A stretch of 64,000 nucleotides of DNA from a virus (lineage: Duplodnaviria > Heunggongvirae > Uroviricota > Caudoviricetes), in the IMG/VR virus record IMGVR_UViG_3300014043_000277. One strand, 5' to 3'. The notes under the pieces are model-generated. The model was given only the letters and a program-made list of their open reading frames with translations, was not told where the DNA came from and did no database searches. Position numbers and translations under genes: made by a program. Below are positions 1 through 64,000 of this stretch, piece by piece. Every line of letters begins with the position of its first letter. Within the stretch, counting starts at the first letter, position 1.

Positions 1-89
1 AATTCTCGATTGAAAGCACCATATAGAGAGTTGGTTATGCGTGTGTGATTCATCACCGCCCTGAAGTGCGGTGTCCTTTCACATGATTG
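1..89 (-). mobile_element. Left end of an IS200/IS605-family (tnpB) element running out of the window
   Basis: Reverse complement is nearly identical to 53969-54057, the left end of the complete IS, and is preceded by the same TGCTAT target motif (90-95). Confidence 0.9.
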
Positions 90-162
90 ATAGCATGATT
101 CTATTTTAGCATTACATGCCTGTTTCCAAAATGCCAACATGTACGCATCCTCACCGCGCCGG

Positions 163-1152
163 TTATTCCATTGAATCCGATTCAACTGCCAATAACGCTT
201 TGAATGCTTCCAGTTGGTATTCCACTGGCATGCCCGCGTCATCATGGAACACTCGACAAGCAGCCAACACTTGCCTCACTGGAATGCGTTCAATTGTTCT
301 CATACAGGAACGCGCATTCTGCCATTCCAGCATGAACTGACAAGCCATTCGCCATTCCAGCATTGAACTCATATCCATATGGATTCTTTTCAGGAATCCA
401 TTCCGCATTACGATTTCACAATCCGTATCAGGAGCATGTTCATCGTATTCAATGAACATGCTGGCATTGAATAACCTATTATCAGTGAAATACTGGAATG
501 CGTCCATGCAATCAACCCGTTCCTGTATTACGTTCCGGTATTGTATGTTGTGTTGTGTTTGCAGTACAGATGAATAATAAACCGTTTCAATGAACGCATA
601 TTTCATCATATCATTCACAGTATCATCCATTATCAGCGCGTTCAATGAATGCAATGCATCCTGCGAACGATCCACTGTCATCATTCGCGTGTGTTCATTG
701 GCTCCCTGCGCAGTGAGCGTCTCATAATCGGTTTCCGATGAACAATCAAGGAACATTAATGCGGATTCCAAATGCCAGCTTACCTGCAACCATGAGGTTA
801 TGATGCGTTCAATGTTCTCATCATAACCCGCATAATATAGAATGTTGAACATTATTGATGTTTCACGGATAAGAGTCCATGGGAATAGTTGAACATGTCC
901 AATGGTAAGTTCATCATTCTGAATGCGGTTAATGAACGCAATGCATCGTTGTTCAAGCATCGTGTAATCATTCCATTCATTTGAACATATGATTTCAGTG
1001 AATGATTCATCATGTTTCAGCCATGATTCGTAAAGCGCATTATAATTAATATTAATCGGCATGAATGTTGTCATGTTATCAATGTTAGCATATGAACAGC
1101 TTGCCGTAATGAAAAAGAAGGAATGGAACATGTTGAATGGTTCTTGTTCCAT
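163..1152 (-). CDS. Hypothetical protein (329 aa)
   Basis: Long ORF with no recognisable motif. Confidence 0.6.
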   Translation of the reverse strand: MEQEPFNMFHSFFFITASCSYANIDNMTTFMPININYNALYESWLKHDESFTEIICSNEWNDYTMLEQRCIAFINRIQNDELTIGHVQLFPWTLIRETSIMFNILYYAGYDENIERIITSWLQVSWHLESALMFLDCSSETDYETLTAQGANEHTRMMTVDRSQDALHSLNALIMDDTVNDMMKYAFIETVYYSSVLQTQHNIQYRNVIQERVDCMDAFQYFTDNRLFNASMFIEYDEHAPDTDCEIVMRNGFLKRIHMDMSSMLEWRMACQFMLEWQNARSCMRTIERIPVRQVLAACRVFHDDAGMPVEYQLEAFKALLAVESDSME

Positions 1153-1188
1153 CCAATCATATGAGGTTCACATTTAATATTGTATATT

Positions 1189-1242
1189 TTGACTTCCTCC
1201 CACGCCTGAAGGCGTGGGATTCCTACACTGTTCGCCTTAATG
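1189..1242 (-). mobile_element. Isolated IS605-family right-end remnant (hairpin plus terminal GTCAA)
   Basis: rc CATTAAGGCGA..GTAGGAATCCCACGCCTTCAGGCGTGGGAGGAAGTCAA matches the right end of the complete IS ending at 55427. Confidence 0.85.
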
Positions 1243-1268
1243 CGCACAATGATACATGTTATTTCAAA

Positions 1269-1312
1269 ACACGGAACGGCATGATTGATGGAATAATCAT
1301 GCCGTTCCGTGT
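1269..1312 (-). terminator. Terminator-like hairpin downstream of 1326-1775
   Basis: 18-bp perfect inverted repeat ACACGGAACGGCATGATT/AATCATGCCGTTCCGTGT. Confidence 0.7.
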
Positions 1313-1325
1313 CAATTAGTATCCG

Positions 1326-1775
1326 TCAGATGTTCATGTTCACATTGTTCTCACGCGCATAATCATAATAGCTCTTACCGGTGAGCGCACTGAATGCAGT
1401 GAGAATCTTATCTGTTTCCTCATCAACATAACCGGCGATTTCAAATGCCGCATTATATTCATCAGCAACCAAATCATCATCCGCAATCAGGGTTTCCACG
1501 CGATTACACAGATTATCGGCAATAAGAACAAGCGCGCTGTCAGTGAGAGGATTCAGCACGTTCGCGTCCGGTTCACCATTCTCATTCACATGCTTACGGT
1601 CAATGAAAACAGTGCGTGCAAGCCACATGAGCGCCGGATAACGCTTATCGCCGTCATAAATCAGGTCAATCACATCATCAGCATAATCGGAAGTCTCAGT
1701 CAATGCGGTTTGTTCAATCATCGCCTTTTCATCATCAGTAAGGTTATCCACGCCATTGAAATCCTCATACTGCAT
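1326..1775 (-). CDS. Small acidic hypothetical protein (149 aa)
   Basis: ORF with RBS-like GATAGGAAC, conserved leader and its own terminator; D/E-rich. Confidence 0.85.
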   Translation of the reverse strand: MQYEDFNGVDNLTDDEKAMIEQTALTETSDYADDVIDLIYDGDKRYPALMWLARTVFIDRKHVNENGEPDANVLNPLTDSALVLIADNLCNRVETLIADDDLVADEYNAAFEIAGYVDEETDKILTAFSALTGKSYYDYARENNVNMNI

Positions 1776-1865
1776 AATCCGTTCCTATCCGTGAACCATC
1801 AGCCGGAACCTTGTGTTCCGTGCCTGCTGAGAACCAGTATAGCACAGGTCATTCCGCGACACGCC
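1776..1865 (-). promoter_or_regulatory. Conserved promoter-leader cassette, copy 1
   Basis: GGCGTGTCGC-N14-TATACT, then the CGGAAC-ACAAG-GTTCCG hairpin and GTTCACGGATAGGAAC before the ATG; repeated at 2447-2536 and 6775-6892. Confidence 0.8.
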
Positions 1866-2071
1866 AATGAAACAGAATTTCGTTGATTCCAGAATTGAAC
1901 GCACCAATACCATAATACTGTTATTTTTTAGCTTGAACCGTTGTTATGAATGTCAGCATACGTGAAACAGTTTTAATACTTTAATACAATTAAAAGCATG
2001 TAATCTCGGGACTGTTCAATTTATCCGATTACATGCTTTTAATGCCATCAATGTTAGTCAATTAAGCCTCA

Positions 2072-2446
2072 TTAACGCACGGTGATGTGAATAACAGCAT
2101 TCTCATAACCGTCCGGCGCAGTATCAGGAATCATGTTCAGCAATGCCTCAGCGTTATCCTTATAAGCGCCAGTATACGTCATGTATTCAATGATTGCATC
2201 ACGCAAATCAGTGAGAGAACCTTGGAAAACCCATGTTGCGTAATCGTCTTCATCCGCCCAGATAATGAACGCCTCATTCTCATTCCGGTCATCATATTCA
2301 AACGCAATGTCATTCAGGGTTGTAAAGAATTCATTTTTGATCCAACCGGCAGGCAGAATGTTCAGTCGCGCAATGCGTTCCTCATTCCAATCATTGCCAA
2401 TTTCAGTGGAATCCGACAGAAGAGCAAGTTCAGCGATGTCAGTCAT
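2072..2446 (-). CDS. Small acidic hypothetical protein (124 aa)
   Basis: ORF with conserved leader/RBS; downstream hairpin at about 1989-2043. Confidence 0.85.
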   Translation of the reverse strand: MTDIAELALLSDSTEIGNDWNEERIARLNILPAGWIKNEFFTTLNDIAFEYDDRNENEAFIIWADEDDYATWVFQGSLTDLRDAIIEYMTYTGAYKDNAEALLNMIPDTAPDGYENAVIHITVR

Positions 2447-2536
2447 AATCCGTTCCTATCCGTGAACCCTCGCGCCGGAACCTTGTGTTCCGTGCTTGTT
2501 GATTACAGTATAGCACAGGTCATTCCGCGACACGCC
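2447..2536 (-). promoter_or_regulatory. Conserved promoter-leader cassette, copy 2
   Basis: Near-identical to 1776-1865. Confidence 0.8.
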
Positions 2537-2644
2537 ATATTTCGGGGGCGCGCGACACGCCTAGGTTGCAATCAGGCATGAGTTTATGTATACTGAATGT
2601 CAACAGGTTAAAATGGATACTGATGATACTGAAAGGAAAACATC

Positions 2645-2893
2645 GTGATTGCAATTCTGTCTTTTGTTCTGCGTATCGTATGGGCGTTCATTATCGCTCT
2701 TATCGCTGGGTTCATGCTGAAACCTCTCACTGAGAGCAATCACCCGATTATGAGCCTCATCGTCAGCATTATCGCTCTTGTGTTCATTTTCGATCAGAGC
2801 ACTATCCTGACTGGCATCATCGGCATCATCATTGCGATTATTCTCATTGCGAATGTCAGTGAGAACAATGAACGCAATAAGCACAACAACTAA
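2645..2893 (+). CDS. Small membrane protein (82 aa)
   Basis: GAAAGGA RBS, GTG start, hydrophobic segments, upstream TTGCAA-17-TATACT promoter and downstream hairpin. Confidence 0.75.
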   Translation: MIAILSFVLRIVWAFIIALIAGFMLKPLTESNHPIMSLIVSIIALVFIFDQSTILTGIIGIIIAIILIANVSENNERNKHNN

Positions 2894-3235
2894 CCACTGA
2901 TAACATAAACGCCAAGCGGACGAACGGGCTTATCCTGATTCGACCGCTTTTCCATTTTCCATGCTATTTTTTTGACTTTCAATTCACAATCCGTATGACT
3001 GCAATCTGACCATTAAGTGAGATTACGGCAATTGCTCATGTACATACTGACATTTTCCAAAACCGCACAAATCATGACATGGGATTATATGCGATTAAAT
3101 GATTTCATTACACACGGACAGGCACGGCATATGAGACGCTTGATGGTTGCCGTGCCAAACACGGCAGTTGGATACAAATGGAATCTCGGCACAAGCAACA
3201 GCATATACATGCCAGCATACGTAAGCGGAAGGTAA

Positions 3236-4509
3236 TCCCTGCTTGCTTTCAGGTGAACCAGGATAAGAACCAGTTTTCAACAAGTAAAACAATGTATGTT
3301 AATTCTGCTAACATGCTGCGTGCAATTGATGACATTACCACAACATTCTGGTAATTTAATACGAAGTCTGAACCGGCGCTTTCAGGTGAACCACCCCTGA
3401 TTTCAAATGGGAATACCGTGAAACGCGCGCATTGACAATATGAAAACAAAACCATGATTCAACTATACGGCGCTCAAATCCCGATATAAGAACAAATGCA
3501 ATAAGCGGTTGAATACAGTGTGAAGAACACCGGAAAACGGCTTTTTGACCTGGTTCACCTGAAAGCAAGCAGGGAGTACCCCTGTGAGTTTCAGGGTGCG
3601 CCTATCAGCCCGTCCTGTGTCCCGGATTCCATTAGTCCGCTGGGACGGCACTAACCGTGCGATGCAAGCTACGGAACTGCCAGCATGTACACATACGCAT
3701 GCACAGGGCACAGGACAACAGCATGAGCCATAGTGCCCCCACGGCGGCGGTGTTCATGTCCATATCGGTATCCAATGGAGACAGCACTGTTCCTGTCTGA
3801 TACATTCAGCATTGACACTGGCGGTTCGCTATTTGAATCCTGATTTGCGAGTGTATACAATGTATTCCATGTGATTTTTCAGAAGATAATCAGAGCTCTG
3901 AATCTCATGGATAATCCCAGTATTATCCAATGGTTCACTGCAAACGCATGCTCTCATGTCATCAGAGGTATTTAAACGGCACTCTGACAGGCGTTCAGGC
4001 GAATTGCATACAAACTGTTCCCATTTGATTCTGTTAGTCCGTTATACCCCCGTTAAACCGGAACCGGTTTAATATATTCAGTGAATACAATCGGGAGCAA
4101 TATGGATTCATGCTCTTTCAGCGTGTTGATTCGTCTCATATGTTTGAATTCCCTGTTCTTGCGATTTGTGCGTGCAGTGAATCCGATGGATTAACCTAGG
4201 TGTTCTGTTTTATGACTATCGTGGTGGCGAATTATAGATATGCGAATTGGATTCATGAAGACAGGTTCACCTGAAAACGAATACTGCAAGATGCACTATG
4301 AGATGACGGGAATCGTATTCTGTCATTGTTAGTGTGAACAAATCCCTGTTCGATTTTAACATTCATGGAATATAACCAGAATGTTATACTGCTTGCAGCT
4401 TGCTCGCATTATGTTATCAATTATTTACATAAGTTTTCTTGCCCACCGGAAAACTCGTTTTGACCTGGTTCACCTGAAAGCAAGCAGGGAGTACCCCTGT
4501 GAGTTTCAG
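3236..4509. repeat. GGTTCACCTGAAA repeat cluster
   Basis: 52-bp identical direct repeats at 3543-3594 and 4458-4509, a 27-bp inverted copy at 3236-3262, and core copies near 3380 and 4264. Confidence 0.9.
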
Positions 4510-5861
4510 CACACGTTCCATACACGGTGCCAGCTTGCCATGCTCGCTGTCCGGCGCGTGCGGCAAGCAATCTTGCGTCATCATGGAACCCGCATGAAAA
4601 AAAGACAAGCCATGAGCGGTGAAATAGAGTGGTTCCAATCCTCTATTATTCCCATTTTGATTTGTCATCGCCATTATTCATTTACTGTTCCCGTGCCGTG
4701 CTCACAGTATCCAATTTCGCCATGCCCGCGCGAATCAACGCGATTAAGAAAAACTGGCACCATTTGAAAACAAAACTGATACCATTGCCATTGTAAGCAA
4801 TGGAACCACATGAGAGTGGATTCTCATTGAACGTTCACTCAGAATACGCGCGCATATACTGTCTTACTGCGAATGTTCACGGTACGTCGATGGTTTGATT
4901 CCACGCGAACATCATACTTACTGGCAATCAACAACAAAGAATAGTTTGAAAAGAATTTATCATAAGCGGCATTATTGATTGCGGAATACCGCGCATGACG
5001 CGAACACTGGCGAATTGGATAATGGATTGTACACGCCGGACATATATATGAGCGATGAAACCACTGAGTTTTACGATGATTTCAAAATATGAGAACCTTG
5101 GTTAAACAAAAAACAGGCTAATGAATTCTTTTAATTAACAGAACTGAATCCAATACATAATAAAGAATCCCGCATTATCCAAAAATATGCTCATGATGAG
5201 CAGGCGCTCGCAGAATAAGCATGATGACAGTGCTGCATTCAATATATACCGTAAAACATGTTTAAACGCCATTCTGACCGTGTTTCACAGTGGAAACGGG
5301 CTCGTTGTTCGGATTTGGCATGAGCGGCGTTCTGAGCGCCGTTTTTAAAACGCGCGTTGCGTGCATTCGTTTCCGTGTTCAGAAACACGATCATGCTCAT
5401 TAATCGCATTTGTATCCAGACGGTCTATCATAACTGTTCTGATGGGATTGATTTGCATTCAATGGATTCAAATCAAAATGGAACCCTGTGCTCCTTGGCT
5501 GGACACACGGGCGTTAATTCCTACATCACATTTTGATTTGCATAATGTCCACATTTGTGGACTATCCTATCCCCTTATATGGCGTATCCAATTCTCAAGG
5601 TGCTCAATGCAGAACCATGCGATGCCAGCATGTGAGCATAACGGAACCCATTCTGACGCTATTCTTAAACCTGTTTAAGAATATTCTCTTACACTATTTG
5701 TTCATATTTTGTTCACATGTTGGAAACAATGCGTGCTTGATTGAAACATAGTGCATATGGTTGCATATAAACACTGCGTTCAATGCACTAATGATTTGAC
5801 TGGATTGATTTTCCAATATCCAGTCAAACCCGTTGCGTGCGTTTAATACAATGATGTCATG

Positions 5862-6035
5862 TTAATGTTGCCGAAGAACGATTCCTTCCTGTTCGCAATA
5901 CGCGCCGATATTCGTGGAACCATGGAACAGTGAATACACTGCTTCCAGATTGCAACCGGGTCCATCGCAATGAATGTAATCATAATGCCGATTCACCGGG
6001 GTCGTGTTCTTCTTATTCCTGTTCCAATCAAACAT
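5862..6035 (-). CDS. Small Cys-containing hypothetical protein (57 aa, not in the ORF track)
   Basis: MFDWNRNKKNTTPVNRHYDYIHCDGPGC...RQH*; GAAAGG RBS, GGCGTGTCGC-N14-TATGAT promoter (6097-6106), downstream hairpin at about 5795-5828. Confidence 0.6.
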   Translation of the reverse strand: MFDWNRNKKNTTPVNRHYDYIHCDGPGCNLEAVYSLFHGSTNIGAYCEQEGIVLRQH

Positions 6036-6306
6036 AATCTTACCTTTCCAATATTCCTTATGCCGTTTATGCTTCCATCATAGCATTGTTCTTATTGCGA
6101 CACGCCGGTAAACCAACATGTTTCGATCAAACATGACGCCGATATTTGCGTTCAACGGTTCAGAATATGATTTTGGCTCATGTGAGCATTCTGGACACGG
6201 TTTGCTTACAGTTTTGAATCCGGCATTACATGTTTGAACCAAGCATGAATCAATCCCATTCATGCTTGGTTCAATTGTGTTCAAAACATGGACAATTTGA
6301 GTTCAA

Positions 6307-6774
6307 TCAGGCGACGAACGTGATTGTGATGTTGGTGAAACCGCAATACGAAAGATTACGGAGAGCGTTGAACGCATTGTTAATATTATTATCATCATAA
6401 ATAACGAGGTTCCATGCGCTCAGAGCATCGGAATCCGCAAGGTCATTACCGTTAATTGCGCGGTCGTTAAATTCATCAGCGACATCATCAGAATCATGCT
6501 TGCCATTAGCATATTCAGGTTCGCCATCATGGAAATCATCAAAATCCGCATAACCGGAACGATTGAACATGCCATTGCCGAGATTTTCAAAATACAGGTC
6601 ATTCTGGTCATCGGCATACATGTTAATCTTACCGGGAATCTTATTCACATGAATCGTAATGTCGAAACCAGTATCGGATGCTTCCATGACACCGGGAACG
6701 GATTCGTTCGCCTTGCTCACAGCGGAATCAATCAGAGTCCGAACCGCGTTCTCAATATTATTCTTATCAGCCAT
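6307..6774 (-). CDS. Acidic hypothetical protein (about 155 aa)
   Basis: ORF with conserved leader; start chosen by RBS spacing relative to the other leader copies. Confidence 0.85.
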   Translation of the reverse strand: MADKNNIENAVRTLIDSAVSKANESVPGVMEASDTGFDITIHVNKIPGKINMYADDQNDLYFENLGNGMFNRSGYADFDDFHDGEPEYANGKHDSDDVADEFNDRAINGNDLADSDALSAWNLVIYDDNNINNAFNALRNLSYCGFTNITITFVA

Positions 6775-6892
6775 AATCATAGTTCCTATCCGTGAACCAT
6801 CAGCCTCGGAACCTTGTGTTCCGTGCTTGCTGATTACAAGTATACACTGTACACGATGAAAGTCAAATCAACCGTGTGCTCGGGCGTGTCGC
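6775..6892 (-). promoter_or_regulatory. Conserved promoter-leader cassette, copy 3
   Basis: GCGACACGCC ... TTGACT-16-TATACT followed by the same hairpin leader. Confidence 0.8.
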
Positions 6893-7087
6893 ACTGGGTG
6901 CAAATCAATGAACCATTTGTTCGCATGTTATCAGTTCATAACATTGCGGGAATGGCTGGCATGTTTCCAATGTTGCCGGTTTTTGTGTTCATTGCTTGCT
7001 TAAATGCAAAAAAGAACCGCATGAAATTGATGTTCATGCGGTTCCAATGTATGCAGATGTGTTCAATCCACTCTGTACTGTTTGCCG

Positions 7088-7324
7088 TTAATCCGTGAGA
7101 TTAACCATAGTGCCATTCAGAGTGAAACCGGCATCTACAAGTTCCTGACGAATCCTGCCTTGCTCATATGCGGTCGCGCCGACAATGCTCATTGCCTTCT
7201 GGATATCGCATGATTGATTGCCATTCCATGCGTTCTGCTGAATGACATTTGACACGCGCTGGCGAGCCTCATTCACGCGAATCACGTTCTTATGCAATCC
7301 TTTGAAATCAACCATCGTGACCAT
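7088..7324 (-). CDS. Small hypothetical protein (about 78 aa)
   Basis: GGAAGG RBS, GCGACACGCC/TTGCAT-17-TATGAT promoter, terminator-like hairpin at about 7011-7044. Confidence 0.7.
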   Translation of the reverse strand: MVTMVDFKGLHKNVIRVNEARQRVSNVIQQNAWNGNQSCDIQKAMSIVGATAYEQGRIRQELVDAGFTLNGTMVNLTD

Positions 7325-8785
7325 AATCAACATCCTTCCAACTTGTTGTTATCATGTTGACAATGCAATCATATGACACGGACTGTGAGAATGCAAAGTC
7401 ATCGGCGTGTCGCACGAATATGACTGAAACGCGCGAATATGAACACAATGATTAACATGAATCGCACTGCAATCCTATGCAAAAGATCAATTCCTGTTAA
7501 CATAAATGGGAACATATGTCAATATCATGATAAGAGCTATATTCACAAATGAGCAATGATACACGATAAGAACTCATAATGAATGGATTCCGAACATTGT
7601 AATCATTAAATCAGACCATCATGAGAATGCCAGCATATGGTTAAGCACGCTGTTTACTATTATAGTCAGTTTCAATATTAATGCCATGTTCAGTGAGTTC
7701 ATGATATGTATTCATTGATTACACGCAGGTTCGCCGTCAATATTCATTACCAGTTCAAAATAACATCATCATTAATGTGATTGTTCACATGCTGTTTACA
7801 ATGAGAATAATGGATAGTATGAAAACGATTAAAATAATTCATAAATGCTTATCGCATTGATTCATCGCTCCCTAGATGAATCGTCAGCATCTCGATTTTC
7901 ACGGTGATTTTTACTTGTGCTGTGTGTGGGGGGGGCGTAAAGCATAGTTTCAGCATATCTCATTAAAACAGCCGACTCAGAGCACGTAATCTTGCGCTCT
8001 GCTGCTCGGCATAAAATCTCCCGGAAAATCACATGCTCCAATATCATCCAATAATCCGCCCTTATCACATTATTCTACGATACAGTATAAAAACTCGACC
8101 TTGACCGCGTTTAATGAATACAATGAACGCAATCACTCACATATCAGTTTGATGATAACCTAGGCATATCCCATGCTCACCACTGCACATCTGCATCCTA
8201 GGTTATGATGAACACATTATGTCAGCAGCACCAGCATGATTCGCATTTGAATGAAATCAAAACAAAAGTGAACGGTGAACATGGAGGCAACTGTTAATCA
8301 CTTGTATGCAGTTAATATGGTGAATCAATGGAAATTGCATTCAATGCCGAACCGTTAAGCATGATTAATGCAATCAATAAACCATGTCAGCATATGAGCG
8401 CATTAATTAATAATGATAATAAGAAGGATTTCAATCCGCTATATGCGGATTTAACCATATCGCATGAGCGGCTTCGCGCGAGTGTGAACATTGGAAACAC
8501 CGGGAACACATGGTGGAACTTTTCGTGAACTCCCCTGCTGTTTCAGTTATTAACAGCATTCCTGCTCACAGCATGTTCACATAAAGTCCACAAATGTGGA
8601 CTCATACCACCATAACTATTAATCATGTTAATAGTTAATATAAAACATCACTGATTATTGAATGATTGTTAACAATCATAAGTGAGAATCACAGTCTATC
8701 ATGCCGCATGACTGAAATTAGAATAATGGAATCAATGTAAATTATGATCACATTGATTCCATTATTCTACTTTGTTTTATACTTA

Positions 8786-9148
8786 TCAGGCGTTCAGAAT
8801 CTCATTGATGGCGTCCAGTTTATCAATCGCGGTCTGAACCCCAGCGGCGGCGAGAACATTCAGAATCATGAACTTATCACCAGAGATGGACGCCGAATAA
8901 GCAGCATCATCAATACTCCCATCAGTCCAATCATCAGAAGTAAGAGAATAATAATTATTGATTGCGTTCATGCTGAATGCGCGGGATTCAAAATCAGCAT
9001 CCGGATTATCAATCTCATCATAATCAGTGCGCCACAGAGTTCCGTTCACTTCATAGTCATTCAGTTCAAATTCCACCGCATAAGCATTGCCATTCAGGTT
9101 CAGAATGCCGTCCGCGCCGAAAACCTCAACCATCGTGTTCATTATCAT
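8786..9148 (-). CDS. Highly acidic hypothetical protein (120 aa; start may be 9142)
   Basis: GAAAGGA RBS, GCGACACGCC/TTGACT promoter, long hairpin at about 8720-8768; about 22 D/E versus 4 K/R. Confidence 0.85.
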   Translation of the reverse strand: MIMNTMVEVFGADGILNLNGNAYAVEFELNDYEVNGTLWRTDYDEIDNPDADFESRAFSMNAINNYYSLTSDDWTDGSIDDAAYSASISGDKFMILNVLAAAGVQTAIDKLDAINEILNA

Positions 9149-10037
9149 ATCCTTTCAATCATGTTCAAATCATTGTTTGAACTCTTGCTTTAACTTGTTG
9201 ATTATTAATATAATATGATAATCATGAAAGTCAAACTTCGGCGTGTCGCTGGTCGCAATGAATCCAATGCTGTCATTCACTGACAGTCCCGGCACGAAGC
9301 CGGATTCGGCGCATCATAACAAAAATGAATACAAATGAGAACAGAATCAATAATGCTGGAAACCGATAATCATGAATTAAATAAGCATGATTCACATTAA
9401 TCATAATCATCAATAACATACAGGAATGCTGAACAGGCATATCCGTATTGTCTTGCCCGGCGGTCATGCTGTCAGTGATGACAGTGAATCCAATTCCATT
9501 GTCTTATCATACTTATCCATGCGGTGTATTCGTATTCATTACGCAGAGTGCCATCATGCGCAATCACAGGTTTCATTCCACCTGCTGAACGGAACCTGAG
9601 ATTCATGGGAATGATGCTCAATGAAAATGTCCACACTTAGATTCCATTGCGTTCAATTCATATATGTCCATCGTCCTCACAGCCATTATCATGCATGTGT
9701 TCACCATTGGAATCAAGCGTATCAGCGAGTTTGATGATGAGTCAATCACGGATGACTGCGCGTATCATCGTTCCTTGCCGCCGATGTGCGTGTTCCGATA
9801 ATCCGGGTTCACGGCGAGTTGTCTTGCATGTTCTGGCCTCCTTTTGTTTTCAATATCGATTATACTCTTGTTTTTAGATTTTGCTTCGGCGTGTTGTATT
9901 TTTCTGCCCGTTTTTTCTTTTTGATTTTTTTGTCTGTTTTTTTGTTTTTTGGGCGTGTTGTTTTGTGGTTTTGGTGGTTGTGGTGTATATTTGTTTATGT
10001 CAAGAGAAACGACAGACTTGAAAGGTTGGAAAACAAA

Positions 10038-10313
10038 ATGACTACTTACGTTTTTGATTATGCGGCGGATCGGTTCGATACCGAGCAGCCTGTGCAGACG
10101 GCTACTCTTGAGTGGAGCACTGTGGACGGCGAAGGTTGTTATCATCGTCACTCGCTCTGCATGGAGCACCACAGTGGGGACGGCTTTAAGGCCGCGAAGC
10201 GGGCGGCGTTGGCCGTTGTGGGCGCGGATTATCCGGGCGTGGTGTATAGGGTGCGTGATTGTTGGCGTAAGGGTAAGGTCTATGCGTCGTTCCTTGTTGA
10301 CGTTATTGATTAG
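10038..10313 (+). CDS. Hypothetical protein (91 aa, MTTYVFDY...)
   Basis: GAAAGG upstream and terminator hairpin CCCCTAGG..CCTAGGGG at about 10326-10348; the upstream in-frame part of the track ORF is a T-rich non-coding tract. Confidence 0.7.
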   Translation: MTTYVFDYAADRFDTEQPVQTATLEWSTVDGEGCYHRHSLCMEHHSGDGFKAAKRAALAVVGADYPGVVYRVRDCWRKGKVYASFLVDVID

Positions 10314-10818
10314 GGATAAGTAAGGCCCCTAGGTGATGAGCCTAGGGGACTTGTCATATCCTGACTATGTTAGTCGTTGAGTCGTTTGGCGAGTTCTGCT
10401 GCGACTTGCTGGCCGAGAGTGTTTTTTAGGCTGTCTGCCAGTTTTCTGACCTGTTCGTCGGTCAGTTTCCTTGGCGGTGTCGGTTTTGAGACCGTTGACG
10501 GAGAGTGATTCAATTCCTTGTTTGAAATAATCCACATTCGTTCTCACGTGCCATTATCAATTCCTTCCATGAGATACTATTCGATTATATGCCGTTTTTC
10601 ATTACGAAGCAATTCCGGCGGGTCATGAAACCAATGCCCATATAGTGTAGATTAACCCGTTTACGAATTTCATAATAAAATGCCAGCATGATTCGTTATT
10701 CCATTATTTCTACAACTGATAGAACCAATGAATCAAACGTTTAAATCCGCATATGAAAACATTAAAAGGAACCGAGGTTTATCATGACACTCAGGTTCCT
10801 TTTAATGTTGCGCTGTGT

Positions 10819-11127
10819 TCAATTGTTCACACTCATGAGCGCCGCCGCCTTGTTCGCCGCGCGGATAATCGGAATGGAACCAATCATGCCACCTGAAATG
10901 CACAGCACGCCAATGAACGCAACATAAGCATCATACGCGGTGAACATATCATGTCCGCCGATGATAAGCATTCCAATTCCTATGAGAGAAATGAGTCCAA
11001 TGAACATGAACATGCTCTTACGCTCACCATGCTTATAAGCAAGTCGCATGGCGTTCATGCTCACCGCAATGATAGTGGTTCCAATCAAAGTTAACAGTGT
11101 GGCAATCGCAAGATTAATGGTAATCAT
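10819..11127 (-). CDS. Small membrane protein (102 aa, about 3 TM)
   Basis: GAAAGGAAC RBS, GGCGTGTTGC-N15-TATACT promoter, hairpin at about 10761-10806. Confidence 0.8.
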   Translation of the reverse strand: MITINLAIATLLTLIGTTIIAVSMNAMRLAYKHGERKSMFMFIGLISLIGIGMLIIGGHDMFTAYDAYVAFIGVLCISGGMIGSIPIIRAANKAAALMSVNN

Positions 11128-11308
11128 AATTTCTAAGTTCCTTTCCTTGTGTTCTTGATTTACAGTATAGCACTGTATCCAATTGCAACACGCCGATAAA
11201 TGGAATTGTTTACAATCACATTACAAAAAAATCATGGAACATTAGAAACATAACTGTTCCTGTTCCATTCAGGATATGCAGATGTTACGATTGATTGCAT
11301 CAATTGCG

Positions 11309-11654
11309 TCAATCAGTCAATGTGAGTGTGATACTGTCAATGGTGAAATCAGTGGGTGAATCCGGCAGAACATCCGCAAGCGCAATGAGAGCATCATCGC
11401 TGGTTGCATTGAGTCGTTCACATAATGAATCCATGGAACCTCCATCATAATAGTATTTACCTGGGGTGTCATAATCCAATTCAAATGGTTCATCATACTG
11501 GTAGAAATCATCAATCCCATCGGTTCCATCAATGGAGTCAATGAGTTCATTCATAGCGTAATCCGGTAGTTCAACCGTCCGGTTGGCGACGGTATACCTG
11601 TTCCATGCGCCGGATTACCGGTGTGCCAGCGAGTTCAACCATTATATTAACCAT
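11309..11654 (-). pseudogene. Very acidic small protein with an apparent 1-nt frameshift near 11615
   Basis: The RBS-preceded ATG at 11654 is out of frame with the 11309-11554 ORF. Removing 1 nt gives a continuous MVNIMVELAGTPVSGAWNRYTVANRTVELPDYAMNELID... Confidence 0.55.
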
Positions 11655-12337
11655 AATTCCCGGTTCCTTTCACAAACCATATGGAATACCATATCAAGTA
11701 TTTTAAGCACAAGTATACACTACCATGCCAGTTAAATCAAACCTGTACTGCGTGTAGCCAGTCAAATCAGCATTATTTTCGTGCTTCCCGCCATGTGAAA
11801 ATTGCTTATCATATGTTTGGGATTCAAATTATGCTCATAAATCAACATCAATGATTATTGATATATCCAGATTTAATCCAGTGCGATTATGCCAGCATAC
11901 ATGTGAGCAATCCTATTTTTATGCTGTGAATCATGACTGATTACAATAATCAGTGCGTTTCTCATATACCGGCAATACACTAATTGGCATGTTGATTTGA
12001 TTACATTCTGTATACAGTGAGTTCAGAATCACAGAATAACCAATGGTGAGCAGTGTTATATTGATGACATATGATAAAATTTGTTAAGTATAATCCGCAA
12101 TCATGGTATTGTTAAATGCGTTCAATGTTTTTGAAGCGCGTTCACTGTTTAATTCAATTGTTAAAGAGCAAAGGGGATGGAAGTATTATGTTGTTTTATG
12201 TGAAAATCTGTGCTGATGCAATCAAGGCATGATTTCAGAACAGAACTGTTAAACGATTGAATGCTGAAATTTTGAAGCTTTCGTAGAAAAGGCGCGATTG
12301 AGCATATTTTAGCGATAATGAAAATATGGGAAAATCG

Positions 12338-12460
12338 GCGTCGTTCACAGGGCTGAAAGTATCGTGCCCTGTGAACGCCTGTTTAAATCAGAATTATGTA
12401 AAATGCCATTTCTGATGCGTCGCTCATAAAACGCGCAAAACCGCCGTCAGAATCGAAATC
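12338..12460 (+). repeat. Dispersed ~120-bp hairpin repeat, copy A (divergent)
   Basis: CACAGGGC..GCCCTGTG hairpin followed by GATGCGT.GCTCATAAAAC..AAAACCGCCGTCAGAATCGAAAT. Confidence 0.7.
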
Positions 12461-12894
12461 GGTGTTATACAGTATTCAGTTCTTTCTATTTTCAACCTCT
12501 CCGCGCGCTTGAAAATTCCAGCATATGAGAACACTAAAAAATATGAATTTAGTATTCAAGTGCTGACAGTGTGTTCATTTGATGCTATATTCAGAATCCT
12601 AGGGCAATAAACATCGTTAATCAAACAAACAGGTTGAAAATCAGGGTCGTTATATAAACACGTTGGATCATCACGCTTTCAACCCATCTCATATGCCATC
12701 GCCATTCTTGTTTCCTGTATAGTATCATATGCTTGCAGCGCAAACATAAGTTAGCAGAATCGCGTAAGAATCAGCCTAGACGAACAATAAGGCACACTGT
12801 GAGCAGGTTTATTAAATTCCCTGCTCCTAGGGTTCCTTATTTGTCAAATCATGGTTCAATTTGTCCACATTGTATTCAATCGAACCATGATATG

Positions 12895-13239
12895 TCAAAT
12901 CATTTCAATTTCACCGTTCGCGGCGGCTTCCTTGACCTTCTTACGAGATCGCGCATTCGCTCCGAGCTTATTGCCGCCATGCTGCAACAGGAATTCATTC
13001 AAATGACGGGCAGTGGTTTGAGAAGCGTCCCATGCGTCAGTCAGGGACAGGAACCCGCCCTTGTTCAACATGTGGTTAATACCACCACCGTTAATGACAG
13101 CGATAAGAGTATCATAGGAATACAGGCTCACGGAACCAGGCGTTTCCACGACATGAGCCTTACCATAGAACGACCTAGCGGAATCATACAGAGCTTCCAA
13201 CTTGTAAACCTTAGCGTTAACATTAGTGATGTTCAGCAT
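12895..13239 (-). CDS. Conserved phage/MGE-type hypothetical protein (114 aa)
   Basis: Motifs SFYGKA..LYSYDT..SQTTARH recognised from small phage proteins; GAAAGGA RBS, promoter and terminator present. Confidence 0.8.
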   Translation of the reverse strand: MLNITNVNAKVYKLEALYDSARSFYGKAHVVETPGSVSLYSYDTLIAVINGGGINHMLNKGGFLSLTDAWDASQTTARHLNEFLLQHGGNKLGANARSRKKVKEAAANGEIEMI

Positions 13240-13804
13240 TTTAACAATCCTTTCGTTTTCATTGTTAATTACATCATAGCATGGATACAAGTTGAATGCA
13301 AGAATACTTGCATGTACGGTGTGTCGTGTTGAAAATACCGGGAAATCACCGGTTAAACGACATGATTCCATTGATAAAAAGCGCGTGCAATTTGAATACA
13401 AGGAACACGCTGAATACAAGGTATATGCAATCAATCGAGGATATGAACAGCGTAATGACATGAATGCTCATGTAATCGTTTTAATCGAATTCGCAATGCC
13501 ATACTGTGGATACATGCCGTTAACAATCAATTATGCTGGTAATTCGCTATTTATGGAACCATACGCCAAACAGTTCTGATTGCAGACATGCCGCTTAAAA
13601 GAAAACGAACATGATTATAAGAATTTCATGTTCGTTCCTGTTAATAATTATTCAAATTTTTTGCAGGTTGAATCCGACGGGTTGATTATAGGAATTCAAC
13701 GGCTCGTTGTGATTTCAGTATGCGAGACATGCCGAAATTGATTTCATACAGTGCTCGTTGTATGTATTATCAAACCATCAAGCAAAACGAAAGCCCGAAA
13801 GGAA

Positions 13805-13930
13805 ATGTTCACCGCATACGACGCAGAAACCAACACCGACATATCCGTCAAGCCCATCGCCATCCACAAGAGCCACGAGCATGCGCTGTTCATCGCTGAC
13901 GCGAACACTGGCAAGGGAATCTCAGACTGA
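13805..13930 (+). CDS. Possible 41-aa peptide or gene remnant (MFTAYDAETNTDISVKP...)
   Basis: GAAAGGAA RBS and upstream GAGACATGCC/TTGATT promoter-like sequence; coding-like codon pattern. Confidence 0.35.
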   Translation: MFTAYDAETNTDISVKPIAIHKSHEHALFIADANTGKGISD

Positions 13931-14137
13931 GTTTGGACACGCCGATACATACGACGGTACCGTCCGCCATGTTAGCAATGCTTGCATACGATATGCATAC
14001 AAAAGCGCATGGAAACGGACAAGACAGTTCGTCGGCGCGACACGCCGGAGTTGATTTTCTCATGCCCGTTATGCTATCATGTAATCAACGCAAACAAGGG
14101 ATACCCCCTTATGAACCTAGAGAAAAGGAAGTTGACA

Positions 14138-14764
14138 ATGGGACACGCTGTTGATTACATGACCTTCGACCGCAAGACGCCGCGCAAGACAATGCGTGCA
14201 TGCGTTGAGGACTGGGCGAAGCATAATGTTGACCCCTATGAGCACAGTGAGGACGGCAATATTTGGAACATCGACGTGTATGACGGCACCCTGAACGGCG
14301 ACAGGGCATGGCATGAGGACATGGTGTATGCATGCCGTCAGGATGCGGAGGACGCCATCACGCGGATGGACAAGGGCTTCTACGATGACCACGCCGTGTT
14401 GTTCTATGATGTTGATTCACTGAAGCCGACCGCCGCGATGAACGCCATCAAGCGTCGGCAGGACGAGACGGAGAAGAAGCGCGAAGCCCTCATCGCAGAC
14501 TCACATGCTTGGACTGGCCGCAAGAGCAAGTACGTCACCTGCGAGGGTTGCGGTTCCAGGCTGAACGTGGAACGTCTGCGCTCGATGCGCACATGCACCT
14601 GCCCGCTGTGCCGGAATGACCTGCGTTCCGAAACCGTCCTTAACCGCATCAAGGCGTATGATGAGAAGATCAAGGAACTGCGCGGCAAGTATGCCAATGA
14701 GATGAAGAAGCTCAAGAGCAAAGCCGCTGTGAAGTGGCTCGTGAAGATGGAAGTCCACTGCTGA
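14138..14764 (+). CDS. Zinc-ribbon/coiled-coil hypothetical protein (208 aa)
   Basis: CEGC...CPLC motif, AAAGGA RBS, GCGACACGCC/TTGATT..TATCAT promoter. Confidence 0.85.
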   Translation: MGHAVDYMTFDRKTPRKTMRACVEDWAKHNVDPYEHSEDGNIWNIDVYDGTLNGDRAWHEDMVYACRQDAEDAITRMDKGFYDDHAVLFYDVDSLKPTAAMNAIKRRQDETEKKREALIADSHAWTGRKSKYVTCEGCGSRLNVERLRSMRTCTCPLCRNDLRSETVLNRIKAYDEKIKELRGKYANEMKKLKSKAAVKWLVKMEVHC

Positions 14765-14780
14765 GCGTTCCGGCTGGTTG

Positions 14781-14827
14781 AAAAATAGATGGGAACCAGA
14801 CTACTATGACGGTTCCCATCTATTTTT
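14781..14827 (+). terminator. Intrinsic terminator
   Basis: AAAAATAGATGGGAACC...GGTTCCCATCTATTTTT. Confidence 0.8.
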
Positions 14828-17800
14828 GCTTCTTCCTATGTTCATCCTCAGAACGGAAAACCCTCACGGCTCCCATAACATCATCTCCAACCCCGCCGGA
14901 ACGGGTTCATACGCGAAACCCATGTGCAAGACCGGAGGAAAGCGGCATGCTGTTCCGGCTGAGAACTGTCGGACGAGCATCCACAGGTATCGGTCAGGCG
15001 GCTTGACGGGCGGCGGTTCGTATCCGAGGTGGCTGATTAGCATCCATGCATGAAGTCAACTCCGCATTACGCGACGATGAATCGAACGCCTCCTCCCCGG
15101 ACACACTACGTGCATGTCATCAGAGAGAACGGAAACTGCGTTCATCCTGTGCCCTTGTTGCTCATCAGACAGCCAATCACTGTCGCAGCTGACCGGAATC
15201 TCAGGATGGTCTCACTGGAGCCTAGAGAGACGAGTCTCAATCATCGCGTGCCCTCATGTGGAGTTTCTCCCGTATCACATAATCATTCATGCCTGCAATG
15301 ATAGTAAAAATGCTGGCTCATGGAAGGCAAAACAACCAGCGCATATGGCTTCCCGGCCATTCATATGCACGCAATGACAACATGGACTAAGCAAAAAGGA
15401 GCATGAACGGATAGAAGAAGGGAGGAAAACCGCCGAACCGTGTTCATGGGAACATCATCATGGGAAGGCATCCTGTGAGATACTGAACACCTCCCATGCA
15501 GGTTCCGTAATAATGCCGAACAAACGCTCCTTGCCGAGGATGTCATCGGTACAGGGACTCGCCCCGGCATTCCACTTGGCTCGCCATCCTGTTCATGATG
15601 ATGTTGCTGGCATCTTGACTGTAATGACATCAAACAGAAAAACCTCCTCCTTCCACAGCGTTCGCTGTTGCCGCATCCAAGCTCTATCTTCCTTCTGTCT
15701 TTTCTTAGTATTTCCCTGATTGTCTTCTTTGCTTTGATCTGCACCGGCATTGAACGCATAATAGCCTCTCAGAATGCGAATACTACTTCGGGATGCCAGC
15801 AATCCTCCATCTCATCTGAAACTATAAGACGCACACTCCTCGATGATCATGCCGATCGCCTGTCATTCATGATAATCACACGTGAATGCAATCATTCATG
15901 ATCATGTTCCCTGATGGTCGCAATGATATACGCTTGACAGTATACGCGCTTGAAATCACATCAGGTTTGCATGCATGTACCATACGGAAACAACAAGTGA
16001 AGAAGGCTCCTTCATGACTGGTTCACATCCAAGCATCGCTTAATCTCGGTCGTATCCTCCTCACCATCGCAGGCAGTCTCGCCGGAATCGTCCGTATCCG
16101 AAGAACTCCCGTGTGTCATCCCCCCCCCACGTCAATGGCGACATGCACACATGCAATCAGGACTGTGGCACTATGACGAAAAAGACAGTCATCGAGAATC
16201 GGAATACAGCTAACACCCAGCCAGCGTCCGCAGCAAGCATCATCGAGGCGACAGGGACATCACTCCGAACACATCCAGTCCATCGGCCTCCATGCTGGCA
16301 AGGTGTACAATCCGAAACCATGCCGCCAGCCATGCGGTTTTCTACCGGTCATTCTGTTTCCCAATCCTTCCTTTTCCTGTGATGCGTCCATTCCTATGGT
16401 CTGTGGCGGCGGAAACCCGATACGAAGCCGAAATCACGGAAACAGTCAAACATACGGCATCTGAATACAAACCATGCCAGCATACACTCATCCTGTGAAA
16501 CTCCGTGGAATTGCATCATGACCCGTTTCTAAGTTTCGCTCTCGGCGGATACAACCATGAATGGCACGGAACGGCTCATGCACATCATGTTTCATTATCC
16601 TTTCCCATATGCATGGAAAATATCTTCGGTTGACACAGCATACACCATCCTTTCCCGACTCGACGCAGGCGGTATCATTATATGAGGAATATGTCCACAT
16701 TCGCATCAATGTTCTCACGCATCATTCATGATTGTATTCAGGCGCTTCCATCGATACCGGATAAGTGTTTACCGGAAACAAGCAGGCAACAGTGAAACGA
16801 TGACTTCCTATCCACGCGGAAGACACGGAACGGCAACCATCAGGTCTGATACATGGAGGCACCGCTTTCACATGCCATCATCGCAACGCCGTATTGAACA
16901 AGACGAGCATGACCCGTGGCAGTTTTGTTCATCCACATATGTGGACATTGCAGACAATAACAGGAAGTACCCCTTTACCAGCATTTCACATGCTATCATT
17001 GACCGCAAGCTGAACCCGAGACTTCCGCAAGCTTATATGACATATGCCAGGCATGACGGGCTCATCCCAACATGACAACAGGTACGCGATAACCTGGCAA
17101 TCCGGCAACGATGAATTGGCAAATACTCTGGTTCCCGGACAGTCTCAGTGATAAAAGACTCATTCCGGGTTTCCTGACACGAACATATGCGATAATGACA
17201 GAACCACTCGCATTGAAGATTCCATCATCATTTCATCACGAAAAACACAGCGTCTTCAAACCCGTTACCAGCAGAATGCCAGCATTGCCGATCATCAAAG
17301 CATCGGTCAATGCAATGAGGCAAGCGACGACAATATGATGGACTATTCAGAATGCCTTGACATGATGCGCCATCAGATTATCATGCTTCAAAAACGAAAA
17401 GCGCCTGTGAACATAAGATCAGTCGATAATCCCTGACAAGAATGATGACGAATTCACCCTTGAAAACATATGATCACACCAAGCCACATCGTCGGCATGA
17501 ACACCGGAAACGCCGCGCTGAATTGAAACAGCAAACGAGAACCATTCATCAACATCATGCAGCGTGTCATTCGGGCAAGGAAAGCGATTACTCGTAAGTA
17601 CCGTGACCGAACGCTGACCCGCGCCTATTCATAAAGCCGAACAAGCCACGCCGTATGCGAGAAAACCCATGAAACGAGCATTGTCAACAGGATGATTACA
17701 CAGACGGGCATGATGCGACTTAACACTTGGCATCAACCACGAGATTCCTGCGAACTGGACTTGCTTGGCAGGATGTATCCGTCCGAATCCATCGACTTCC

Positions 17801-18199
17801 CATTTTAAGCAAGCCCCCCCCCCCCGATTGTCTGGCTGTTCCTGTATTTCAGTTATGAAAGCAATCATAGCACATTCATTACGACAGACCCTAGGCATTG
17901 AAATACCGGGACTGCGAGCTGTGAACATCATCAACAATTCGATTCAGGATATCATCGCAATCCTCATCATCATCCCGTACATACAGGTATGACCGGAGCA
18001 TGGAGTCATCTCATGCATTCATGATGACATCCCCCGCCGACATGAAGGAAACCATTGAAAAAGCGAACATGACGAACCTGGCAATCCGCCCATTTCCCGT
18101 CAAACCTCTCCTTTTCGCACAACATATTATTCAGCTTCGCGCATCGTTCCATCTTACAATCCCATGAAAACACACAGGATTCCACACTGCTCACAACAA

Positions 18200-20700
18200 T
18201 CACAGAATGATTGCCACATCACATTCATAATGAACAAACCAAGAAATCCCGCATCATGAACTCACACTACAACAGCATTCATTGAAAACATGAAACCAAT
18301 GAAATCCATCAATAAGCAACACATTCATCATACACTGAGAAACCGCACGACATTCGCTCGCCCTGAACGGAATTCTCACGAACAAGCTAAACAAAACCTC
18401 TTCCGAATCATCCTCAGTGATAATCATCTTAAAAGACAATACACGCAATAACAATCAAATCATAAACCAGCACTCGCATACAAATGCCAGCATATCCAAT
18501 GCTCCCTCTGAAACTCATCACAATAATAATCCCAGCGCTCACAAACAACACCCATGAAATCCCCTCATAATCAATTCTACGCCGAATACAACAAACCGAT
18601 AACAATGAAAACCGCATAAACATTCAGATGGAACACATTCACCCAAGAACAGCAAACACCATTCAAACGCGCTTCACCCAAACTATAATTATTCCATGAC
18701 CCATTACAGATTGATACCAGAATCCAATTTCGCAGAACAAAAACACAATCCATTCCTAACAATCATCATGAATCCACACCGGCATTCCATATTGATTAAA
18801 AGCATACATTCTAACAAGAATCAAAATCCGATTAATCCACGAACACTATCAAACCAATTCTAAACATGCTCACATAATGAAAACAATCCATTAACAAACA
18901 CCAATAGAATAACCATACTTCGCGCTCGCCAATAATGCCCACACTCCTGATTACAATGAAAACATTTGATTTCTCCCTATGGCGAAACTTACAAAACCAG
19001 CATGACACATACCATTGACAAACCCGAAACCCTTACAAACACAGTTATTCCGAACAAAACACAATCCGAAACCATCCGCAATCAACCAACAATCACCCTT
19101 AAAAGTTGATTTCGCCATAGGAGAAAACTTACAAAACCAGCATGACACTCACCCCAGAATTAATACTCACAATGAAAACAAACTGAACACAATCAAATAA
19201 TAATCCCAGCGCTCGCAAACAAAACCAATTCTCATATCCATCACAGAAATAATAAGAACAGAATAATAACACCAATAGAATCAGAACAACCGAAGCAAAC
19301 CCGCATAATGAAACAATAAATGAAAACAAATGCGCACAAATGAAAACAAAAAAGAAAAAACCAGCCAGACAATGGGGCGGGTTCACAACAGGGCGCGGGA
19401 TGATTGTTTTCATCCTGCCATCAATGCCCGCACATTCACATGCCATCAAGATTTGCCAGCATTCCCCCGCGTCTTCCGCCAGCGTTCACGCTGATGCCAT
19501 GCTGTGTTTTGCCAGCCCGCCGCATTCACGCCGAGTGCCGCCGATGCCAGCATTTTCAGCGTTCCCGCCGCGTTCTCACAGCAGCCCTCCGTTGACCGCA
19601 GCCGCAGCCCCGCCGACACACACGCGGGGTGTTCACATGTACACATGTGTCCAACGGGTGTCGTTATTGTCGGTGGTCTGGCGGATTCCTCCGCCATGGG
19701 ATCATGTGTACATTGTATTCAATCGGGCGTCTATGAGTCGGAGTCGTAGACGTAGGCGTGGCGTGTAGGCGTGGTGGCTTGTCCAACACGGCGTTAAGCA
19801 CGACACGGCGTAGTCGTAGACGTAGACGTTTCCCGGTAATCAAGAGTCATGCTTGCATGGCTCGCGGATTACTGGTCAGACAATCGCTTGCGATTGGCGT
19901 CTTTTCGCTTATTGGGCATACTACAAGCATTCGCGCGGTAGTATGTCTGCGTTTGCCTGTGGCAATTTATGTTTTATTCGATGCACCTGCTTGCAGACGC
20001 TTTTGTGGATGTATGCGGTGCATATATATATTCTATTTATTGGTATGCTTGTGATTCTATCACGGCATGTTAATGTGTATTATTTATGGCTTGATTGTTG
20101 GTCGGTTTCCCTGATTCCATTGGTTTTTTTATTACATGATTAATGTTATTTATTATGGTATGATTCTATTGGCGTTAGGTTTATGGTTTTGTCGGTGATG
20201 TTCTTGTTTTTTTGAGGTTTTTGTTGCGTTCTTATTCTATTTGGTTTTTTTATTATGGTTCATCCTATTGTTCTATTCTTTATTGTTTATTTTGTTTGCG
20301 TATCATGTATTATATATGATACGCTGGCGGTGTTTGTTTTATGGGATAGGGAGTGGATGATGCCGTTAAGGTTCATCCGCAGCACGAATACTGTTCTTTT
20401 TCTTATTTTTTTACGCTTATTTTCTTTTGTTATAGGTGTTTTGTTTGTTGGTATGAGTGCGCCTCTTTTTGAGGGTTTCGGATTATGGTTTCACTACGAT
20501 ACTGTATGCGCGGATTTTTCAAATGTCATTTCATGTGCGTTCGGGCGAGGTTGGCTTTTTCTGTGATGATGCCGGTGATTCTTCAAAAATGCGGTTGGAA
20601 GGGCGTTTTTCGGGTGGTATTTTTATTGTTTTTATGATTTGTTGGATGCCGTATGGTTTGTTATTTGCCGCGTGCATGATATTCGTTCAATGATTGGTTT
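18200..20700. other. Candidate origin (oriV/oriT) region with strand-skew inversion
   Basis: A/C-rich left arm, GC-rich core with repeats, T/G-rich right arm; non-coding; adjacent to the Replic_Relax-like gene. Confidence 0.45.
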
Positions 20701-20722
20701 TTTCGTAAAAGGAGTTTTTATC

Positions 20723-22510
20723 ATGAGCGAGGGTTTTCCTAATCGTCCTGTGCCAAGGCCGTTCCAGCCGCGCGTACCGAATAATAATGGTTCTCCTGAT
20801 AATTCCAATAATACCGTGAATAATAATCCTGTGAATGCTCCGCGTCCTGTTCCGCATAATGCTGGCAATGTGTCCAATGCGCGTTTCAATCCGGGGGCTG
20901 GTGTTAATCCTGTGGTTCCGGTTCATGGGAATAATGGTCAGGTTCATGCGAATCCGCAGCGGGTCGCGCCGTTGCGGCCTGCGGTTCCGTTGCATGACGC
21001 GCGTCGTGTGAATGAGGATGAATCCAATGCTGGCATGCGGGATGTTCGCCGTCCTGTGTTGCGGCCTTTCGGGGATGAGCGGCGGGATGCTGGCGTTTCG
21101 GATGTCCGGCGCAAGGATGATTCCGTGCGTAGTGTTGAGCCAGTGGAGCGTGCGGAGGATTCCGTTGCCGGTGGTGATGATGAACCCGGTGTGATTGTGC
21201 GTTCGGTGGGTCAGAGGGGTCCGGATAGGTTTCCGCGTGAGCATCGTGTGGCGCGTGGTTTGTTCCTTACACCTGAGCAGGTTGATTTGATTGATCGTTT
21301 GAACATGCGTCGTTTGAACAGGGATATCCGTGCCAAGTCATTCACGTTGACTCGTGAGGACAGGTTCATTCTGGATTATCTTGTGCGCGCGCGTTTCGCG
21401 ACGTTGGCGGATGTGGGTCGTGTCGGCGGTTGGTCGGATTCGTATATGAAGACAAGGCGTCGGTTGCATGCGTTGGAGGATGTCGGGTTGATCAAGGTCG
21501 AGAGGGTTCCTTTTGAGAATTATGTTTATATCATGGCGACGCAGGATGGTTTGAGGTTGAGTGGGTATGGTTATCTGGGCATTGACAATGACATTGATGT
21601 ATTGCGTGCCTATCGCGGGCATGCGTTCGGGTTGTCGTCATTGGCTTCTCATTTGATGAACCGTAGGAAGGACGCGGATGAGGTCGAGAGGGATTTGCTG
21701 GGTGTCGGTGAGGATGAGTACACTGCCATCAGGAAGGAGATTCTTTCAGGGAAGTCGCATGTGGTCATGGAGAGGGAGTATCGTTCGGCGTGGAAGAGGG
21801 TGAGGGAGACTGCGGGGAGGTCGCCGTCCGCGTTGACGGAGGCGAATTACAGGCATGGCATGGAGACATTGTACATGGAGGCGCATGAGGATAAGGGGAA
21901 TGTCAGGTCAAGGCTGACGGGGCAGACGTTCGAGTATTATTGCACTAATCCTGATTATCGTGGCGACATGGCATGGTTGTGGATAGTGTATGGGAATGAC
22001 ATCGTGTACCGGGATAACCGGGGAGGGTATCGGGTGAAGCCTGTGGACAATGCGGCCATTGATGACAAGGGAAGGCCGGTGCTGGTGAAGGCGAACGGGG
22101 ATTTGTTCAGCACACAGGACCATTGCCCGGATATGGTGGTGTGCCGTCCCCGTGATCTTTCTTCCGGTAGGCCGGGTAGCATCGCGGTGGAACTTGAACT
22201 GTCAGCGAAGACCAAGGATGAGTACATGAGGATAATGTTCGGTTACATGTCGAAATGCGGCAGGTTGCTGTATCGCATGGTGGTATGGCAGGTGGTGAAT
22301 GCGGCGATTGCGAACATCATACGTTCAGGCGCGAGTCAGGCTGGCGCGGTCGAGGGCAGGGATTATGCGATAGTGCCGGTTCATTCCGGTGATGTGAGGC
22401 AGTCGTTCAATTACGGTGCGGACATGGTGCCGGGCGCATGGAAGGATGGTGATGAGGCGAAGGGTTACACTATCGCGAAGGCGCTCATGGAAGGCACTTA
22501 TGGCAAATGA
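20723..22510 (+). CDS. Replication-relaxation (Replic_Relax-like) protein with Pro/Asn-rich N-terminal extension
   Basis: wHTH-like LTREDRFILDYLVRARFATL..RRRLHALEDVGLI and nuclease-like PDMVV..IAVELELSAK; AAAGGAG RBS. Confidence 0.7.
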   Translation: MSEGFPNRPVPRPFQPRVPNNNGSPDNSNNTVNNNPVNAPRPVPHNAGNVSNARFNPGAGVNPVVPVHGNNGQVHANPQRVAPLRPAVPLHDARRVNEDESNAGMRDVRRPVLRPFGDERRDAGVSDVRRKDDSVRSVEPVERAEDSVAGGDDEPGVIVRSVGQRGPDRFPREHRVARGLFLTPEQVDLIDRLNMRRLNRDIRAKSFTLTREDRFILDYLVRARFATLADVGRVGGWSDSYMKTRRRLHALEDVGLIKVERVPFENYVYIMATQDGLRLSGYGYLGIDNDIDVLRAYRGHAFGLSSLASHLMNRRKDADEVERDLLGVGEDEYTAIRKEILSGKSHVVMEREYRSAWKRVRETAGRSPSALTEANYRHGMETLYMEAHEDKGNVRSRLTGQTFEYYCTNPDYRGDMAWLWIVYGNDIVYRDNRGGYRVKPVDNAAIDDKGRPVLVKANGDLFSTQDHCPDMVVCRPRDLSSGRPGSIAVELELSAKTKDEYMRIMFGYMSKCGRLLYRMVVWQVVNAAIANIIRSGASQAGAVEGRDYAIVPVHSGDVRQSFNYGADMVPGAWKDGDEAKGYTIAKALMEGTYGK

Positions 22511-22549
22511 TGGATGATTCAGTATGAATTGTTCGCGGAAGGAGAAACA

Positions 22550-23791
22550 ATGGGTTTGAAATTGAACAGGGTTCCGAGGGGAATCAATGAGAATAATGAG
22601 ATTGAGCCGCCGAATCCGACTACGAGGGGAGCGTTCAGGTTCCCTTCCGAGTCGGAGACGAGGGATGCGCAGAAGTATTCCGGTGATGAGCCGCTCATCA
22701 TGGATGAGGCGCTGCGTCAGGGGATTCGGTATGGGGCGTCGGATATTTTCGTGAAACCGAACTCGCCGGTATGGTATAGGGTGAACGGCAGGGTGTTCCC
22801 GTCAGGCAGGTTCGAATGGTTGGATCAGGAAGCCATGTATTCATCAAGCATGGGAATGATACTGTCAACATTGGAAAGGCAGTTCACTCAGGATTTGGAA
22901 TTGGATACGTCCTATGTGATTCAGGATGGCGAGTTCGCAGGGTCGCGTTTCCGTGTGAATTACATACGTAGTGATGACAATGGCATCACATTGGTGTTCA
23001 GGTATATCAATCCGCGCATTGAAACGCCGGACACGTTGGGTTTGCCGGATGAGGTCATCGAATGGTCGGAACGCCCCCGTGGACTGGTGCTTGTCACCGG
23101 GCCGACGGGTTCCGGTAAGTCAACATCCCTCGCGTCATTGATAAGGCGCATACAGTTGAATTCAAGGAAGCATATCCTGACGATTGAGAAACCTGTTGAG
23201 ACGGTGTATCCGAAGGATGGGTTGTCATTGGTTACACAGCGTGAGGTCGGGCAGGACACGTTGTCGTTCGCTAATGCGTTGACGAGCGCGATGCGCGATG
23301 CGCCGGATGTGATTCTTGTGGGTGAGATGAGGACGAACGAGGAGATCAGCGCGACGGTGGAGGCGGCTGACACGGGACATCTTACGTTCAGTACATTGCA
23401 TACGAAAAGCGCGGAGGAGACCATTCTGCGTATCCTGTCCAAATTCGAGGGCGAGGATAAAAGGGATATTCTCGCGCGTTTGTCATCGAACCTTGTCGGG
23501 ATCATGGCGCAGCAGTTGTTGCAGAGGAAGGATGGCAACGGGCGAATCGCGGTGCATGAGACATTGCATGTGAACCGTGATGTTTCGGAAATGATACTGG
23601 AAGGCGATGTGCATGCGATTCATGATTACATGCTTGAGCATCGTACAAGCATGGATCATCAGTTGTTGAGGATGGTCGCGGCGAATGAGATTTCATATTC
23701 GGAGGCTTACGGGCATGCGATGAACCCGAATGATTTCGAGGAGCTGGCTCATTCGCCGCGTGTGGCAAGCAGGATTGATTTCGATTCGTGA
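22550..23791 (+). CDS. PilT/VirB11-family secretion ATPase
   Basis: GASDI, Walker A GPTGSGKS, TIEKPVE, QREVG, Walker B ILVGEMR, TGHLTFSTLH. Confidence 0.92.
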   Translation: MGLKLNRVPRGINENNEIEPPNPTTRGAFRFPSESETRDAQKYSGDEPLIMDEALRQGIRYGASDIFVKPNSPVWYRVNGRVFPSGRFEWLDQEAMYSSSMGMILSTLERQFTQDLELDTSYVIQDGEFAGSRFRVNYIRSDDNGITLVFRYINPRIETPDTLGLPDEVIEWSERPRGLVLVTGPTGSGKSTSLASLIRRIQLNSRKHILTIEKPVETVYPKDGLSLVTQREVGQDTLSFANALTSAMRDAPDVILVGEMRTNEEISATVEAADTGHLTFSTLHTKSAEETILRILSKFEGEDKRDILARLSSNLVGIMAQQLLQRKDGNGRIAVHETLHVNRDVSEMILEGDVHAIHDYMLEHRTSMDHQLLRMVAANEISYSEAYGHAMNPNDFEELAHSPRVASRIDFDS

Positions 23792-24927
23792 AACCAGTGA
23801 ACGCAGAATGAGGGCATCGGATGTTCACCGGTGCCTTTTCTCATGCTATCATTGATGGCATGGTTGATGATGGTTCGGTGCTTGCGGTGTTGCGGCGGGT
23901 TTGAGGTTGGAACGGGATTATGGCATGCTTGCGGGTTGATGGCGTGCTTTCATCATGGTAGCGGACATTCTCATGTTCGATCCTGATATAGGCGTGTTCA
24001 GGAACGGGCATGTGTTGAGGGAGCATGATTTCATTGATGTCGCGCATGATGGGTCATGGCCGGATTGTTGACTTCCCTTCCGGTGTTTGACGTGGAACTC
24101 ATAGGAGGCGTATCCGGAGGAATATGCGGTTGAGGCAATGCTTGCGTCAATAGTATTGTAATCATGATAATCATAATGACCGGGAAGGGAAACATCGGTT
24201 GTATGTGAATCCTATGTTGAATGACAGTGGCGAATACTGCCTGATGAATTGGATGTTGGGTGTTGGAAATCTTCTGCGTTATGTTTTGGCGGTTCATTGC
24301 ATGGGATGAACGGGAATGATGTGCCATGTGGAATGAACCTGCGACATATGCTCATGAACGAGGTTAGGTTTGGTCGCATTGCTAACAAGGATTGCGCGCA
24401 TTCAATTCCACGGGCAGACGGTAAGAATATGGTGTGCAATGAGGAAATGGATGGGAAGCATGATTCACCGGTGATATCAATGAGGCGAAGGATTGGCTAA
24501 TCATGGGGTGGACATTCCATTGCTCATGGAATGATGATGACGGGCGTGTGATTGGCGCGACGGGTGGAGGGTAAATCATTGCGTTCATGGACATTGATTA
24601 TCATACTGCTGGCGAGGATATTATCACTGCAAACAATACCGTTGATAATGATGAAACGCATGCGGATTCCAATCCATCAGTGGAACGTTAATCAGACTCA
24701 TCATGTTCCGGTTCATCCATCATCATTAATGAGTCTTATGACATTAATAAGGCGAAATTGGAGGATGAGGCTCAACAATTTTCCTGATTGGTATCGTTGG
24801 AGCGCTAAGCAGAAATGGCAGCACGTGATGCGAGCCATCAATGGTGTGATGATGCGGACAGGATAAGGGCGCGTGGCGCATTACAGCGTGATCCCGTGAT
24901 TATGGACGCTGGCGACAGGATTCATGA

Positions 24928-25203
24928 ATGGCTGATTATCATACCGTGAATGAGGATGATGGGAGCATGCTGATTTCAATCAGTAGGGAAACTAATCATC
25001 ATGGGAATAATGCCGGTATTGAAAACAAATCGTCTGAACCTGACGAGAATGAGATTATGAGAAGGAAAGACAGGAAACACGCGGATAATATTATCCGCGA
25101 ATATGAGGCGCGGCATGGGATATCAACTAACGCGGAACAGTATAGAATGCATGTAAACAGATACTTCTTTCCTTGTAAAGGATTCCGTCATGTTCGTCAA
25201 TAA
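24928..25203 (+). CDS. Hypothetical protein sharing its N-terminus with 25328-26050
   Basis: MADYHTVNEDDG versus MTDYHTVGENNDG. Confidence 0.4.
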   Translation: MADYHTVNEDDGSMLISISRETNHHGNNAGIENKSSEPDENEIMRRKDRKHADNIIREYEARHGISTNAEQYRMHVNRYFFPCKGFRHVRQ

Positions 25204-25327
25204 TCTTCCATGATGAGGTTGATAATCAAATTCCATCCGGGTTAATGGATTTCATGGCATTTGGCAATCATATGATGTCATTGTAATATTGAATATGATG
25301 AAAACAATATGAAAAAGGAAAACCAAC

Positions 25328-26050
25328 ATGACTGATTATCATACTGTTGGTGAGAATAATGATGGTTTCATTCTGAATGATGGCAATGAGTGCCATGCGA
25401 ACAGAATTATTAATGGCGATGTTCATGGCGTGATAGTGAAAGCGAATGCGAGGGATGTTTTCATAAGTACATCGAATGATGGCGAATGCAGTGTTGCTGG
25501 CATTGATTATGATTATCATGATGGTTGCATTATTATCAATGATGACACCGGGAACATGACTGATATGATTCCATATAATGGGAACGTTTCCATTATCAAT
25601 AATAATAATAATGTGTATGTGAATGATGGGCGTGTTAAAAGGAACGGGAGTGAATCAAATGAACCGATTATTATTAATGTGCCGGATGATGTGAAGATTG
25701 TATTCAATGTGGACATGAAATCAGGTGATGTGATTCTGGCGAAGGATGTGCATGGTTTGTTCACAGTGAAAACAATGAGCGGTGATGTCATCATGCATGG
25801 TGTTCATCTGACTGGCGATTCATGTTTCCATTCAATGAGCGGCGATGTGAAATTGGATGTGATTGCGGATGAGAATGTGAATGTTTCCATTGACACCATG
25901 AGCGGGAACATTAACATGGAATCAGCGAATCATGTTAATGTGCGTTCACATGATACCATGAGTGGCTCTTATAGGAATGGGAATAATGGTTCCGGGCGTG
26001 TTATTAACCTGACTGCAAGCACCATGAGCGGGAACATTCATGTCAAATAA
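25328..26050 (+). CDS. DUF4097-like beta-strand repeat protein
   Basis: Repeated (T/S)MSG(D/N) motifs; AAAGGA RBS. Confidence 0.8.
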   Translation: MTDYHTVGENNDGFILNDGNECHANRIINGDVHGVIVKANARDVFISTSNDGECSVAGIDYDYHDGCIIINDDTGNMTDMIPYNGNVSIINNNNNVYVNDGRVKRNGSESNEPIIINVPDDVKIVFNVDMKSGDVILAKDVHGLFTVKTMSGDVIMHGVHLTGDSCFHSMSGDVKLDVIADENVNVSIDTMSGNINMESANHVNVRSHDTMSGSYRNGNNGSGRVINLTASTMSGNIHVK

Positions 26051-26112
26051 TGTTGTTTTCATTGAATGCATGATATAATCAAGTTAATAATTGTTGGAAG
26101 GATTATATTTTC

Positions 26113-26592
26113 ATGGCATTCAATAATAACGGCGGTGTGAGCAAGCAGGCAAGGAAATTGGCGAAAGCGGTTAAACATGCGAAACATTCCGGTGTGTTTG
26201 ACGCGGCAGGTAAAGGTGAACCAGTGCGATTAAGGGCGAAACGGACGGATGGTTTGGAGGATGAGTTCGTTCGCGTGTTCATTGAACGCGGATTTGACAT
26301 TGTGAAACTTGACATGAGCAAAATGACCGATAATGGCTTTGATGATGCGATTAACCAGTTGGGAACTGATTTAATGGTTACAGTCATTGCATTCAATGTG
26401 AATAGGAATGATGATAGGTTGAACCGCAGGTTGTTTGAACTGTTGCATGCAAGACATGATGCGGCTGTTAAGGCGGGATTTGATAAACCTCATGCCATGA
26501 GTCTCGTGATAGTCAGTGATGAAACAGTTCCTGATGGTGTCGCGTTCGACGCGATACCAGATGAGAACATTGACAGCATGCTGGCATTCTGA
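26113..26592 (+). CDS. Hypothetical protein (159 aa)
   Basis: GAAGGA RBS; hairpin terminator at about 26611-26647. Confidence 0.8.
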   Translation: MAFNNNGGVSKQARKLAKAVKHAKHSGVFDAAGKGEPVRLRAKRTDGLEDEFVRVFIERGFDIVKLDMSKMTDNGFDDAINQLGTDLMVTVIAFNVNRNDDRLNRRLFELLHARHDAAVKAGFDKPHAMSLVIVSDETVPDGVAFDAIPDENIDSMLAF

Positions 26593-26761
26593 ACATGGCG
26601 TAATCTGATGGAACGGGCTGATTTGATCATCAGTCCGTTCTTTTTTATTGATGTATGATGAGCAGCATGTGATTTGAGCATTTATAATATATTGGCATCA
26701 TTATGCATGCATTTATATTAATGAGAGCATGAAAATAAGGTAGGTGTTCAGCGCTGTATTT

Positions 26762-26885
26762 TGATGCCGTCCACAGGGCACGTAATATTCGGTTCTGTGG
26801 ACGGCGATTTTAATTTGAAATGTGAAAAACCATGTTTTCGATGCGTTTCTCATGAAACACGGAAAATCGCCGTCAGAATTGAAAT
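26762..26885 (+). repeat. Dispersed ~120-bp hairpin repeat, copy B
   Basis: GCCGTCCACAG..CTGTGGACGGC hairpin plus TTTTCGATGCGTT.CTCAT..AAAATCGCCGTCAGAATTGAAAT. Confidence 0.85.
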
Positions 26886-27092
26886 AAGCGAGCAGGCATG
26901 ATGAATGAAGGGATGACATATCGTATGAATTGAATGATGAAATCATTCATGAATAGTAATAGTTCCTGTTTAACGGCGGGCAACATAATTAACATGGATT
27001 GTTTTGGTTCCATATGCTATCATTGCATTCATGGGACGTAACATGAATGGGAAACTGCGGTGGGCGATTGACAATGCGTATAGGAACGAAAC

Positions 27093-27650
27093 ATGAAGGA
27101 ATATGCTTGCAGGCATTGTATGCAAACGGATGATTATCGGAGAATACTAACACGTGCATTATTATTCAATGATTCAAGAATGAAATCATGGATTCATTTC
27201 ATGTATGTCATAACCACGCTGGTTCCATTGGAAGAGTTCTGCGGCATAATGGATGACATCATGATGAATATACAGTATGATTATTATGAAACAGGTGGAT
27301 TATTGTATGAGAAACATATAAGACAACAGTCCAATGATGCGGAATATTATTGCGAAATACTATCATCATTCAATAATATTGATGAATTGGAATGCATTCA
27401 AATGAGAACATTATTCCATGATGATGAATGGGATTTGATTGGTGAAATGGAATTCCATGTTTTCACATGGTTGCATGAGCATGGTTTCATGAATGCATTC
27501 AAATGGTATGGGATGAAATGTTTTAATGATGATTCAATTCATAATGATGCTATCAATCATGTGAGAGGCCACCGCCGCCCTGAAGAGACGGTGCTCACTC
27601 ACGCAACAATGATTGCTTATTGTCAATCCATTGTCTCATTTCATCCATAA
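27093..27650 (+). CDS. Hypothetical protein whose C-terminus is supplied by an IS left-end remnant
   Basis: ORF with AGGAA upstream; reads into the IS-derived AINHVR sequence. Confidence 0.5.
   Translation: MKEYACRHCMQTDDYRRILTRALLFNDSRMKSWIHFMYVITTLVPLEEFCGIMDDIMMNIQYDYYETGGLLYEKHIRQQSNDAEYYCEILSSFNNIDELECIQMRTLFHDDEWDLIGEMEFHVFTWLHEHGFMNAFKWYGMKCFNDDSIHNDAINHVRGHRRPEETVLTHATMIAYCQSIVSFHP
27554..27604 (+). mobile_element. IS605-family left-end remnant
   Basis: TGCTAT|CAATCATGTGAGAG..CACCG..CGGTG hairpin, like the IS start at 53969. Confidence 0.7.
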
Positions 27651-27713
27651 TACTGTTAATTATTTGTTCTCAATGACAATGCATTCATACGATAATATAG
27701 ATATTCCTTATGT

Positions 27714-28790
27714 ATGAACAATATTATTAAACCACCTCATCATGATGGCATGGATGCTAATGAAATCAGGAAAGCGGATGCGGCTTATAAAATGCTGTTG
27801 CATGGGCGCAGGCATTATGGTCGTCCAGCAGCATCATTAACGCAATTGGATAATCCTGTGTTGCATGGTAAACTTCCAAAAGGATGGAAACGTTCAGTAT
27901 TGGATAAGGCGCGTCAAGGAGAGGAAACGACAAGCGCCATGCTGCTGTCATGGATGCAGGATAAACCTGATGTTGTACTGTTTGACAGTATTCACATCAA
28001 GAATGGCGAAACTGATGTGGACATGGAAACAGGATTATTGGATGATAACGGGGACACGGATCATATTATAATATGCGGGACTCATGTTCTCATCATTGAT
28101 TCGAAAGCATGGAAAGGCGGTTGGAAGAAGAAAAGCGATCCGATTAATAAGAAAACAGGTAACCGTCCATTGCATGATTCGGTGTATTGGATTAACTGGA
28201 AAGGGCATGTTGTCCGTTTCAATAAGGATTTCCCTGGTGGTAAAGTCCATATGGGTAACGCGATAAGATTATGGAAATCCTATTTGCATACATTGGATGG
28301 GAATGTAAACATTGAAGGCATGATTCATATCGTGAATGATAAGGTGATTGTGAGTTCATCGGAACTTGGTTTGGAAAAAGCCAGACAGGATGCGAATTAT
28401 GCGAAATACGCTGAACTGTCAATCGCGCAGGCGAATAAGGTTTATCATCGGCAGGGATGGCGATTGGTTGAAAAACGAATGTTCCTGAAATCATTGGATG
28501 CATGGTATCAGAACATCAAGCAATCGGACAGATTCATTTCCACGGATTTGGTTGCATTGATTGCGACGCAATGTTGTAAACCATATGATCCGTCACGTGG
28601 ACTTATCAATAAATCATTATTGTATTCAACTGCATCCAATGAGAACAGCATTCAGGATGATTCGGATGGTGCTGGTAATGTTAAGAATGATGATGGTGAA
28701 CCGGACGTTCCTGCATTGGATTCTGAGGATGACACGGGTTCAAATGATGTTAAACGTTCATCATGGTTCTGGAAACTGTTCAGAAAATAA
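27714..28790 (+). CDS. NERD-domain (nuclease-related) protein
   Basis: DTDHIIICGTHVLIIDSKAWKG motif. Confidence 0.8.
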   Translation: MNNIIKPPHHDGMDANEIRKADAAYKMLLHGRRHYGRPAASLTQLDNPVLHGKLPKGWKRSVLDKARQGEETTSAMLLSWMQDKPDVVLFDSIHIKNGETDVDMETGLLDDNGDTDHIIICGTHVLIIDSKAWKGGWKKKSDPINKKTGNRPLHDSVYWINWKGHVVRFNKDFPGGKVHMGNAIRLWKSYLHTLDGNVNIEGMIHIVNDKVIVSSSELGLEKARQDANYAKYAELSIAQANKVYHRQGWRLVEKRMFLKSLDAWYQNIKQSDRFISTDLVALIATQCCKPYDPSRGLINKSLLYSTASNENSIQDDSDGAGNVKNDDGEPDVPALDSEDDTGSNDVKRSSWFWKLFRK

Positions 28791-28832
28791 TGGATATTAT
28801 TTTTATTGTGAATGCAGGAAGGAATTGTTTAA

Positions 28833-29657
28833 ATGGTTGATGTTGAAATAAGGGAACCATCCGGTGATTTTGATTTACCGGAACGTAAAGCACGTAAGGT
28901 TCATGAATTGCTGTCATCAGGACGCAGGCATTTCGGGCGTCCTGCCGCGAACCTGACTTTATTGGATGATCCTGATGTCAAAAGCGCTTTGCCTGATAAA
29001 TGGAAATGTGATGAACTCACTGAAAACATGAAAGCATGTGAGAATGCAAGTAATGCTTTCATGGATTGGATGCAGGATAAACCGAACGCTGTTCTTGTGG
29101 ATTCAGTTCATGTTGATGGAATGGAGCTATCAGTTGATGATGAAACAGGTTTGATGGATGTCGGAGTGAATTCACATGTTATCATAATCGGTTCTCATGT
29201 TCTCATTGTTGACACGAAATATGTGAAACCCGGTAAGGATGAGGATCATATTGTGAATTTCATTCAGGATGATGATGGGAACATTTGCCGTGGTTCAAGA
29301 ATCATGCCTGGAGGTCATGTTGATTTGGATGCCGATTTACGTGCATGGTTCTCATATTTGCAGTCAAATCAGGAAACTGAGCCGTTGAATCTGCTGGGAA
29401 TGATTTATTTGGATGCGGATTACATTAAAGTGAATCGTTTCAAATCATGGTGGGAAACATTGAAAACGAAATTCTGGTATCTCATTGAGAAGGATAAATT
29501 CACGGAACAAATGGATAAATGGTATGAGCAGATACCGGAGGATGAACGGACATTCATTTCAACGGACATTGTCACTCAGATTGTCATGAAAATGTGCAAA
29601 CCATATGACAGGCGAGCGCATGTCATTAACATGAAACCATTGATGACGAATAAATGA
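28833..29657 (+). CDS. NERD-like paralog of the upstream gene
   Basis: Shares GRRH.GRPAA.LT.LD, WMQDKP, HV.I.G.HVLI.D.K, FISTD and CKPYD. Confidence 0.8.
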   Translation: MVDVEIREPSGDFDLPERKARKVHELLSSGRRHFGRPAANLTLLDDPDVKSALPDKWKCDELTENMKACENASNAFMDWMQDKPNAVLVDSVHVDGMELSVDDETGLMDVGVNSHVIIIGSHVLIVDTKYVKPGKDEDHIVNFIQDDDGNICRGSRIMPGGHVDLDADLRAWFSYLQSNQETEPLNLLGMIYLDADYIKVNRFKSWWETLKTKFWYLIEKDKFTEQMDKWYEQIPEDERTFISTDIVTQIVMKMCKPYDRRAHVINMKPLMTNK

Positions 29658-29735
29658 AAACATGGAATAATCACATTAAAAAAGGCATGGAAACATCATA
29701 TTTCGTTCCGTGCCATTTTTTTAATTTAATCATGA

Positions 29736-29876
29736 TTATTCATGTGAATGCCGTGTCGTCCAATCATTATGAGCGCAGGATGAGCATAAACCATGAATGA
29801 GATTGGATGCAAGTATTGTCGCATGACATCCAATGCAATTCGCATAATCGCGAGTATCATATAATTGTGTTATCAT
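29736..29876 (-). CDS. Possible small zinc-finger peptide (46 aa)
   Basis: CIGC...CSSC and AAGGAAG RBS. Confidence 0.45.
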   Translation of the reverse strand: MITQLYDTRDYANCIGCHATILASNLIHGLCSSCAHNDWTTRHSHE

Positions 29877-30039
29877 AATATTATCTTCCTTGATTCCATG
29901 TCCGATACTGTACATGATGAATGCGTTGTTGTCAATTAGGGTTGGCATGATAATTCCGATTAATTTTTAATTGAATGTTTTCATGCGAACAGGGTTGTTT
30001 TCATGCTTATTTCAGTATGATGATTTTTCACCAGAATCT

Positions 30040-30161
30040 ATGCCGTCCACAGAGCGCGTAATCTTGCGGCCTGTGGACGGCGAACGTAATTTGAAATGTG
30101 GAAAACCCGGTTTTCGATGCGTTGCTCATAAAACACGGAAAATCGCTGTCAGAATTGAAAT
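30040..30161 (+). repeat. Dispersed ~120-bp hairpin repeat, copy C
   Basis: Close match to 26762-26885. Confidence 0.85.
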
Positions 30162-30327
30162 TGACGATTTAATTGCCATATGATGATGAACCAAAAATCA
30201 GATTTGATTTCAATGAAAATATGGTGATTGATGTTTACATGTATTCAATGCGAATATGAAAGAACGCGGAGCCAAAAAATTGTTCCGCGTTCTTGTTGGT
30301 TGTTTCCGTTTTTTCAGGATGCTCGAA

Positions 30328-31830
30328 TCATCGCGCCTGCGGTTGTTGTTTTGATGTCATCACGAGGCGTTTCGCTACTTCCGTTGGAACAACCGCCTGA
30401 GCGAGAATAAAGAATGATTGTTCCAACTGAGGAACTTCTATTATCGCGCCGAGGTTCTGGTTGTTTGATGCGCCTGTTATCAGTTTCGGGAAACTTGGAA
30501 CAGTTGTAAGCACATGAGGAATCGGCAGATCATCAATCGGAACTGTCTTATCAATCAGCTGATAAATCTGATGCGTTGCGACACGCAGGATTTTAGTGAT
30601 TTTCTTAGGTCCCATTCCGACATCTTTCATGCCTTTGTTAATGACGATGCCTACTTTTTCCAATGGGATTCCGAAACCTGATGATTCCTCTGGCGTGCAT
30701 ACATTCTGCATCCATTTAGTAGTATCCAATATTGATTTCAAATCCAAATCGGTAACATACAGGATTTTGTCCGCGATTGGATATATGACATCATAGATGA
30801 CAGGATCAAGGAAGTACATCACGGAAGTGTCAAGTATCACAATGTCATACATTGTAGCAAGAATGCTTATTACGCGACGATACATATCCGGTGGTGTATC
30901 CTCAACATAACGCGGGCTTTTCGGTGCGAGCAGCGCATCAAAAGCGATGAAATCGCCTTCCTGTCGTTTTGATTTCTGAACGATGTCATTGGTGATAAGG
31001 TTCCTTGCGACGGATTCCTTATTAATATGAGGTTCCTGAGCGATGTTAATCATTGTCGGTTTGCTTGCGCCGAGAACATAGCCTAACTGTCCATCATAGA
31101 TATCGCAATCAACAAGGCATACTTTCAATGGTTGCTTTATTTTGCCTTGGCGAGCCGCCTCACGGGTTGATTTGCCGATTTCCTGAGCGAGGCTGAATGC
31201 GACGGTTGATTTACCGGAGCCGCCTTTCGCTGATGTAACGGTGATTATCGTTCCGCGTTTACCGAGCGTGTTAGTGAATGTGTCATCATCATCTTCATCT
31301 TCCGTGTCAAAATCAAAATCATCACCTCGTTTATTTTCACGGACAACATCATTGATTGCTTCTTCCGGTGGAGTCAAACCGAGTTCATTAATGAAAATCT
31401 GAACGACATCAGGTGAGCTATCACCTGAATTCACATAATCCTCAATCGCTTCATCAATTGAGCGCAGAATGTCATCAGCATCAATCCAATACACATGAGC
31501 GCCCTGATCGTTTTGCGCGTTCTGCGCTATCTGGCTTTCAATTTCATCTTTCGGTGTCGTATCGTCCGGGTCATTGAATGAAATGATTGCAACGAGTGCA
31601 TATGGTGCCATGTCGGCACAGAACTGTTCAAATGTCTGATCGTGATGACTGGAATCATATAATGCTGGATCCAATATTAGCATTGGCGTCGTGTCATCAA
31701 TGTTGCCATTGTCAAGATTATCATAGAAATCCGCTATTTGCTCTGATGGAATCTGCCAATCCCAATCAGGCTGATTATCCTTGAAGAAATCATGATAATC
31801 CGGGCTTCCAATAACTGCTACTTTTAACAT
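30328..31830 (-). CDS. CpaE/MinD/ParA-family ATPase with an N-terminal receiver-like domain
   Basis: Deviant Walker A KGGSGKST, LVDCD, YDIVILDT; adjacent to a CpaB-like gene. Confidence 0.85.
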   Translation of the reverse strand: MLKVAVIGSPDYHDFFKDNQPDWDWQIPSEQIADFYDNLDNGNIDDTTPMLILDPALYDSSHHDQTFEQFCADMAPYALVAIISFNDPDDTTPKDEIESQIAQNAQNDQGAHVYWIDADDILRSIDEAIEDYVNSGDSSPDVVQIFINELGLTPPEEAINDVVRENKRGDDFDFDTEDEDDDDTFTNTLGKRGTIITVTSAKGGSGKSTVAFSLAQEIGKSTREAARQGKIKQPLKVCLVDCDIYDGQLGYVLGASKPTMINIAQEPHINKESVARNLITNDIVQKSKRQEGDFIAFDALLAPKSPRYVEDTPPDMYRRVISILATMYDIVILDTSVMYFLDPVIYDVIYPIADKILYVTDLDLKSILDTTKWMQNVCTPEESSGFGIPLEKVGIVINKGMKDVGMGPKKITKILRVATHQIYQLIDKTVPIDDLPIPHVLTTVPSFPKLITGASNNQNLGAIIEVPQLEQSFFILAQAVVPTEVAKRLVMTSKQQPQAR

Positions 31831-31851
31831 GCTGGAAAATCAACCTTCCTT

Positions 31852-33072
31852 TCATTCAGTTGTTCCGGCGTTGTCAACGGAATCATCTGTTCGCTTGTTC
31901 GCCGCGTCATCAGTATCCTGAGCAGTGCTCTTCTTATTACGCTCTTTCGCTTTGTCAAGTGAGTCGTTCCATTTCTGAATAGTTTCCTTATCGTTTCCTG
32001 CCTGCTTAATACAATACTGCTTATCGGCATCCCAGCGTGAACCGAGATAATATGGTTCACTGAACAGGCTGCTGCACCATGTGATTTCAGCATTAGTCAG
32101 CTTAGGAGCACCATTCTTGTATTTGATGGTTCCATCATCATTAAGTTCGCTTGCTGAAACATCATAAGGAACGCCGAATTCATTACGACGGACATCAAGG
32201 AATGTGTTATCAGTGCAATCAGCGGAATCAGCGTTCGCATCATCGCATAATGACGCGTTACGAGGCTGCATTTCATCACCGTTATAGGTGAATGTGCTGA
32301 ACGCATACGCTTGCGCGTTCGGTTGTTGATACATGTTCTCACGTGGAGACATAACCAGTTTTATCTGTAATGATTGCAATGCTGCATGCAGCATTGCAAT
32401 GTCTTTCGGTGGCATTGCAACGAAATATTCCAATGATTGCCCAGTTGTTACAGTGGTTCCATCCTTTGCCGTCTCTGATGTTTTCTGGCTTGTAGTGAAC
32501 AGGCACATGACATTGTAATAAACGTAAGTGCCGCCCTGTCCCATGGTGACAGCGCCTTCCACTTCGTTACCGTCCTTGGATTCTTTCGCACCCATGCCGA
32601 GGATGTCGAAATAATCGCCACGCATGATGTTGCCGTCAACTGCATCAGATGAATCCACGGTGAATGATGTTACTGCCCATTGATCGGAAACGCCATTATA
32701 CAGGCTGGCGCGTCCGCCCGTATTTGAATTGGTCAGGACATCTCCTGCGAGAAGATCATATTGCGCGTAAACCTGACCTGATTGAACATCAGATAATCCG
32801 ATTGATTTCGGAGCGGTACCTTTCCTTGTTTTCACCGCTTGCATGTCATCAGCCGTTATTTGCGAATGCGCGGGAACATCTGTTCCGAGGACATAATATG
32901 TTTCAGTGGCACTGATGCTGCTGAAAAAAGAATATGTCAATCCAATGAGGACAACGCCGAGAATGACGATGATGAACAGGATTGGATTGCTGAATTTGCC
33001 TTTTTTGCCTTTGCCGCCGACGCTTGAGCCGGATGACAGTTTATTTTTACTACTTCCGAGAATACTTGCCAT
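31852..33072 (-). CDS. CpaB/RcpC-like SAF-domain pilus assembly protein
   Basis: N-terminal TM, SAF-like DVPAHSQITADDM..AQYDLLAGDVLT, GNIMRGDYFDI. Confidence 0.7.
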   Translation of the reverse strand: MASILGSSKNKLSSGSSVGGKGKKGKFSNPILFIIVILGVVLIGLTYSFFSSISATETYYVLGTDVPAHSQITADDMQAVKTRKGTAPKSIGLSDVQSGQVYAQYDLLAGDVLTNSNTGGRASLYNGVSDQWAVTSFTVDSSDAVDGNIMRGDYFDILGMGAKESKDGNEVEGAVTMGQGGTYVYYNVMCLFTTSQKTSETAKDGTTVTTGQSLEYFVAMPPKDIAMLHAALQSLQIKLVMSPRENMYQQPNAQAYAFSTFTYNGDEMQPRNASLCDDANADSADCTDNTFLDVRRNEFGVPYDVSASELNDDGTIKYKNGAPKLTNAEITWCSSLFSEPYYLGSRWDADKQYCIKQAGNDKETIQKWNDSLDKAKERNKKSTAQDTDDAANKRTDDSVDNAGTTE

Positions 33073-33161
33073 GATTCTGTAATATCATCCTTTCATTTAT
33101 AAAAACGGATTCAAAATGTTATCAGAATAATGAATATCCATTGATACAGGTATTCATTATA

Positions 33162-34235
33162 TTATTTATCATTTCTAACGGCATTATATTCAACAATGTT
33201 ATCAAAAGTCCTGATTTCATCAAATGCAGGTTCAAGTGAATCGGATGATGGCTTCCACCATGCAATCAATGGCTGCAATCCATCATGACCACGATTATCC
33301 TTGTTTTTGCATGCTTTGCAATCATTTGAGCATGACATTGGAATGACTTGTTTCAAACCATCCATCTGCCATGTGTTCCATGAAACCGCTGAATACAATT
33401 CACGGACATATGTAATCGATGGTTTCTTTTTGAATAATTCCTCATGCCATTCAATGATATCATTCACAATGTTCATTCTTGCGATGAGCAGGTTATCGCC
33501 TTGCCATTCATAAGCATAAGTTGCTTTCAATACAATCATTGCCAGCATCCGCCAGATTTCAGGTTTCAGCCATTCCTTGTTTTCGCTTATTACGCGCAGT
33601 TTCCTGTCCAATAATCCTGACCGCATGAAACCATTGTTTTCATCATATACTGGAATGATTTCACCGGATGTCGTGTCATAACGCTGAGCGACATATGGCG
33701 CTTCCCCGCAGGTGATTTCCATTCGTTTTGATAGGATGAATCTTATGCGTTCATTATCATCATTGAATGGCACTGGTTTCATGTTCGGAATCCATGATGT
33801 TCCATCAACATGTCCGAACACATGTTCTTGTCCGAGAATCCTATCATCCGCGAGATCATTCTGATATGAGCACACCCATGATGGCGTGAAAACCTCGGCT
33901 TTTGTTTTCGTCCGCGATTTCCGCGCTTCCTTGCTTTTCATGACACGGGTTTCAATATTAGTCAAATCATTGATTGTAATGGCATCATTGAACGCATTCC
34001 CATCATCATTCCCTGTCGCCCATATGATTGGTTTCACGGTTATAATCGGTTTGATTTCAGGTGATTGCATGATGCCATTATCATCCTCATCATCGAATAA
34101 TCCTTCTGCTTTCACATAATCATTCATTTCATGCCATGATTTCATGTAATCATCATGATTACCAAGAACATGCGTTGATAATAATGATTCAAGGCATTTC
34201 TTATCGTCAGGCCATTTCATAATAGTGTCAGTCAT
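33162..34235 (-). CDS. Restriction-modification methyltransferase-like subunit (SAM-binding half)
   Basis: AEVFTPSW, EITCGEAP, YEWQGDNLLIAR, WNTWQMDG. Confidence 0.75.
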   Translation of the reverse strand: MTDTIMKWPDDKKCLESLLSTHVLGNHDDYMKSWHEMNDYVKAEGLFDDEDDNGIMQSPEIKPIITVKPIIWATGNDDGNAFNDAITINDLTNIETRVMKSKEARKSRTKTKAEVFTPSWVCSYQNDLADDRILGQEHVFGHVDGTSWIPNMKPVPFNDDNERIRFILSKRMEITCGEAPYVAQRYDTTSGEIIPVYDENNGFMRSGLLDRKLRVISENKEWLKPEIWRMLAMIVLKATYAYEWQGDNLLIARMNIVNDIIEWHEELFKKKPSITYVRELYSAVSWNTWQMDGLKQVIPMSCSNDCKACKNKDNRGHDGLQPLIAWWKPSSDSLEPAFDEIRTFDNIVEYNAVRNDK

Positions 34236-34272
34236 ATGTTAATCCAATCTTTCCATGCTGAAACGCATACTG

Positions 34273-35433
34273 TTATTTTTGTTCTCTGTGGATGAGCGCG
34301 CGTTTCCATTCCGCCATCATCTGAGGTCCGCGATACATGAATGCAGTGATTCCAGATACAAGATCGGCTCCCTCATCAAGTTTGCGCAAAGCGTCATCCG
34401 GCGTTATCGTTCCACCGATTCCATTGATGACGAACCTGTCATCATAGTTTTTACGAACGAGTTTTATCGCGTTTTCATTGCATTCCTGTGTCGGCAGTCC
34501 GGAAATGTTACCGAGCCAATCATCAGGTATTTGCAATCCTGTCCTATCCCTGCGCAGATTGCATACACTGACTCCATTGATGAATGCATGTGCTGCGAGA
34601 ACATCAAGTATCGGAATGAGTTCATTCGCGTTCATGAAACTTGGACATTTCACCATGACGGGTTTATTGATTTGCCTTTTAGCGATTTCGTCCATGAGTG
34701 TGTTCACATTGTGCGCATCAGTGAACGGTTCACCGAATTGTAGGTTCGGGCATGAAATGTTGATTTCAATCCCATTGAAACCAACATCTGTGTTAATGAC
34801 ATCAAATGCTTTCAGATAATCATCAATCATTCCATCCAATTGATTCTCATATTGTTTATTTGACGGTCCAACGCTTCCGAATAGCAGCATTCCATGTTTG
34901 CGTTTAGCGGATGATGCGCGTTTCGCGACTATTTCCGCGCCTTCGCTGGGAAGTCCGGCATGAACCATGAGAGCGGTTTGTTCAGGCAGACGATGATACC
35001 ATGGACGCGGATTTCCTTTTGAATAGGTTCCTGTCATTGTTCCCACTGTTTCAAATCCCCATCCTGCTGAATCCAGGCATGTGGTGAGATTGCCTGTTTT
35101 ATCCAATCCGGCTGAAAGTCCGAATGGATTCATAAAATGCAATCCCATGATGTCACGTTCCAATGAACCTGATTCCACTTCCGTGAACAAATGCAATAAT
35201 CCCATTAAACCGGGGATTTTCTCAGCGACTTTACAGAATGAAACCATTTGCTCATGCAGTTTATCAGGTTCAGTATGGAAAACATATGGTTTCACAAGAT
35301 GCATGTATGTCCATCCCATGAGACCAATGCCAGCATTATGAATCACCGGTTTCCTTTCAGTGTTTGTATTATCAGTTGTTGTCATGTCATCAATGATATC
35401 ATCTGCGGAATGGTTTCGGTTCATTGGAACCAT
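34273..35433 (-). CDS. pyrD: Quinone-dependent dihydroorotate dehydrogenase (start uncertain)
   Basis: NPFGLSAGLDK, GNPRP, EINISCPN, GNISG, GIGG. Confidence 0.92.
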   Translation of the reverse strand: MVPMNRNHSADDIIDDMTTTDNTNTERKPVIHNAGIGLMGWTYMHLVKPYVFHTEPDKLHEQMVSFCKVAEKIPGLMGLLHLFTEVESGSLERDIMGLHFMNPFGLSAGLDKTGNLTTCLDSAGWGFETVGTMTGTYSKGNPRPWYHRLPEQTALMVHAGLPSEGAEIVAKRASSAKRKHGMLLFGSVGPSNKQYENQLDGMIDDYLKAFDVINTDVGFNGIEINISCPNLQFGEPFTDAHNVNTLMDEIAKRQINKPVMVKCPSFMNANELIPILDVLAAHAFINGVSVCNLRRDRTGLQIPDDWLGNISGLPTQECNENAIKLVRKNYDDRFVINGIGGTITPDDALRKLDEGADLVSGITAFMYRGPQMMAEWKRALIHREQK

Positions 35434-36565
35434 ATCGGATTGGTTGTTGAACCGGATTATTCATGTTTGATGCTTGCGTTGGATTCATTTGGAATTGCCT
35501 GTATTGTTGTATTTGAGGTTGATTATTCTGTTGTAATGGTGTTTCCATTCTGTCAGCGACGCTCAAACCATAATCATTTCGAATGACGGCTCCCATTCCT
35601 TTAAGCGTGTTGATGCGTTCTTCCAATGGCGGATGCGTCGCGTTCAATGATTTCAAGCCTTTTATTCGCGGAATCCAGAATGCGAGCTGGCCTGCTTTCT
35701 GATTGAATGATTGTGCGGCGTCCGGATTGATGCTACCATCATCCATTGCGAGCTTATTCAATGCGTTCGCGAGAGCTGATGGATTTCGGGTGTAATCAAC
35801 TGACATCATGTCAGCATTGGATTCGCGTGTACGACTCATGTATAATTCTGTGATTTTCGCAAGTATCGGCGCGATGAGAAGGAACAGGAATGCGATTATG
35901 ATTATGATCAACGCGATGGGATTTGAACCGGAATTTGAATCATTGTCTTTTTTCTGTGAACGATGCGAACCATAACCATTCCCTGTTAAACGCAATGCCA
36001 TTCCTGATATCGCTGCGGTGAATGCAGTCAATGCCACCAGTGTTGTCATTGCCTCACTGTCGCCGGATGCGATATGTCCTATTTCGTGTCCGACAACACC
36101 TTGTAATTCCTCGCGTGTCATCATGTTCAACAGTCTGTCCGTGATTATTATCCGGTTCCGTTCTTTATCGGATACGGCATAAGCATTGGATATCGGACTG
36201 TTCAACACTATCCATACTTCCGGCATTTTCACTTTCGCCGCGATTGCCATTTCCTGAACGACATCATATACAATGCCGTTATTCACGCGAATCATATTGC
36301 CATCAACGGCCCCCATGAGGGTTTTGCTTGCGCCTTTTTTGATTTTCATTGTTATCAATGCGGATAATACGAATGATATGATTCCGGTGATGGCAATGAA
36401 AACCGCTATTTCGCCATTACTTGAATTCACCACCATGAACAACACGATGAGAGCCGCTTCTATTGTCAATGCGAGAACCATGAAATTCATGAACCATGCT
36501 ATTGCAATCGCTTTTTTAAGATTCGCTATTTCCTGTCTGAAATCAGATGATGCCATTGTTCTCAT
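35399..36565 (-). CDS. htpX: M48 zinc metalloprotease HtpX
   Basis: HEIGH zinc motif, NAYA, SRTRE..AD, ATHPPLEERI; TM helices. Confidence 0.9.
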   Translation of the reverse strand: MRTMASSDFRQEIANLKKAIAIAWFMNFMVLALTIEAALIVLFMVVNSSNGEIAVFIAITGIISFVLSALITMKIKKGASKTLMGAVDGNMIRVNNGIVYDVVQEMAIAAKVKMPEVWIVLNSPISNAYAVSDKERNRIIITDRLLNMMTREELQGVVGHEIGHIASGDSEAMTTLVALTAFTAAISGMALRLTGNGYGSHRSQKKDNDSNSGSNPIALIIIIIAFLFLLIAPILAKITELYMSRTRESNADMMSVDYTRNPSALANALNKLAMDDGSINPDAAQSFNQKAGQLAFWIPRIKGLKSLNATHPPLEERINTLKGMGAVIRNDYGLSVADRMETPLQQNNQPQIQQYRQFQMNPTQASNMNNPVQQPIRYGSNEPKPFRR

Positions 36566-36663
36566 TGCCTTTCATTCAACATTATGGAAAACCGGATGAG
36601 GGATGCTGTTCTCATAAGTGTTATCCCATCATCCGGTTCATAATATTTTTGATTAAAATTATG

Positions 36664-37227
36664 TCAGAATGACACTTTCGGTGCTGTGCGCGCTTCTTCA
36701 TTGTCAATTTCAAACATGTCGCCTTCATGGAAATTCAATGTGTTCGCTATTATTGAACTTGGGAACATTTGAATCGCGGTGTTATATGAACTGGTTGACT
36801 TGTTATATGTTTGACGGGCGAATGCAAGCTGGTTCTCGGTTGTTGTCAATTCCTCCTGCAAGGCAAGGTAATTCTGGTTCGCCTGTAATTGCGGATATGC
36901 TTCCGTCAATGCGTTCACGGCGACGGTCAATGCCTTGTCCGCGTTCGCTGCTTCTTTCACATTGCCTGATTTCAATGCGTTCATGCCTGCATTGCGAGCA
37001 TTGATGACGGCAGCGAGAGTGCTGGATTCATGTTTCGCGTAACCTTTCACTGTTTCAACGAGGTTCGGAATGAGATCGAACCTGCGTTGCATTTGAACAT
37101 CAATGTTGCTCCAATCTTCCTTGCATTGTTGTTTTAAACGGACGAGATTGTTCTGGACTCCGACAACCCATGCTATACCGCCTATGATAAGCGCAAGAAT
37201 TATTACGAGAACTATTATGATAGCCAT
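36664..37227 (-). CDS. lemA: LemA family protein
   Basis: WSNIDVQMQRRFDLIPNLVETVKGYAKHE, EAYPQL. Confidence 0.93.
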   Translation of the reverse strand: MAIIIVLVIILALIIGGIAWVVGVQNNLVRLKQQCKEDWSNIDVQMQRRFDLIPNLVETVKGYAKHESSTLAAVINARNAGMNALKSGNVKEAANADKALTVAVNALTEAYPQLQANQNYLALQEELTTTENQLAFARQTYNKSTSSYNTAIQMFPSSIIANTLNFHEGDMFEIDNEEARTAPKVSF

Positions 37228-37271
37228 TTTATTTTCTGTCCTTTCAAAATATCCAATTGCTATCTGAAATA

Positions 37272-37898
37272 TCATTTCATGTTCGCAATGAGTGAATGCA
37301 GGCTCAAATCATGATTCCAATCATATGATGCGAGGTCATTAAGATAATTGCGTTTCAATTCACCTGATTGCTTATATATAGTGTAATTGAACGATTCATG
37401 AGTTATAGTGTAATTGAATGATTTATGAGTGAACGATGGCGCAAGATTTGCCGCTTCCCGTTTCGGGTCCTCCAATCGTGCGCATTGCCTGCATATCGGC
37501 TGAATCCATTCGTCATTTGCTATGTTTTGAATGTTGCCGCATTTGATGCATGCATGATATGCAATGATTTCATAAACGGATGCGACAGCGGACATGGCAT
37601 CAGTCATTCCATCGGCATAGAATCTTAATGAACCGAATTTTTCCTTGATTTGAACAAGTTTGAATTTTGAATCAAATGAATGATCCTCATCGTTTTCATC
37701 AGGTGGAATATAAGTGTTCTTTTTTGCGATTTCCATGTCATTGATGAGTTCAGCGCCGAATGCTATCGCCCATCCTGCATCCAATCCGCATATTGTCGCG
37801 TCAATCCAATCATAATCATCCATGAGAGATTCATACACATCGCACATGTTCCCGTTATGCTCATGAATGAGTTTTCGCAAATCAGTTGTTCTAATCAT
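37272..37898 (-). CDS. Conserved phage/MGE-type hypothetical protein
   Basis: QIKEKFGSLRFY motif and CxxC..CxxC; leaderless-type -10 upstream. Confidence 0.75.
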   Translation of the reverse strand: MIRTTDLRKLIHEHNGNMCDVYESLMDDYDWIDATICGLDAGWAIAFGAELINDMEIAKKNTYIPPDENDEDHSFDSKFKLVQIKEKFGSLRFYADGMTDAMSAVASVYEIIAYHACIKCGNIQNIANDEWIQPICRQCARLEDPKREAANLAPSFTHKSFNYTITHESFNYTIYKQSGELKRNYLNDLASYDWNHDLSLHSLIANMK

Positions 37899-38081
37899 GC
37901 ATTCAATGATAGCATATGAGTATATATACAATAAGAACAGGCATGAAATTGATGATGGATTCAATTTCATGCCTGTGAATGATTCTAACGCGGGTCTGAC
38001 GCGCTTAAACAATAATCATGAATAAGGTTTCATATTCATGTGTTCATGCCGTTTCATGTGTTCATGCCGTCAGAACGGCGT

Positions 38082-38471
38082 TCAGATGGCACAGCGCGGG
38101 TCTTTTTCAACGACGCATTTCTGATTGACGAGATTCTGAACTTCATCATAGCGATCACCGAGCAGTTTCCTGCGTTCCTCGCCGGTCGCGTATTTGCCTT
38201 CAATGACTTCCTCGACTATCACGTTGATGTCACGGCTGTCCCGTCCCTGTGCGTCCAGAACCGGCTTATCTGATTTCGATGCCGTGTCATTACCGGGTGC
38301 CTTGTCAGTGCTTTTCTTCTGATAACGGTATTGGCTGTCAGGATTGAACACATCCGTAGCGCCGGGCTGATCAGTTTCATTGCCTATCATTGACGGCGCT
38401 GAGCATGATGCCAATGAAACCAGCATTAATGTGCTGATTGCGATTACAATGATTTTCTTTAATGTTTTCAT
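38082..38471 (-). CDS. Lipoprotein with a Cpl-7 (CW_7) cell-wall-binding repeat
   Basis: Lipobox LASC; VEEVIEGKYATGEERRKLLGDRYDEVQNLVNQ. Confidence 0.75.
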   Translation of the reverse strand: MKTLKKIIVIAISTLMLVSLASCSAPSMIGNETDQPGATDVFNPDSQYRYQKKSTDKAPGNDTASKSDKPVLDAQGRDSRDINVIVEEVIEGKYATGEERRKLLGDRYDEVQNLVNQKCVVEKDPRCAI

Positions 38472-38489
38472 GTAATCATTAATATCTCA

Positions 38490-39197
38490 TTAATATCCTA
38501 TGTGCGAACCATGATCCAATGGTTCAAGCAAATAACCGGTTCTTCTGTTCGAATCATGAATCCATGCAAGCATTTCATCATATTGCGGACGGCTGATTCC
38601 AATACGGTCATCAGGTCGAATGAACAGGCATGATGCGGGTGTCGCGGTTTCAATAATGCTGATTGTCCAGTTCAACACCATTTCATCATCAATCCAGATT
38701 ATCGGTGTGAGATACGGAATGAGTTCGTCATCCGGTAATCCGGGATGAGCATGTCTCGCGTTCATGTAATCGTTTCGTGCGAAAGATTCCAACCAGTCGA
38801 TTTTATGCGTTTGATTCGGTATAAGATTAGTGTCATACCATTCAGCGGTGCCGACATTCCGAAAACCGAGAACCCTATTCAGCGTATCGGTGTACGGTTG
38901 CCATGTTGACAGCCATGTGCAGTCAATGGAACCATTTGAAACCAATGATGAAATGTTGCAGGCGAGTTCCATGGAATAATGAATTCGCAGTTTCATAAGT
39001 TCCATGTCTGATGGTCGCATGATTTCAATGCGTTCATTGCCATCCAATGCGAATGCGTTCGATGCGTCATACACTGGTTTGCGCGGATCATTGTCTTTCA
39101 TCCAATCAGTATGTCCGATGCCGCCACGCCTTAATACTTTCTCCTCCGGGAAAGCATTCAAAACGCCATCAAAATCAATGAAAACATGTGGTTTCAT
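38490..39197 (-). CDS. HAD-superfamily domain protein (Swiss-army-knife type)
   Basis: FIDFDGVLN, WLSTW, WIDD. Confidence 0.8.
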   Translation of the reverse strand: MKPHVFIDFDGVLNAFPEEKVLRRGGIGHTDWMKDNDPRKPVYDASNAFALDGNERIEIMRPSDMELMKLRIHYSMELACNISSLVSNGSIDCTWLSTWQPYTDTLNRVLGFRNVGTAEWYDTNLIPNQTHKIDWLESFARNDYMNARHAHPGLPDDELIPYLTPIIWIDDEMVLNWTISIIETATPASCLFIRPDDRIGISRPQYDEMLAWIHDSNRRTGYLLEPLDHGSHIGY

Positions 39198-39302
39198 ACT
39201 ATTCCTTTCAATAAATCAGTATTCGTATGCGCGTTCGCGCGGTTTCATTATCCTGCGTTGTTCCGCATTGTTCATCGTGCTATATTTTTCATATGGATTC
39301 TG

Positions 39303-40112
39303 TTATTCATTATCATCAAATAATGAACTTGAAACCGGTTCCAAATCATTCGCATCGGTTCTCGTGGCGTATTTGTTCACATCCTTGCGAGCAACGCTGT
39401 TCGGCACCGTGTCATGTCGCCATTCCGTTCCGGTGCATACGAATTTGACTCCATGCTGTTCGCATTCGTTCTCAACGCCACGGCTGACGGATTCAGCGGC
39501 AAGAATCAAATGCGGTTTATCAAACATCGACAGCGAATAATCGCCTGATGGTATCTGATCAAGAATGCCATGCTTACGTTCAACGGCGGCTTTCATGACG
39601 GCATCCCTGTATCGTAATACCTGATACACATCCTTTTTCACGGCCTTGCGTTTCACCTCAATGAGAACAGCGCGTTTATGAACCGTGTCATAACCGAGTA
39701 GATCACATGAACCGTCACCGGTTTGGAATTCACGCATGATGTAAACATTGGATTCACCGAAAACCTCATGGAAATGCCTTGACAGCCATTCCTGCTGCTG
39801 GCGTTCCGTTCCGACATTATTGAAATCAGCATCATCAGGGATTTTCGGCATGCGAACATCAACAACCATGTTGTAATTGATTATCATGAGCTGTTCCTTT
39901 TTGGATTTAGCAAGAATCACATGCCTTTCACCGTCATCATATTCATCAAATGAAACCACTGAACCCATGTAATTAGTAGGTTTCACACCGGTTGTCCTAT
40001 GGATTATGACAGTTCCATCATCCTTAATGAGAATAAGCCTGATTCCACGGGCAAGTTCAGTATGTCCGCGTCCATCATAAATAACCTCACAATCAGATTG
40101 TATTATCCTCAT
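39303..40112 (-). CDS. nucS: NucS/EndoMS-like mismatch endonuclease
   Basis: MRIIQSDCEVIYDGR..RLILIKDDGTVIIH..KPTNYM N-domain; REFQT..DLLG..IEVKR..Q..RY nuclease domain. Confidence 0.85.
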   Translation of the reverse strand: MRIIQSDCEVIYDGRGHTELARGIRLILIKDDGTVIIHRTTGVKPTNYMGSVVSFDEYDDGERHVILAKSKKEQLMIINYNMVVDVRMPKIPDDADFNNVGTERQQQEWLSRHFHEVFGESNVYIMREFQTGDGSCDLLGYDTVHKRAVLIEVKRKAVKKDVYQVLRYRDAVMKAAVERKHGILDQIPSGDYSLSMFDKPHLILAAESVSRGVENECEQHGVKFVCTGTEWRHDTVPNSVARKDVNKYATRTDANDLEPVSSSLFDDNE

Positions 40113-40677
40113 GATTACAATGATATCAGAATATTTGTATTTATTGCATCCGCATGATATACTGGTAATCATAAGTGAGAACATTATTATTAAAAATTTT
40201 GATGAATTGCGTTTCGCTGGTTCGGGAACGATTCGCGGCATCCACATGCTGTTGAATGCATGCGATGATGATTTCACGCCGCGCCTGTCCACGCGGCATG
40301 ACTGCCATCATGCTGATTTCAATGATGACACTGGAAACATGACTGAATTCATGTATTCATTGATGCGCGAACATGCCATGATAGCATTCGTGAACGGTAA
40401 TGTCGCGGCATTCGCGGCGTATGATGACATGGATGATTGCTCATATCTTGCGTTGATTCTCACGGGACATGAGTATCGCGGTTTGAAACTGGCATCCAGA
40501 TTATATGACGCCATTGAATCCAATGCTTTCAATAACACTGTGAAATTGCGGATAAGCAGCGGGAATGAAACGCAGAAGGCAATATTGGATAAACGCGGTT
40601 ATGAACAATATGATGTTCATGAGAATCATCGTGGCGATGGATTGCACACGTTGTTTTATGTGAAACATGTTGAATGA
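40111..40677 (+). CDS. GNAT acetyltransferase (true start likely downstream)
   Basis: EYRGLKLASRL and N..QKAILDKRGY acetyl-CoA motifs. Confidence 0.7.
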   Translation: MITMISEYLYLLHPHDILVIISENIIIKNFDELRFAGSGTIRGIHMLLNACDDDFTPRLSTRHDCHHADFNDDTGNMTEFMYSLMREHAMIAFVNGNVAAFAAYDDMDDCSYLALILTGHEYRGLKLASRLYDAIESNAFNNTVKLRISSGNETQKAILDKRGYEQYDVHENHRGDGLHTLFYVKHVE

Positions 40678-40750
40678 TAATCGCGCGCCGATTGGACATT
40701 ATCCTGTATTCATGTTATCATGGTTCCATCAAACAAAGAACGAATGAAAG

Positions 40751-41248
40751 GTGAAACTGATAATAATGCGTAAGGCTCCGATGACTGATAAGGTTGAAAT
40801 CGCCGGTTCGTCGCCCGTGTGGGCGAATAATGAAAATAAGGAACTGGAAAATCGAGTCATCAAACTATCCAAACAGGAACGTAAATACCTGGGTTATGCA
40901 ATCACCGCCGCTAACATGTCCACTTGCAAAACACGTCATGGCGCGGTACTGGTTAAGAATGGCAACGTGCTTGCAATTGGCGTGAACGCATTGAAGAACG
41001 ATCCTCATATTGTCGGCCCGGACAAACCGAATGTCCTTGCGCCATCCGTTGATGTTAAGGACATGATGTCTGTCCATGCCGAGGAATCCGTCATCCGAGC
41101 GAACTCGGAAGAAGCCGATAACGCGGTTGTTTACATTGCACGCCTTGCTGCCGATGGTGAAATCGCATTGAGCAAACCATGCGAGGCATGTCAGAGAATG
41201 CTGAAAAAATATGGAGTGAAAAAAGCAATCTGGACAATCGCGGAATAA
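40751..41248 (+). CDS. Cytidine/dCMP deaminase-family protein (start uncertain)
   Basis: HGAVLVK, HAE, KPCEAC. Confidence 0.88.
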   Translation: MKLIIMRKAPMTDKVEIAGSSPVWANNENKELENRVIKLSKQERKYLGYAITAANMSTCKTRHGAVLVKNGNVLAIGVNALKNDPHIVGPDKPNVLAPSVDVKDMMSVHAEESVIRANSEEADNAVVYIARLAADGEIALSKPCEACQRMLKKYGVKKAIWTIAE

Positions 41249-41253
41249 AAATG

Positions 41254-41292
41254 GAAAACGGATAGGAAATGATTCTTTTCCTATCCGTTTTC
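41254..41292. terminator. Bidirectional terminator between the deaminase and nrdG
   Basis: GAAAACGGATAGGAAA/TTTCCTATCCGTTTTC between convergent genes. Confidence 0.8.
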
Positions 41293-41314
41293 TTATTTCA
41301 TATTATGTGAAATA

Positions 41315-42100
41315 TCAGGATTCCGATCCCTCATGCTCATTCCGTTCATCAACGCCGATTTCGTCATAATCCAAATGCTCATCATGCAACGAATCCCAAA
41401 TGTGAACATTGTCGGCAGTGGAAGCATGGACATCAATTATGCGCTGGTTTGCCGAACCACGGAATTGCAGCATCGGATCTTTCAACGGCTGCATGAAACG
41501 TCCATCAACAAGAACATCCACCATTGATAATAATTCCAGTTTATCCGGTGTCTCACCATCACGATGCAGTTCCTCCCATGTGTAACCAGTCCAACACCAG
41601 ATTGTCTTATCATCACCATAGGTTTCACGTATGCGTCGAGCCAATGGAATGAGTATTGGTGTGTTCAGCATTGGTTCGCCACCGAGGAAGGTTATCCCAT
41701 CAACATAGGAATAATCCAAATCATTGATAATCCTATCCTCCAATTCCTGAGTGTATTCAAAACCTGTATGGAAATCAAAAATGGATGGTTGGAAACAGCC
41801 TTCACAACGGAACGGGCAACCGGACACATACAATGAGTTCCTGACTCCAATGCCGTCAACGACGCCGAACCGTTTGTAATCCGCAACCATATGCCGCGAC
41901 ATGACACGGCCATCCCATTGTCCCGCGCGTGGATTATTCGAACCCGCGTATGGAATATGCGGGCCACGGTTAATGACGGCATTATCATTGGATGCATTGT
42001 TGCCATTAGTGCCGGTTGCGCAGAAATCATGTTTCGGCTGTTTCTGCATTCGTTTGATTTCATCCTGTGTTTTCACATGAGTCCATTGCTGATAAGTCAT
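41315..42100 (-). CDS. nrdG: Anaerobic ribonucleotide reductase activase
   Basis: Radical SAM CPFRCEGC, GGEP, DGRF, FRGSANQR. Confidence 0.95.
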   Translation of the reverse strand: MTYQQWTHVKTQDEIKRMQKQPKHDFCATGTNGNNASNDNAVINRGPHIPYAGSNNPRAGQWDGRVMSRHMVADYKRFGVVDGIGVRNSLYVSGCPFRCEGCFQPSIFDFHTGFEYTQELEDRIINDLDYSYVDGITFLGGEPMLNTPILIPLARRIRETYGDDKTIWCWTGYTWEELHRDGETPDKLELLSMVDVLVDGRFMQPLKDPMLQFRGSANQRIIDVHASTADNVHIWDSLHDEHLDYDEIGVDERNEHEGSES

Positions 42101-42216
42101 GATTGGTTTTTCTTGTCCTTCCGAATATGTTGGTTATGTTGATTACAATGATATCAATGAGGGCATGGATGTCATTATTATGAATGTTATATAATTAAAT
42201 ACATTGCTATGATTAT

Positions 42217-44019
42217 TTATGATTTCATGATAGCATGACCGCAATCAAACATTGAAAAATAACCAATGTTATTATCCATTGCATGCGGGAGTTTCGTTTC
42301 AATCAATCGTATTGCTTCATTCTCATCATTAATATGTTCATTCATGCGTTCGTTAATGATGTCAACTGGGTTTCCCATTATCCAATCCGCATCCGTTTTA
42401 TAATTTGAAAACCATCTCATTGGATTAACATAATCAATGAAATGCAATCCTGCTTGTTCAAATGCATCAATGATTTCAAACCTGTTATCAACAAGAACAT
42501 TACAATTCGCATAATTATCACGAACATAATCAATCGCTTTAATAATAGTATTGCAATCAGGAACAGAATCTTTGAACGCGAATTCCAATGAAACACTATT
42601 ATTCTTTTCCATGCGAACATTGAAAACACATGAAATCATATCATCATAACCAATCGCATGAATGTCATCATGATGTATTCCAATGAATGAATTCAAACCA
42701 ATGAATTTCAGCATGTCATGTTCATCAGTATTTATGATGCTCATTTTGGAATTGCGTTCATTTCCTATTAATAATGATTTTAAATAGCGTTCCAATATAT
42801 AATGTTTGCCAAACATTATATTATCCAATGTAATCAGATTATATCCATTCTGTTTGCATTTAAGAAATTTATCCATGTGATAGTTGCATGGTTTTTCACT
42901 GCCAATCATGGTTTTGACTATCTGAAACCCTGAAATATTACTATTATGGGTGAATGACGGGCTGCATTCAATGCATACATTATGCTTATTATCGTCAATA
43001 ACAATGTCGATTTCATGACCGTCATTCATTATATGATAATCATGCATATGGTATTTCACATTCAATGCATCCAATATGTCCATTATTTTCTTCTCATACA
43101 TGGATGGTTTCGCATGGCCTGAATCAGATAAGGATTTCTGTATTTTATCCAATATTTCCGGCGATTTAGATGGATTATCGGTTCCATATTTCGCCATATA
43201 TGTTTTCGTTGCCTTGTCACGGGCGTCTTTCGACGTGAATGGCGTTTCTGAACCATATCTGTCGATGTTCGTTTTTCGTATTTTCCTTTTTATTGTTTCG
43301 TTCTTATTCGGATTTGTAACACCATAATTATTAATGAACGTATTTGTCTGCAATGATTTCATGTATTCAACCATCGCGTCATGGTATTCCTTTCCTCTGT
43401 CATTAGGGCGTGGTAAGCCATAGAAATATATAAGCTCATTTACATTTTGCGGTTTCAAATCATGATTTTTTGCTATCATGCTGGGAGACATGTTCTCATC
43501 CATGTATTCATGTTTCAAATCCTCATATGACATCCAATCCAATTTTTCAATAGTTGAATTACCGATGAATCGAATATTTTCGTTTGATAAAACTTGCATG
43601 ATAATGGCGCGTTCCGGCGATTTGCGGTTCCATCCATTCCGTTTCAGGAAAACCGTGTATTTTGTGTTATCATATGAATCCAATACTTTCTGTTTTATTT
43701 CTTCATATGATATTTGAGGCTGTTCAATGAATTGGCTTATTCCATATCCAATGCATGCGCGACTTATATCAACTGGTAGAACACTTATTTTATCTGCTGT
43801 TTCCTTCAGGTTTAAACCATTGTTTTTGCATGCAATGATGTCATCATATTTGCATTTGATGATATAATCAGGAGTTCCAGTGAACATCAGATTGTTCTGG
43901 GACATTATTTTTCTTACTTCCATACGTTCATAATGGTTATATCTATTCATTAAGATTTTATATGACATTTCTGTTTTATAAAACGCTTTTATTTCATTAG
44001 ACAATGATTCATTATCCAT
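42217..44019 (-). CDS. Putative free-standing homing-endonuclease-like protein (Hef/Vsr-like) between nrdD and nrdG
   Basis: YG..NP repeats and HEIDIVI..IEC..FTH..YH..K nuclease-like region; C-terminus related to 48622 and 55966. Confidence 0.6.
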   Translation of the reverse strand: MDNESLSNEIKAFYKTEMSYKILMNRYNHYERMEVRKIMSQNNLMFTGTPDYIIKCKYDDIIACKNNGLNLKETADKISVLPVDISRACIGYGISQFIEQPQISYEEIKQKVLDSYDNTKYTVFLKRNGWNRKSPERAIIMQVLSNENIRFIGNSTIEKLDWMSYEDLKHEYMDENMSPSMIAKNHDLKPQNVNELIYFYGLPRPNDRGKEYHDAMVEYMKSLQTNTFINNYGVTNPNKNETIKRKIRKTNIDRYGSETPFTSKDARDKATKTYMAKYGTDNPSKSPEILDKIQKSLSDSGHAKPSMYEKKIMDILDALNVKYHMHDYHIMNDGHEIDIVIDDNKHNVCIECSPSFTHNSNISGFQIVKTMIGSEKPCNYHMDKFLKCKQNGYNLITLDNIMFGKHYILERYLKSLLIGNERNSKMSIINTDEHDMLKFIGLNSFIGIHHDDIHAIGYDDMISCVFNVRMEKNNSVSLEFAFKDSVPDCNTIIKAIDYVRDNYANCNVLVDNRFEIIDAFEQAGLHFIDYVNPMRWFSNYKTDADWIMGNPVDIINERMNEHINDENEAIRLIETKLPHAMDNNIGYFSMFDCGHAIMKS

Positions 44020-44131
44020 AATAATATTCCAATCTTTTTGTATCCTATGTATGCAATGATATCATTATTTTTTTATAATATGGTTGATTATTAAATGTAA
44101 TAGAATGTTATTTTATTAATTCTTTGTCTAT

Positions 44132-44170
44132 GAATGATGGCGGCGCGCATTTTGCGCGCCGCCATCATTC
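44132..44170 (-). terminator. Hairpin downstream of nrdD
   Basis: GAATGATGGCGGCGCGCA/TGCGCGCCGCCATCATTC. Confidence 0.75.
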
Positions 44171-44189
44171 TCATAGCTTCATACTAACA

Positions 44190-46712
44190 TTATTGCTTAT
44201 GTGGATATTTTGCCCTATCGTCATAAAACACTTTAGCATTTCCATTAATTTCAATGCGTCCGGTTTCGCCATTTATTTCCTTTACACGAGATTCCAACTC
44301 TGAGTGACGACCATGAATCATCGGACGAATCTGTGGTTCACCGAGGTAGCCGCACGTCCGTTTAGTGACAACGCATTTTGACGGATCATCGTTTCCGCAT
44401 ACAGGGCACTGATATCCCGTCTCAGTCGGCGCAAAATCACCTTTATATCCACATACATGACATTCATCTATTGGAGTGTTGGTTCCGAGATAGTCAATAC
44501 CGATTTCATGCGCATAATCCCATATTGCTTCCAGTCCTTTCAGGTTCTGTCGCATTGATGGATATTCCACATAAACGATATGTCCGCCTGCGCTGTATTT
44601 CAGGAATGGCTGTTCAAACTCTAGCTTGCTTGCGGCACCTCCATTTTCAGCGGTATGGAAATGTTCCCTGCCCATGACTTCTTTAATGGAATCTGATGGT
44701 TCACCATCAGGGTTTCCTGATATCCATACAGGGCGATGGAATGAATTGGTATAGAAATCCTTATCTGTAATACCATCAATTCTTCCGAATTTCTCACGAT
44801 CCATTCTGTTGAACTTATCAGTTAGCGATTCAGCCGGTGTACCATATACTGAATAATGATAACCTTCTTCCTTCTCCCATTGCTTGCATAGTTCAGTCAT
44901 TTTTTCGACAATGGACAGGGCAAATGAGCGAGCATCTTCATCCCATCCCCAGTTGTTAACCCAGTCTTTTCCATAGAATCTCGCTGTTGTTTCATACAGT
45001 CCGATATATCCGAGTGATATGGTTGCGCGGTTGTTCTTCATGAGTGAATCCACGCTTTCATCTGGATTCAAACGACCTAATGCACCATATTGCCATAGAA
45101 CAGGAGCATTCAGTGGCGATGCTGTTTTAGTCCGTTGTATACGGAATTGCAATGCATGATGAGCCACTTCCATACGCTGATTGAAAATGCGCCAGAACCT
45201 TTTAATGTTTCCATTGCTTTCAATTGCGATGCGGGGAAGGTTGACTGATACAACTCCGAGATTCATTCTTCCATCATCGACAAGTTTTCCTGTTTCAGGA
45301 TCGCGCCATGCTTGCAGGAATGAACGGCATCCCATTGGTGCTTTGAAATCACCTGTTACATTAACAATGTTTTCATAGAAGAGGATGTCTGGATACATTC
45401 TCTTGCTGGAGCATTCCAGTGCGAGCTGTTTCAGGTCGTAATTAGGATCTGATGGTTCGCTGTTCACTCCATGTTTTATGGTGTATGTTAGTTTCGGGAA
45501 AATAGCGGTGCGGTGGTCTTCTCCGAGTCCTGCAATGCGTATGAGGAATATTGCGCGTGTTATCTCACGGGCGAACCAATCGGTTCCGAGTCCAAACCCT
45601 ACTGTGATAAATGGCGTCTGACCCGTGCTGCTGAAACACGTGTTGCATTGATATTCGAAAGTCTGCATTGCGTCATAAATATTCTTTCTGGTAAGTATTT
45701 TTGCATACAAACAACGGAGTTTGTCCAGTTCTGTTGCATTCTCATCGAATGGTTCGTCTTGAATGGCTGGACGTTCTGGAATATGCAAACGAGTGTTTTC
45801 ATTTGCTTTCAATGAATCCACTATTTTACGAGCCTGTTCTATATCCATTCCATCAGCGAGAACCATTGTAGCCATATCATAATTCTTACGATAGTTCTTT
45901 TCCGCGAACGGAGATAATATTTCATCGGCTCTGTTAACTGTTTGCCCGCCATACTGGTTGCTTGAAATGTTCTGAATTATTTGCGTTATTTGCGTCGCTG
46001 CTATTTCAATGCTTTTCGCTGGACCCATTGTGGCGTTACCGAGTTTGAATCCATTCTCTAGCATGTCTTTGAAATTAGGCAATGAGCAATTTGTCATTTT
46101 TGACAATGAATAGTCTGCGTCATGGAAATGAATATCGCCTTTTGTATGAGCATTGGAAACATCTTTTGGAGCAATACGATAGAACGATGCTTTACTTATG
46201 GCACCTGCAAGCAGATCGCGCTGTGTTGCATAAACGTTGCTGTCCTTGTTCGCATTCTCATTCATAATGCCGGCATCTTTGCGCAGGAATCGTTTCACGG
46301 CTTCGTTGGCATCAGTCGCTTTCGCCCTTTCTTTCATGCGTTTCATTCTGTATTCACTGTAAGCATCGAACACATCTTCCAGATGGTAGTCCTCCAATAG
46401 TGTTGATTCCACGATTGATTGGATTTCCTCGATGTTCACACTGTGTTCATAGCGTCCACGGATTTTTGATGTCGCGCTCATGGCGATGCCATGGATGAGT
46501 TGTTTATCATCCGCATCCAATGATTCTCCGTTCTTGCGGCGGATGTCCTTGATTGCGCCTGTTACCGCGTTCTCAATGGCTTCCGGATCGAAATCAACTA
46601 TCCTTCCGTCGCGTTTCTCAACTTTCAGCATGTCCTCAATGTTGTCATTGTATGCATTGTCCATGGTGTTCGTGATTCCTGCGCATGGTGTCAATACCGC
46701 TGTTCCTTCCAT
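44190..46712 (-). CDS. nrdD: Class III anaerobic ribonucleoside-triphosphate reductase
   Basis: ATP cone VEKRDGR, TNC, PMGCRS, TPAESL, YTNS, glycyl-radical RTCGYLG. Confidence 0.97.
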   Translation of the reverse strand: MEGTAVLTPCAGITNTMDNAYNDNIEDMLKVEKRDGRIVDFDPEAIENAVTGAIKDIRRKNGESLDADDKQLIHGIAMSATSKIRGRYEHSVNIEEIQSIVESTLLEDYHLEDVFDAYSEYRMKRMKERAKATDANEAVKRFLRKDAGIMNENANKDSNVYATQRDLLAGAISKASFYRIAPKDVSNAHTKGDIHFHDADYSLSKMTNCSLPNFKDMLENGFKLGNATMGPAKSIEIAATQITQIIQNISSNQYGGQTVNRADEILSPFAEKNYRKNYDMATMVLADGMDIEQARKIVDSLKANENTRLHIPERPAIQDEPFDENATELDKLRCLYAKILTRKNIYDAMQTFEYQCNTCFSSTGQTPFITVGFGLGTDWFAREITRAIFLIRIAGLGEDHRTAIFPKLTYTIKHGVNSEPSDPNYDLKQLALECSSKRMYPDILFYENIVNVTGDFKAPMGCRSFLQAWRDPETGKLVDDGRMNLGVVSVNLPRIAIESNGNIKRFWRIFNQRMEVAHHALQFRIQRTKTASPLNAPVLWQYGALGRLNPDESVDSLMKNNRATISLGYIGLYETTARFYGKDWVNNWGWDEDARSFALSIVEKMTELCKQWEKEEGYHYSVYGTPAESLTDKFNRMDREKFGRIDGITDKDFYTNSFHRPVWISGNPDGEPSDSIKEVMGREHFHTAENGGAASKLEFEQPFLKYSAGGHIVYVEYPSMRQNLKGLEAIWDYAHEIGIDYLGTNTPIDECHVCGYKGDFAPTETGYQCPVCGNDDPSKCVVTKRTCGYLGEPQIRPMIHGRHSELESRVKEINGETGRIEINGNAKVFYDDRAKYPHKQ

Positions 46713-46933
46713 GTTTTTTCTGCTCCTTTACGATGTTTGTTTTGACTGTCGTATCATGGTATCTAACATGTTTTTCATGCTGTCCTGATTCAATGTTATC
46801 ATCATCACATTAATCATGATTTATTTTTTCAGTCGGACTATCATAATATCCGAACCACTAAATACGCCGTCCATTGGAATTAATCGGACGACACATGTAG
46901 TATGCATGAAAATGTTCACAATTTTTTCACATT

Positions 46934-47341
46934 TTACATTCCATATAGTGTTTTCAGTTCGTTTTCGGATGGTTCCGGGAAGTCCAATGTGAACACGCCG
47001 CCAGTGTATTTAATGTTCAAACTGACACGTGAAACCATGAGGGAATCAAAACCGTTGACCTTTTCATCCTCCTCGTTCCAGTCAATGTTCTCATGGTTTC
47101 GTGTGAGCATTGTACTCATGCTGATAGGCGAGTGGAATTCAATCGGCATCGCGAATAACGTTGCATACATGTTCTCATCACCGCATGTTGACAGACTGAC
47201 CGCATCTGCTGTTGTCATGCCGTCAATGGCCATTGATACGACATCATTAATTGAACCGTCAGGTTTACGATAATTGACCATGATGGCGGCTGTCCTCATG
47301 TCATCGGGTGTCAGCCGGAATTTTCTATTATTGAATCTCAT
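46934..47341 (-). CDS. Hypothetical protein (135 aa)
   Basis: ORF preceded by TGATATCAT-N7-ATG. Confidence 0.6.
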   Translation of the reverse strand: MRFNNRKFRLTPDDMRTAAIMVNYRKPDGSINDVVSMAIDGMTTADAVSLSTCGDENMYATLFAMPIEFHSPISMSTMLTRNHENIDWNEEDEKVNGFDSLMVSRVSLNIKYTGGVFTLDFPEPSENELKTLYGM

Positions 47342-47377
47342 GTGAACATGATATCAGCATGAATCCATGGAACTCGG

Positions 47378-47500
47378 ATTTCGATTCTGACGGCGATTTT
47401 CATCATTTCATGAGGAACATATCGAAAACCGGGTTTTCATCGTTTTGGATTATAATAGTCATCCACGGAGCCTATTATTCTGTGCTCTGTGGGCGGCATC
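47378..47500 (-). repeat. Dispersed ~120-bp hairpin repeat, copy D
   Basis: Reverse complement matches copies B and C. Confidence 0.75.
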
Positions 47501-47604
47501 GAAATTCAGCGTTTTAATATTGCTGGAATCAGTATGAAAATCATATGTTTTTGATATGCCGGTTTTTATTGTATTCATGTAATCTGAAATATGTTCTCGT
47601 TCCA

Positions 47605-48114
47605 TTAATTGCATGCATTGGTTTCAAGCGTTGTTTTCATGTGTTTAATCGCATATTCCCCCGGATAACCATGTTCAATATTCTCAATGCTTTCATTGAA
47701 CGCATTGCAGGCGGCACATTTAACGGCACGATATGAGGAATGCATACATGAAATCAAATTCATATGAGTCTCAGTTCCATGGCTATGAATCATATATCTC
47801 ATGGTTGCTTGATGCATGATAACAGCGGCAAGCATAATGTCATGTTCCGATAATTCCGATAATGAAACCAGATTGTATTCAGGCATTGAGAACATCAGGA
47901 ACCAATGAAGAATGCAATTCATGTTTGATTACCCTGCCATACTGAACCTCATATTTAAAAGCGATAATAATATTCCGTAATACGATTGCATCCGTTCATG
48001 ATTGCAATGATAATATATGAGAATCCGATAATTCAATGCTGCTGCTGCTGTCAATGATTGTATGGAATTCATATGTAATCAGCATTGATTGAACATGCTG
48101 CTTTCCATTTTCAT
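47605..48114 (-). pseudogene. Possible degraded gene with two in-frame stops
   Basis: GAGGGAG-preceded ATG at 48114 is in frame with the 47605-47922 ORF, with TGA and TAA between. Confidence 0.3.
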
Positions 48115-48239
48115 GTGCTCCCTCACATATTCAATTTCAATCGGATGACCATCAGGAATGAGTCCAATGTGTTCAATGAGCCATATTACAGAACATTCCG
48201 GTGTTCATACGCATTATATTCATAATGGAACCTGTGTAA

Positions 48240-48599
48240 TCATGCATTATCAATCTCGCATGCATATGATGACGGCCTCGAACATATTATCTTAGTGACT
48301 TCGTTTGAATGACGCGGGAATGAATGAGCATAATCCATCATGTCGGAATCATCATAACGAATTTCAACAGGCGTATTGGCGTAAGTATTCATCACATGGA
48401 TGATAACATTGACCGCATCATTCATGTCATCAGGAGCAACATCATCCGATATCATATTGTATGACATTATTTCATCATATATGGATGTCAGAAGTTCACG
48501 TTTTATGTTCACAGTGAATACATGGATATCGGGATGGCCTTTCCTGATATCATAAGCACGTTCAATCAAACCATTCAATATTATCCTATCATTAATCAT
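48240..48599 (-). CDS. Hypothetical protein (about 119 aa)
   Basis: ORF preceded by TATCAT-N8-ATG. Confidence 0.5.
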   Translation of the reverse strand: MINDRIILNGLIERAYDIRKGHPDIHVFTVNIKRELLTSIYDEIMSYNMISDDVAPDDMNDAVNVIIHVMNTYANTPVEIRYDDSDMMDYAHSFPRHSNEVTKIICSRPSSYACEIDNA

Positions 48600-48621
48600 G
48601 TTCACAATGATAGTATGAAAA

Positions 48622-50619
48622 TCATTGAATCCATGAGAACACACGATTCCCGGACGTGCCGACGCGCAGATAACCTTCCAGCATCATAATCTGATTATTA
48701 GTGAGTCCACATGCATCCATGCTTCCATAATGAGTTCCGAGCAACCTGTCAGCACCCTGCCGGATGAGTGATGAATCCCTCACATGATTTAATGAACCGG
48801 GTTGTGACCAGCATACGCTGGCTCCGGTAGGTTCAAGTTCAATGAAACCACATGAACGCATGAAAGAATCGCGCATGGTCGAATGATCGAAATCCACATA
48901 GGAAATAACAGAGGATGGATGCATGTCAGCATTGAATGCATTGAATAGTTTAACTGCCGCTCCACGAATAATCAAATCCCTGCGAACCGCATAACGCAGC
49001 CATTCCCATTCATAATTCGCATTATAACGCGGTTTGCCGAAAGAAGCGACGGCAATGATTTCACCTGCATGCATGAGAGCATAACAAGCGGATTGGCCAC
49101 GAACATCACCTTGCACATGATTCTCACGCAGGAACGCATTGATATCACGGGATTCAACTTTCACCACATTGCAATCATGTGCGGATAGTTTACATGTGAT
49201 CGGCATGATATGCGATGCAACCAGCCCACGCATGGTTTCATAGGAATCCCAATCATAGAACTGCAGATATGGTGTATTCAATGAATCCAAAGCGCTCATA
49301 GCCCTCTGATAATGATAATCCCGTGATACCGGCTTATGCTCACCGCAGGGTTGTGTGCATGAGTTCAGAATGCATTGGAACGGGACATCCATGTTATGAG
49401 TAATGGTCGGGTTGATGTCAATGATAACATGCCGGTCATTAAGAATGCATTCAATGTCCGCATTCATTCCGTTCCCGATTGATGGTTCAAAATGAATGTC
49501 GCAATTTAAATCATTATTAAGTTTCTCAGCGATATCCCGGTTCAGTTTGCTTATCCTATGATGCGACATGTAATCAGGATCATTCGCCGCCCGCTCCGCT
49601 ATCGTCTCTGATTTCCTCTGTTGGATTTCCGGAACCTTGCTTACATTGTCCACACCGTACTCATCAATGAGCGTTTCACGGATGCGCGCTTGTATTTCAG
49701 GTGATGAGAACGGATTCTCAACGCCGTACCTGTCAATCATCGTAGCGTTTATCTTATCCTTGACTTCCGGTGCCTGCAATGACCAGTCCACGCCGTATTT
49801 CTCGCGGTTGGTCGCCATTGCCTTCTCCTTGTATTCATCAGTCTGCGTATACCAGTCCACGCCGTATTTCTCCTGATTTTGCTTACGTAGATTTTCACGG
49901 AACTCTTCTGACTGCATTGGATGTTCAACGCCATATTTCTGTTTGCATGCCGACAATGCAGCCGCGCGAACAGCTGGAATATCCAATACGCTATCAACGC
50001 CATATTCTTTTTTCACAGTATCATGAATCTTATCTTTCACTTCCTGTGATTGCATAGGATAATCAGTGCCGTAATGCTCACGTGATGTTGCTTTCTTCTT
50101 CTCCTTGACATCATCCAATTGGCTTACATTATCGACATCATACTTGTCTTTTATCAGCTTCTTGAAATTCTCGGTGCCGAACTGATAATTCTTATCCGGA
50201 TTCTCCTCAAATGTTTTCTTGATTTTAGCTTTCACCTCATCAGATTGGAATGGATTATCAACACCATATTTTTCCTGCGAATTCCTGCGGCGTGCTTTTT
50301 TATCCTTGCCACCGGCATGGGATAAAGTCGCCGCGCATTTAGTCGAACAAGTCCGGACAGCCGCTTTCCTGCCATTGGATGTGTCAACAATGAAATCATG
50401 ACCGCATACAACACAATTGCGATGATGTTCCTTAGAACAGAATTTCTGCTGCGCGTATGTAGCCTCAAAATGCTCACCGCATATCACGCATGCCTTATCA
50501 TAGGTCTTCCTGTTTTTCGCGCGCGCTTGACGGACGCATTCTTTTGAACAACATGCCTCATGTCCTTTCGGTGTGAACAGCTTACCGCAATTCCTGCATT
50601 TCTTCTGTTTCTTAGCCAT
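48622..50619 (-). CDS. Zn-finger plus YGV-repeat putative homing endonuclease with a C-terminal GNAT/Mom-like domain
   Basis: Three CxxCG..F..CS motifs, about 9 tandem KYGVDxP repeats, and FLRENHVQG..WLRYA..ISYVD. Confidence 0.7.
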   Translation of the reverse strand: MAKKQKKCRNCGKLFTPKGHEACCSKECVRQARAKNRKTYDKACVICGEHFEATYAQQKFCSKEHHRNCVVCGHDFIVDTSNGRKAAVRTCSTKCAATLSHAGGKDKKARRRNSQEKYGVDNPFQSDEVKAKIKKTFEENPDKNYQFGTENFKKLIKDKYDVDNVSQLDDVKEKKKATSREHYGTDYPMQSQEVKDKIHDTVKKEYGVDSVLDIPAVRAAALSACKQKYGVEHPMQSEEFRENLRKQNQEKYGVDWYTQTDEYKEKAMATNREKYGVDWSLQAPEVKDKINATMIDRYGVENPFSSPEIQARIRETLIDEYGVDNVSKVPEIQQRKSETIAERAANDPDYMSHHRISKLNRDIAEKLNNDLNCDIHFEPSIGNGMNADIECILNDRHVIIDINPTITHNMDVPFQCILNSCTQPCGEHKPVSRDYHYQRAMSALDSLNTPYLQFYDWDSYETMRGLVASHIMPITCKLSAHDCNVVKVESRDINAFLRENHVQGDVRGQSACYALMHAGEIIAVASFGKPRYNANYEWEWLRYAVRRDLIIRGAAVKLFNAFNADMHPSSVISYVDFDHSTMRDSFMRSCGFIELEPTGASVCWSQPGSLNHVRDSSLIRQGADRLLGTHYGSMDACGLTNNQIMMLEGYLRVGTSGNRVFSWIQ

Positions 50620-50802
50620 GATTATAATCGTCTTTTTCTATCCGAATTCGTTATTTGCTTACATTTGCAATGATATCATTTAAATGTAAACAGGATGATT
50701 TTAAGCATGTTTTTTGAAATTTTTATATGAAAAACAACCATCAGAATTCCCATTATCCGATGGTTGTTTTAATTCTATTTCATTCATGCATGCATTATGC
50801 GT

Positions 50803-50991
50803 TCATCGTCCGAACAATTGATGAGCGCCGGGTGTTATCGTATCGGCAAGCCGGGTTATGGTATATAATGTCGCATCCCATATCCAGCTGACAACACCGA
50901 ACGGATCCCATCCGAACACACGCAGCACGGCAATCAGCACGGCTGCGCTGATGATGAAAATGAGCAGCCCCTTGAAAAACTTTCCAATCAT
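50803..50991 (-). CDS. Small membrane protein (62 aa)
   Basis: GAGG RBS, TM helix; hairpin at 50731-50770 downstream. Confidence 0.7.
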   Translation of the reverse strand: MIGKFFKGLLIFIISAAVLIAVLRVFGWDPFGVVSWIWDATLYTITRLADTITPGAHQLFGR

Positions 50992-51063
50992 GACAGATAC
51001 CTCACATTAAAACGATTAACCTTATAATACATTATATCTATCAGTTATATGATATGAGTCATA

Positions 51064-52296
51064 TCAATCCACAAGTTCCTCCATGTCCTCATCCCAGTCA
51101 TTACGAGGATCATGCTTGATACCAGCCTCGCCTTTCAGTACAGGCTTGTCAAAGCCGGATGAATCACCTGGTGCCTGCAATGCCTGCACTGCCTCCGCGT
51201 GCGCCGCAGCCTGCTGTTCGCGTGCGGCGGCGATGGCTTCAATGTCATCATTGTTATCATCCAATGTCATGTTCTGCAAACCGGCGACATCAGCTGAATT
51301 TGTATTCACTGATGGTCCTGTGGACAATGGCGTCAAATCAGGGTTCAATCCTTTCTTGGCAAGCCAATCGACCATCCATGTGTAATCCTTCGTGAAATAC
51401 ACTTGAATGCGCTGCGGTTTCTGTCCGACATTCATGACAGCCGCACGGCCTTTTGGTGCCGCAGGTGTTTGTGTTCCTGTTCCATCATCGAACAACATGC
51501 TGGATGCAGTTGATGTCAAATGTCCACAGCCCGCCCTGAACATAAGATTTTCCTTTAATTCTCCGGGCACTAGTTTCGCGTCTGGTCGCTGCGTGGCGAT
51601 TAGCAAATGGACGCCCGCAGCACGTCCCAGTCGGGCTATGGATCCAATGATTGACTGAGCCTGTCCTTTCAGCTCCATTTCCTTTTTGGCTTCATCGCTT
51701 CCCTTGCCGCCACTCATGTCCAACAATTGTCCACATTCGTCCACCATGATGAGCAATGCGGGTCCGTGGTTCGGCAGGTCCGCGAAATTGTTCACGCCTG
51801 CCTTCTGCATCTGATCGTAACGGCTCATCATCTGGTCATTGCCGAATTTCAGTATTTCAACTGCGTCCTCCAGTGTCGTTGCGATTCCGAGCACGGTATC
51901 CGAGAAAATCGTATACGGCGAAAGCTCCACGCGCTTCAAATCGATGCCGAGGAATTTGATATCTTTACTGGCCGCTATGCAATGAAACACGCAAAGACGT
52001 TGAAGAACCGATTTACCGCCGCCCGTATTATGCGTCAAAACATTACTATTGACCGCATACAGATGGTCGCATGCATCCACTTTAATGCATCTCACTGGTT
52101 CTTTTTCTATTTCCGTGCTGTTTTTGATGCGATACCATCCGCCTTTCGCACCGGGAATGAGGAAATTGTCCACACCTGCATTCAAAATGTCCTCATATGT
52201 AAGATTCTTTATTTCGCTGTCGCGTTTATCCTTGACTGTCCAGATGTGCCTTCCGTCGCATTTAACTTTCATTGTGTTCATTGTATCCATGTTCAT
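51064..52296 (-). CDS. Split-intein C-half (about 90 aa) fused to the C-terminal FtsK/SpoIIIE ATPase domain
   Basis: ..HIW..PVRCIKV..VLTHN|TGGGKS, then IDLKRVEL, Walker B IMVDE, IARLGRAAGVHLLIATQRPD. Confidence 0.9.
   Translation of the reverse strand: MNMDTMNTMKVKCDGRHIWTVKDKRDSEIKNLTYEDILNAGVDNFLIPGAKGGWYRIKNSTEIEKEPVRCIKVDACDHLYAVNSNVLTHNTGGGKSVLQRLCVFHCIAASKDIKFLGIDLKRVELSPYTIFSDTVLGIATTLEDAVEILKFGNDQMMSRYDQMQKAGVNNFADLPNHGPALLIMVDECGQLLDMSGGKGSDEAKKEMELKGQAQSIIGSIARLGRAAGVHLLIATQRPDAKLVPGELKENLMFRAGCGHLTSTASSMLFDDGTGTQTPAAPKGRAAVMNVGQKPQRIQVYFTKDYTWMVDWLAKKGLNPDLTPLSTGPSVNTNSADVAGLQNMTLDDNNDDIEAIAAAREQQAAAHAEAVQALQAPGDSSGFDKPVLKGEAGIKHDPRNDWDEDMEELVD
52027..52296 (-). other. IntC of split class-3-type intein (blocks B, F, G)
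   Basis: CDGRHIW (block B His plus Trp), VRCIKV (block F Cys), LTHN followed by Thr. Confidence 0.85.
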
Positions 52297-53968
52297 TGAA
52301 TATCATGTATTTTTCATGGTTTTCTGTCATGTTTGAACCGATGAATGGTATCATTGCATATATGGCCGGACATTTGAATATTATGATGACTTCGGATGAG
52401 AATCTTATGATGTTGTTTGATGTGTCGTTGAATCCGGGTGTGAATCCTGATTCAATCGCGGCTGGTTCTGCTAAAAAGTTAAATTGGCGTTGCGTTCATG
52501 ATAACAGGCATGTGTTCAGCATGTCGCCGTCGAATCTTGTTAATCAGGGATATCGTTGCCCTGCTTGTCTGGGAAACATGTGCATTGCAGGCGTGAATGA
52601 TCTTGCGACTGAGCATCCGCGTTTGGCGCGGTTGTTTGATTCCAATGCTAACAATGTGAAGCCATCAATGATCACATCGCATGGACGCGCCGCCACAATC
52701 CATGATGAGCATGGCAGGAAAATTAACCCGTCATGGATTTGCCGTAACGGTCATTCTTTCAAACGTGCGTTGAAAGACATGGCTTCATTGGATGATTCCG
52801 GGAAACTCATGGATTTTGATGGTTGCCAGTATTGTTCAGGCAGGAAGGTTCTTCCTGGTTTCAATGATGTCGCCACGATGCATCCTGAATTAGTGCCTTA
52901 TTGGTCGCCTGCGAATAAGTTGGAACCGACTGATGTTACCAGTGGTTCCAATGAACACATAATATTGCGTTGTCCGAAAGATGGCCATGAATGGACTACG
53001 ACTGTAAATCGTGCGTGCATTAAAGGTTTCACTTGCGCTGATTGTGCTGGGAAAGTGTTGCATCCTGGTGTTAATGATGTGGCGACATTGTGTCCATGGC
53101 TTGTGAAACAATGGACGCCATCAAATGATAAATCACCATCTGAGGTTCGTGCGAATGACAGTACGTATATCGCGGATTGGATTTGCGATGAATGTGGTTA
53201 CGAATGGCGTGTGAAGGTGTCATCACGATGCTATTTCAATTCCGGTTGTCCTGCTTGTTCGGTATTCAATGCAACGGTTAATAAGAATAATTCATTGGCT
53301 GCGAAACGGCCTGATATTGCGAGATTCTTCGATCCTGAGTTGAACAATGGCGTGACAGCGGATGAAATCAGGGCTGGTTCCAGCAGAATATTCAATTGGC
53401 GTTGTCCGAATTATCCTGATCATGTTTTCACCATGAGCGTATATGCGCGCTGTAAGATGAAAGGCGATTGCGTGTATTGTTCGAATGATCGTGTTCTCAT
53501 TGGGTTCAATGATCTTGCCACGACGCATCCGGGATTATGCTTGGATTGGTCGCCATTGAACACATTGAATCCAACTGATGTTGTCGCTGGTTCTGATATC
53601 ACTGTGAAATGGAGTTGCCATGTTTGCGGATGGGATTGGGAAACCCCTGTGTATAAACGGGCGACGGCAGGGCGCGGCTGTCCGAATTGCGCTCGAATAT
53701 TGTTGAATTCGGGTTCGAGTAATTTTGAGCGTGAAATTCATGATTTCATGCAATCATTGTGTCCGGATATTGGTTTCATTTCGAATGACAGGAAAGTGTT
53801 GAATGGCAGGGAATTGGATGTGTATGCTCCGGATTTGCATATCGCATTGGAATTCAATGGTTTGAAATGGCATTCATTGGATGCATTGCAATCAAGGACT
53901 TCGGATGCGTTCAATTATCATCAGTGTAAAACAAAGGATTGTCTGGATGATGGTATAATGCTTGCTAT

Positions 53969-55427
53969 CAATCATGTGAGAGAACACCGCACTTCAGGGC
54001 GGTGATGAATCACGCACACATAACCAACTCTCTATATGGTGCTTTCAATCGAGAATTATCTGGTATTTTTAAATCAAACTTTGCATTATCCAAGAGAATA
54101 TGATATCATAGTAAGCATGAGTTCATACAGGCGCTATAATTATCGTGCATACCTCACGCAAGGTCAACGCGCGGCTTTAACGCGCCTGTATGGAGCGTGT
54201 AGGTATGCTTACAACTGGGTTATAGACCAACGTGAGATCATGCGCACCCGCCATGGTAAGATGCAGACTTACGCGCAGCTGAGTAGCATGTTCACACAGT
54301 TGAAACAAGACCCTGACCACCAGTGGCTTCAGAAGATGTCATCCACACCGTTGCAACAAGCTATCCGTCATGCTGACACAGCGTATAAGAACTTCTTCAG
54401 GCTATATAATGCTGGTAAAACCAAGATCATTGTTAATAAGCGCACTGGTAGGAAACGCATCACAGGTAAACCGCGCTTCAAGAGTCGGAGGGACGGCGAG
54501 CAATCCGCTGAGTTCACCAAAGCTGCACGATTCAAGGTCGAGCATGTGAATGGATGCAAGTGGGGTTTTCTAACATTGCCTAAAATCGGACGCATTAAGA
54601 TTCGTTGGACACGCGATATGCCGTCAATGCCGAATAGTGTGAGCATGATGAAGCATGCTGATGGCACGTACGAGGTTAGTTTCGTTGTGCAGGTCGATGA
54701 CATTATTATCGCACCAGAACCGCTGCATGATTCGTGTGGTATCGACATGGGATTGGATTCTCTCATGAGCATCGTTTACACGGACGGAACCCGTGAGAAA
54801 ATACCGCATCCTCGCACGCTTAAGAAACATGCTCACAAACTACGCAAGCTTGATAAACAAATGGCACGGCAGAAGAAAGGTTCAAACAATCATGCGAAAA
54901 CACGGACACTGAGAGCAAGAGAATACAGTCATATCAAGAACCAGCGCAAGGACATGGCGTTCAAGCTGGCTTCTAAGGTGGTGGGCGAGAACCAAGCCGT
55001 CGCTTTGGAGACACTGAATGTTAAGGGTCTTGCACGCACCTGTCTGGCGAAAAGCCTGTTGGATGCGAACTGGACTCGCATTATCGACCGCATCCAGCAG
55101 CTCGCCGCGCAGTCTGGCAGGGATTTTCATCAGATTGACCGCTGGTATCCCAGCAGTCAGATATGCTCCGTGTGCGGGCATCGTGATGGTAGGAAACCAT
55201 TGAATGTGCGCGAATGGCAGTGTCCTAATTGTGGCGCGTATCTGGATCGTGATTGGAATGCTGCTTTGAATATTCTTGACGCGGCTGGACTAGCCGAGTC
55301 ATTAAACGCCCTGGCTTGCGCCAGTCACAACGCTGACGCCAATGAAGCGGGAACCCACCGAACCGCAAGCCTCCATTAAGGCGACCGGCGTAGGAATCCC
55401 ACACCTTCATGAGTGGGAGGAAGTCAA
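53969..55427 (+). mobile_element. IS200/IS605-family non-autonomous element (tnpB only, IS1341-like), 1459 bp
   Basis: Subterminal hairpins at both ends, right end GTCAA, inserted 3' of TGCTAT, no target duplication, precise excision restores the host ORF. Confidence 0.92.
54117..55379 (+). CDS. tnpB: RNA-guided endonuclease TnpB
   Basis: HTH_OrfB N-terminus, RuvC GIDMG / LETL / DRDWNAA, Zn finger CSVC..CPNC. Confidence 0.95.
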   Translation: MSSYRRYNYRAYLTQGQRAALTRLYGACRYAYNWVIDQREIMRTRHGKMQTYAQLSSMFTQLKQDPDHQWLQKMSSTPLQQAIRHADTAYKNFFRLYNAGKTKIIVNKRTGRKRITGKPRFKSRRDGEQSAEFTKAARFKVEHVNGCKWGFLTLPKIGRIKIRWTRDMPSMPNSVSMMKHADGTYEVSFVVQVDDIIIAPEPLHDSCGIDMGLDSLMSIVYTDGTREKIPHPRTLKKHAHKLRKLDKQMARQKKGSNNHAKTRTLRAREYSHIKNQRKDMAFKLASKVVGENQAVALETLNVKGLARTCLAKSLLDANWTRIIDRIQQLAAQSGRDFHQIDRWYPSSQICSVCGHRDGRKPLNVREWQCPNCGAYLDRDWNAALNILDAAGLAESLNALACASHNADANEAGTHRTASLH

Positions 55428-55965
55428 GTTGTATGAACCGGATTGGTTGTCCCATAGTGAGATAACAATGGATTGGCTGCGGCGCTGGTTGGATGTGCCT
55501 GCTGTGAGTGCCATGGATGCATCATGTTTGCATGTGAAATCATTGAATGCGGGTGATGATGGTTGGAATGATGCGGTTTCATGGTTGTCCGGGAATTCAA
55601 TTCATCAGCGGATTGGTTCACGGACGGTCATGCTCATTGATGATGATTCATGCATCCATGCGTGCATGATGCTGGATGGGAATGTCATTATCGGTTATGC
55701 GGAACGGTTGGATGAGAATGTGAATAATGGTTTCAATATGCTTGTGTCCTATGCGGGTGCCGTGTCCATGCGTTCAATGTTGCCGCCGTTGTCCTGTATG
55801 CATGTCGATTCGGTTGCGTTGGATGGTTCTCCGGTTGCGTATGAGGTTCACGGGAAATCATTGGAACGTGTTGATTGCATTGATGGCAGAGATTCAGTGA
55901 ATATTATCATTGGTTCCGGTGATTATATGTTCCGGTTATGATTCGGATGCGATATAATTGATTAT

Positions 55966-56967
55966 ATGGATACATATTATGATATTGTTAAGAGCGTCAT
56001 TGAGTCAACTGGCGTTGATTATGTTGAGAATGACAAGTCCGTGTGGCTTGACGGGTTGGATTTCGCTGTTCCTTCCAGGAAACTTGCGATTAAGATTAAT
56101 CGTGTAAGCATTGAGAACAATGATGTCACTGCAACCGTTCCTATCCGTGAGCGCGGTTATCATAAGAAAATGCATGATACGGTTGAGAAGGCAGGATGGG
56201 AATTGTTGTCATTGGATGACAGGCAGCTTGTTGATCCGAGCTGGTCGAACATCACGAAACCGTTTATTCTGATGAAAATCGCCGGAACAGCCGAGCATGT
56301 GATTTATGGGCGTGATGTTTCCATTATGCGCGCTGAGGTTTCGGCTGATTTGCGTTATGCGAATGATTTCCTGAAAAGGTATCATTTCGCGGGGCATGCA
56401 TCCGCACAGGATACTTTCCTTATTCGTTGTGAGAATCCGCGTAATGGCGTGCATGTCGGTGATGTCGTTGGCGTGTTCTCATTGCGTAATGTCCGTAATA
56501 AACCGGACATGATTGAAATCGCGCGTGTCGCATGGCGTCCTGGTTATCAGGTTCGTTATGGCTTGTCGAAAATCATCGATGTGATTAAAGAGACTCATCC
56601 TGAACGTCATCGTATTCTTTCATTCAGCGATAACCGAATGGGTAACGGTCAGTCATATGGCAAGGCTGGCTTCCGTTATGATGGTGATACTTCCCCTTCC
56701 CTGTGGTTCATTAATCCGGATGATCCGAATGATTCCTATTCATGGCAGGTTGCGACAAGCTGGGGTGCGAAACAGGGTGTGATTGCGAAATCATTCGAGA
56801 AGCATGGGTTGACCGTCCCGCCGAACTGCACGAATCAGAAGGCGCGTGAAATCGTTGAAACCACTCTTCCGCATCGTCATGATGGAGGCAATGGTTACAG
56901 GTCATATGTTGATTGCGCGAATAAACGATGGCTATTGGATTATGATATGAGCGCAGATAAGAAATAA
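55966..56967 (+). CDS. Hef-like endonuclease/Mom-like GNAT domain protein
   Basis: LDFAVP..LAI..YH..GWELL and FLKRYHFAG..EIARV..SFSD..G..Y..GFRY.GDT. Confidence 0.65.
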   Translation: MDTYYDIVKSVIESTGVDYVENDKSVWLDGLDFAVPSRKLAIKINRVSIENNDVTATVPIRERGYHKKMHDTVEKAGWELLSLDDRQLVDPSWSNITKPFILMKIAGTAEHVIYGRDVSIMRAEVSADLRYANDFLKRYHFAGHASAQDTFLIRCENPRNGVHVGDVVGVFSLRNVRNKPDMIEIARVAWRPGYQVRYGLSKIIDVIKETHPERHRILSFSDNRMGNGQSYGKAGFRYDGDTSPSLWFINPDDPNDSYSWQVATSWGAKQGVIAKSFEKHGLTVPPNCTNQKAREIVETTLPHRHDGGNGYRSYVDCANKRWLLDYDMSADKK

Positions 56968-57007
56968 TGTTATCATTTGTTCACATTTACGGACAAAAAG
57001 ATGGTTA

Positions 57008-57047
57008 AAAATCCGTGGGAATGTTTGATTATGTTCCCACGGATTTT
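57008..57047. terminator. Bidirectional terminator between the 55966 gene and the ftsK N-half gene
   Basis: AAAATCCGTGGGAA/TTCCCACGGATTTT. Confidence 0.75.
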
Positions 57048-57206
57048 GCATGTTTGATAATCGTAATCATTGGTTTGACGATTCATCATTATGACGCAAT
57101 CAGGATTTGATGATAATGATGTCGAACCAGGGTTCCGAAAGAATATATGAAATTTCGTAGCGGTGATTATGCCAGCATGGGATTCAATCTATTTTTTATC
57201 ATCTAA

Positions 57207-58967
57207 TCATTCATCAACCGGTTCCAATTCCAGTTCATAAAGATGTTCAGGGTTCATTATCCGTGAAACGCCTGTAACCGTCGTGTAAGCGCCGTTTGAA
57301 CCGAGAATGCGTTCTCCTTCATGTATGTCCATTAACGTCGTTTGTGAGCCATCCTCGCGCGTTATAACGGTATCCAAAGCGAGAGGCGAACCGCAATTAT
57401 GCGTCGGAATGCCATGATGACATGCATTCAACTTGTTCGCAGTGGTTTCGGCATCATGAGTCGCTGCAATCAGGAACGTGTGCGTCGGGTCATCCACACG
57501 AATGCATTTCACTGGCTCCGGTGTCATGAATGCGATTGAATACACCTGCCAGTTAATGAGTCGTTCACCATCATGCACGGGTGATAATACAGGACGTATT
57601 CCATGTTGGACAAGTTCATATATTTCCATGCTTGTCATTTCCTTGACCGGTTCGCCGGTGTCATAATCGCCTGACTGCATTGCATGCGCTGTCGCGTTCA
57701 CATCGACAGGCCAGATATGTTCCGATGCTGCTTTCACAGTATGCATCCTGTCTTTGTCATCGTTGCGATCAATGAAAACAATGCGGAACATTTCATCCGG
57801 CGTATGTGTTTCCGTGAGTCCGGTGATTGTTGTTTCAACTCCCATTTCCGATAGCACGACATCATCTTTCCGTAATGCGTCCATTCTGACTGCATTGTAT
57901 TCATCAGCGGCGTTCTTGTTCTTACGCCAGATGAGAGTGTCAACCGATAATGGAACCAACGCCATCGGGGTGACTTTCAAATCCCAGTATGCTTCGCCGG
58001 AAACGGTTCGCCCGAGTTTGATTTGATTCCATGGGCCTTTATCGAAATCAACTGGTAATGATGCCATTGTCGGCAATGGCGGCACTGTTCTCAGATAAGC
58101 GGTATGACCGGGGAAATCCCATCCGCTTATTGTTTTCATTTGACCTGGGTGTTTCTTATCCGGGACATCTCTTTCCGCGACCCATTCCGTTACATGCCCG
58201 AATGCCTCATTCAAATGCATGAGCGTATCATCGGTTCCCGCTTCACGGAATGTAGCCGGGAATGTAACCTGCATGTCCAATGGCGTTGTTCTGAATTCAG
58301 CGATGCGTGGTTGTTTCACATGTCCGCGTTTATCAGGTTTCGGGATGTCCTTTTCAAATTCTTCCAGTTCACCATCCTCCATGGCTTTCGTGCGTCCATC
58401 AGCGATTAACTGTGGCTCCTCTGATGTTGTCCATTGCCCTATTTTAATGATTTCACGTGGATTCATGTTCGCGTCAGTTCCCATGTGCGCTTTCACGACA
58501 GTGAAAATCGTATCATAAATATCCTTCTCCGCTTTTATTCTTGCTGAACCCTGCTGAGCCGCGACAACAGCCCATGACATTCCAATGAGAATGCCAATCA
58601 CTGTCAATGCGGTTTGGCTGGTGTTAATTCCCATGATTCCGATAATGGATCCAATTGCAATCAGGATTACATACAGTTTCCGCCATGTCATCGCGGCAGG
58701 ACCTGGGTCAACGGCGATTCCCCATTTGTTCCGTTTCTCCTGCTTTTTTGAAATCAATCTGGTGTCAGTTAATGCCTGTTTGATTTTCAATGTGAATTCA
58801 GGGCGTTTTGGTTCGAATAAGTCAGTTGATTTCAAACCTTTCGCACGACGTTTTTTCGGATCATTGAATGATGACTGTCGAATCATGTCGATTATCCATA
58901 GGACTAATTCCGCAAGGATAAGCGGTCCTATGGAACACGCGGCTATAACGCCTATTATCGTCATCAT
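57207..58967 (-). CDS. FtsK/SpoIIIE (coupling-protein-like) N-terminal half with TM segments, one complete intein and a split-intein N-half
   Basis: TM helices; IKLGRT..WDLKVTPMALV|intein|CGS|IntN*. Confidence 0.88.
   Translation of the reverse strand: MMTIIGVIAACSIGPLILAELVLWIIDMIRQSSFNDPKKRRAKGLKSTDLFEPKRPEFTLKIKQALTDTRLISKKQEKRNKWGIAVDPGPAAMTWRKLYVILIAIGSIIGIMGINTSQTALTVIGILIGMSWAVVAAQQGSARIKAEKDIYDTIFTVVKAHMGTDANMNPREIIKIGQWTTSEEPQLIADGRTKAMEDGELEEFEKDIPKPDKRGHVKQPRIAEFRTTPLDMQVTFPATFREAGTDDTLMHLNEAFGHVTEWVAERDVPDKKHPGQMKTISGWDFPGHTAYLRTVPPLPTMASLPVDFDKGPWNQIKLGRTVSGEAYWDLKVTPMALVPLSVDTLIWRKNKNAADEYNAVRMDALRKDDVVLSEMGVETTITGLTETHTPDEMFRIVFIDRNDDKDRMHTVKAASEHIWPVDVNATAHAMQSGDYDTGEPVKEMTSMEIYELVQHGIRPVLSPVHDGERLINWQVYSIAFMTPEPVKCIRVDDPTHTFLIAATHDAETTANKLNACHHGIPTHNCGSPLALDTVITREDGSQTTLMDIHEGERILGSNGAYTTVTGVSRIMNPEHLYELELEPVDE
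57210..57386 (-). other. IntN of split class-3-type intein (59 aa)
   Basis: PLALDTVITREDG..LMDIHEGERILGSNG..TTV (block A region), then stop. Confidence 0.85.
57396..57953 (-). other. Contiguous class-3-type mini-intein (186 aa)
   Basis: Starts PLSVDT; ASEHIW (block B), PVKCIRV (block F Cys), PTHN followed by Cys; no endonuclease domain. Confidence 0.88.
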
Positions 58968-58971
58968 GAAT

Positions 58972-59538
58972 TCATTCCTTTCCGGATAGTTTTTCAGTTA
59001 ACGTTCCCAGCCCGATACTGCCTTTAACATGCAGTTTTACACTATCATATGATATGAAATATCGTTTATTTTCATGTTCGCAATACATATAACGGCTATC
59101 CCTGCTGTTATTCAGGTTATCGCCGCGAACAAACAATGAATTCGCCGGTATTGTGAACTTATTGGATTCAATGTTTCCATTCATCCTATCGCATCCTCCG
59201 GTGTAACCGGTTTCATTATCTGCGAGAACGCCATTAACGCGGATTCTTCCATTCATGTCAATGCTTATTTCATCACCGGGGATTCCGATTACCCGTTTAA
59301 TGAGATATTCATCATCGCCTGTCCATCCGTCATCATCATGGAAAACGATGATGTCATTGCGTCCAATGTCATCATGTGATGTGGAGCCATAAACAATATC
59401 ACCATCATGCAATGCTGGCATCATGCTTTCACCGGATACATGAGCGAGATTATCCGTCATGCTTAAACCGGCACCGCAGCTTATGATTATCACTGTTATT
59501 ATAAGTATTATGCTTATTGTTTTCTGTCTTATTGTCAT
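58972..59538 (-). CDS. Signal peptidase I (S26)
   Basis: GESMMP, IKRVIGIPGD, GDN..NSRDSR. Confidence 0.92.
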   Translation of the reverse strand: MTIRQKTISIILIITVIIISCGAGLSMTDNLAHVSGESMMPALHDGDIVYGSTSHDDIGRNDIIVFHDDDGWTGDDEYLIKRVIGIPGDEISIDMNGRIRVNGVLADNETGYTGGCDRMNGNIESNKFTIPANSLFVRGDNLNNSRDSRYMYCEHENKRYFISYDSVKLHVKGSIGLGTLTEKLSGKE

Positions 59539-60860
59539 GATTTCATGTCATCATCCCCGACTTTTTCAAATACGTTGAAACCGCTTGCACCGAGAAGTTC
59601 CACGTTGCTTGTCTGCATGAATGACCGTTCGCGTATTTTATCGCCAGGCATGCTTTCCAATAATAAATCCTGCTGATCACCTTTTGTCCATGTGAGTATG
59701 ATTCCGGCGCTTGAATAAGCATTACGGACGATTTCAACGGTTTGTTTCAAATCCTCAACATCATAGGATGTTACAACCATGCGATACACGCCTTCCAGCC
59801 ATGGATTGTCGTTCTTATTAGTGTAAGCCTCCAATTCCATTGCTTTCTGATAATCCTCCTGTAAATCCAATGAAATATTATGACCTCCTGATGCCGCGTT
59901 GCCGCCCTCATCTTCCAAATCCATTTTCTGATGGGTTACTTCCTTTTTCATTTTCTTATTCGGAATAAGATCGAACCTGCCATACATGTCAAATGGCAAT
60001 CCCATTTTCTGCATCATGTAAATCCATGGTGTTCCACCTGGAACCTGCATGTTCTCAGGGAATTTACTGAATGTCAATGTCGCCCTGTATCCAGTGAGTA
60101 CATGACCCATCATTGGTTGTGAGATTTCCGTCCATAGTTTATTTTTGATGAGAATTCCGCCGAGTTCGCGAACCATGTCTCCCTTGCCCCATCTTCCATT
60201 CGCTGGAACGTCAAGATACGGTGTCGGCATTGACGGATAGAATGTGCGCTTCATGACAAGCGCGATTTCCTCGGCTTCCGGGCGCGTCGCCATCATTTCG
60301 CTGCTATGGAAGAAATTATAATAATCCTCCTCCATTGCTTTCGCGTTTTTGATTTCCTTATCACTGATTGAATAATCATCGATACCAGCCGGAACGAAAA
60401 TAATGTCCTTCACATATTGCAATGCCTGATCGAAACCGGCTTCCAGTTGACGCATGAATCCTTTCATGCTGACATCATGCCTGTCGGCCATTTTCACTCC
60501 GACGTAAATTTTACGGCTCATGTATTCACGTGATTTCAAATATTGGACTTGATTCGCGAAATATTTATTGAAACCGGGTTTCCTATCCCAGCTTTCCGTC
60601 GTGCGTAGGAATTGATCCTCCCAGTGATCAATGTCCACTGGCGTGTTCGTGATGATGAGATGCATTGGAATGCGTTCATCCTTATTCGCCATCATATCAG
60701 CGAATGCTTTCGTCATGTTGTTAAGCATGTTCAATTTGGAACCGTCATCCATGAAATCATAGCTCTGTGTATTCACGGTGAAATACGCCCATATTTCATT
60801 TTTGCTGAATACAATGTTGTCAACGATTCCGCGCATCTGAATATCTAATTTCTCTGCCAT
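59535..60860 (-). CDS. VirB4/TcpF-like conjugation protein, N-terminal domain only
   Basis: DNIVFS..EIWAYF..SYDF start and GDQ.DLLLESMPG end resemble the Gram-positive VirB4 N-domain; no Walker motifs. Confidence 0.55.
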   Translation of the reverse strand: MAEKLDIQMRGIVDNIVFSKNEIWAYFTVNTQSYDFMDDGSKLNMLNNMTKAFADMMANKDERIPMHLIITNTPVDIDHWEDQFLRTTESWDRKPGFNKYFANQVQYLKSREYMSRKIYVGVKMADRHDVSMKGFMRQLEAGFDQALQYVKDIIFVPAGIDDYSISDKEIKNAKAMEEDYYNFFHSSEMMATRPEAEEIALVMKRTFYPSMPTPYLDVPANGRWGKGDMVRELGGILIKNKLWTEISQPMMGHVLTGYRATLTFSKFPENMQVPGGTPWIYMMQKMGLPFDMYGRFDLIPNKKMKKEVTHQKMDLEDEGGNAASGGHNISLDLQEDYQKAMELEAYTNKNDNPWLEGVYRMVVTSYDVEDLKQTVEIVRNAYSSAGIILTWTKGDQQDLLLESMPGDKIRERSFMQTSNVELLGASGFNVFEKVGDDDMKS

Positions 60861-60872
60861 GATAATGTAATA

Positions 60873-62624
60873 TCAGTTTTCGCGTTCCATGATTTCCCTG
60901 AATTTTTCAGCATAGGCACGGGTGTTATCCGATGATATCCGTGAATCCATTGCGGGCATGTGTTTGGCATGGAACGCAGCGGCTGTATCCATACGGCGTT
61001 TACTATTCAATAATGTGATTTGATCCTCAAACAGGCCATCAATGTCAACAACAGGCGCATAACCCTCAAACTGCCTCATCATTTCCGTCGCTGTCTGCAA
61101 ACGGTTCAATGTCAATTCCGACAGGTTCAGATTATCATTTGCTATTTTCTCCTGAATTATCCTGTATCTTTTCGCCATTGGCAATCCAATCAATCGCGGA
61201 CGCAATTCCTTCTGTTCGATTGCAAGCGCAAGAATGTAATCCTCCGGTTGCAGATCCTTCGCATTGCCATCAATGAACACATCCGATGGTTTACGGTTAT
61301 TCTTATCCTTGCCATGCCATGCGCTGCGTTTCAATGATGATGAATCCGCGCCTGATTTCAATGACACGTACGCGATGAAATTATCCGCGAGAATCGGATC
61401 GCTGATGGTTTTATAAGCATCCATGCATTCATTTATGAATACACGGCGACCATTATCATCCGCGAGATTATGTTTACTTGCAAGCCAGTCAATGATATGA
61501 TGATATAACGGATGCACGTTATCCAATTGTCTCAGCAGCGCCTGCGGATCATCACGATACATGTCGCTTGCATCCTTATCACCGAGCGGAATCGTTGCAT
61601 ATGATTGCGATTGAATCACAGGAACCGCTTTGAATGTCCTTAAAGCGGCTTTCTGACCTGCTTCATCCGCATCGAACATGAATACAATGCGTCCATCCGG
61701 TGTAACCATTCGACGCAGCAGATTAGCATGCTCCGTTGTGAACGCCGTTCCGCTTGATGCGACAGTGTTCAATTTACCGGCATGCTGGCATGCAATCACA
61801 TCAAATTGTCCCTCAACGACATACACTGTCTTATCAACGTTTGCTTGTTTACGGGCGATATCCTCACAGAACAGGACATTGCTTTTATGGAATACAGGAT
61901 TATCAGCGGAATTCACATATTTGCCTTTTGATTTATCATCATCATAAACAATGCGTCCAGTGAAACCAATCGGATTACCGCTCATGTTACGAATGACGAA
62001 CATGAGACGCGCGCGCCATGGGAAATGCAATGAACCATCCTCCCATTTATGGGCGACACCCGATTCAATGAGTTGCTTTTCAGTGAATCCTTTTTTCATG
62101 AGCGCATTGACGACATATTTATCATCCTCCGGTGCCCATCCGAACAAATCATGATTGCATGCGTTATCAACAGGAATGTTTCTTTTGGAAACCTGACGTT
62201 TCGCCGCATGATCATCAGGAAGCCGGTCATACAGGTTTTTCAATGCTTTCGATGTTAACAATAGGATTTCACGGATTGTCTTACGAGGTGTCGCATCAGT
62301 GTCATAATCATCATTATGATAATCAATGTTAAGTTCCTCCGCAAGCATTTCCACGCCATCCATGAATGGGATTCCCTCTGTTTTCTCCATGAATGAGAAA
62401 ATGTCAAATGATTCGCCGCAACCGAAACAATGACATGTTTGAATTCCTTCCGGTGGTGGAACCATGCATGATGGTGTTTTCTCCGAGTGGAACGGGCATA
62501 GCATTTTGAATCTGTTCGGACCGGATGGTTTCACATCATAACCGTGCCGTTCAAGGAACGTGAGCATCGGCATTCTCATTTTAATCTCATCAGCAACATT
62601 ACGCAGCTTATCATTATTCACCAT
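60873..62624 (-). CDS. dnaG: DNA primase
   Basis: CHC2 finger CPFHSEKTPS..CFGC, KYVNS, TOPRIM VEGQFD, FDADEAG, KDASD. Confidence 0.95.
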   Translation of the reverse strand: MVNNDKLRNVADEIKMRMPMLTFLERHGYDVKPSGPNRFKMLCPFHSEKTPSCMVPPPEGIQTCHCFGCGESFDIFSFMEKTEGIPFMDGVEMLAEELNIDYHNDDYDTDATPRKTIREILLLTSKALKNLYDRLPDDHAAKRQVSKRNIPVDNACNHDLFGWAPEDDKYVVNALMKKGFTEKQLIESGVAHKWEDGSLHFPWRARLMFVIRNMSGNPIGFTGRIVYDDDKSKGKYVNSADNPVFHKSNVLFCEDIARKQANVDKTVYVVEGQFDVIACQHAGKLNTVASSGTAFTTEHANLLRRMVTPDGRIVFMFDADEAGQKAALRTFKAVPVIQSQSYATIPLGDKDASDMYRDDPQALLRQLDNVHPLYHHIIDWLASKHNLADDNGRRVFINECMDAYKTISDPILADNFIAYVSLKSGADSSSLKRSAWHGKDKNNRKPSDVFIDGNAKDLQPEDYILALAIEQKELRPRLIGLPMAKRYRIIQEKIANDNLNLSELTLNRLQTATEMMRQFEGYAPVVDIDGLFEDQITLLNSKRRMDTAAAFHAKHMPAMDSRISSDNTRAYAEKFREIMEREN

Positions 62625-62837
62625 GCCAACAATGATATCATCATGAGCGCACAATTGGATGGTTCTTATTTGAGTCTTAATAATGTGCATGATGGCATTG
62701 CATTCAATGATTGAATTCTGTCATCAATAAACTCAATAAGACTGTTTAGAATCATATTATGTCAGTTAATCCAATCATCTTCCCATATGAATACAAGTGC
62801 TATTCCAAGGTGTTCATATATTCAATGATATCAATAA

Positions 62838-62889
62838 TTAATGATAATGGGAACAGAAATGTTGTTGATTCTGTTCCCATTATCATTAA
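62838..62889 (-). terminator. Hairpin downstream of recA
   Basis: TTAATGATAATGGGAACAGAA/TTCTGTTCCCATTATCATTAA. Confidence 0.75.
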
Positions 62890-62902
62890 AAATCAAATTT
62901 AA

Positions 62903-64000
62903 TTATTCTTCTGTGTCATCATTTGATGACTTATTAATTGCCTTCAATGCATCATCATCACCGCGTTCCAATGCTGCTTGCAGGATAGTCTGCGTATCGG
63001 CGGAACCAGTACTGTTCAAGCATGCCAGCATGAGAGGTTCGTACTTGTCATACAGCCCGTTTTCATTCTCGCGCAGCATGGCAACTACTTTTGCTTTTCC
63101 TTGTGCAATTGTCTCGCCGGTTTCAGCATCCTTAATGAATGAACCTGATTTTTTCAGAATACCGAATTTAACACACAGGTCGAAAAGTTCATTTATTTTA
63201 TCAACGCCGATACCATTCATAATCCAGAATTCACCCTCACGCAAAGGCGGGGCAATTTTATTCTTCTTAACAACAACTTTCACTGGTGTTCCAATGAGTT
63301 CACCGGTTTTTGAATCTATTTCCGGCTTCTGCCGCGACACGCGAATACGTTGAGATGCAAAATACTTGATGGCATTTCCACCCATAGTGATATTTGGATT
63401 ACCATACATTACACCGACATTAACTCTCTCTTGGTTAATGAGAATACATGTGGTTCCTGTTTTAGCAAGAGGCGATAGAATGCGCGTCATCATCCTTCCG
63501 ACGAGTCTTGCCCTCAAACCAATCTGATCCTTGTCAATTTCTCCGGCGAGCTCTTTCTCTGAAATCAATGCTGCCACTGAATCCAATACGATTATGTCCA
63601 CGACACCGGATAGAATGAATTTCTCCATTATTGTCGCGGCCTGTTCACCTGATGTCGGACGACATACAATGAGTTTATCGATGTTCACGCCGAGTGTCGC
63701 GGCATAACGAGGATCAAGAGCCTGTTCCAAATCAATGAACACGGCATTGCCGCCATGTTTCTGGACATCCGCGATTGCATTCAATGCAAGTGATGTTTTA
63801 CCTGACGCTTCCGGTCCATAGATTTCAATGATGCGTCCACGCGGGAAACCGCCTCCCAACATGGAATCCACAACCCATGAACCGGTTGAAATTGTTTCCA
63901 CATCAATGTTTCCATTTGCAACCACAGCCGCGTCATCACCGAATTCCTTCTTGACATCCGCGACAATGGAATCGAATAGTTTCTGCCTGTCCGGTGTTGT
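62903..64000 (-). CDS. recA: Recombinase RecA (5' end beyond the window)
   Basis: GGFPRGRIIEIYGPEASGKT, DSVAAL, INQ, GGNAIKY, KNKIAPP; frame open to the window edge. Confidence 0.95.
   Translation of the reverse strand, partial: TTPDRQKLFDSIVADVKKEFGDDAAVVANGNIDVETISTGSWVVDSMLGGGFPRGRIIEIYGPEASGKTSLALNAIADVQKHGGNAVFIDLEQALDPRYAATLGVNIDKLIVCRPTSGEQAATIMEKFILSGVVDIIVLDSVAALISEKELAGEIDKDQIGLRARLVGRMMTRILSPLAKTGTTCILINQERVNVGVMYGNPNITMGGNAIKYFASQRIRVSRQKPEIDSKTGELIGTPVKVVVKKNKIAPPLREGEFWIMNGIGVDKINELFDLCVKFGILKKSGSFIKDAETGETIAQGKAKVVAMLRENENGLYDKYEPLMLACLNSTGSADTQTILQAALERGDDDALKAINKSSNDDTEE

Follow-up and report, generated by a model that had tools for sequence, protein, structure and literature searches.

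The halves of the cyanobacterial DnaE split intein may be encoded far apart and on opposite strands, and protein trans-splicing is needed to unite them; it is a class-1 intein, split at the canonical site, residing in the chromosome and with no endonuclease gene. Split inteins are also known in a 'fractured gene' layout, in which the host gene consists of two ORFs, each with one intein half, and a free-standing homing endonuclease gene lies between them (Dassa et al. 2009, PMC2677866). The inteins of this set (gp41-1, NrdJ-1, IMPDH-1 and others) derive from metagenomes and mostly from mobile elements, are class 1 with the canonical split, have GIY-YIG or Vsr-like endonucleases, and include no FtsK-type host (PMC2677866). 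Natural atypical split sites occur in the class-1 inteins AceL-TerL and GOS-TerL, where the break is N-terminal of the canonical site and IntC holds most of the Hint fold, with the Cys1 or Ser1 nucleophile on an IntN of 25 or 37 aa (PMC11766414). The class-3 prototype is the DnaB intein of mycobacteriophage Bethlehem (MP-Be), with Pro1 and Thr+1 (Tori et al., PMC2807308), which, like MchDnaB-1 and Msm DnaB, is contiguous, splices in cis and interrupts a P-loop NTPase belonging to a mobile element or its host. Finally, one class-3 intein that is split in nature, AceL NrdHF, was characterised in 2020 (Hoffmann et al. 2020, PMC7891396).

In the 64,000-nucleotide stretch of viral DNA analysed here (the window), the Walker A loop of an FtsK/SpoIIIE-type (TcpA-like) ATPase is interrupted between Ser and Thr (CGS/TGGGKS) by a class-3 intein that is itself split into fragments of 59 and 90 aa. 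Our preferred reading, to which we give a probability of about 0.77, is that the ATPase belongs to a large uncultured mobile element and is encoded by a fractured gene whose products are joined by protein trans-splicing. The layout resembles that of the set of Dassa et al.; here, though, the genes between the halves run in the opposite direction, and an insertion sequence has broken one of them. As in the TerL inteins, the break precedes the canonical site and IntC carries most of the Hint fold, but it falls in another loop, and the 59-aa IntN lacks a nucleophile. Pro1, Thr+1, the block B His/Trp, the block F Cys and the block G Thr-His-Asn are shared with the three DnaB inteins. AceL NrdHF resembles the locus in several ways: it interrupts a fractured gene from what is probably a mobile element or phage, its halves flank a free-standing endonuclease gene, residue 1 is non-nucleophilic, and the block F Cys is the first nucleophile, as is predicted here. 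The two differ in other respects. AceL NrdHF starts with Ala, has MCT in place of WCT as its triplet, is missing two conserved His residues and breaks at the canonical site of endonuclease insertion (98 + 48 aa); its host is a ribonucleotide reductase with a neighbouring GIY-YIG gene (PMC7891396). The intein described here has Pro1 and the canonical H/W-C-T-H-N set, breaks ahead of block B (59 + 90 aa) and interrupts a Walker A loop, its neighbours being zinc-finger (DUF4379) nuclease genes. The sequence-only reading had known of no described example; since Pro1 class-3 inteins, a split class-3 intein and fractured genes are all published, the novelty is smaller than it claimed. What appears to be new, and undescribed in the literature searched, is a class-3 intein split between motifs N2 and N3, ahead of block B, into 59 + 90 aa, so that the C-fragment carries every catalytic residue.

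Two half genes and their intact relatives

The ORFs and motifs noticed in the sequence-only reading are present where it placed them, including the terminal IntN of the N-half (PLALDT...) and the IntC that opens the C-half ahead of TGGGKS (Table 1). The N-half gene starts 4 nt after a signal-peptidase gene (58972-59538) and has the same build in relatives at 40-97% identity. Its N-extein aligns with the unsplit relatives P0136 and P0137, and its first intein carries the motifs PLSVDT...HIW...VKCIRVD...PTHN, with Pro1, the block B H/W, the block F Cys, T-H-N and Cys+1; these catalytic columns are invariant across 12 relatives. IntN2 (PLALDT...LEPVDE) contains motifs N1/A and N2 only; P1, L2 and T6 are invariant (n = 11 sequences), and in every N-half a stop codon follows 2-30 aa past ...LEP. 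IntC2 supplies H17-I-W19 (block B), VRC70IKVD (block F) and LT88-H89-N90 (block G). Across 18 sequences C70, H89 and N90 never vary, and conservation is at least 90% at H17 and W19. The class-3 set that defines the MP-Be DnaB prototype (Pro1, W19, C70, T88-H89-N90 and T+1) is present and conserved across relatives, T88 being replaced by Ser in P0019 and by Val in P0236. The C-extein matches Pfam FtsK_SpoIIIE (PF01580; 1.3e-13, 51.4 bits against a cut-off of 24) from profile position 40, and PHROG 1358 FtsK/SpoIIIE-like (2.4e-39).

Table 1. Features of the split ATPase locus in the window
Feature	Position	Strand	Description
C-half gene	51064-52296	-	410 aa: IntC2, then T91-GGGKS and FtsK/SpoIIIE domain
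C-extein	51064-52026	-	T91-GGGKS, remainder of Walker A; FtsK/SpoIIIE ATPase domain; acidic tail
IntC2	52027-52296	-	aa 1-90 of C-half; 90-aa split-intein C-fragment
Endonuclease gene, 5' part	52272-53968	+	Five DUF4379 treble-clef zinc fingers and nuclease core; free-standing, cut by insertion sequence
Insertion sequence	53969-55429	+	1461 bp, TnpB-only, IS200/IS605-type; tnpB ORF 54036-55379; inside endonuclease gene
Endonuclease gene, 3' remainder	55430-55941	+	Matches C-terminal part of P0279
Mom-like gene	55966-56967	+	333 aa; homing-endonuclease-like part and Mom/GNAT-like part
Terminator-like hairpin	57008-57047		Perfect 14-bp inverted repeat, T runs on both sides; past N-half stop
N-half gene	57207-58967	-	586 aa: N-domain with membrane anchor, followed by intein 1, CGS, IntN2 and stop (from ORF list and motif positions)
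IntN2	57210-57386	-	aa 528-586 of N-half; 59-aa split-intein N-fragment, then stop (57207-57209)
Cys-Gly-Ser extein between both inteins	57387-57395	-	3 residues; contains first Gly of Walker A
Intein 1	57396-57953	-	aa 339-524 of N-half; complete 186-aa cis mini-intein
N-extein	57954-58967	-	aa 1-338, ending ...TPMALV, start of P-loop strand

As claimed, the P-loop becomes intact only once both inteins are removed. Four unsplit relatives (P0127, P0130, P0136 and P0137) read ...PTHN-CGSTGGGKSVLQR, the exact predicted spliced junction, with CGSTGGGKS uninterrupted after THN. In L011 a contiguous 859-aa gene without the endonuclease gene is flanked by an S26 peptidase upstream and NrdD downstream, the neighbours being as in the window. 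The split is also widely retained: the same stop/start point recurs in nine N-half protein clusters (10 aligned sequences if the cis relative P0183 is counted) and more than 15 C-half relatives, at identities as low as about 40-55%. L006 (93% identity) and L002 (53%) keep the order seen in the window, with DUF4379 genes between the halves, and in L007 and L008 (66%) the N-half is on the opposite strand, 7.5 kb away from the C-half, an arrangement comparable to that of DnaE. In L001 the 10 kb that precede the C-half contain no N-half.

A locus so crowded with selfish elements, one of which sits within another, could be nothing more than an FtsK-like gene broken by mobile DNA (endonuclease genes and a TnpB insertion sequence), its halves decaying as remnants. 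Upstream of the C-half we found no Shine-Dalgarno sequence, which fits such decay, and no convincing promoter, the sole promoter-like match (9/12) being not above shuffled sequences. Yet both halves are open, their stop and start points are shared by many lineages at 40-97% identity, the layout outlasts changes in gene order, an inversion included, and the break is placed exactly within the intein, not randomly. Moreover, all parts of both halves are under purifying selection, with no sign of the relaxed selection that would mark a dead gene: between the window and L006, dN/dS is 0.10 for IntN2, 0.22 for IntC2, 0.24 for intein 1, 0.08 for the N-extein and 0.07 for the ATPase part of the C-extein. 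We therefore regard decay as very unlikely. Because of this conservation, the purifying selection and the empty-site relatives, trans-splicing is strongly suggested, and functional joining of the two halves as proteins is well supported on comparative grounds.

A predicted Hint fold in two pieces

Pfam and NCBIfam intein models recognise neither intein, so that both were assigned by their fold, their motifs and the comparison of profiles. The fragments IntN2 and IntC2 tile the neighbouring complete intein 1 end to end, their profiles aligning with residues 5-69 (hhalign 97.5%, E 7.5e-12) and 72-168 (97.0%, E 9.7e-11) of its 194-aa model sequence. The split point corresponds to residues 68-73, a loop that links strand 60-67 to strand 74-81 just ahead of H84/W86, which agrees with a split before block B that leaves every catalytic residue on IntC and none on IntN. 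The AlphaFold2 model of intein 1 (pLDDT 87.5) has class-3 inteins as its top Foldseek matches, MchDnaB-1 (6riy; E 1.1e-6, TMt 0.82) and Msm DnaB (6bs8), at an identity of just 14-18%. In the relative P0183 intein 2 is uncut and has an insert of about 115 aa exactly at the split point. Its model (block means of pLDDT 92-98 for residues 11-60 of the N-part and 84-97 for residues 171-250 of the C-part) is predicted to adopt a Hint fold that resembles solved inteins most closely, with gp41-1 and the class-3 MchDnaB-1 and Msm DnaB among its top seven matches (TMt 0.84-0.91). In the structure searches with the two models AceL NrdHF (6zgq) is a weak match (E 4.5e-3 and 7.9e-3).

Co-folding of IntN2 and IntC2 gave a score of 0.59, against 0.06 for the best of three controls, with contact agreement between runs of at least 94% and partner pLDDT of at least 69. 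Of 80 solved complexes, 58 reach the mark for such predictions, as do 2 of 110 mismatched pairs, but with scores of 0.60 or less only seven of the 80 do so, along with both mismatches, and the pass may reflect likeness and not binding, since split-intein complexes have already been solved. The expected association of the fragments thus receives weak support from the model.

Since the prediction speaks, weakly, to association alone, it would equally suit fragments that serve as a non-covalent docking module and hold the halves together without splicing. There is a precedent for a fractured enzyme assembled in this way: the NrdA fragments of phage Aeh1 are reported to be held together by sequences of a mobile element (PMC3045599). 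Nevertheless, docking alone is an unlikely explanation here. Residues needed only for the chemistry (C70, H89, N90, T+1, H17 and W19) show little or no variation even at deep divergence, and about 150 Hint residues would still separate the first Gly of GxxxxGKS from the remainder of the motif, which makes a working P-loop unlikely, whereas intein-free relatives have an uninterrupted loop.

Genes between the halves

The 4.9 kb between the two half genes contain ORFs on the + strand only, namely the DUF4379 nuclease gene, TnpB and the Mom-like gene, and a terminator-like hairpin separates the convergent N-half and Mom-like genes, as had been noticed from the sequence. The hairpin was detected by eye and by an inverted-repeat search; the terminator scan is silent on it because its loop exceeds the limit of the scan. 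The 5' part of the endonuclease gene matches Pfam DUF4379 (3.5e-60), and its intact version in L006 (P0279, 725 aa) matches PHROG 559 (7.5e-34) and PHROG 3339 (1.5e-19). The 3' remainder of the disrupted gene is collinear with L006 6577-8320 (96.6%). In L006 the flanks are contiguous at the break point located by blastn, and the 1461-bp insertion sequence is missing; the tnpB of the insertion sequence matches Pfam OrfB_IS605 (2.2e-22) and Cas12f1-like_TNB (6.5e-21). The Mom-like gene, also present in L006, matches PHROG 3339 'homing endonuclease' (8.2e-16) and the Mom-like PHROG 1384 (7.2e-7), its match to Pfam Mom (8.6e-4) being under the cut-off.

In the window one strand carries both halves, correctly ordered and separated by 4.9 kb, as they would be if intron splicing, RNA trans-splicing or programmed excision joined them at the RNA or DNA level. 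This is extremely improbable. No Rfam family was found in 50500-59600 even at E 0.1, and hence no group I or II intron, and a repeat search found no direct repeats bracketing the interval. The interval has opposite-strand genes and the terminator hairpin within it, the halves are on opposite strands in L007/L008, and even after joining of the nucleic acids the intein codons would remain in frame.

Proposed route to the spliced ATPase

The endonuclease genes of the interval probably represent the homing machinery by which the cassette spread; as one of them is broken in the window, the cassette has probably lost its mobility here. A role in gating conjugation, suggested in the sequence-only reading, is speculative. 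In the protein trans-splicing that we propose, the N-half and the C-half would be translated apart, intein 1 would leave the N-half by cis splicing, and docking of IntN2 into IntC2 would complete one Hint fold. The block F C70, together with His17 and Trp19 of block B, would then attack the Ser-Pro bond of the N-junction to form a branched thioester, and the N-extein would be transferred to Thr+1 (T91). Cyclisation of Asn90 and an O-N shift would finally yield ...PMALV-CGS-TGGGKS..., which would be the only form of the ATPase with a complete P-loop.

An ATPase divided between two genes and a loop holding two inteins

The FtsK-like ATPase of the window is encoded by two genes, an N-half and a C-half, each carrying part of one split intein, and the split-gene anatomy proposed in the sequence-only reading is confirmed by an ORF list and a motif script (see table). 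The N-half runs from an N-domain ending in TPMALV through a complete intein (intein 1), the extein residues Cys-Gly-Ser and the N-fragment of the split intein 2 (IntN2) to a stop codon, while the C-half opens with the C-fragment of intein 2 (IntC2). Beyond IntC2, from the Walker A position on, the C-half passes Pfam FtsK_SpoIIIE (PF01580; 51.4 bits, cut-off 24), and the family is further supported by PHROG 1358 (2.4e-39). The divided protein combines the FtsK_SpoIIIE domain with Walker A and B motifs, as an FtsK/SpoIIIE ATPase should, and its Walker A motif (G-STGG-GKS) is whole only when the CGS of the N-half is joined to the TGGGKS of the C-half.

Coordinates of the gene halves, intein segments and intervening features in the window
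Feature	Position (nt)	Strand	Length	Remarks
N gene (N-half)	57207-58967	minus	586 aa	ORF list and motif script
Intein 1	57396-57953 (aa 339-524)	minus	186 aa	complete
Cys-Gly-Ser extein	57387-57395	minus		between intein 1 and IntN2
IntN2	57210-57386	minus	59 aa	begins PLALDT; followed by stop
C gene (C-half)	51064-52296	minus	410 aa	ORF list and motif script
IntC2	52027-52296	minus	90 aa	first 90 residues; H17-I-W19, VRC70IKVD, LT88-H89-N90, then T-GGGKS
Perfect hairpin	57008-57047		14 bp	flanked by T runs; after the N gene
TnpB-only insertion sequence	53969-55429		1461 bp	blastn against L006

Class 3 inteins are defined by a non-nucleophilic residue 1 that co-varies with Trp (B:12), Cys (F:4) and Thr (G:5) (PMC2807308), at motif positions laid down in two earlier studies (PMC2807308, PMC7891396); the prototype, the MP-Be DnaB intein, has Pro1 and Thr+1 (PMC2807308). 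Position 1 is Pro in both inteins described here and is invariant across the aligned relatives, leaving no Cys, Ser or Thr nucleophile at that site. IntC2 carries the Trp-Cys-Thr triplet within the set H17, W19, C70, T88, H89, N90 and T91; among 18 sequences, the most divergent of which share 32-55% identity across the aligned N-terminal part, C70, H89, N90 and T91 never vary, H17 and W19 are conserved to 90% or more, and T88 is substituted in two. As read from the sequence, the residue set of intein 2 fits the class-3 definition. The +1 residue of intein 1 is Cys, which has been reported for just one other WCT intein with no nucleophile at its N-terminus, Bvi IcmO (PMC2807308).

Modelled with 12 relatives, intein 1 forms a confident Hint domain (pLDDT 87.5) whose best PDB matches are class-3 inteins, MchDnaB-1 (6riy; E 1.1e-6, TMt 0.82, the highest value against intein structures) and M. 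smegmatis DnaB (6bs8). The Pfam and NCBIfam intein models matched neither intein, even at E 1 or 0.1, and faint pre-computed Hom_end_hint matches are present for some N-halves. The two neighbouring inteins are paralogues (BLASTP E 5e-6 and 2e-5; hhalign 97%). Only three residues, Cys-Gly-Ser, separate these two class-3 inteins (57387-57953) inside a single Walker A loop.

Two fragments that make one intein

The Hint assignment of IntN2 and IntC2 in the window derives from profile alignment to intein 1. The IntN2 family profile aligns to residues 5-69 of the intein 1 model (hhalign 97.5%, E 7.5e-12) and the IntC2 family profile to residues 72-168 (97.0%, E 9.7e-11), so that the two fragments, both paralogous to intein 1, tile it without overlap or absent piece. 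The break lies in the hairpin loop at 68-73, which connects strands 60-67 and 74-81 and immediately precedes block B (H84, W86). IntN2 holds motifs N1/A and N2 only, and IntC2 holds the block B His and Trp, the block F Cys and the block G Thr-His-Asn, with the +1 Thr adjoining. These motifs and the tiling bear out the proposal of a Pro-initiated class-3 intein, split before block B, with its catalytic residues all on IntC. The two separately encoded fragments make one complete intein, and relatives keep both the stop of IntN2 and the start of IntC2. An intein in three pieces, whose middle fragment would be missing from the window, was rejected because the two fragments tile a complete paralogue without a gap.

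In one relative protein, P0183, intein 2 is uncut and bears a poorly modelled insert of about 115 aa exactly at the split point. In its model the Hint core is formed by both parts (block-mean pLDDT 92-98 over residues 11-60 and 84-97 over residues 171-250), and the top seven structural matches, which include gp41-1 and the class-3 inteins MchDnaB-1 and Msm DnaB, reach TMt 0.84-0.91. IntN fragments were aligned alongside intein 1 paralogues, and a MAFFT alignment that placed IntN on the C part of the cis intein was discarded. Complex prediction lent the pairing of IntN2 and IntC2 weak support, with a score of 0.59 (0.06 for the best of three controls). The mark was attained in 58 of 80 solved complexes and in 2 of 110 mismatched pairs; only 7 of the 80 solved complexes, together with both mismatches, attained it with scores of 0.60 or below. 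Contact agreement between runs was at least 94% and partner pLDDT at least 69. Since split-intein complexes have already been solved, this score may reflect likeness only.

Splicing would begin with the association of IntN2 and IntC2, after which C70 would attack the Ser-Pro junction to give a branched thioester; the N-extein would then be transferred to Thr+1, Asn90 would cyclise and an O-N acyl shift would complete the ligation. Intein 1 would also have to leave in cis, and only then would G-STGG-GKS become one loop.

Relatives, selection and the interval between the halves

Homologues of the C-half are numerous in metagenome assemblies, and about 34 clusters retain the IntC2 start; intein 1, CGS and IntN2 are retained in nine N-half clusters (40-66% identity), all of which stop soon after LEP. 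Uninterrupted homologues, whose existence would bear directly on the proposed split, were sought and found. Four proteins (P0127, P0130, P0136 and P0137) have intein 1 and lack intein 2, reading PTHN-CGSTGGGKSVLQR with CGSTGGGKS unbroken, and locus L011 has a contiguous 859-aa gene between an S26 peptidase gene upstream and NrdD downstream, the same neighbours as in the window. In relatives the two extein halves thus correspond to a single uninterrupted protein, and the intein occupies an exact position. There is no endonuclease gene at the L011 locus with its unsplit FtsK gene. The NrdD of L011 (within L011:6450-10100; 1216 aa) has weak Intein_splicing and LAGLIDADG matches, which that of the window (44190-46712, 840 aa) seems to be without.

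At L006 (93% identity, on a 277-kb contig) the order is RecA, DnaG, a TcpF-like N-half, S26 peptidase, N-half, opposite-strand DUF4379 genes, C-half and NrdD, and it is the same at L002 (53% identity, 326-kb contig). At L007 and L008 (66%) the N-half lies on the strand opposite to the C-half, 7.5 kb away, and at L001 no N-half was found within 10 kb upstream of the C-half.

Two readings that would do away with protein splicing are a dead gene under relaxed selection and a joining of the halves at the level of RNA or DNA. Between the window and L006, dN/dS is low in every part: 0.08 in the N-extein, 0.24 in intein 1, 0.10 in IntN2, 0.22 in IntC2 and 0.07 in the ATPase part of the C-extein. An Rfam search of 50500-59600 returned no RNA family, hence no group I or II intron, and no repeats bracketing the interval between the halves were found. 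The comparative layout, the selection and the lack of joining signals thus argue against both a dead gene and nucleic-acid joining, and the comparative results together make protein trans-splicing the best explanation; we put the probability that IntN2 and IntC2 trans-splice at roughly three in four. In the same comparison dS differs several-fold between the halves (0.03-0.10 in the N-half, 0.24-0.39 in the C-half), a contrast in sequence divergence that suggests recombination between lineages around the fracture.

The halves are 4.9 kb apart and, as the sequence-only reading had noted, are separated by a terminator-like hairpin and antisense genes: the intervening ORFs, all on the other strand, encode a DUF4379 zinc-finger protein, TnpB and a Mom-like protein. 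A promoter and terminator scan found sites no more frequent than in shuffled sequence and is uninformative on C-half expression. The TnpB element sits within an endonuclease gene, which is thereby inactivated in the window; it is absent from L006, where an intact ORF of 725 aa is found. The L006 protein contains five or more DUF4379 treble-clef fingers and matches PHROG families annotated as HNH or homing endonuclease (PHROG 559, 7.5e-34; PHROG 3339, 1.5e-19), and an adjoining 333-aa gene matches PHROG 3339 and a Mom-like family. On these grounds the DUF4379-nuclease genes that separate the halves in the window, at L002 and at L006 are free-standing genes for putative homing endonucleases. A comparison of the nuclease part with PDB sequences gave nothing meaningful; from its sequence it looks Vsr-like or PD-(D/E)xK-like. 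In a 76%-identical relative (L004:1-9949) the stretch upstream of the C-half holds, on the other strand, an array of six or more DUF4379 genes, and the zinc-finger nuclease family appears locally expanded there. Two more large genes of homing-endonuclease or DUF7487 type (PHROG 3339, 12131) lie at 42217-44019 and 48622-50619 in the window, near nrdD and the C-half, in a region crowded with selfish nuclease genes.

Known split inteins and an ATPase family cut at several places

A naturally split class-3 intein has been published, AceL NrdHF (98 + 48 aa), with its break at the canonical site, an MCT triplet and a GIY-YIG gene between its halves, and a survey of 1701 class-3 inteins contained no other split one (PMC7891396). 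The earlier statement that no example had been described was accordingly too strong; the interpretation is supported for the anatomy and probable function, and its novelty was overstated. Natural atypical split sites are known only from TerL inteins of class 1, in which IntN has 25 or 37 aa (PMC11766414). AceL-TerL and GOS-TerL have this very short IntN near the S1 site, with a class-1 nucleophile on it, whereas IntN2 has 59 aa, begins with Pro1 and ends in the loop before block B; intein 2 would resemble them in its working and is not a member of that group. Literature searches on FtsK or TcpA with split inteins and on jumbo-phage split inteins found nothing relevant, and within the literature searched a canonical WCT class-3 intein with its break before block B appears to be new. 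The layout of the interval is that of the published fractured genes (PMC2677866), except that its endonuclease genes run antisense to the halves and an insertion sequence breaks one of them.

Taken as a whole, and with a slight lean in its favour, intein 2 would be the first natural class-3 intein with a non-canonical split (between motifs N2 and N3), an inert N-fragment and catalysis entirely on the C-fragment, three residues from a second, cis class-3 intein in one Walker A loop; the DNA-translocating ATPase would then become active only after a cis and a trans splicing event, a possible post-translational checkpoint, and the pair might serve as an orthogonal ligation tool without cysteine at either junction. 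Protein ligation tools are built on natural split inteins, whose known natural break points are few, namely the canonical site and the short-IntN site of TerL inteins; if true, a class-3 intein with a natural, conserved break ahead of block B would add a third. Its appeal for engineering lies in an IntN with no need of a nucleophile, junctions of Ser/Pro and Asn/Thr and chemistry wholly on IntC, a design of interest for oxidising conditions and orthogonal multi-fragment ligation.

The gene of P0183 (L009:6001-8190) starts inside intein 1, with block A missing, and ends in the N-fragment of a third intein located after Walker B; the ATPase of that lineage therefore seems to be cut at other places. 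Middle pieces of the form IntC2-extein-IntN3 occur in P0175, P0177, P0195 and P0236, their extein running from TGGGKS to beyond Walker B and into the IntN of another intein, and short C-terminal pieces are also found among relatives, so that in some of them the ATPase is encoded in at least three genes; P0036, P0197, P0207, P0239 and others are likewise of the piece type. Distant relatives (P0045, P0047, P0052, P0072) and long forms (P0142, P0153, P0229) carry their intein elsewhere in the P-loop, at GK|S, where it is either split with an IntC of about 38 aa or a large cis intein of about 600 aa, with a block F Cys in both forms. A second ATPase of the element may also be in pieces, as judged from the 441-aa product of 59535-60860, whose similarity to the conjugation ATPase TcpF/VirB4 is confined to the N-terminal half (positions 4-430 of the 813 in profile NCBIfam NF052333; 9.6e-16, a match far below the family cut-off).

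Contigs that carry the ATPase family measure 145-680 kb. The region has no megablast match among phages, the C-half finds only distant FtsK proteins (<35% identity) when compared by tblastn with plasmids and phages, and searches for related loci in IMG/VR and a one-genome-per-species collection yielded no relative; the element may be a giant phage or a conjugative megaplasmid. The FtsK/TcpA-like ATPase of this widespread, uncultured family of very large mobile elements has been invaded at several sites: two in the P-loop of the window gene, with a third in the P-loop (GK|S) and another beyond Walker B known from relatives. A number of its inteins have been cut into separately encoded pieces, leaving the halves free to move around the genome. 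With an empty site, a cis intein bearing an insert at the break, a split with an intact endonuclease gene and a split with a broken one, the family is a natural system for the origin of fractured genes.
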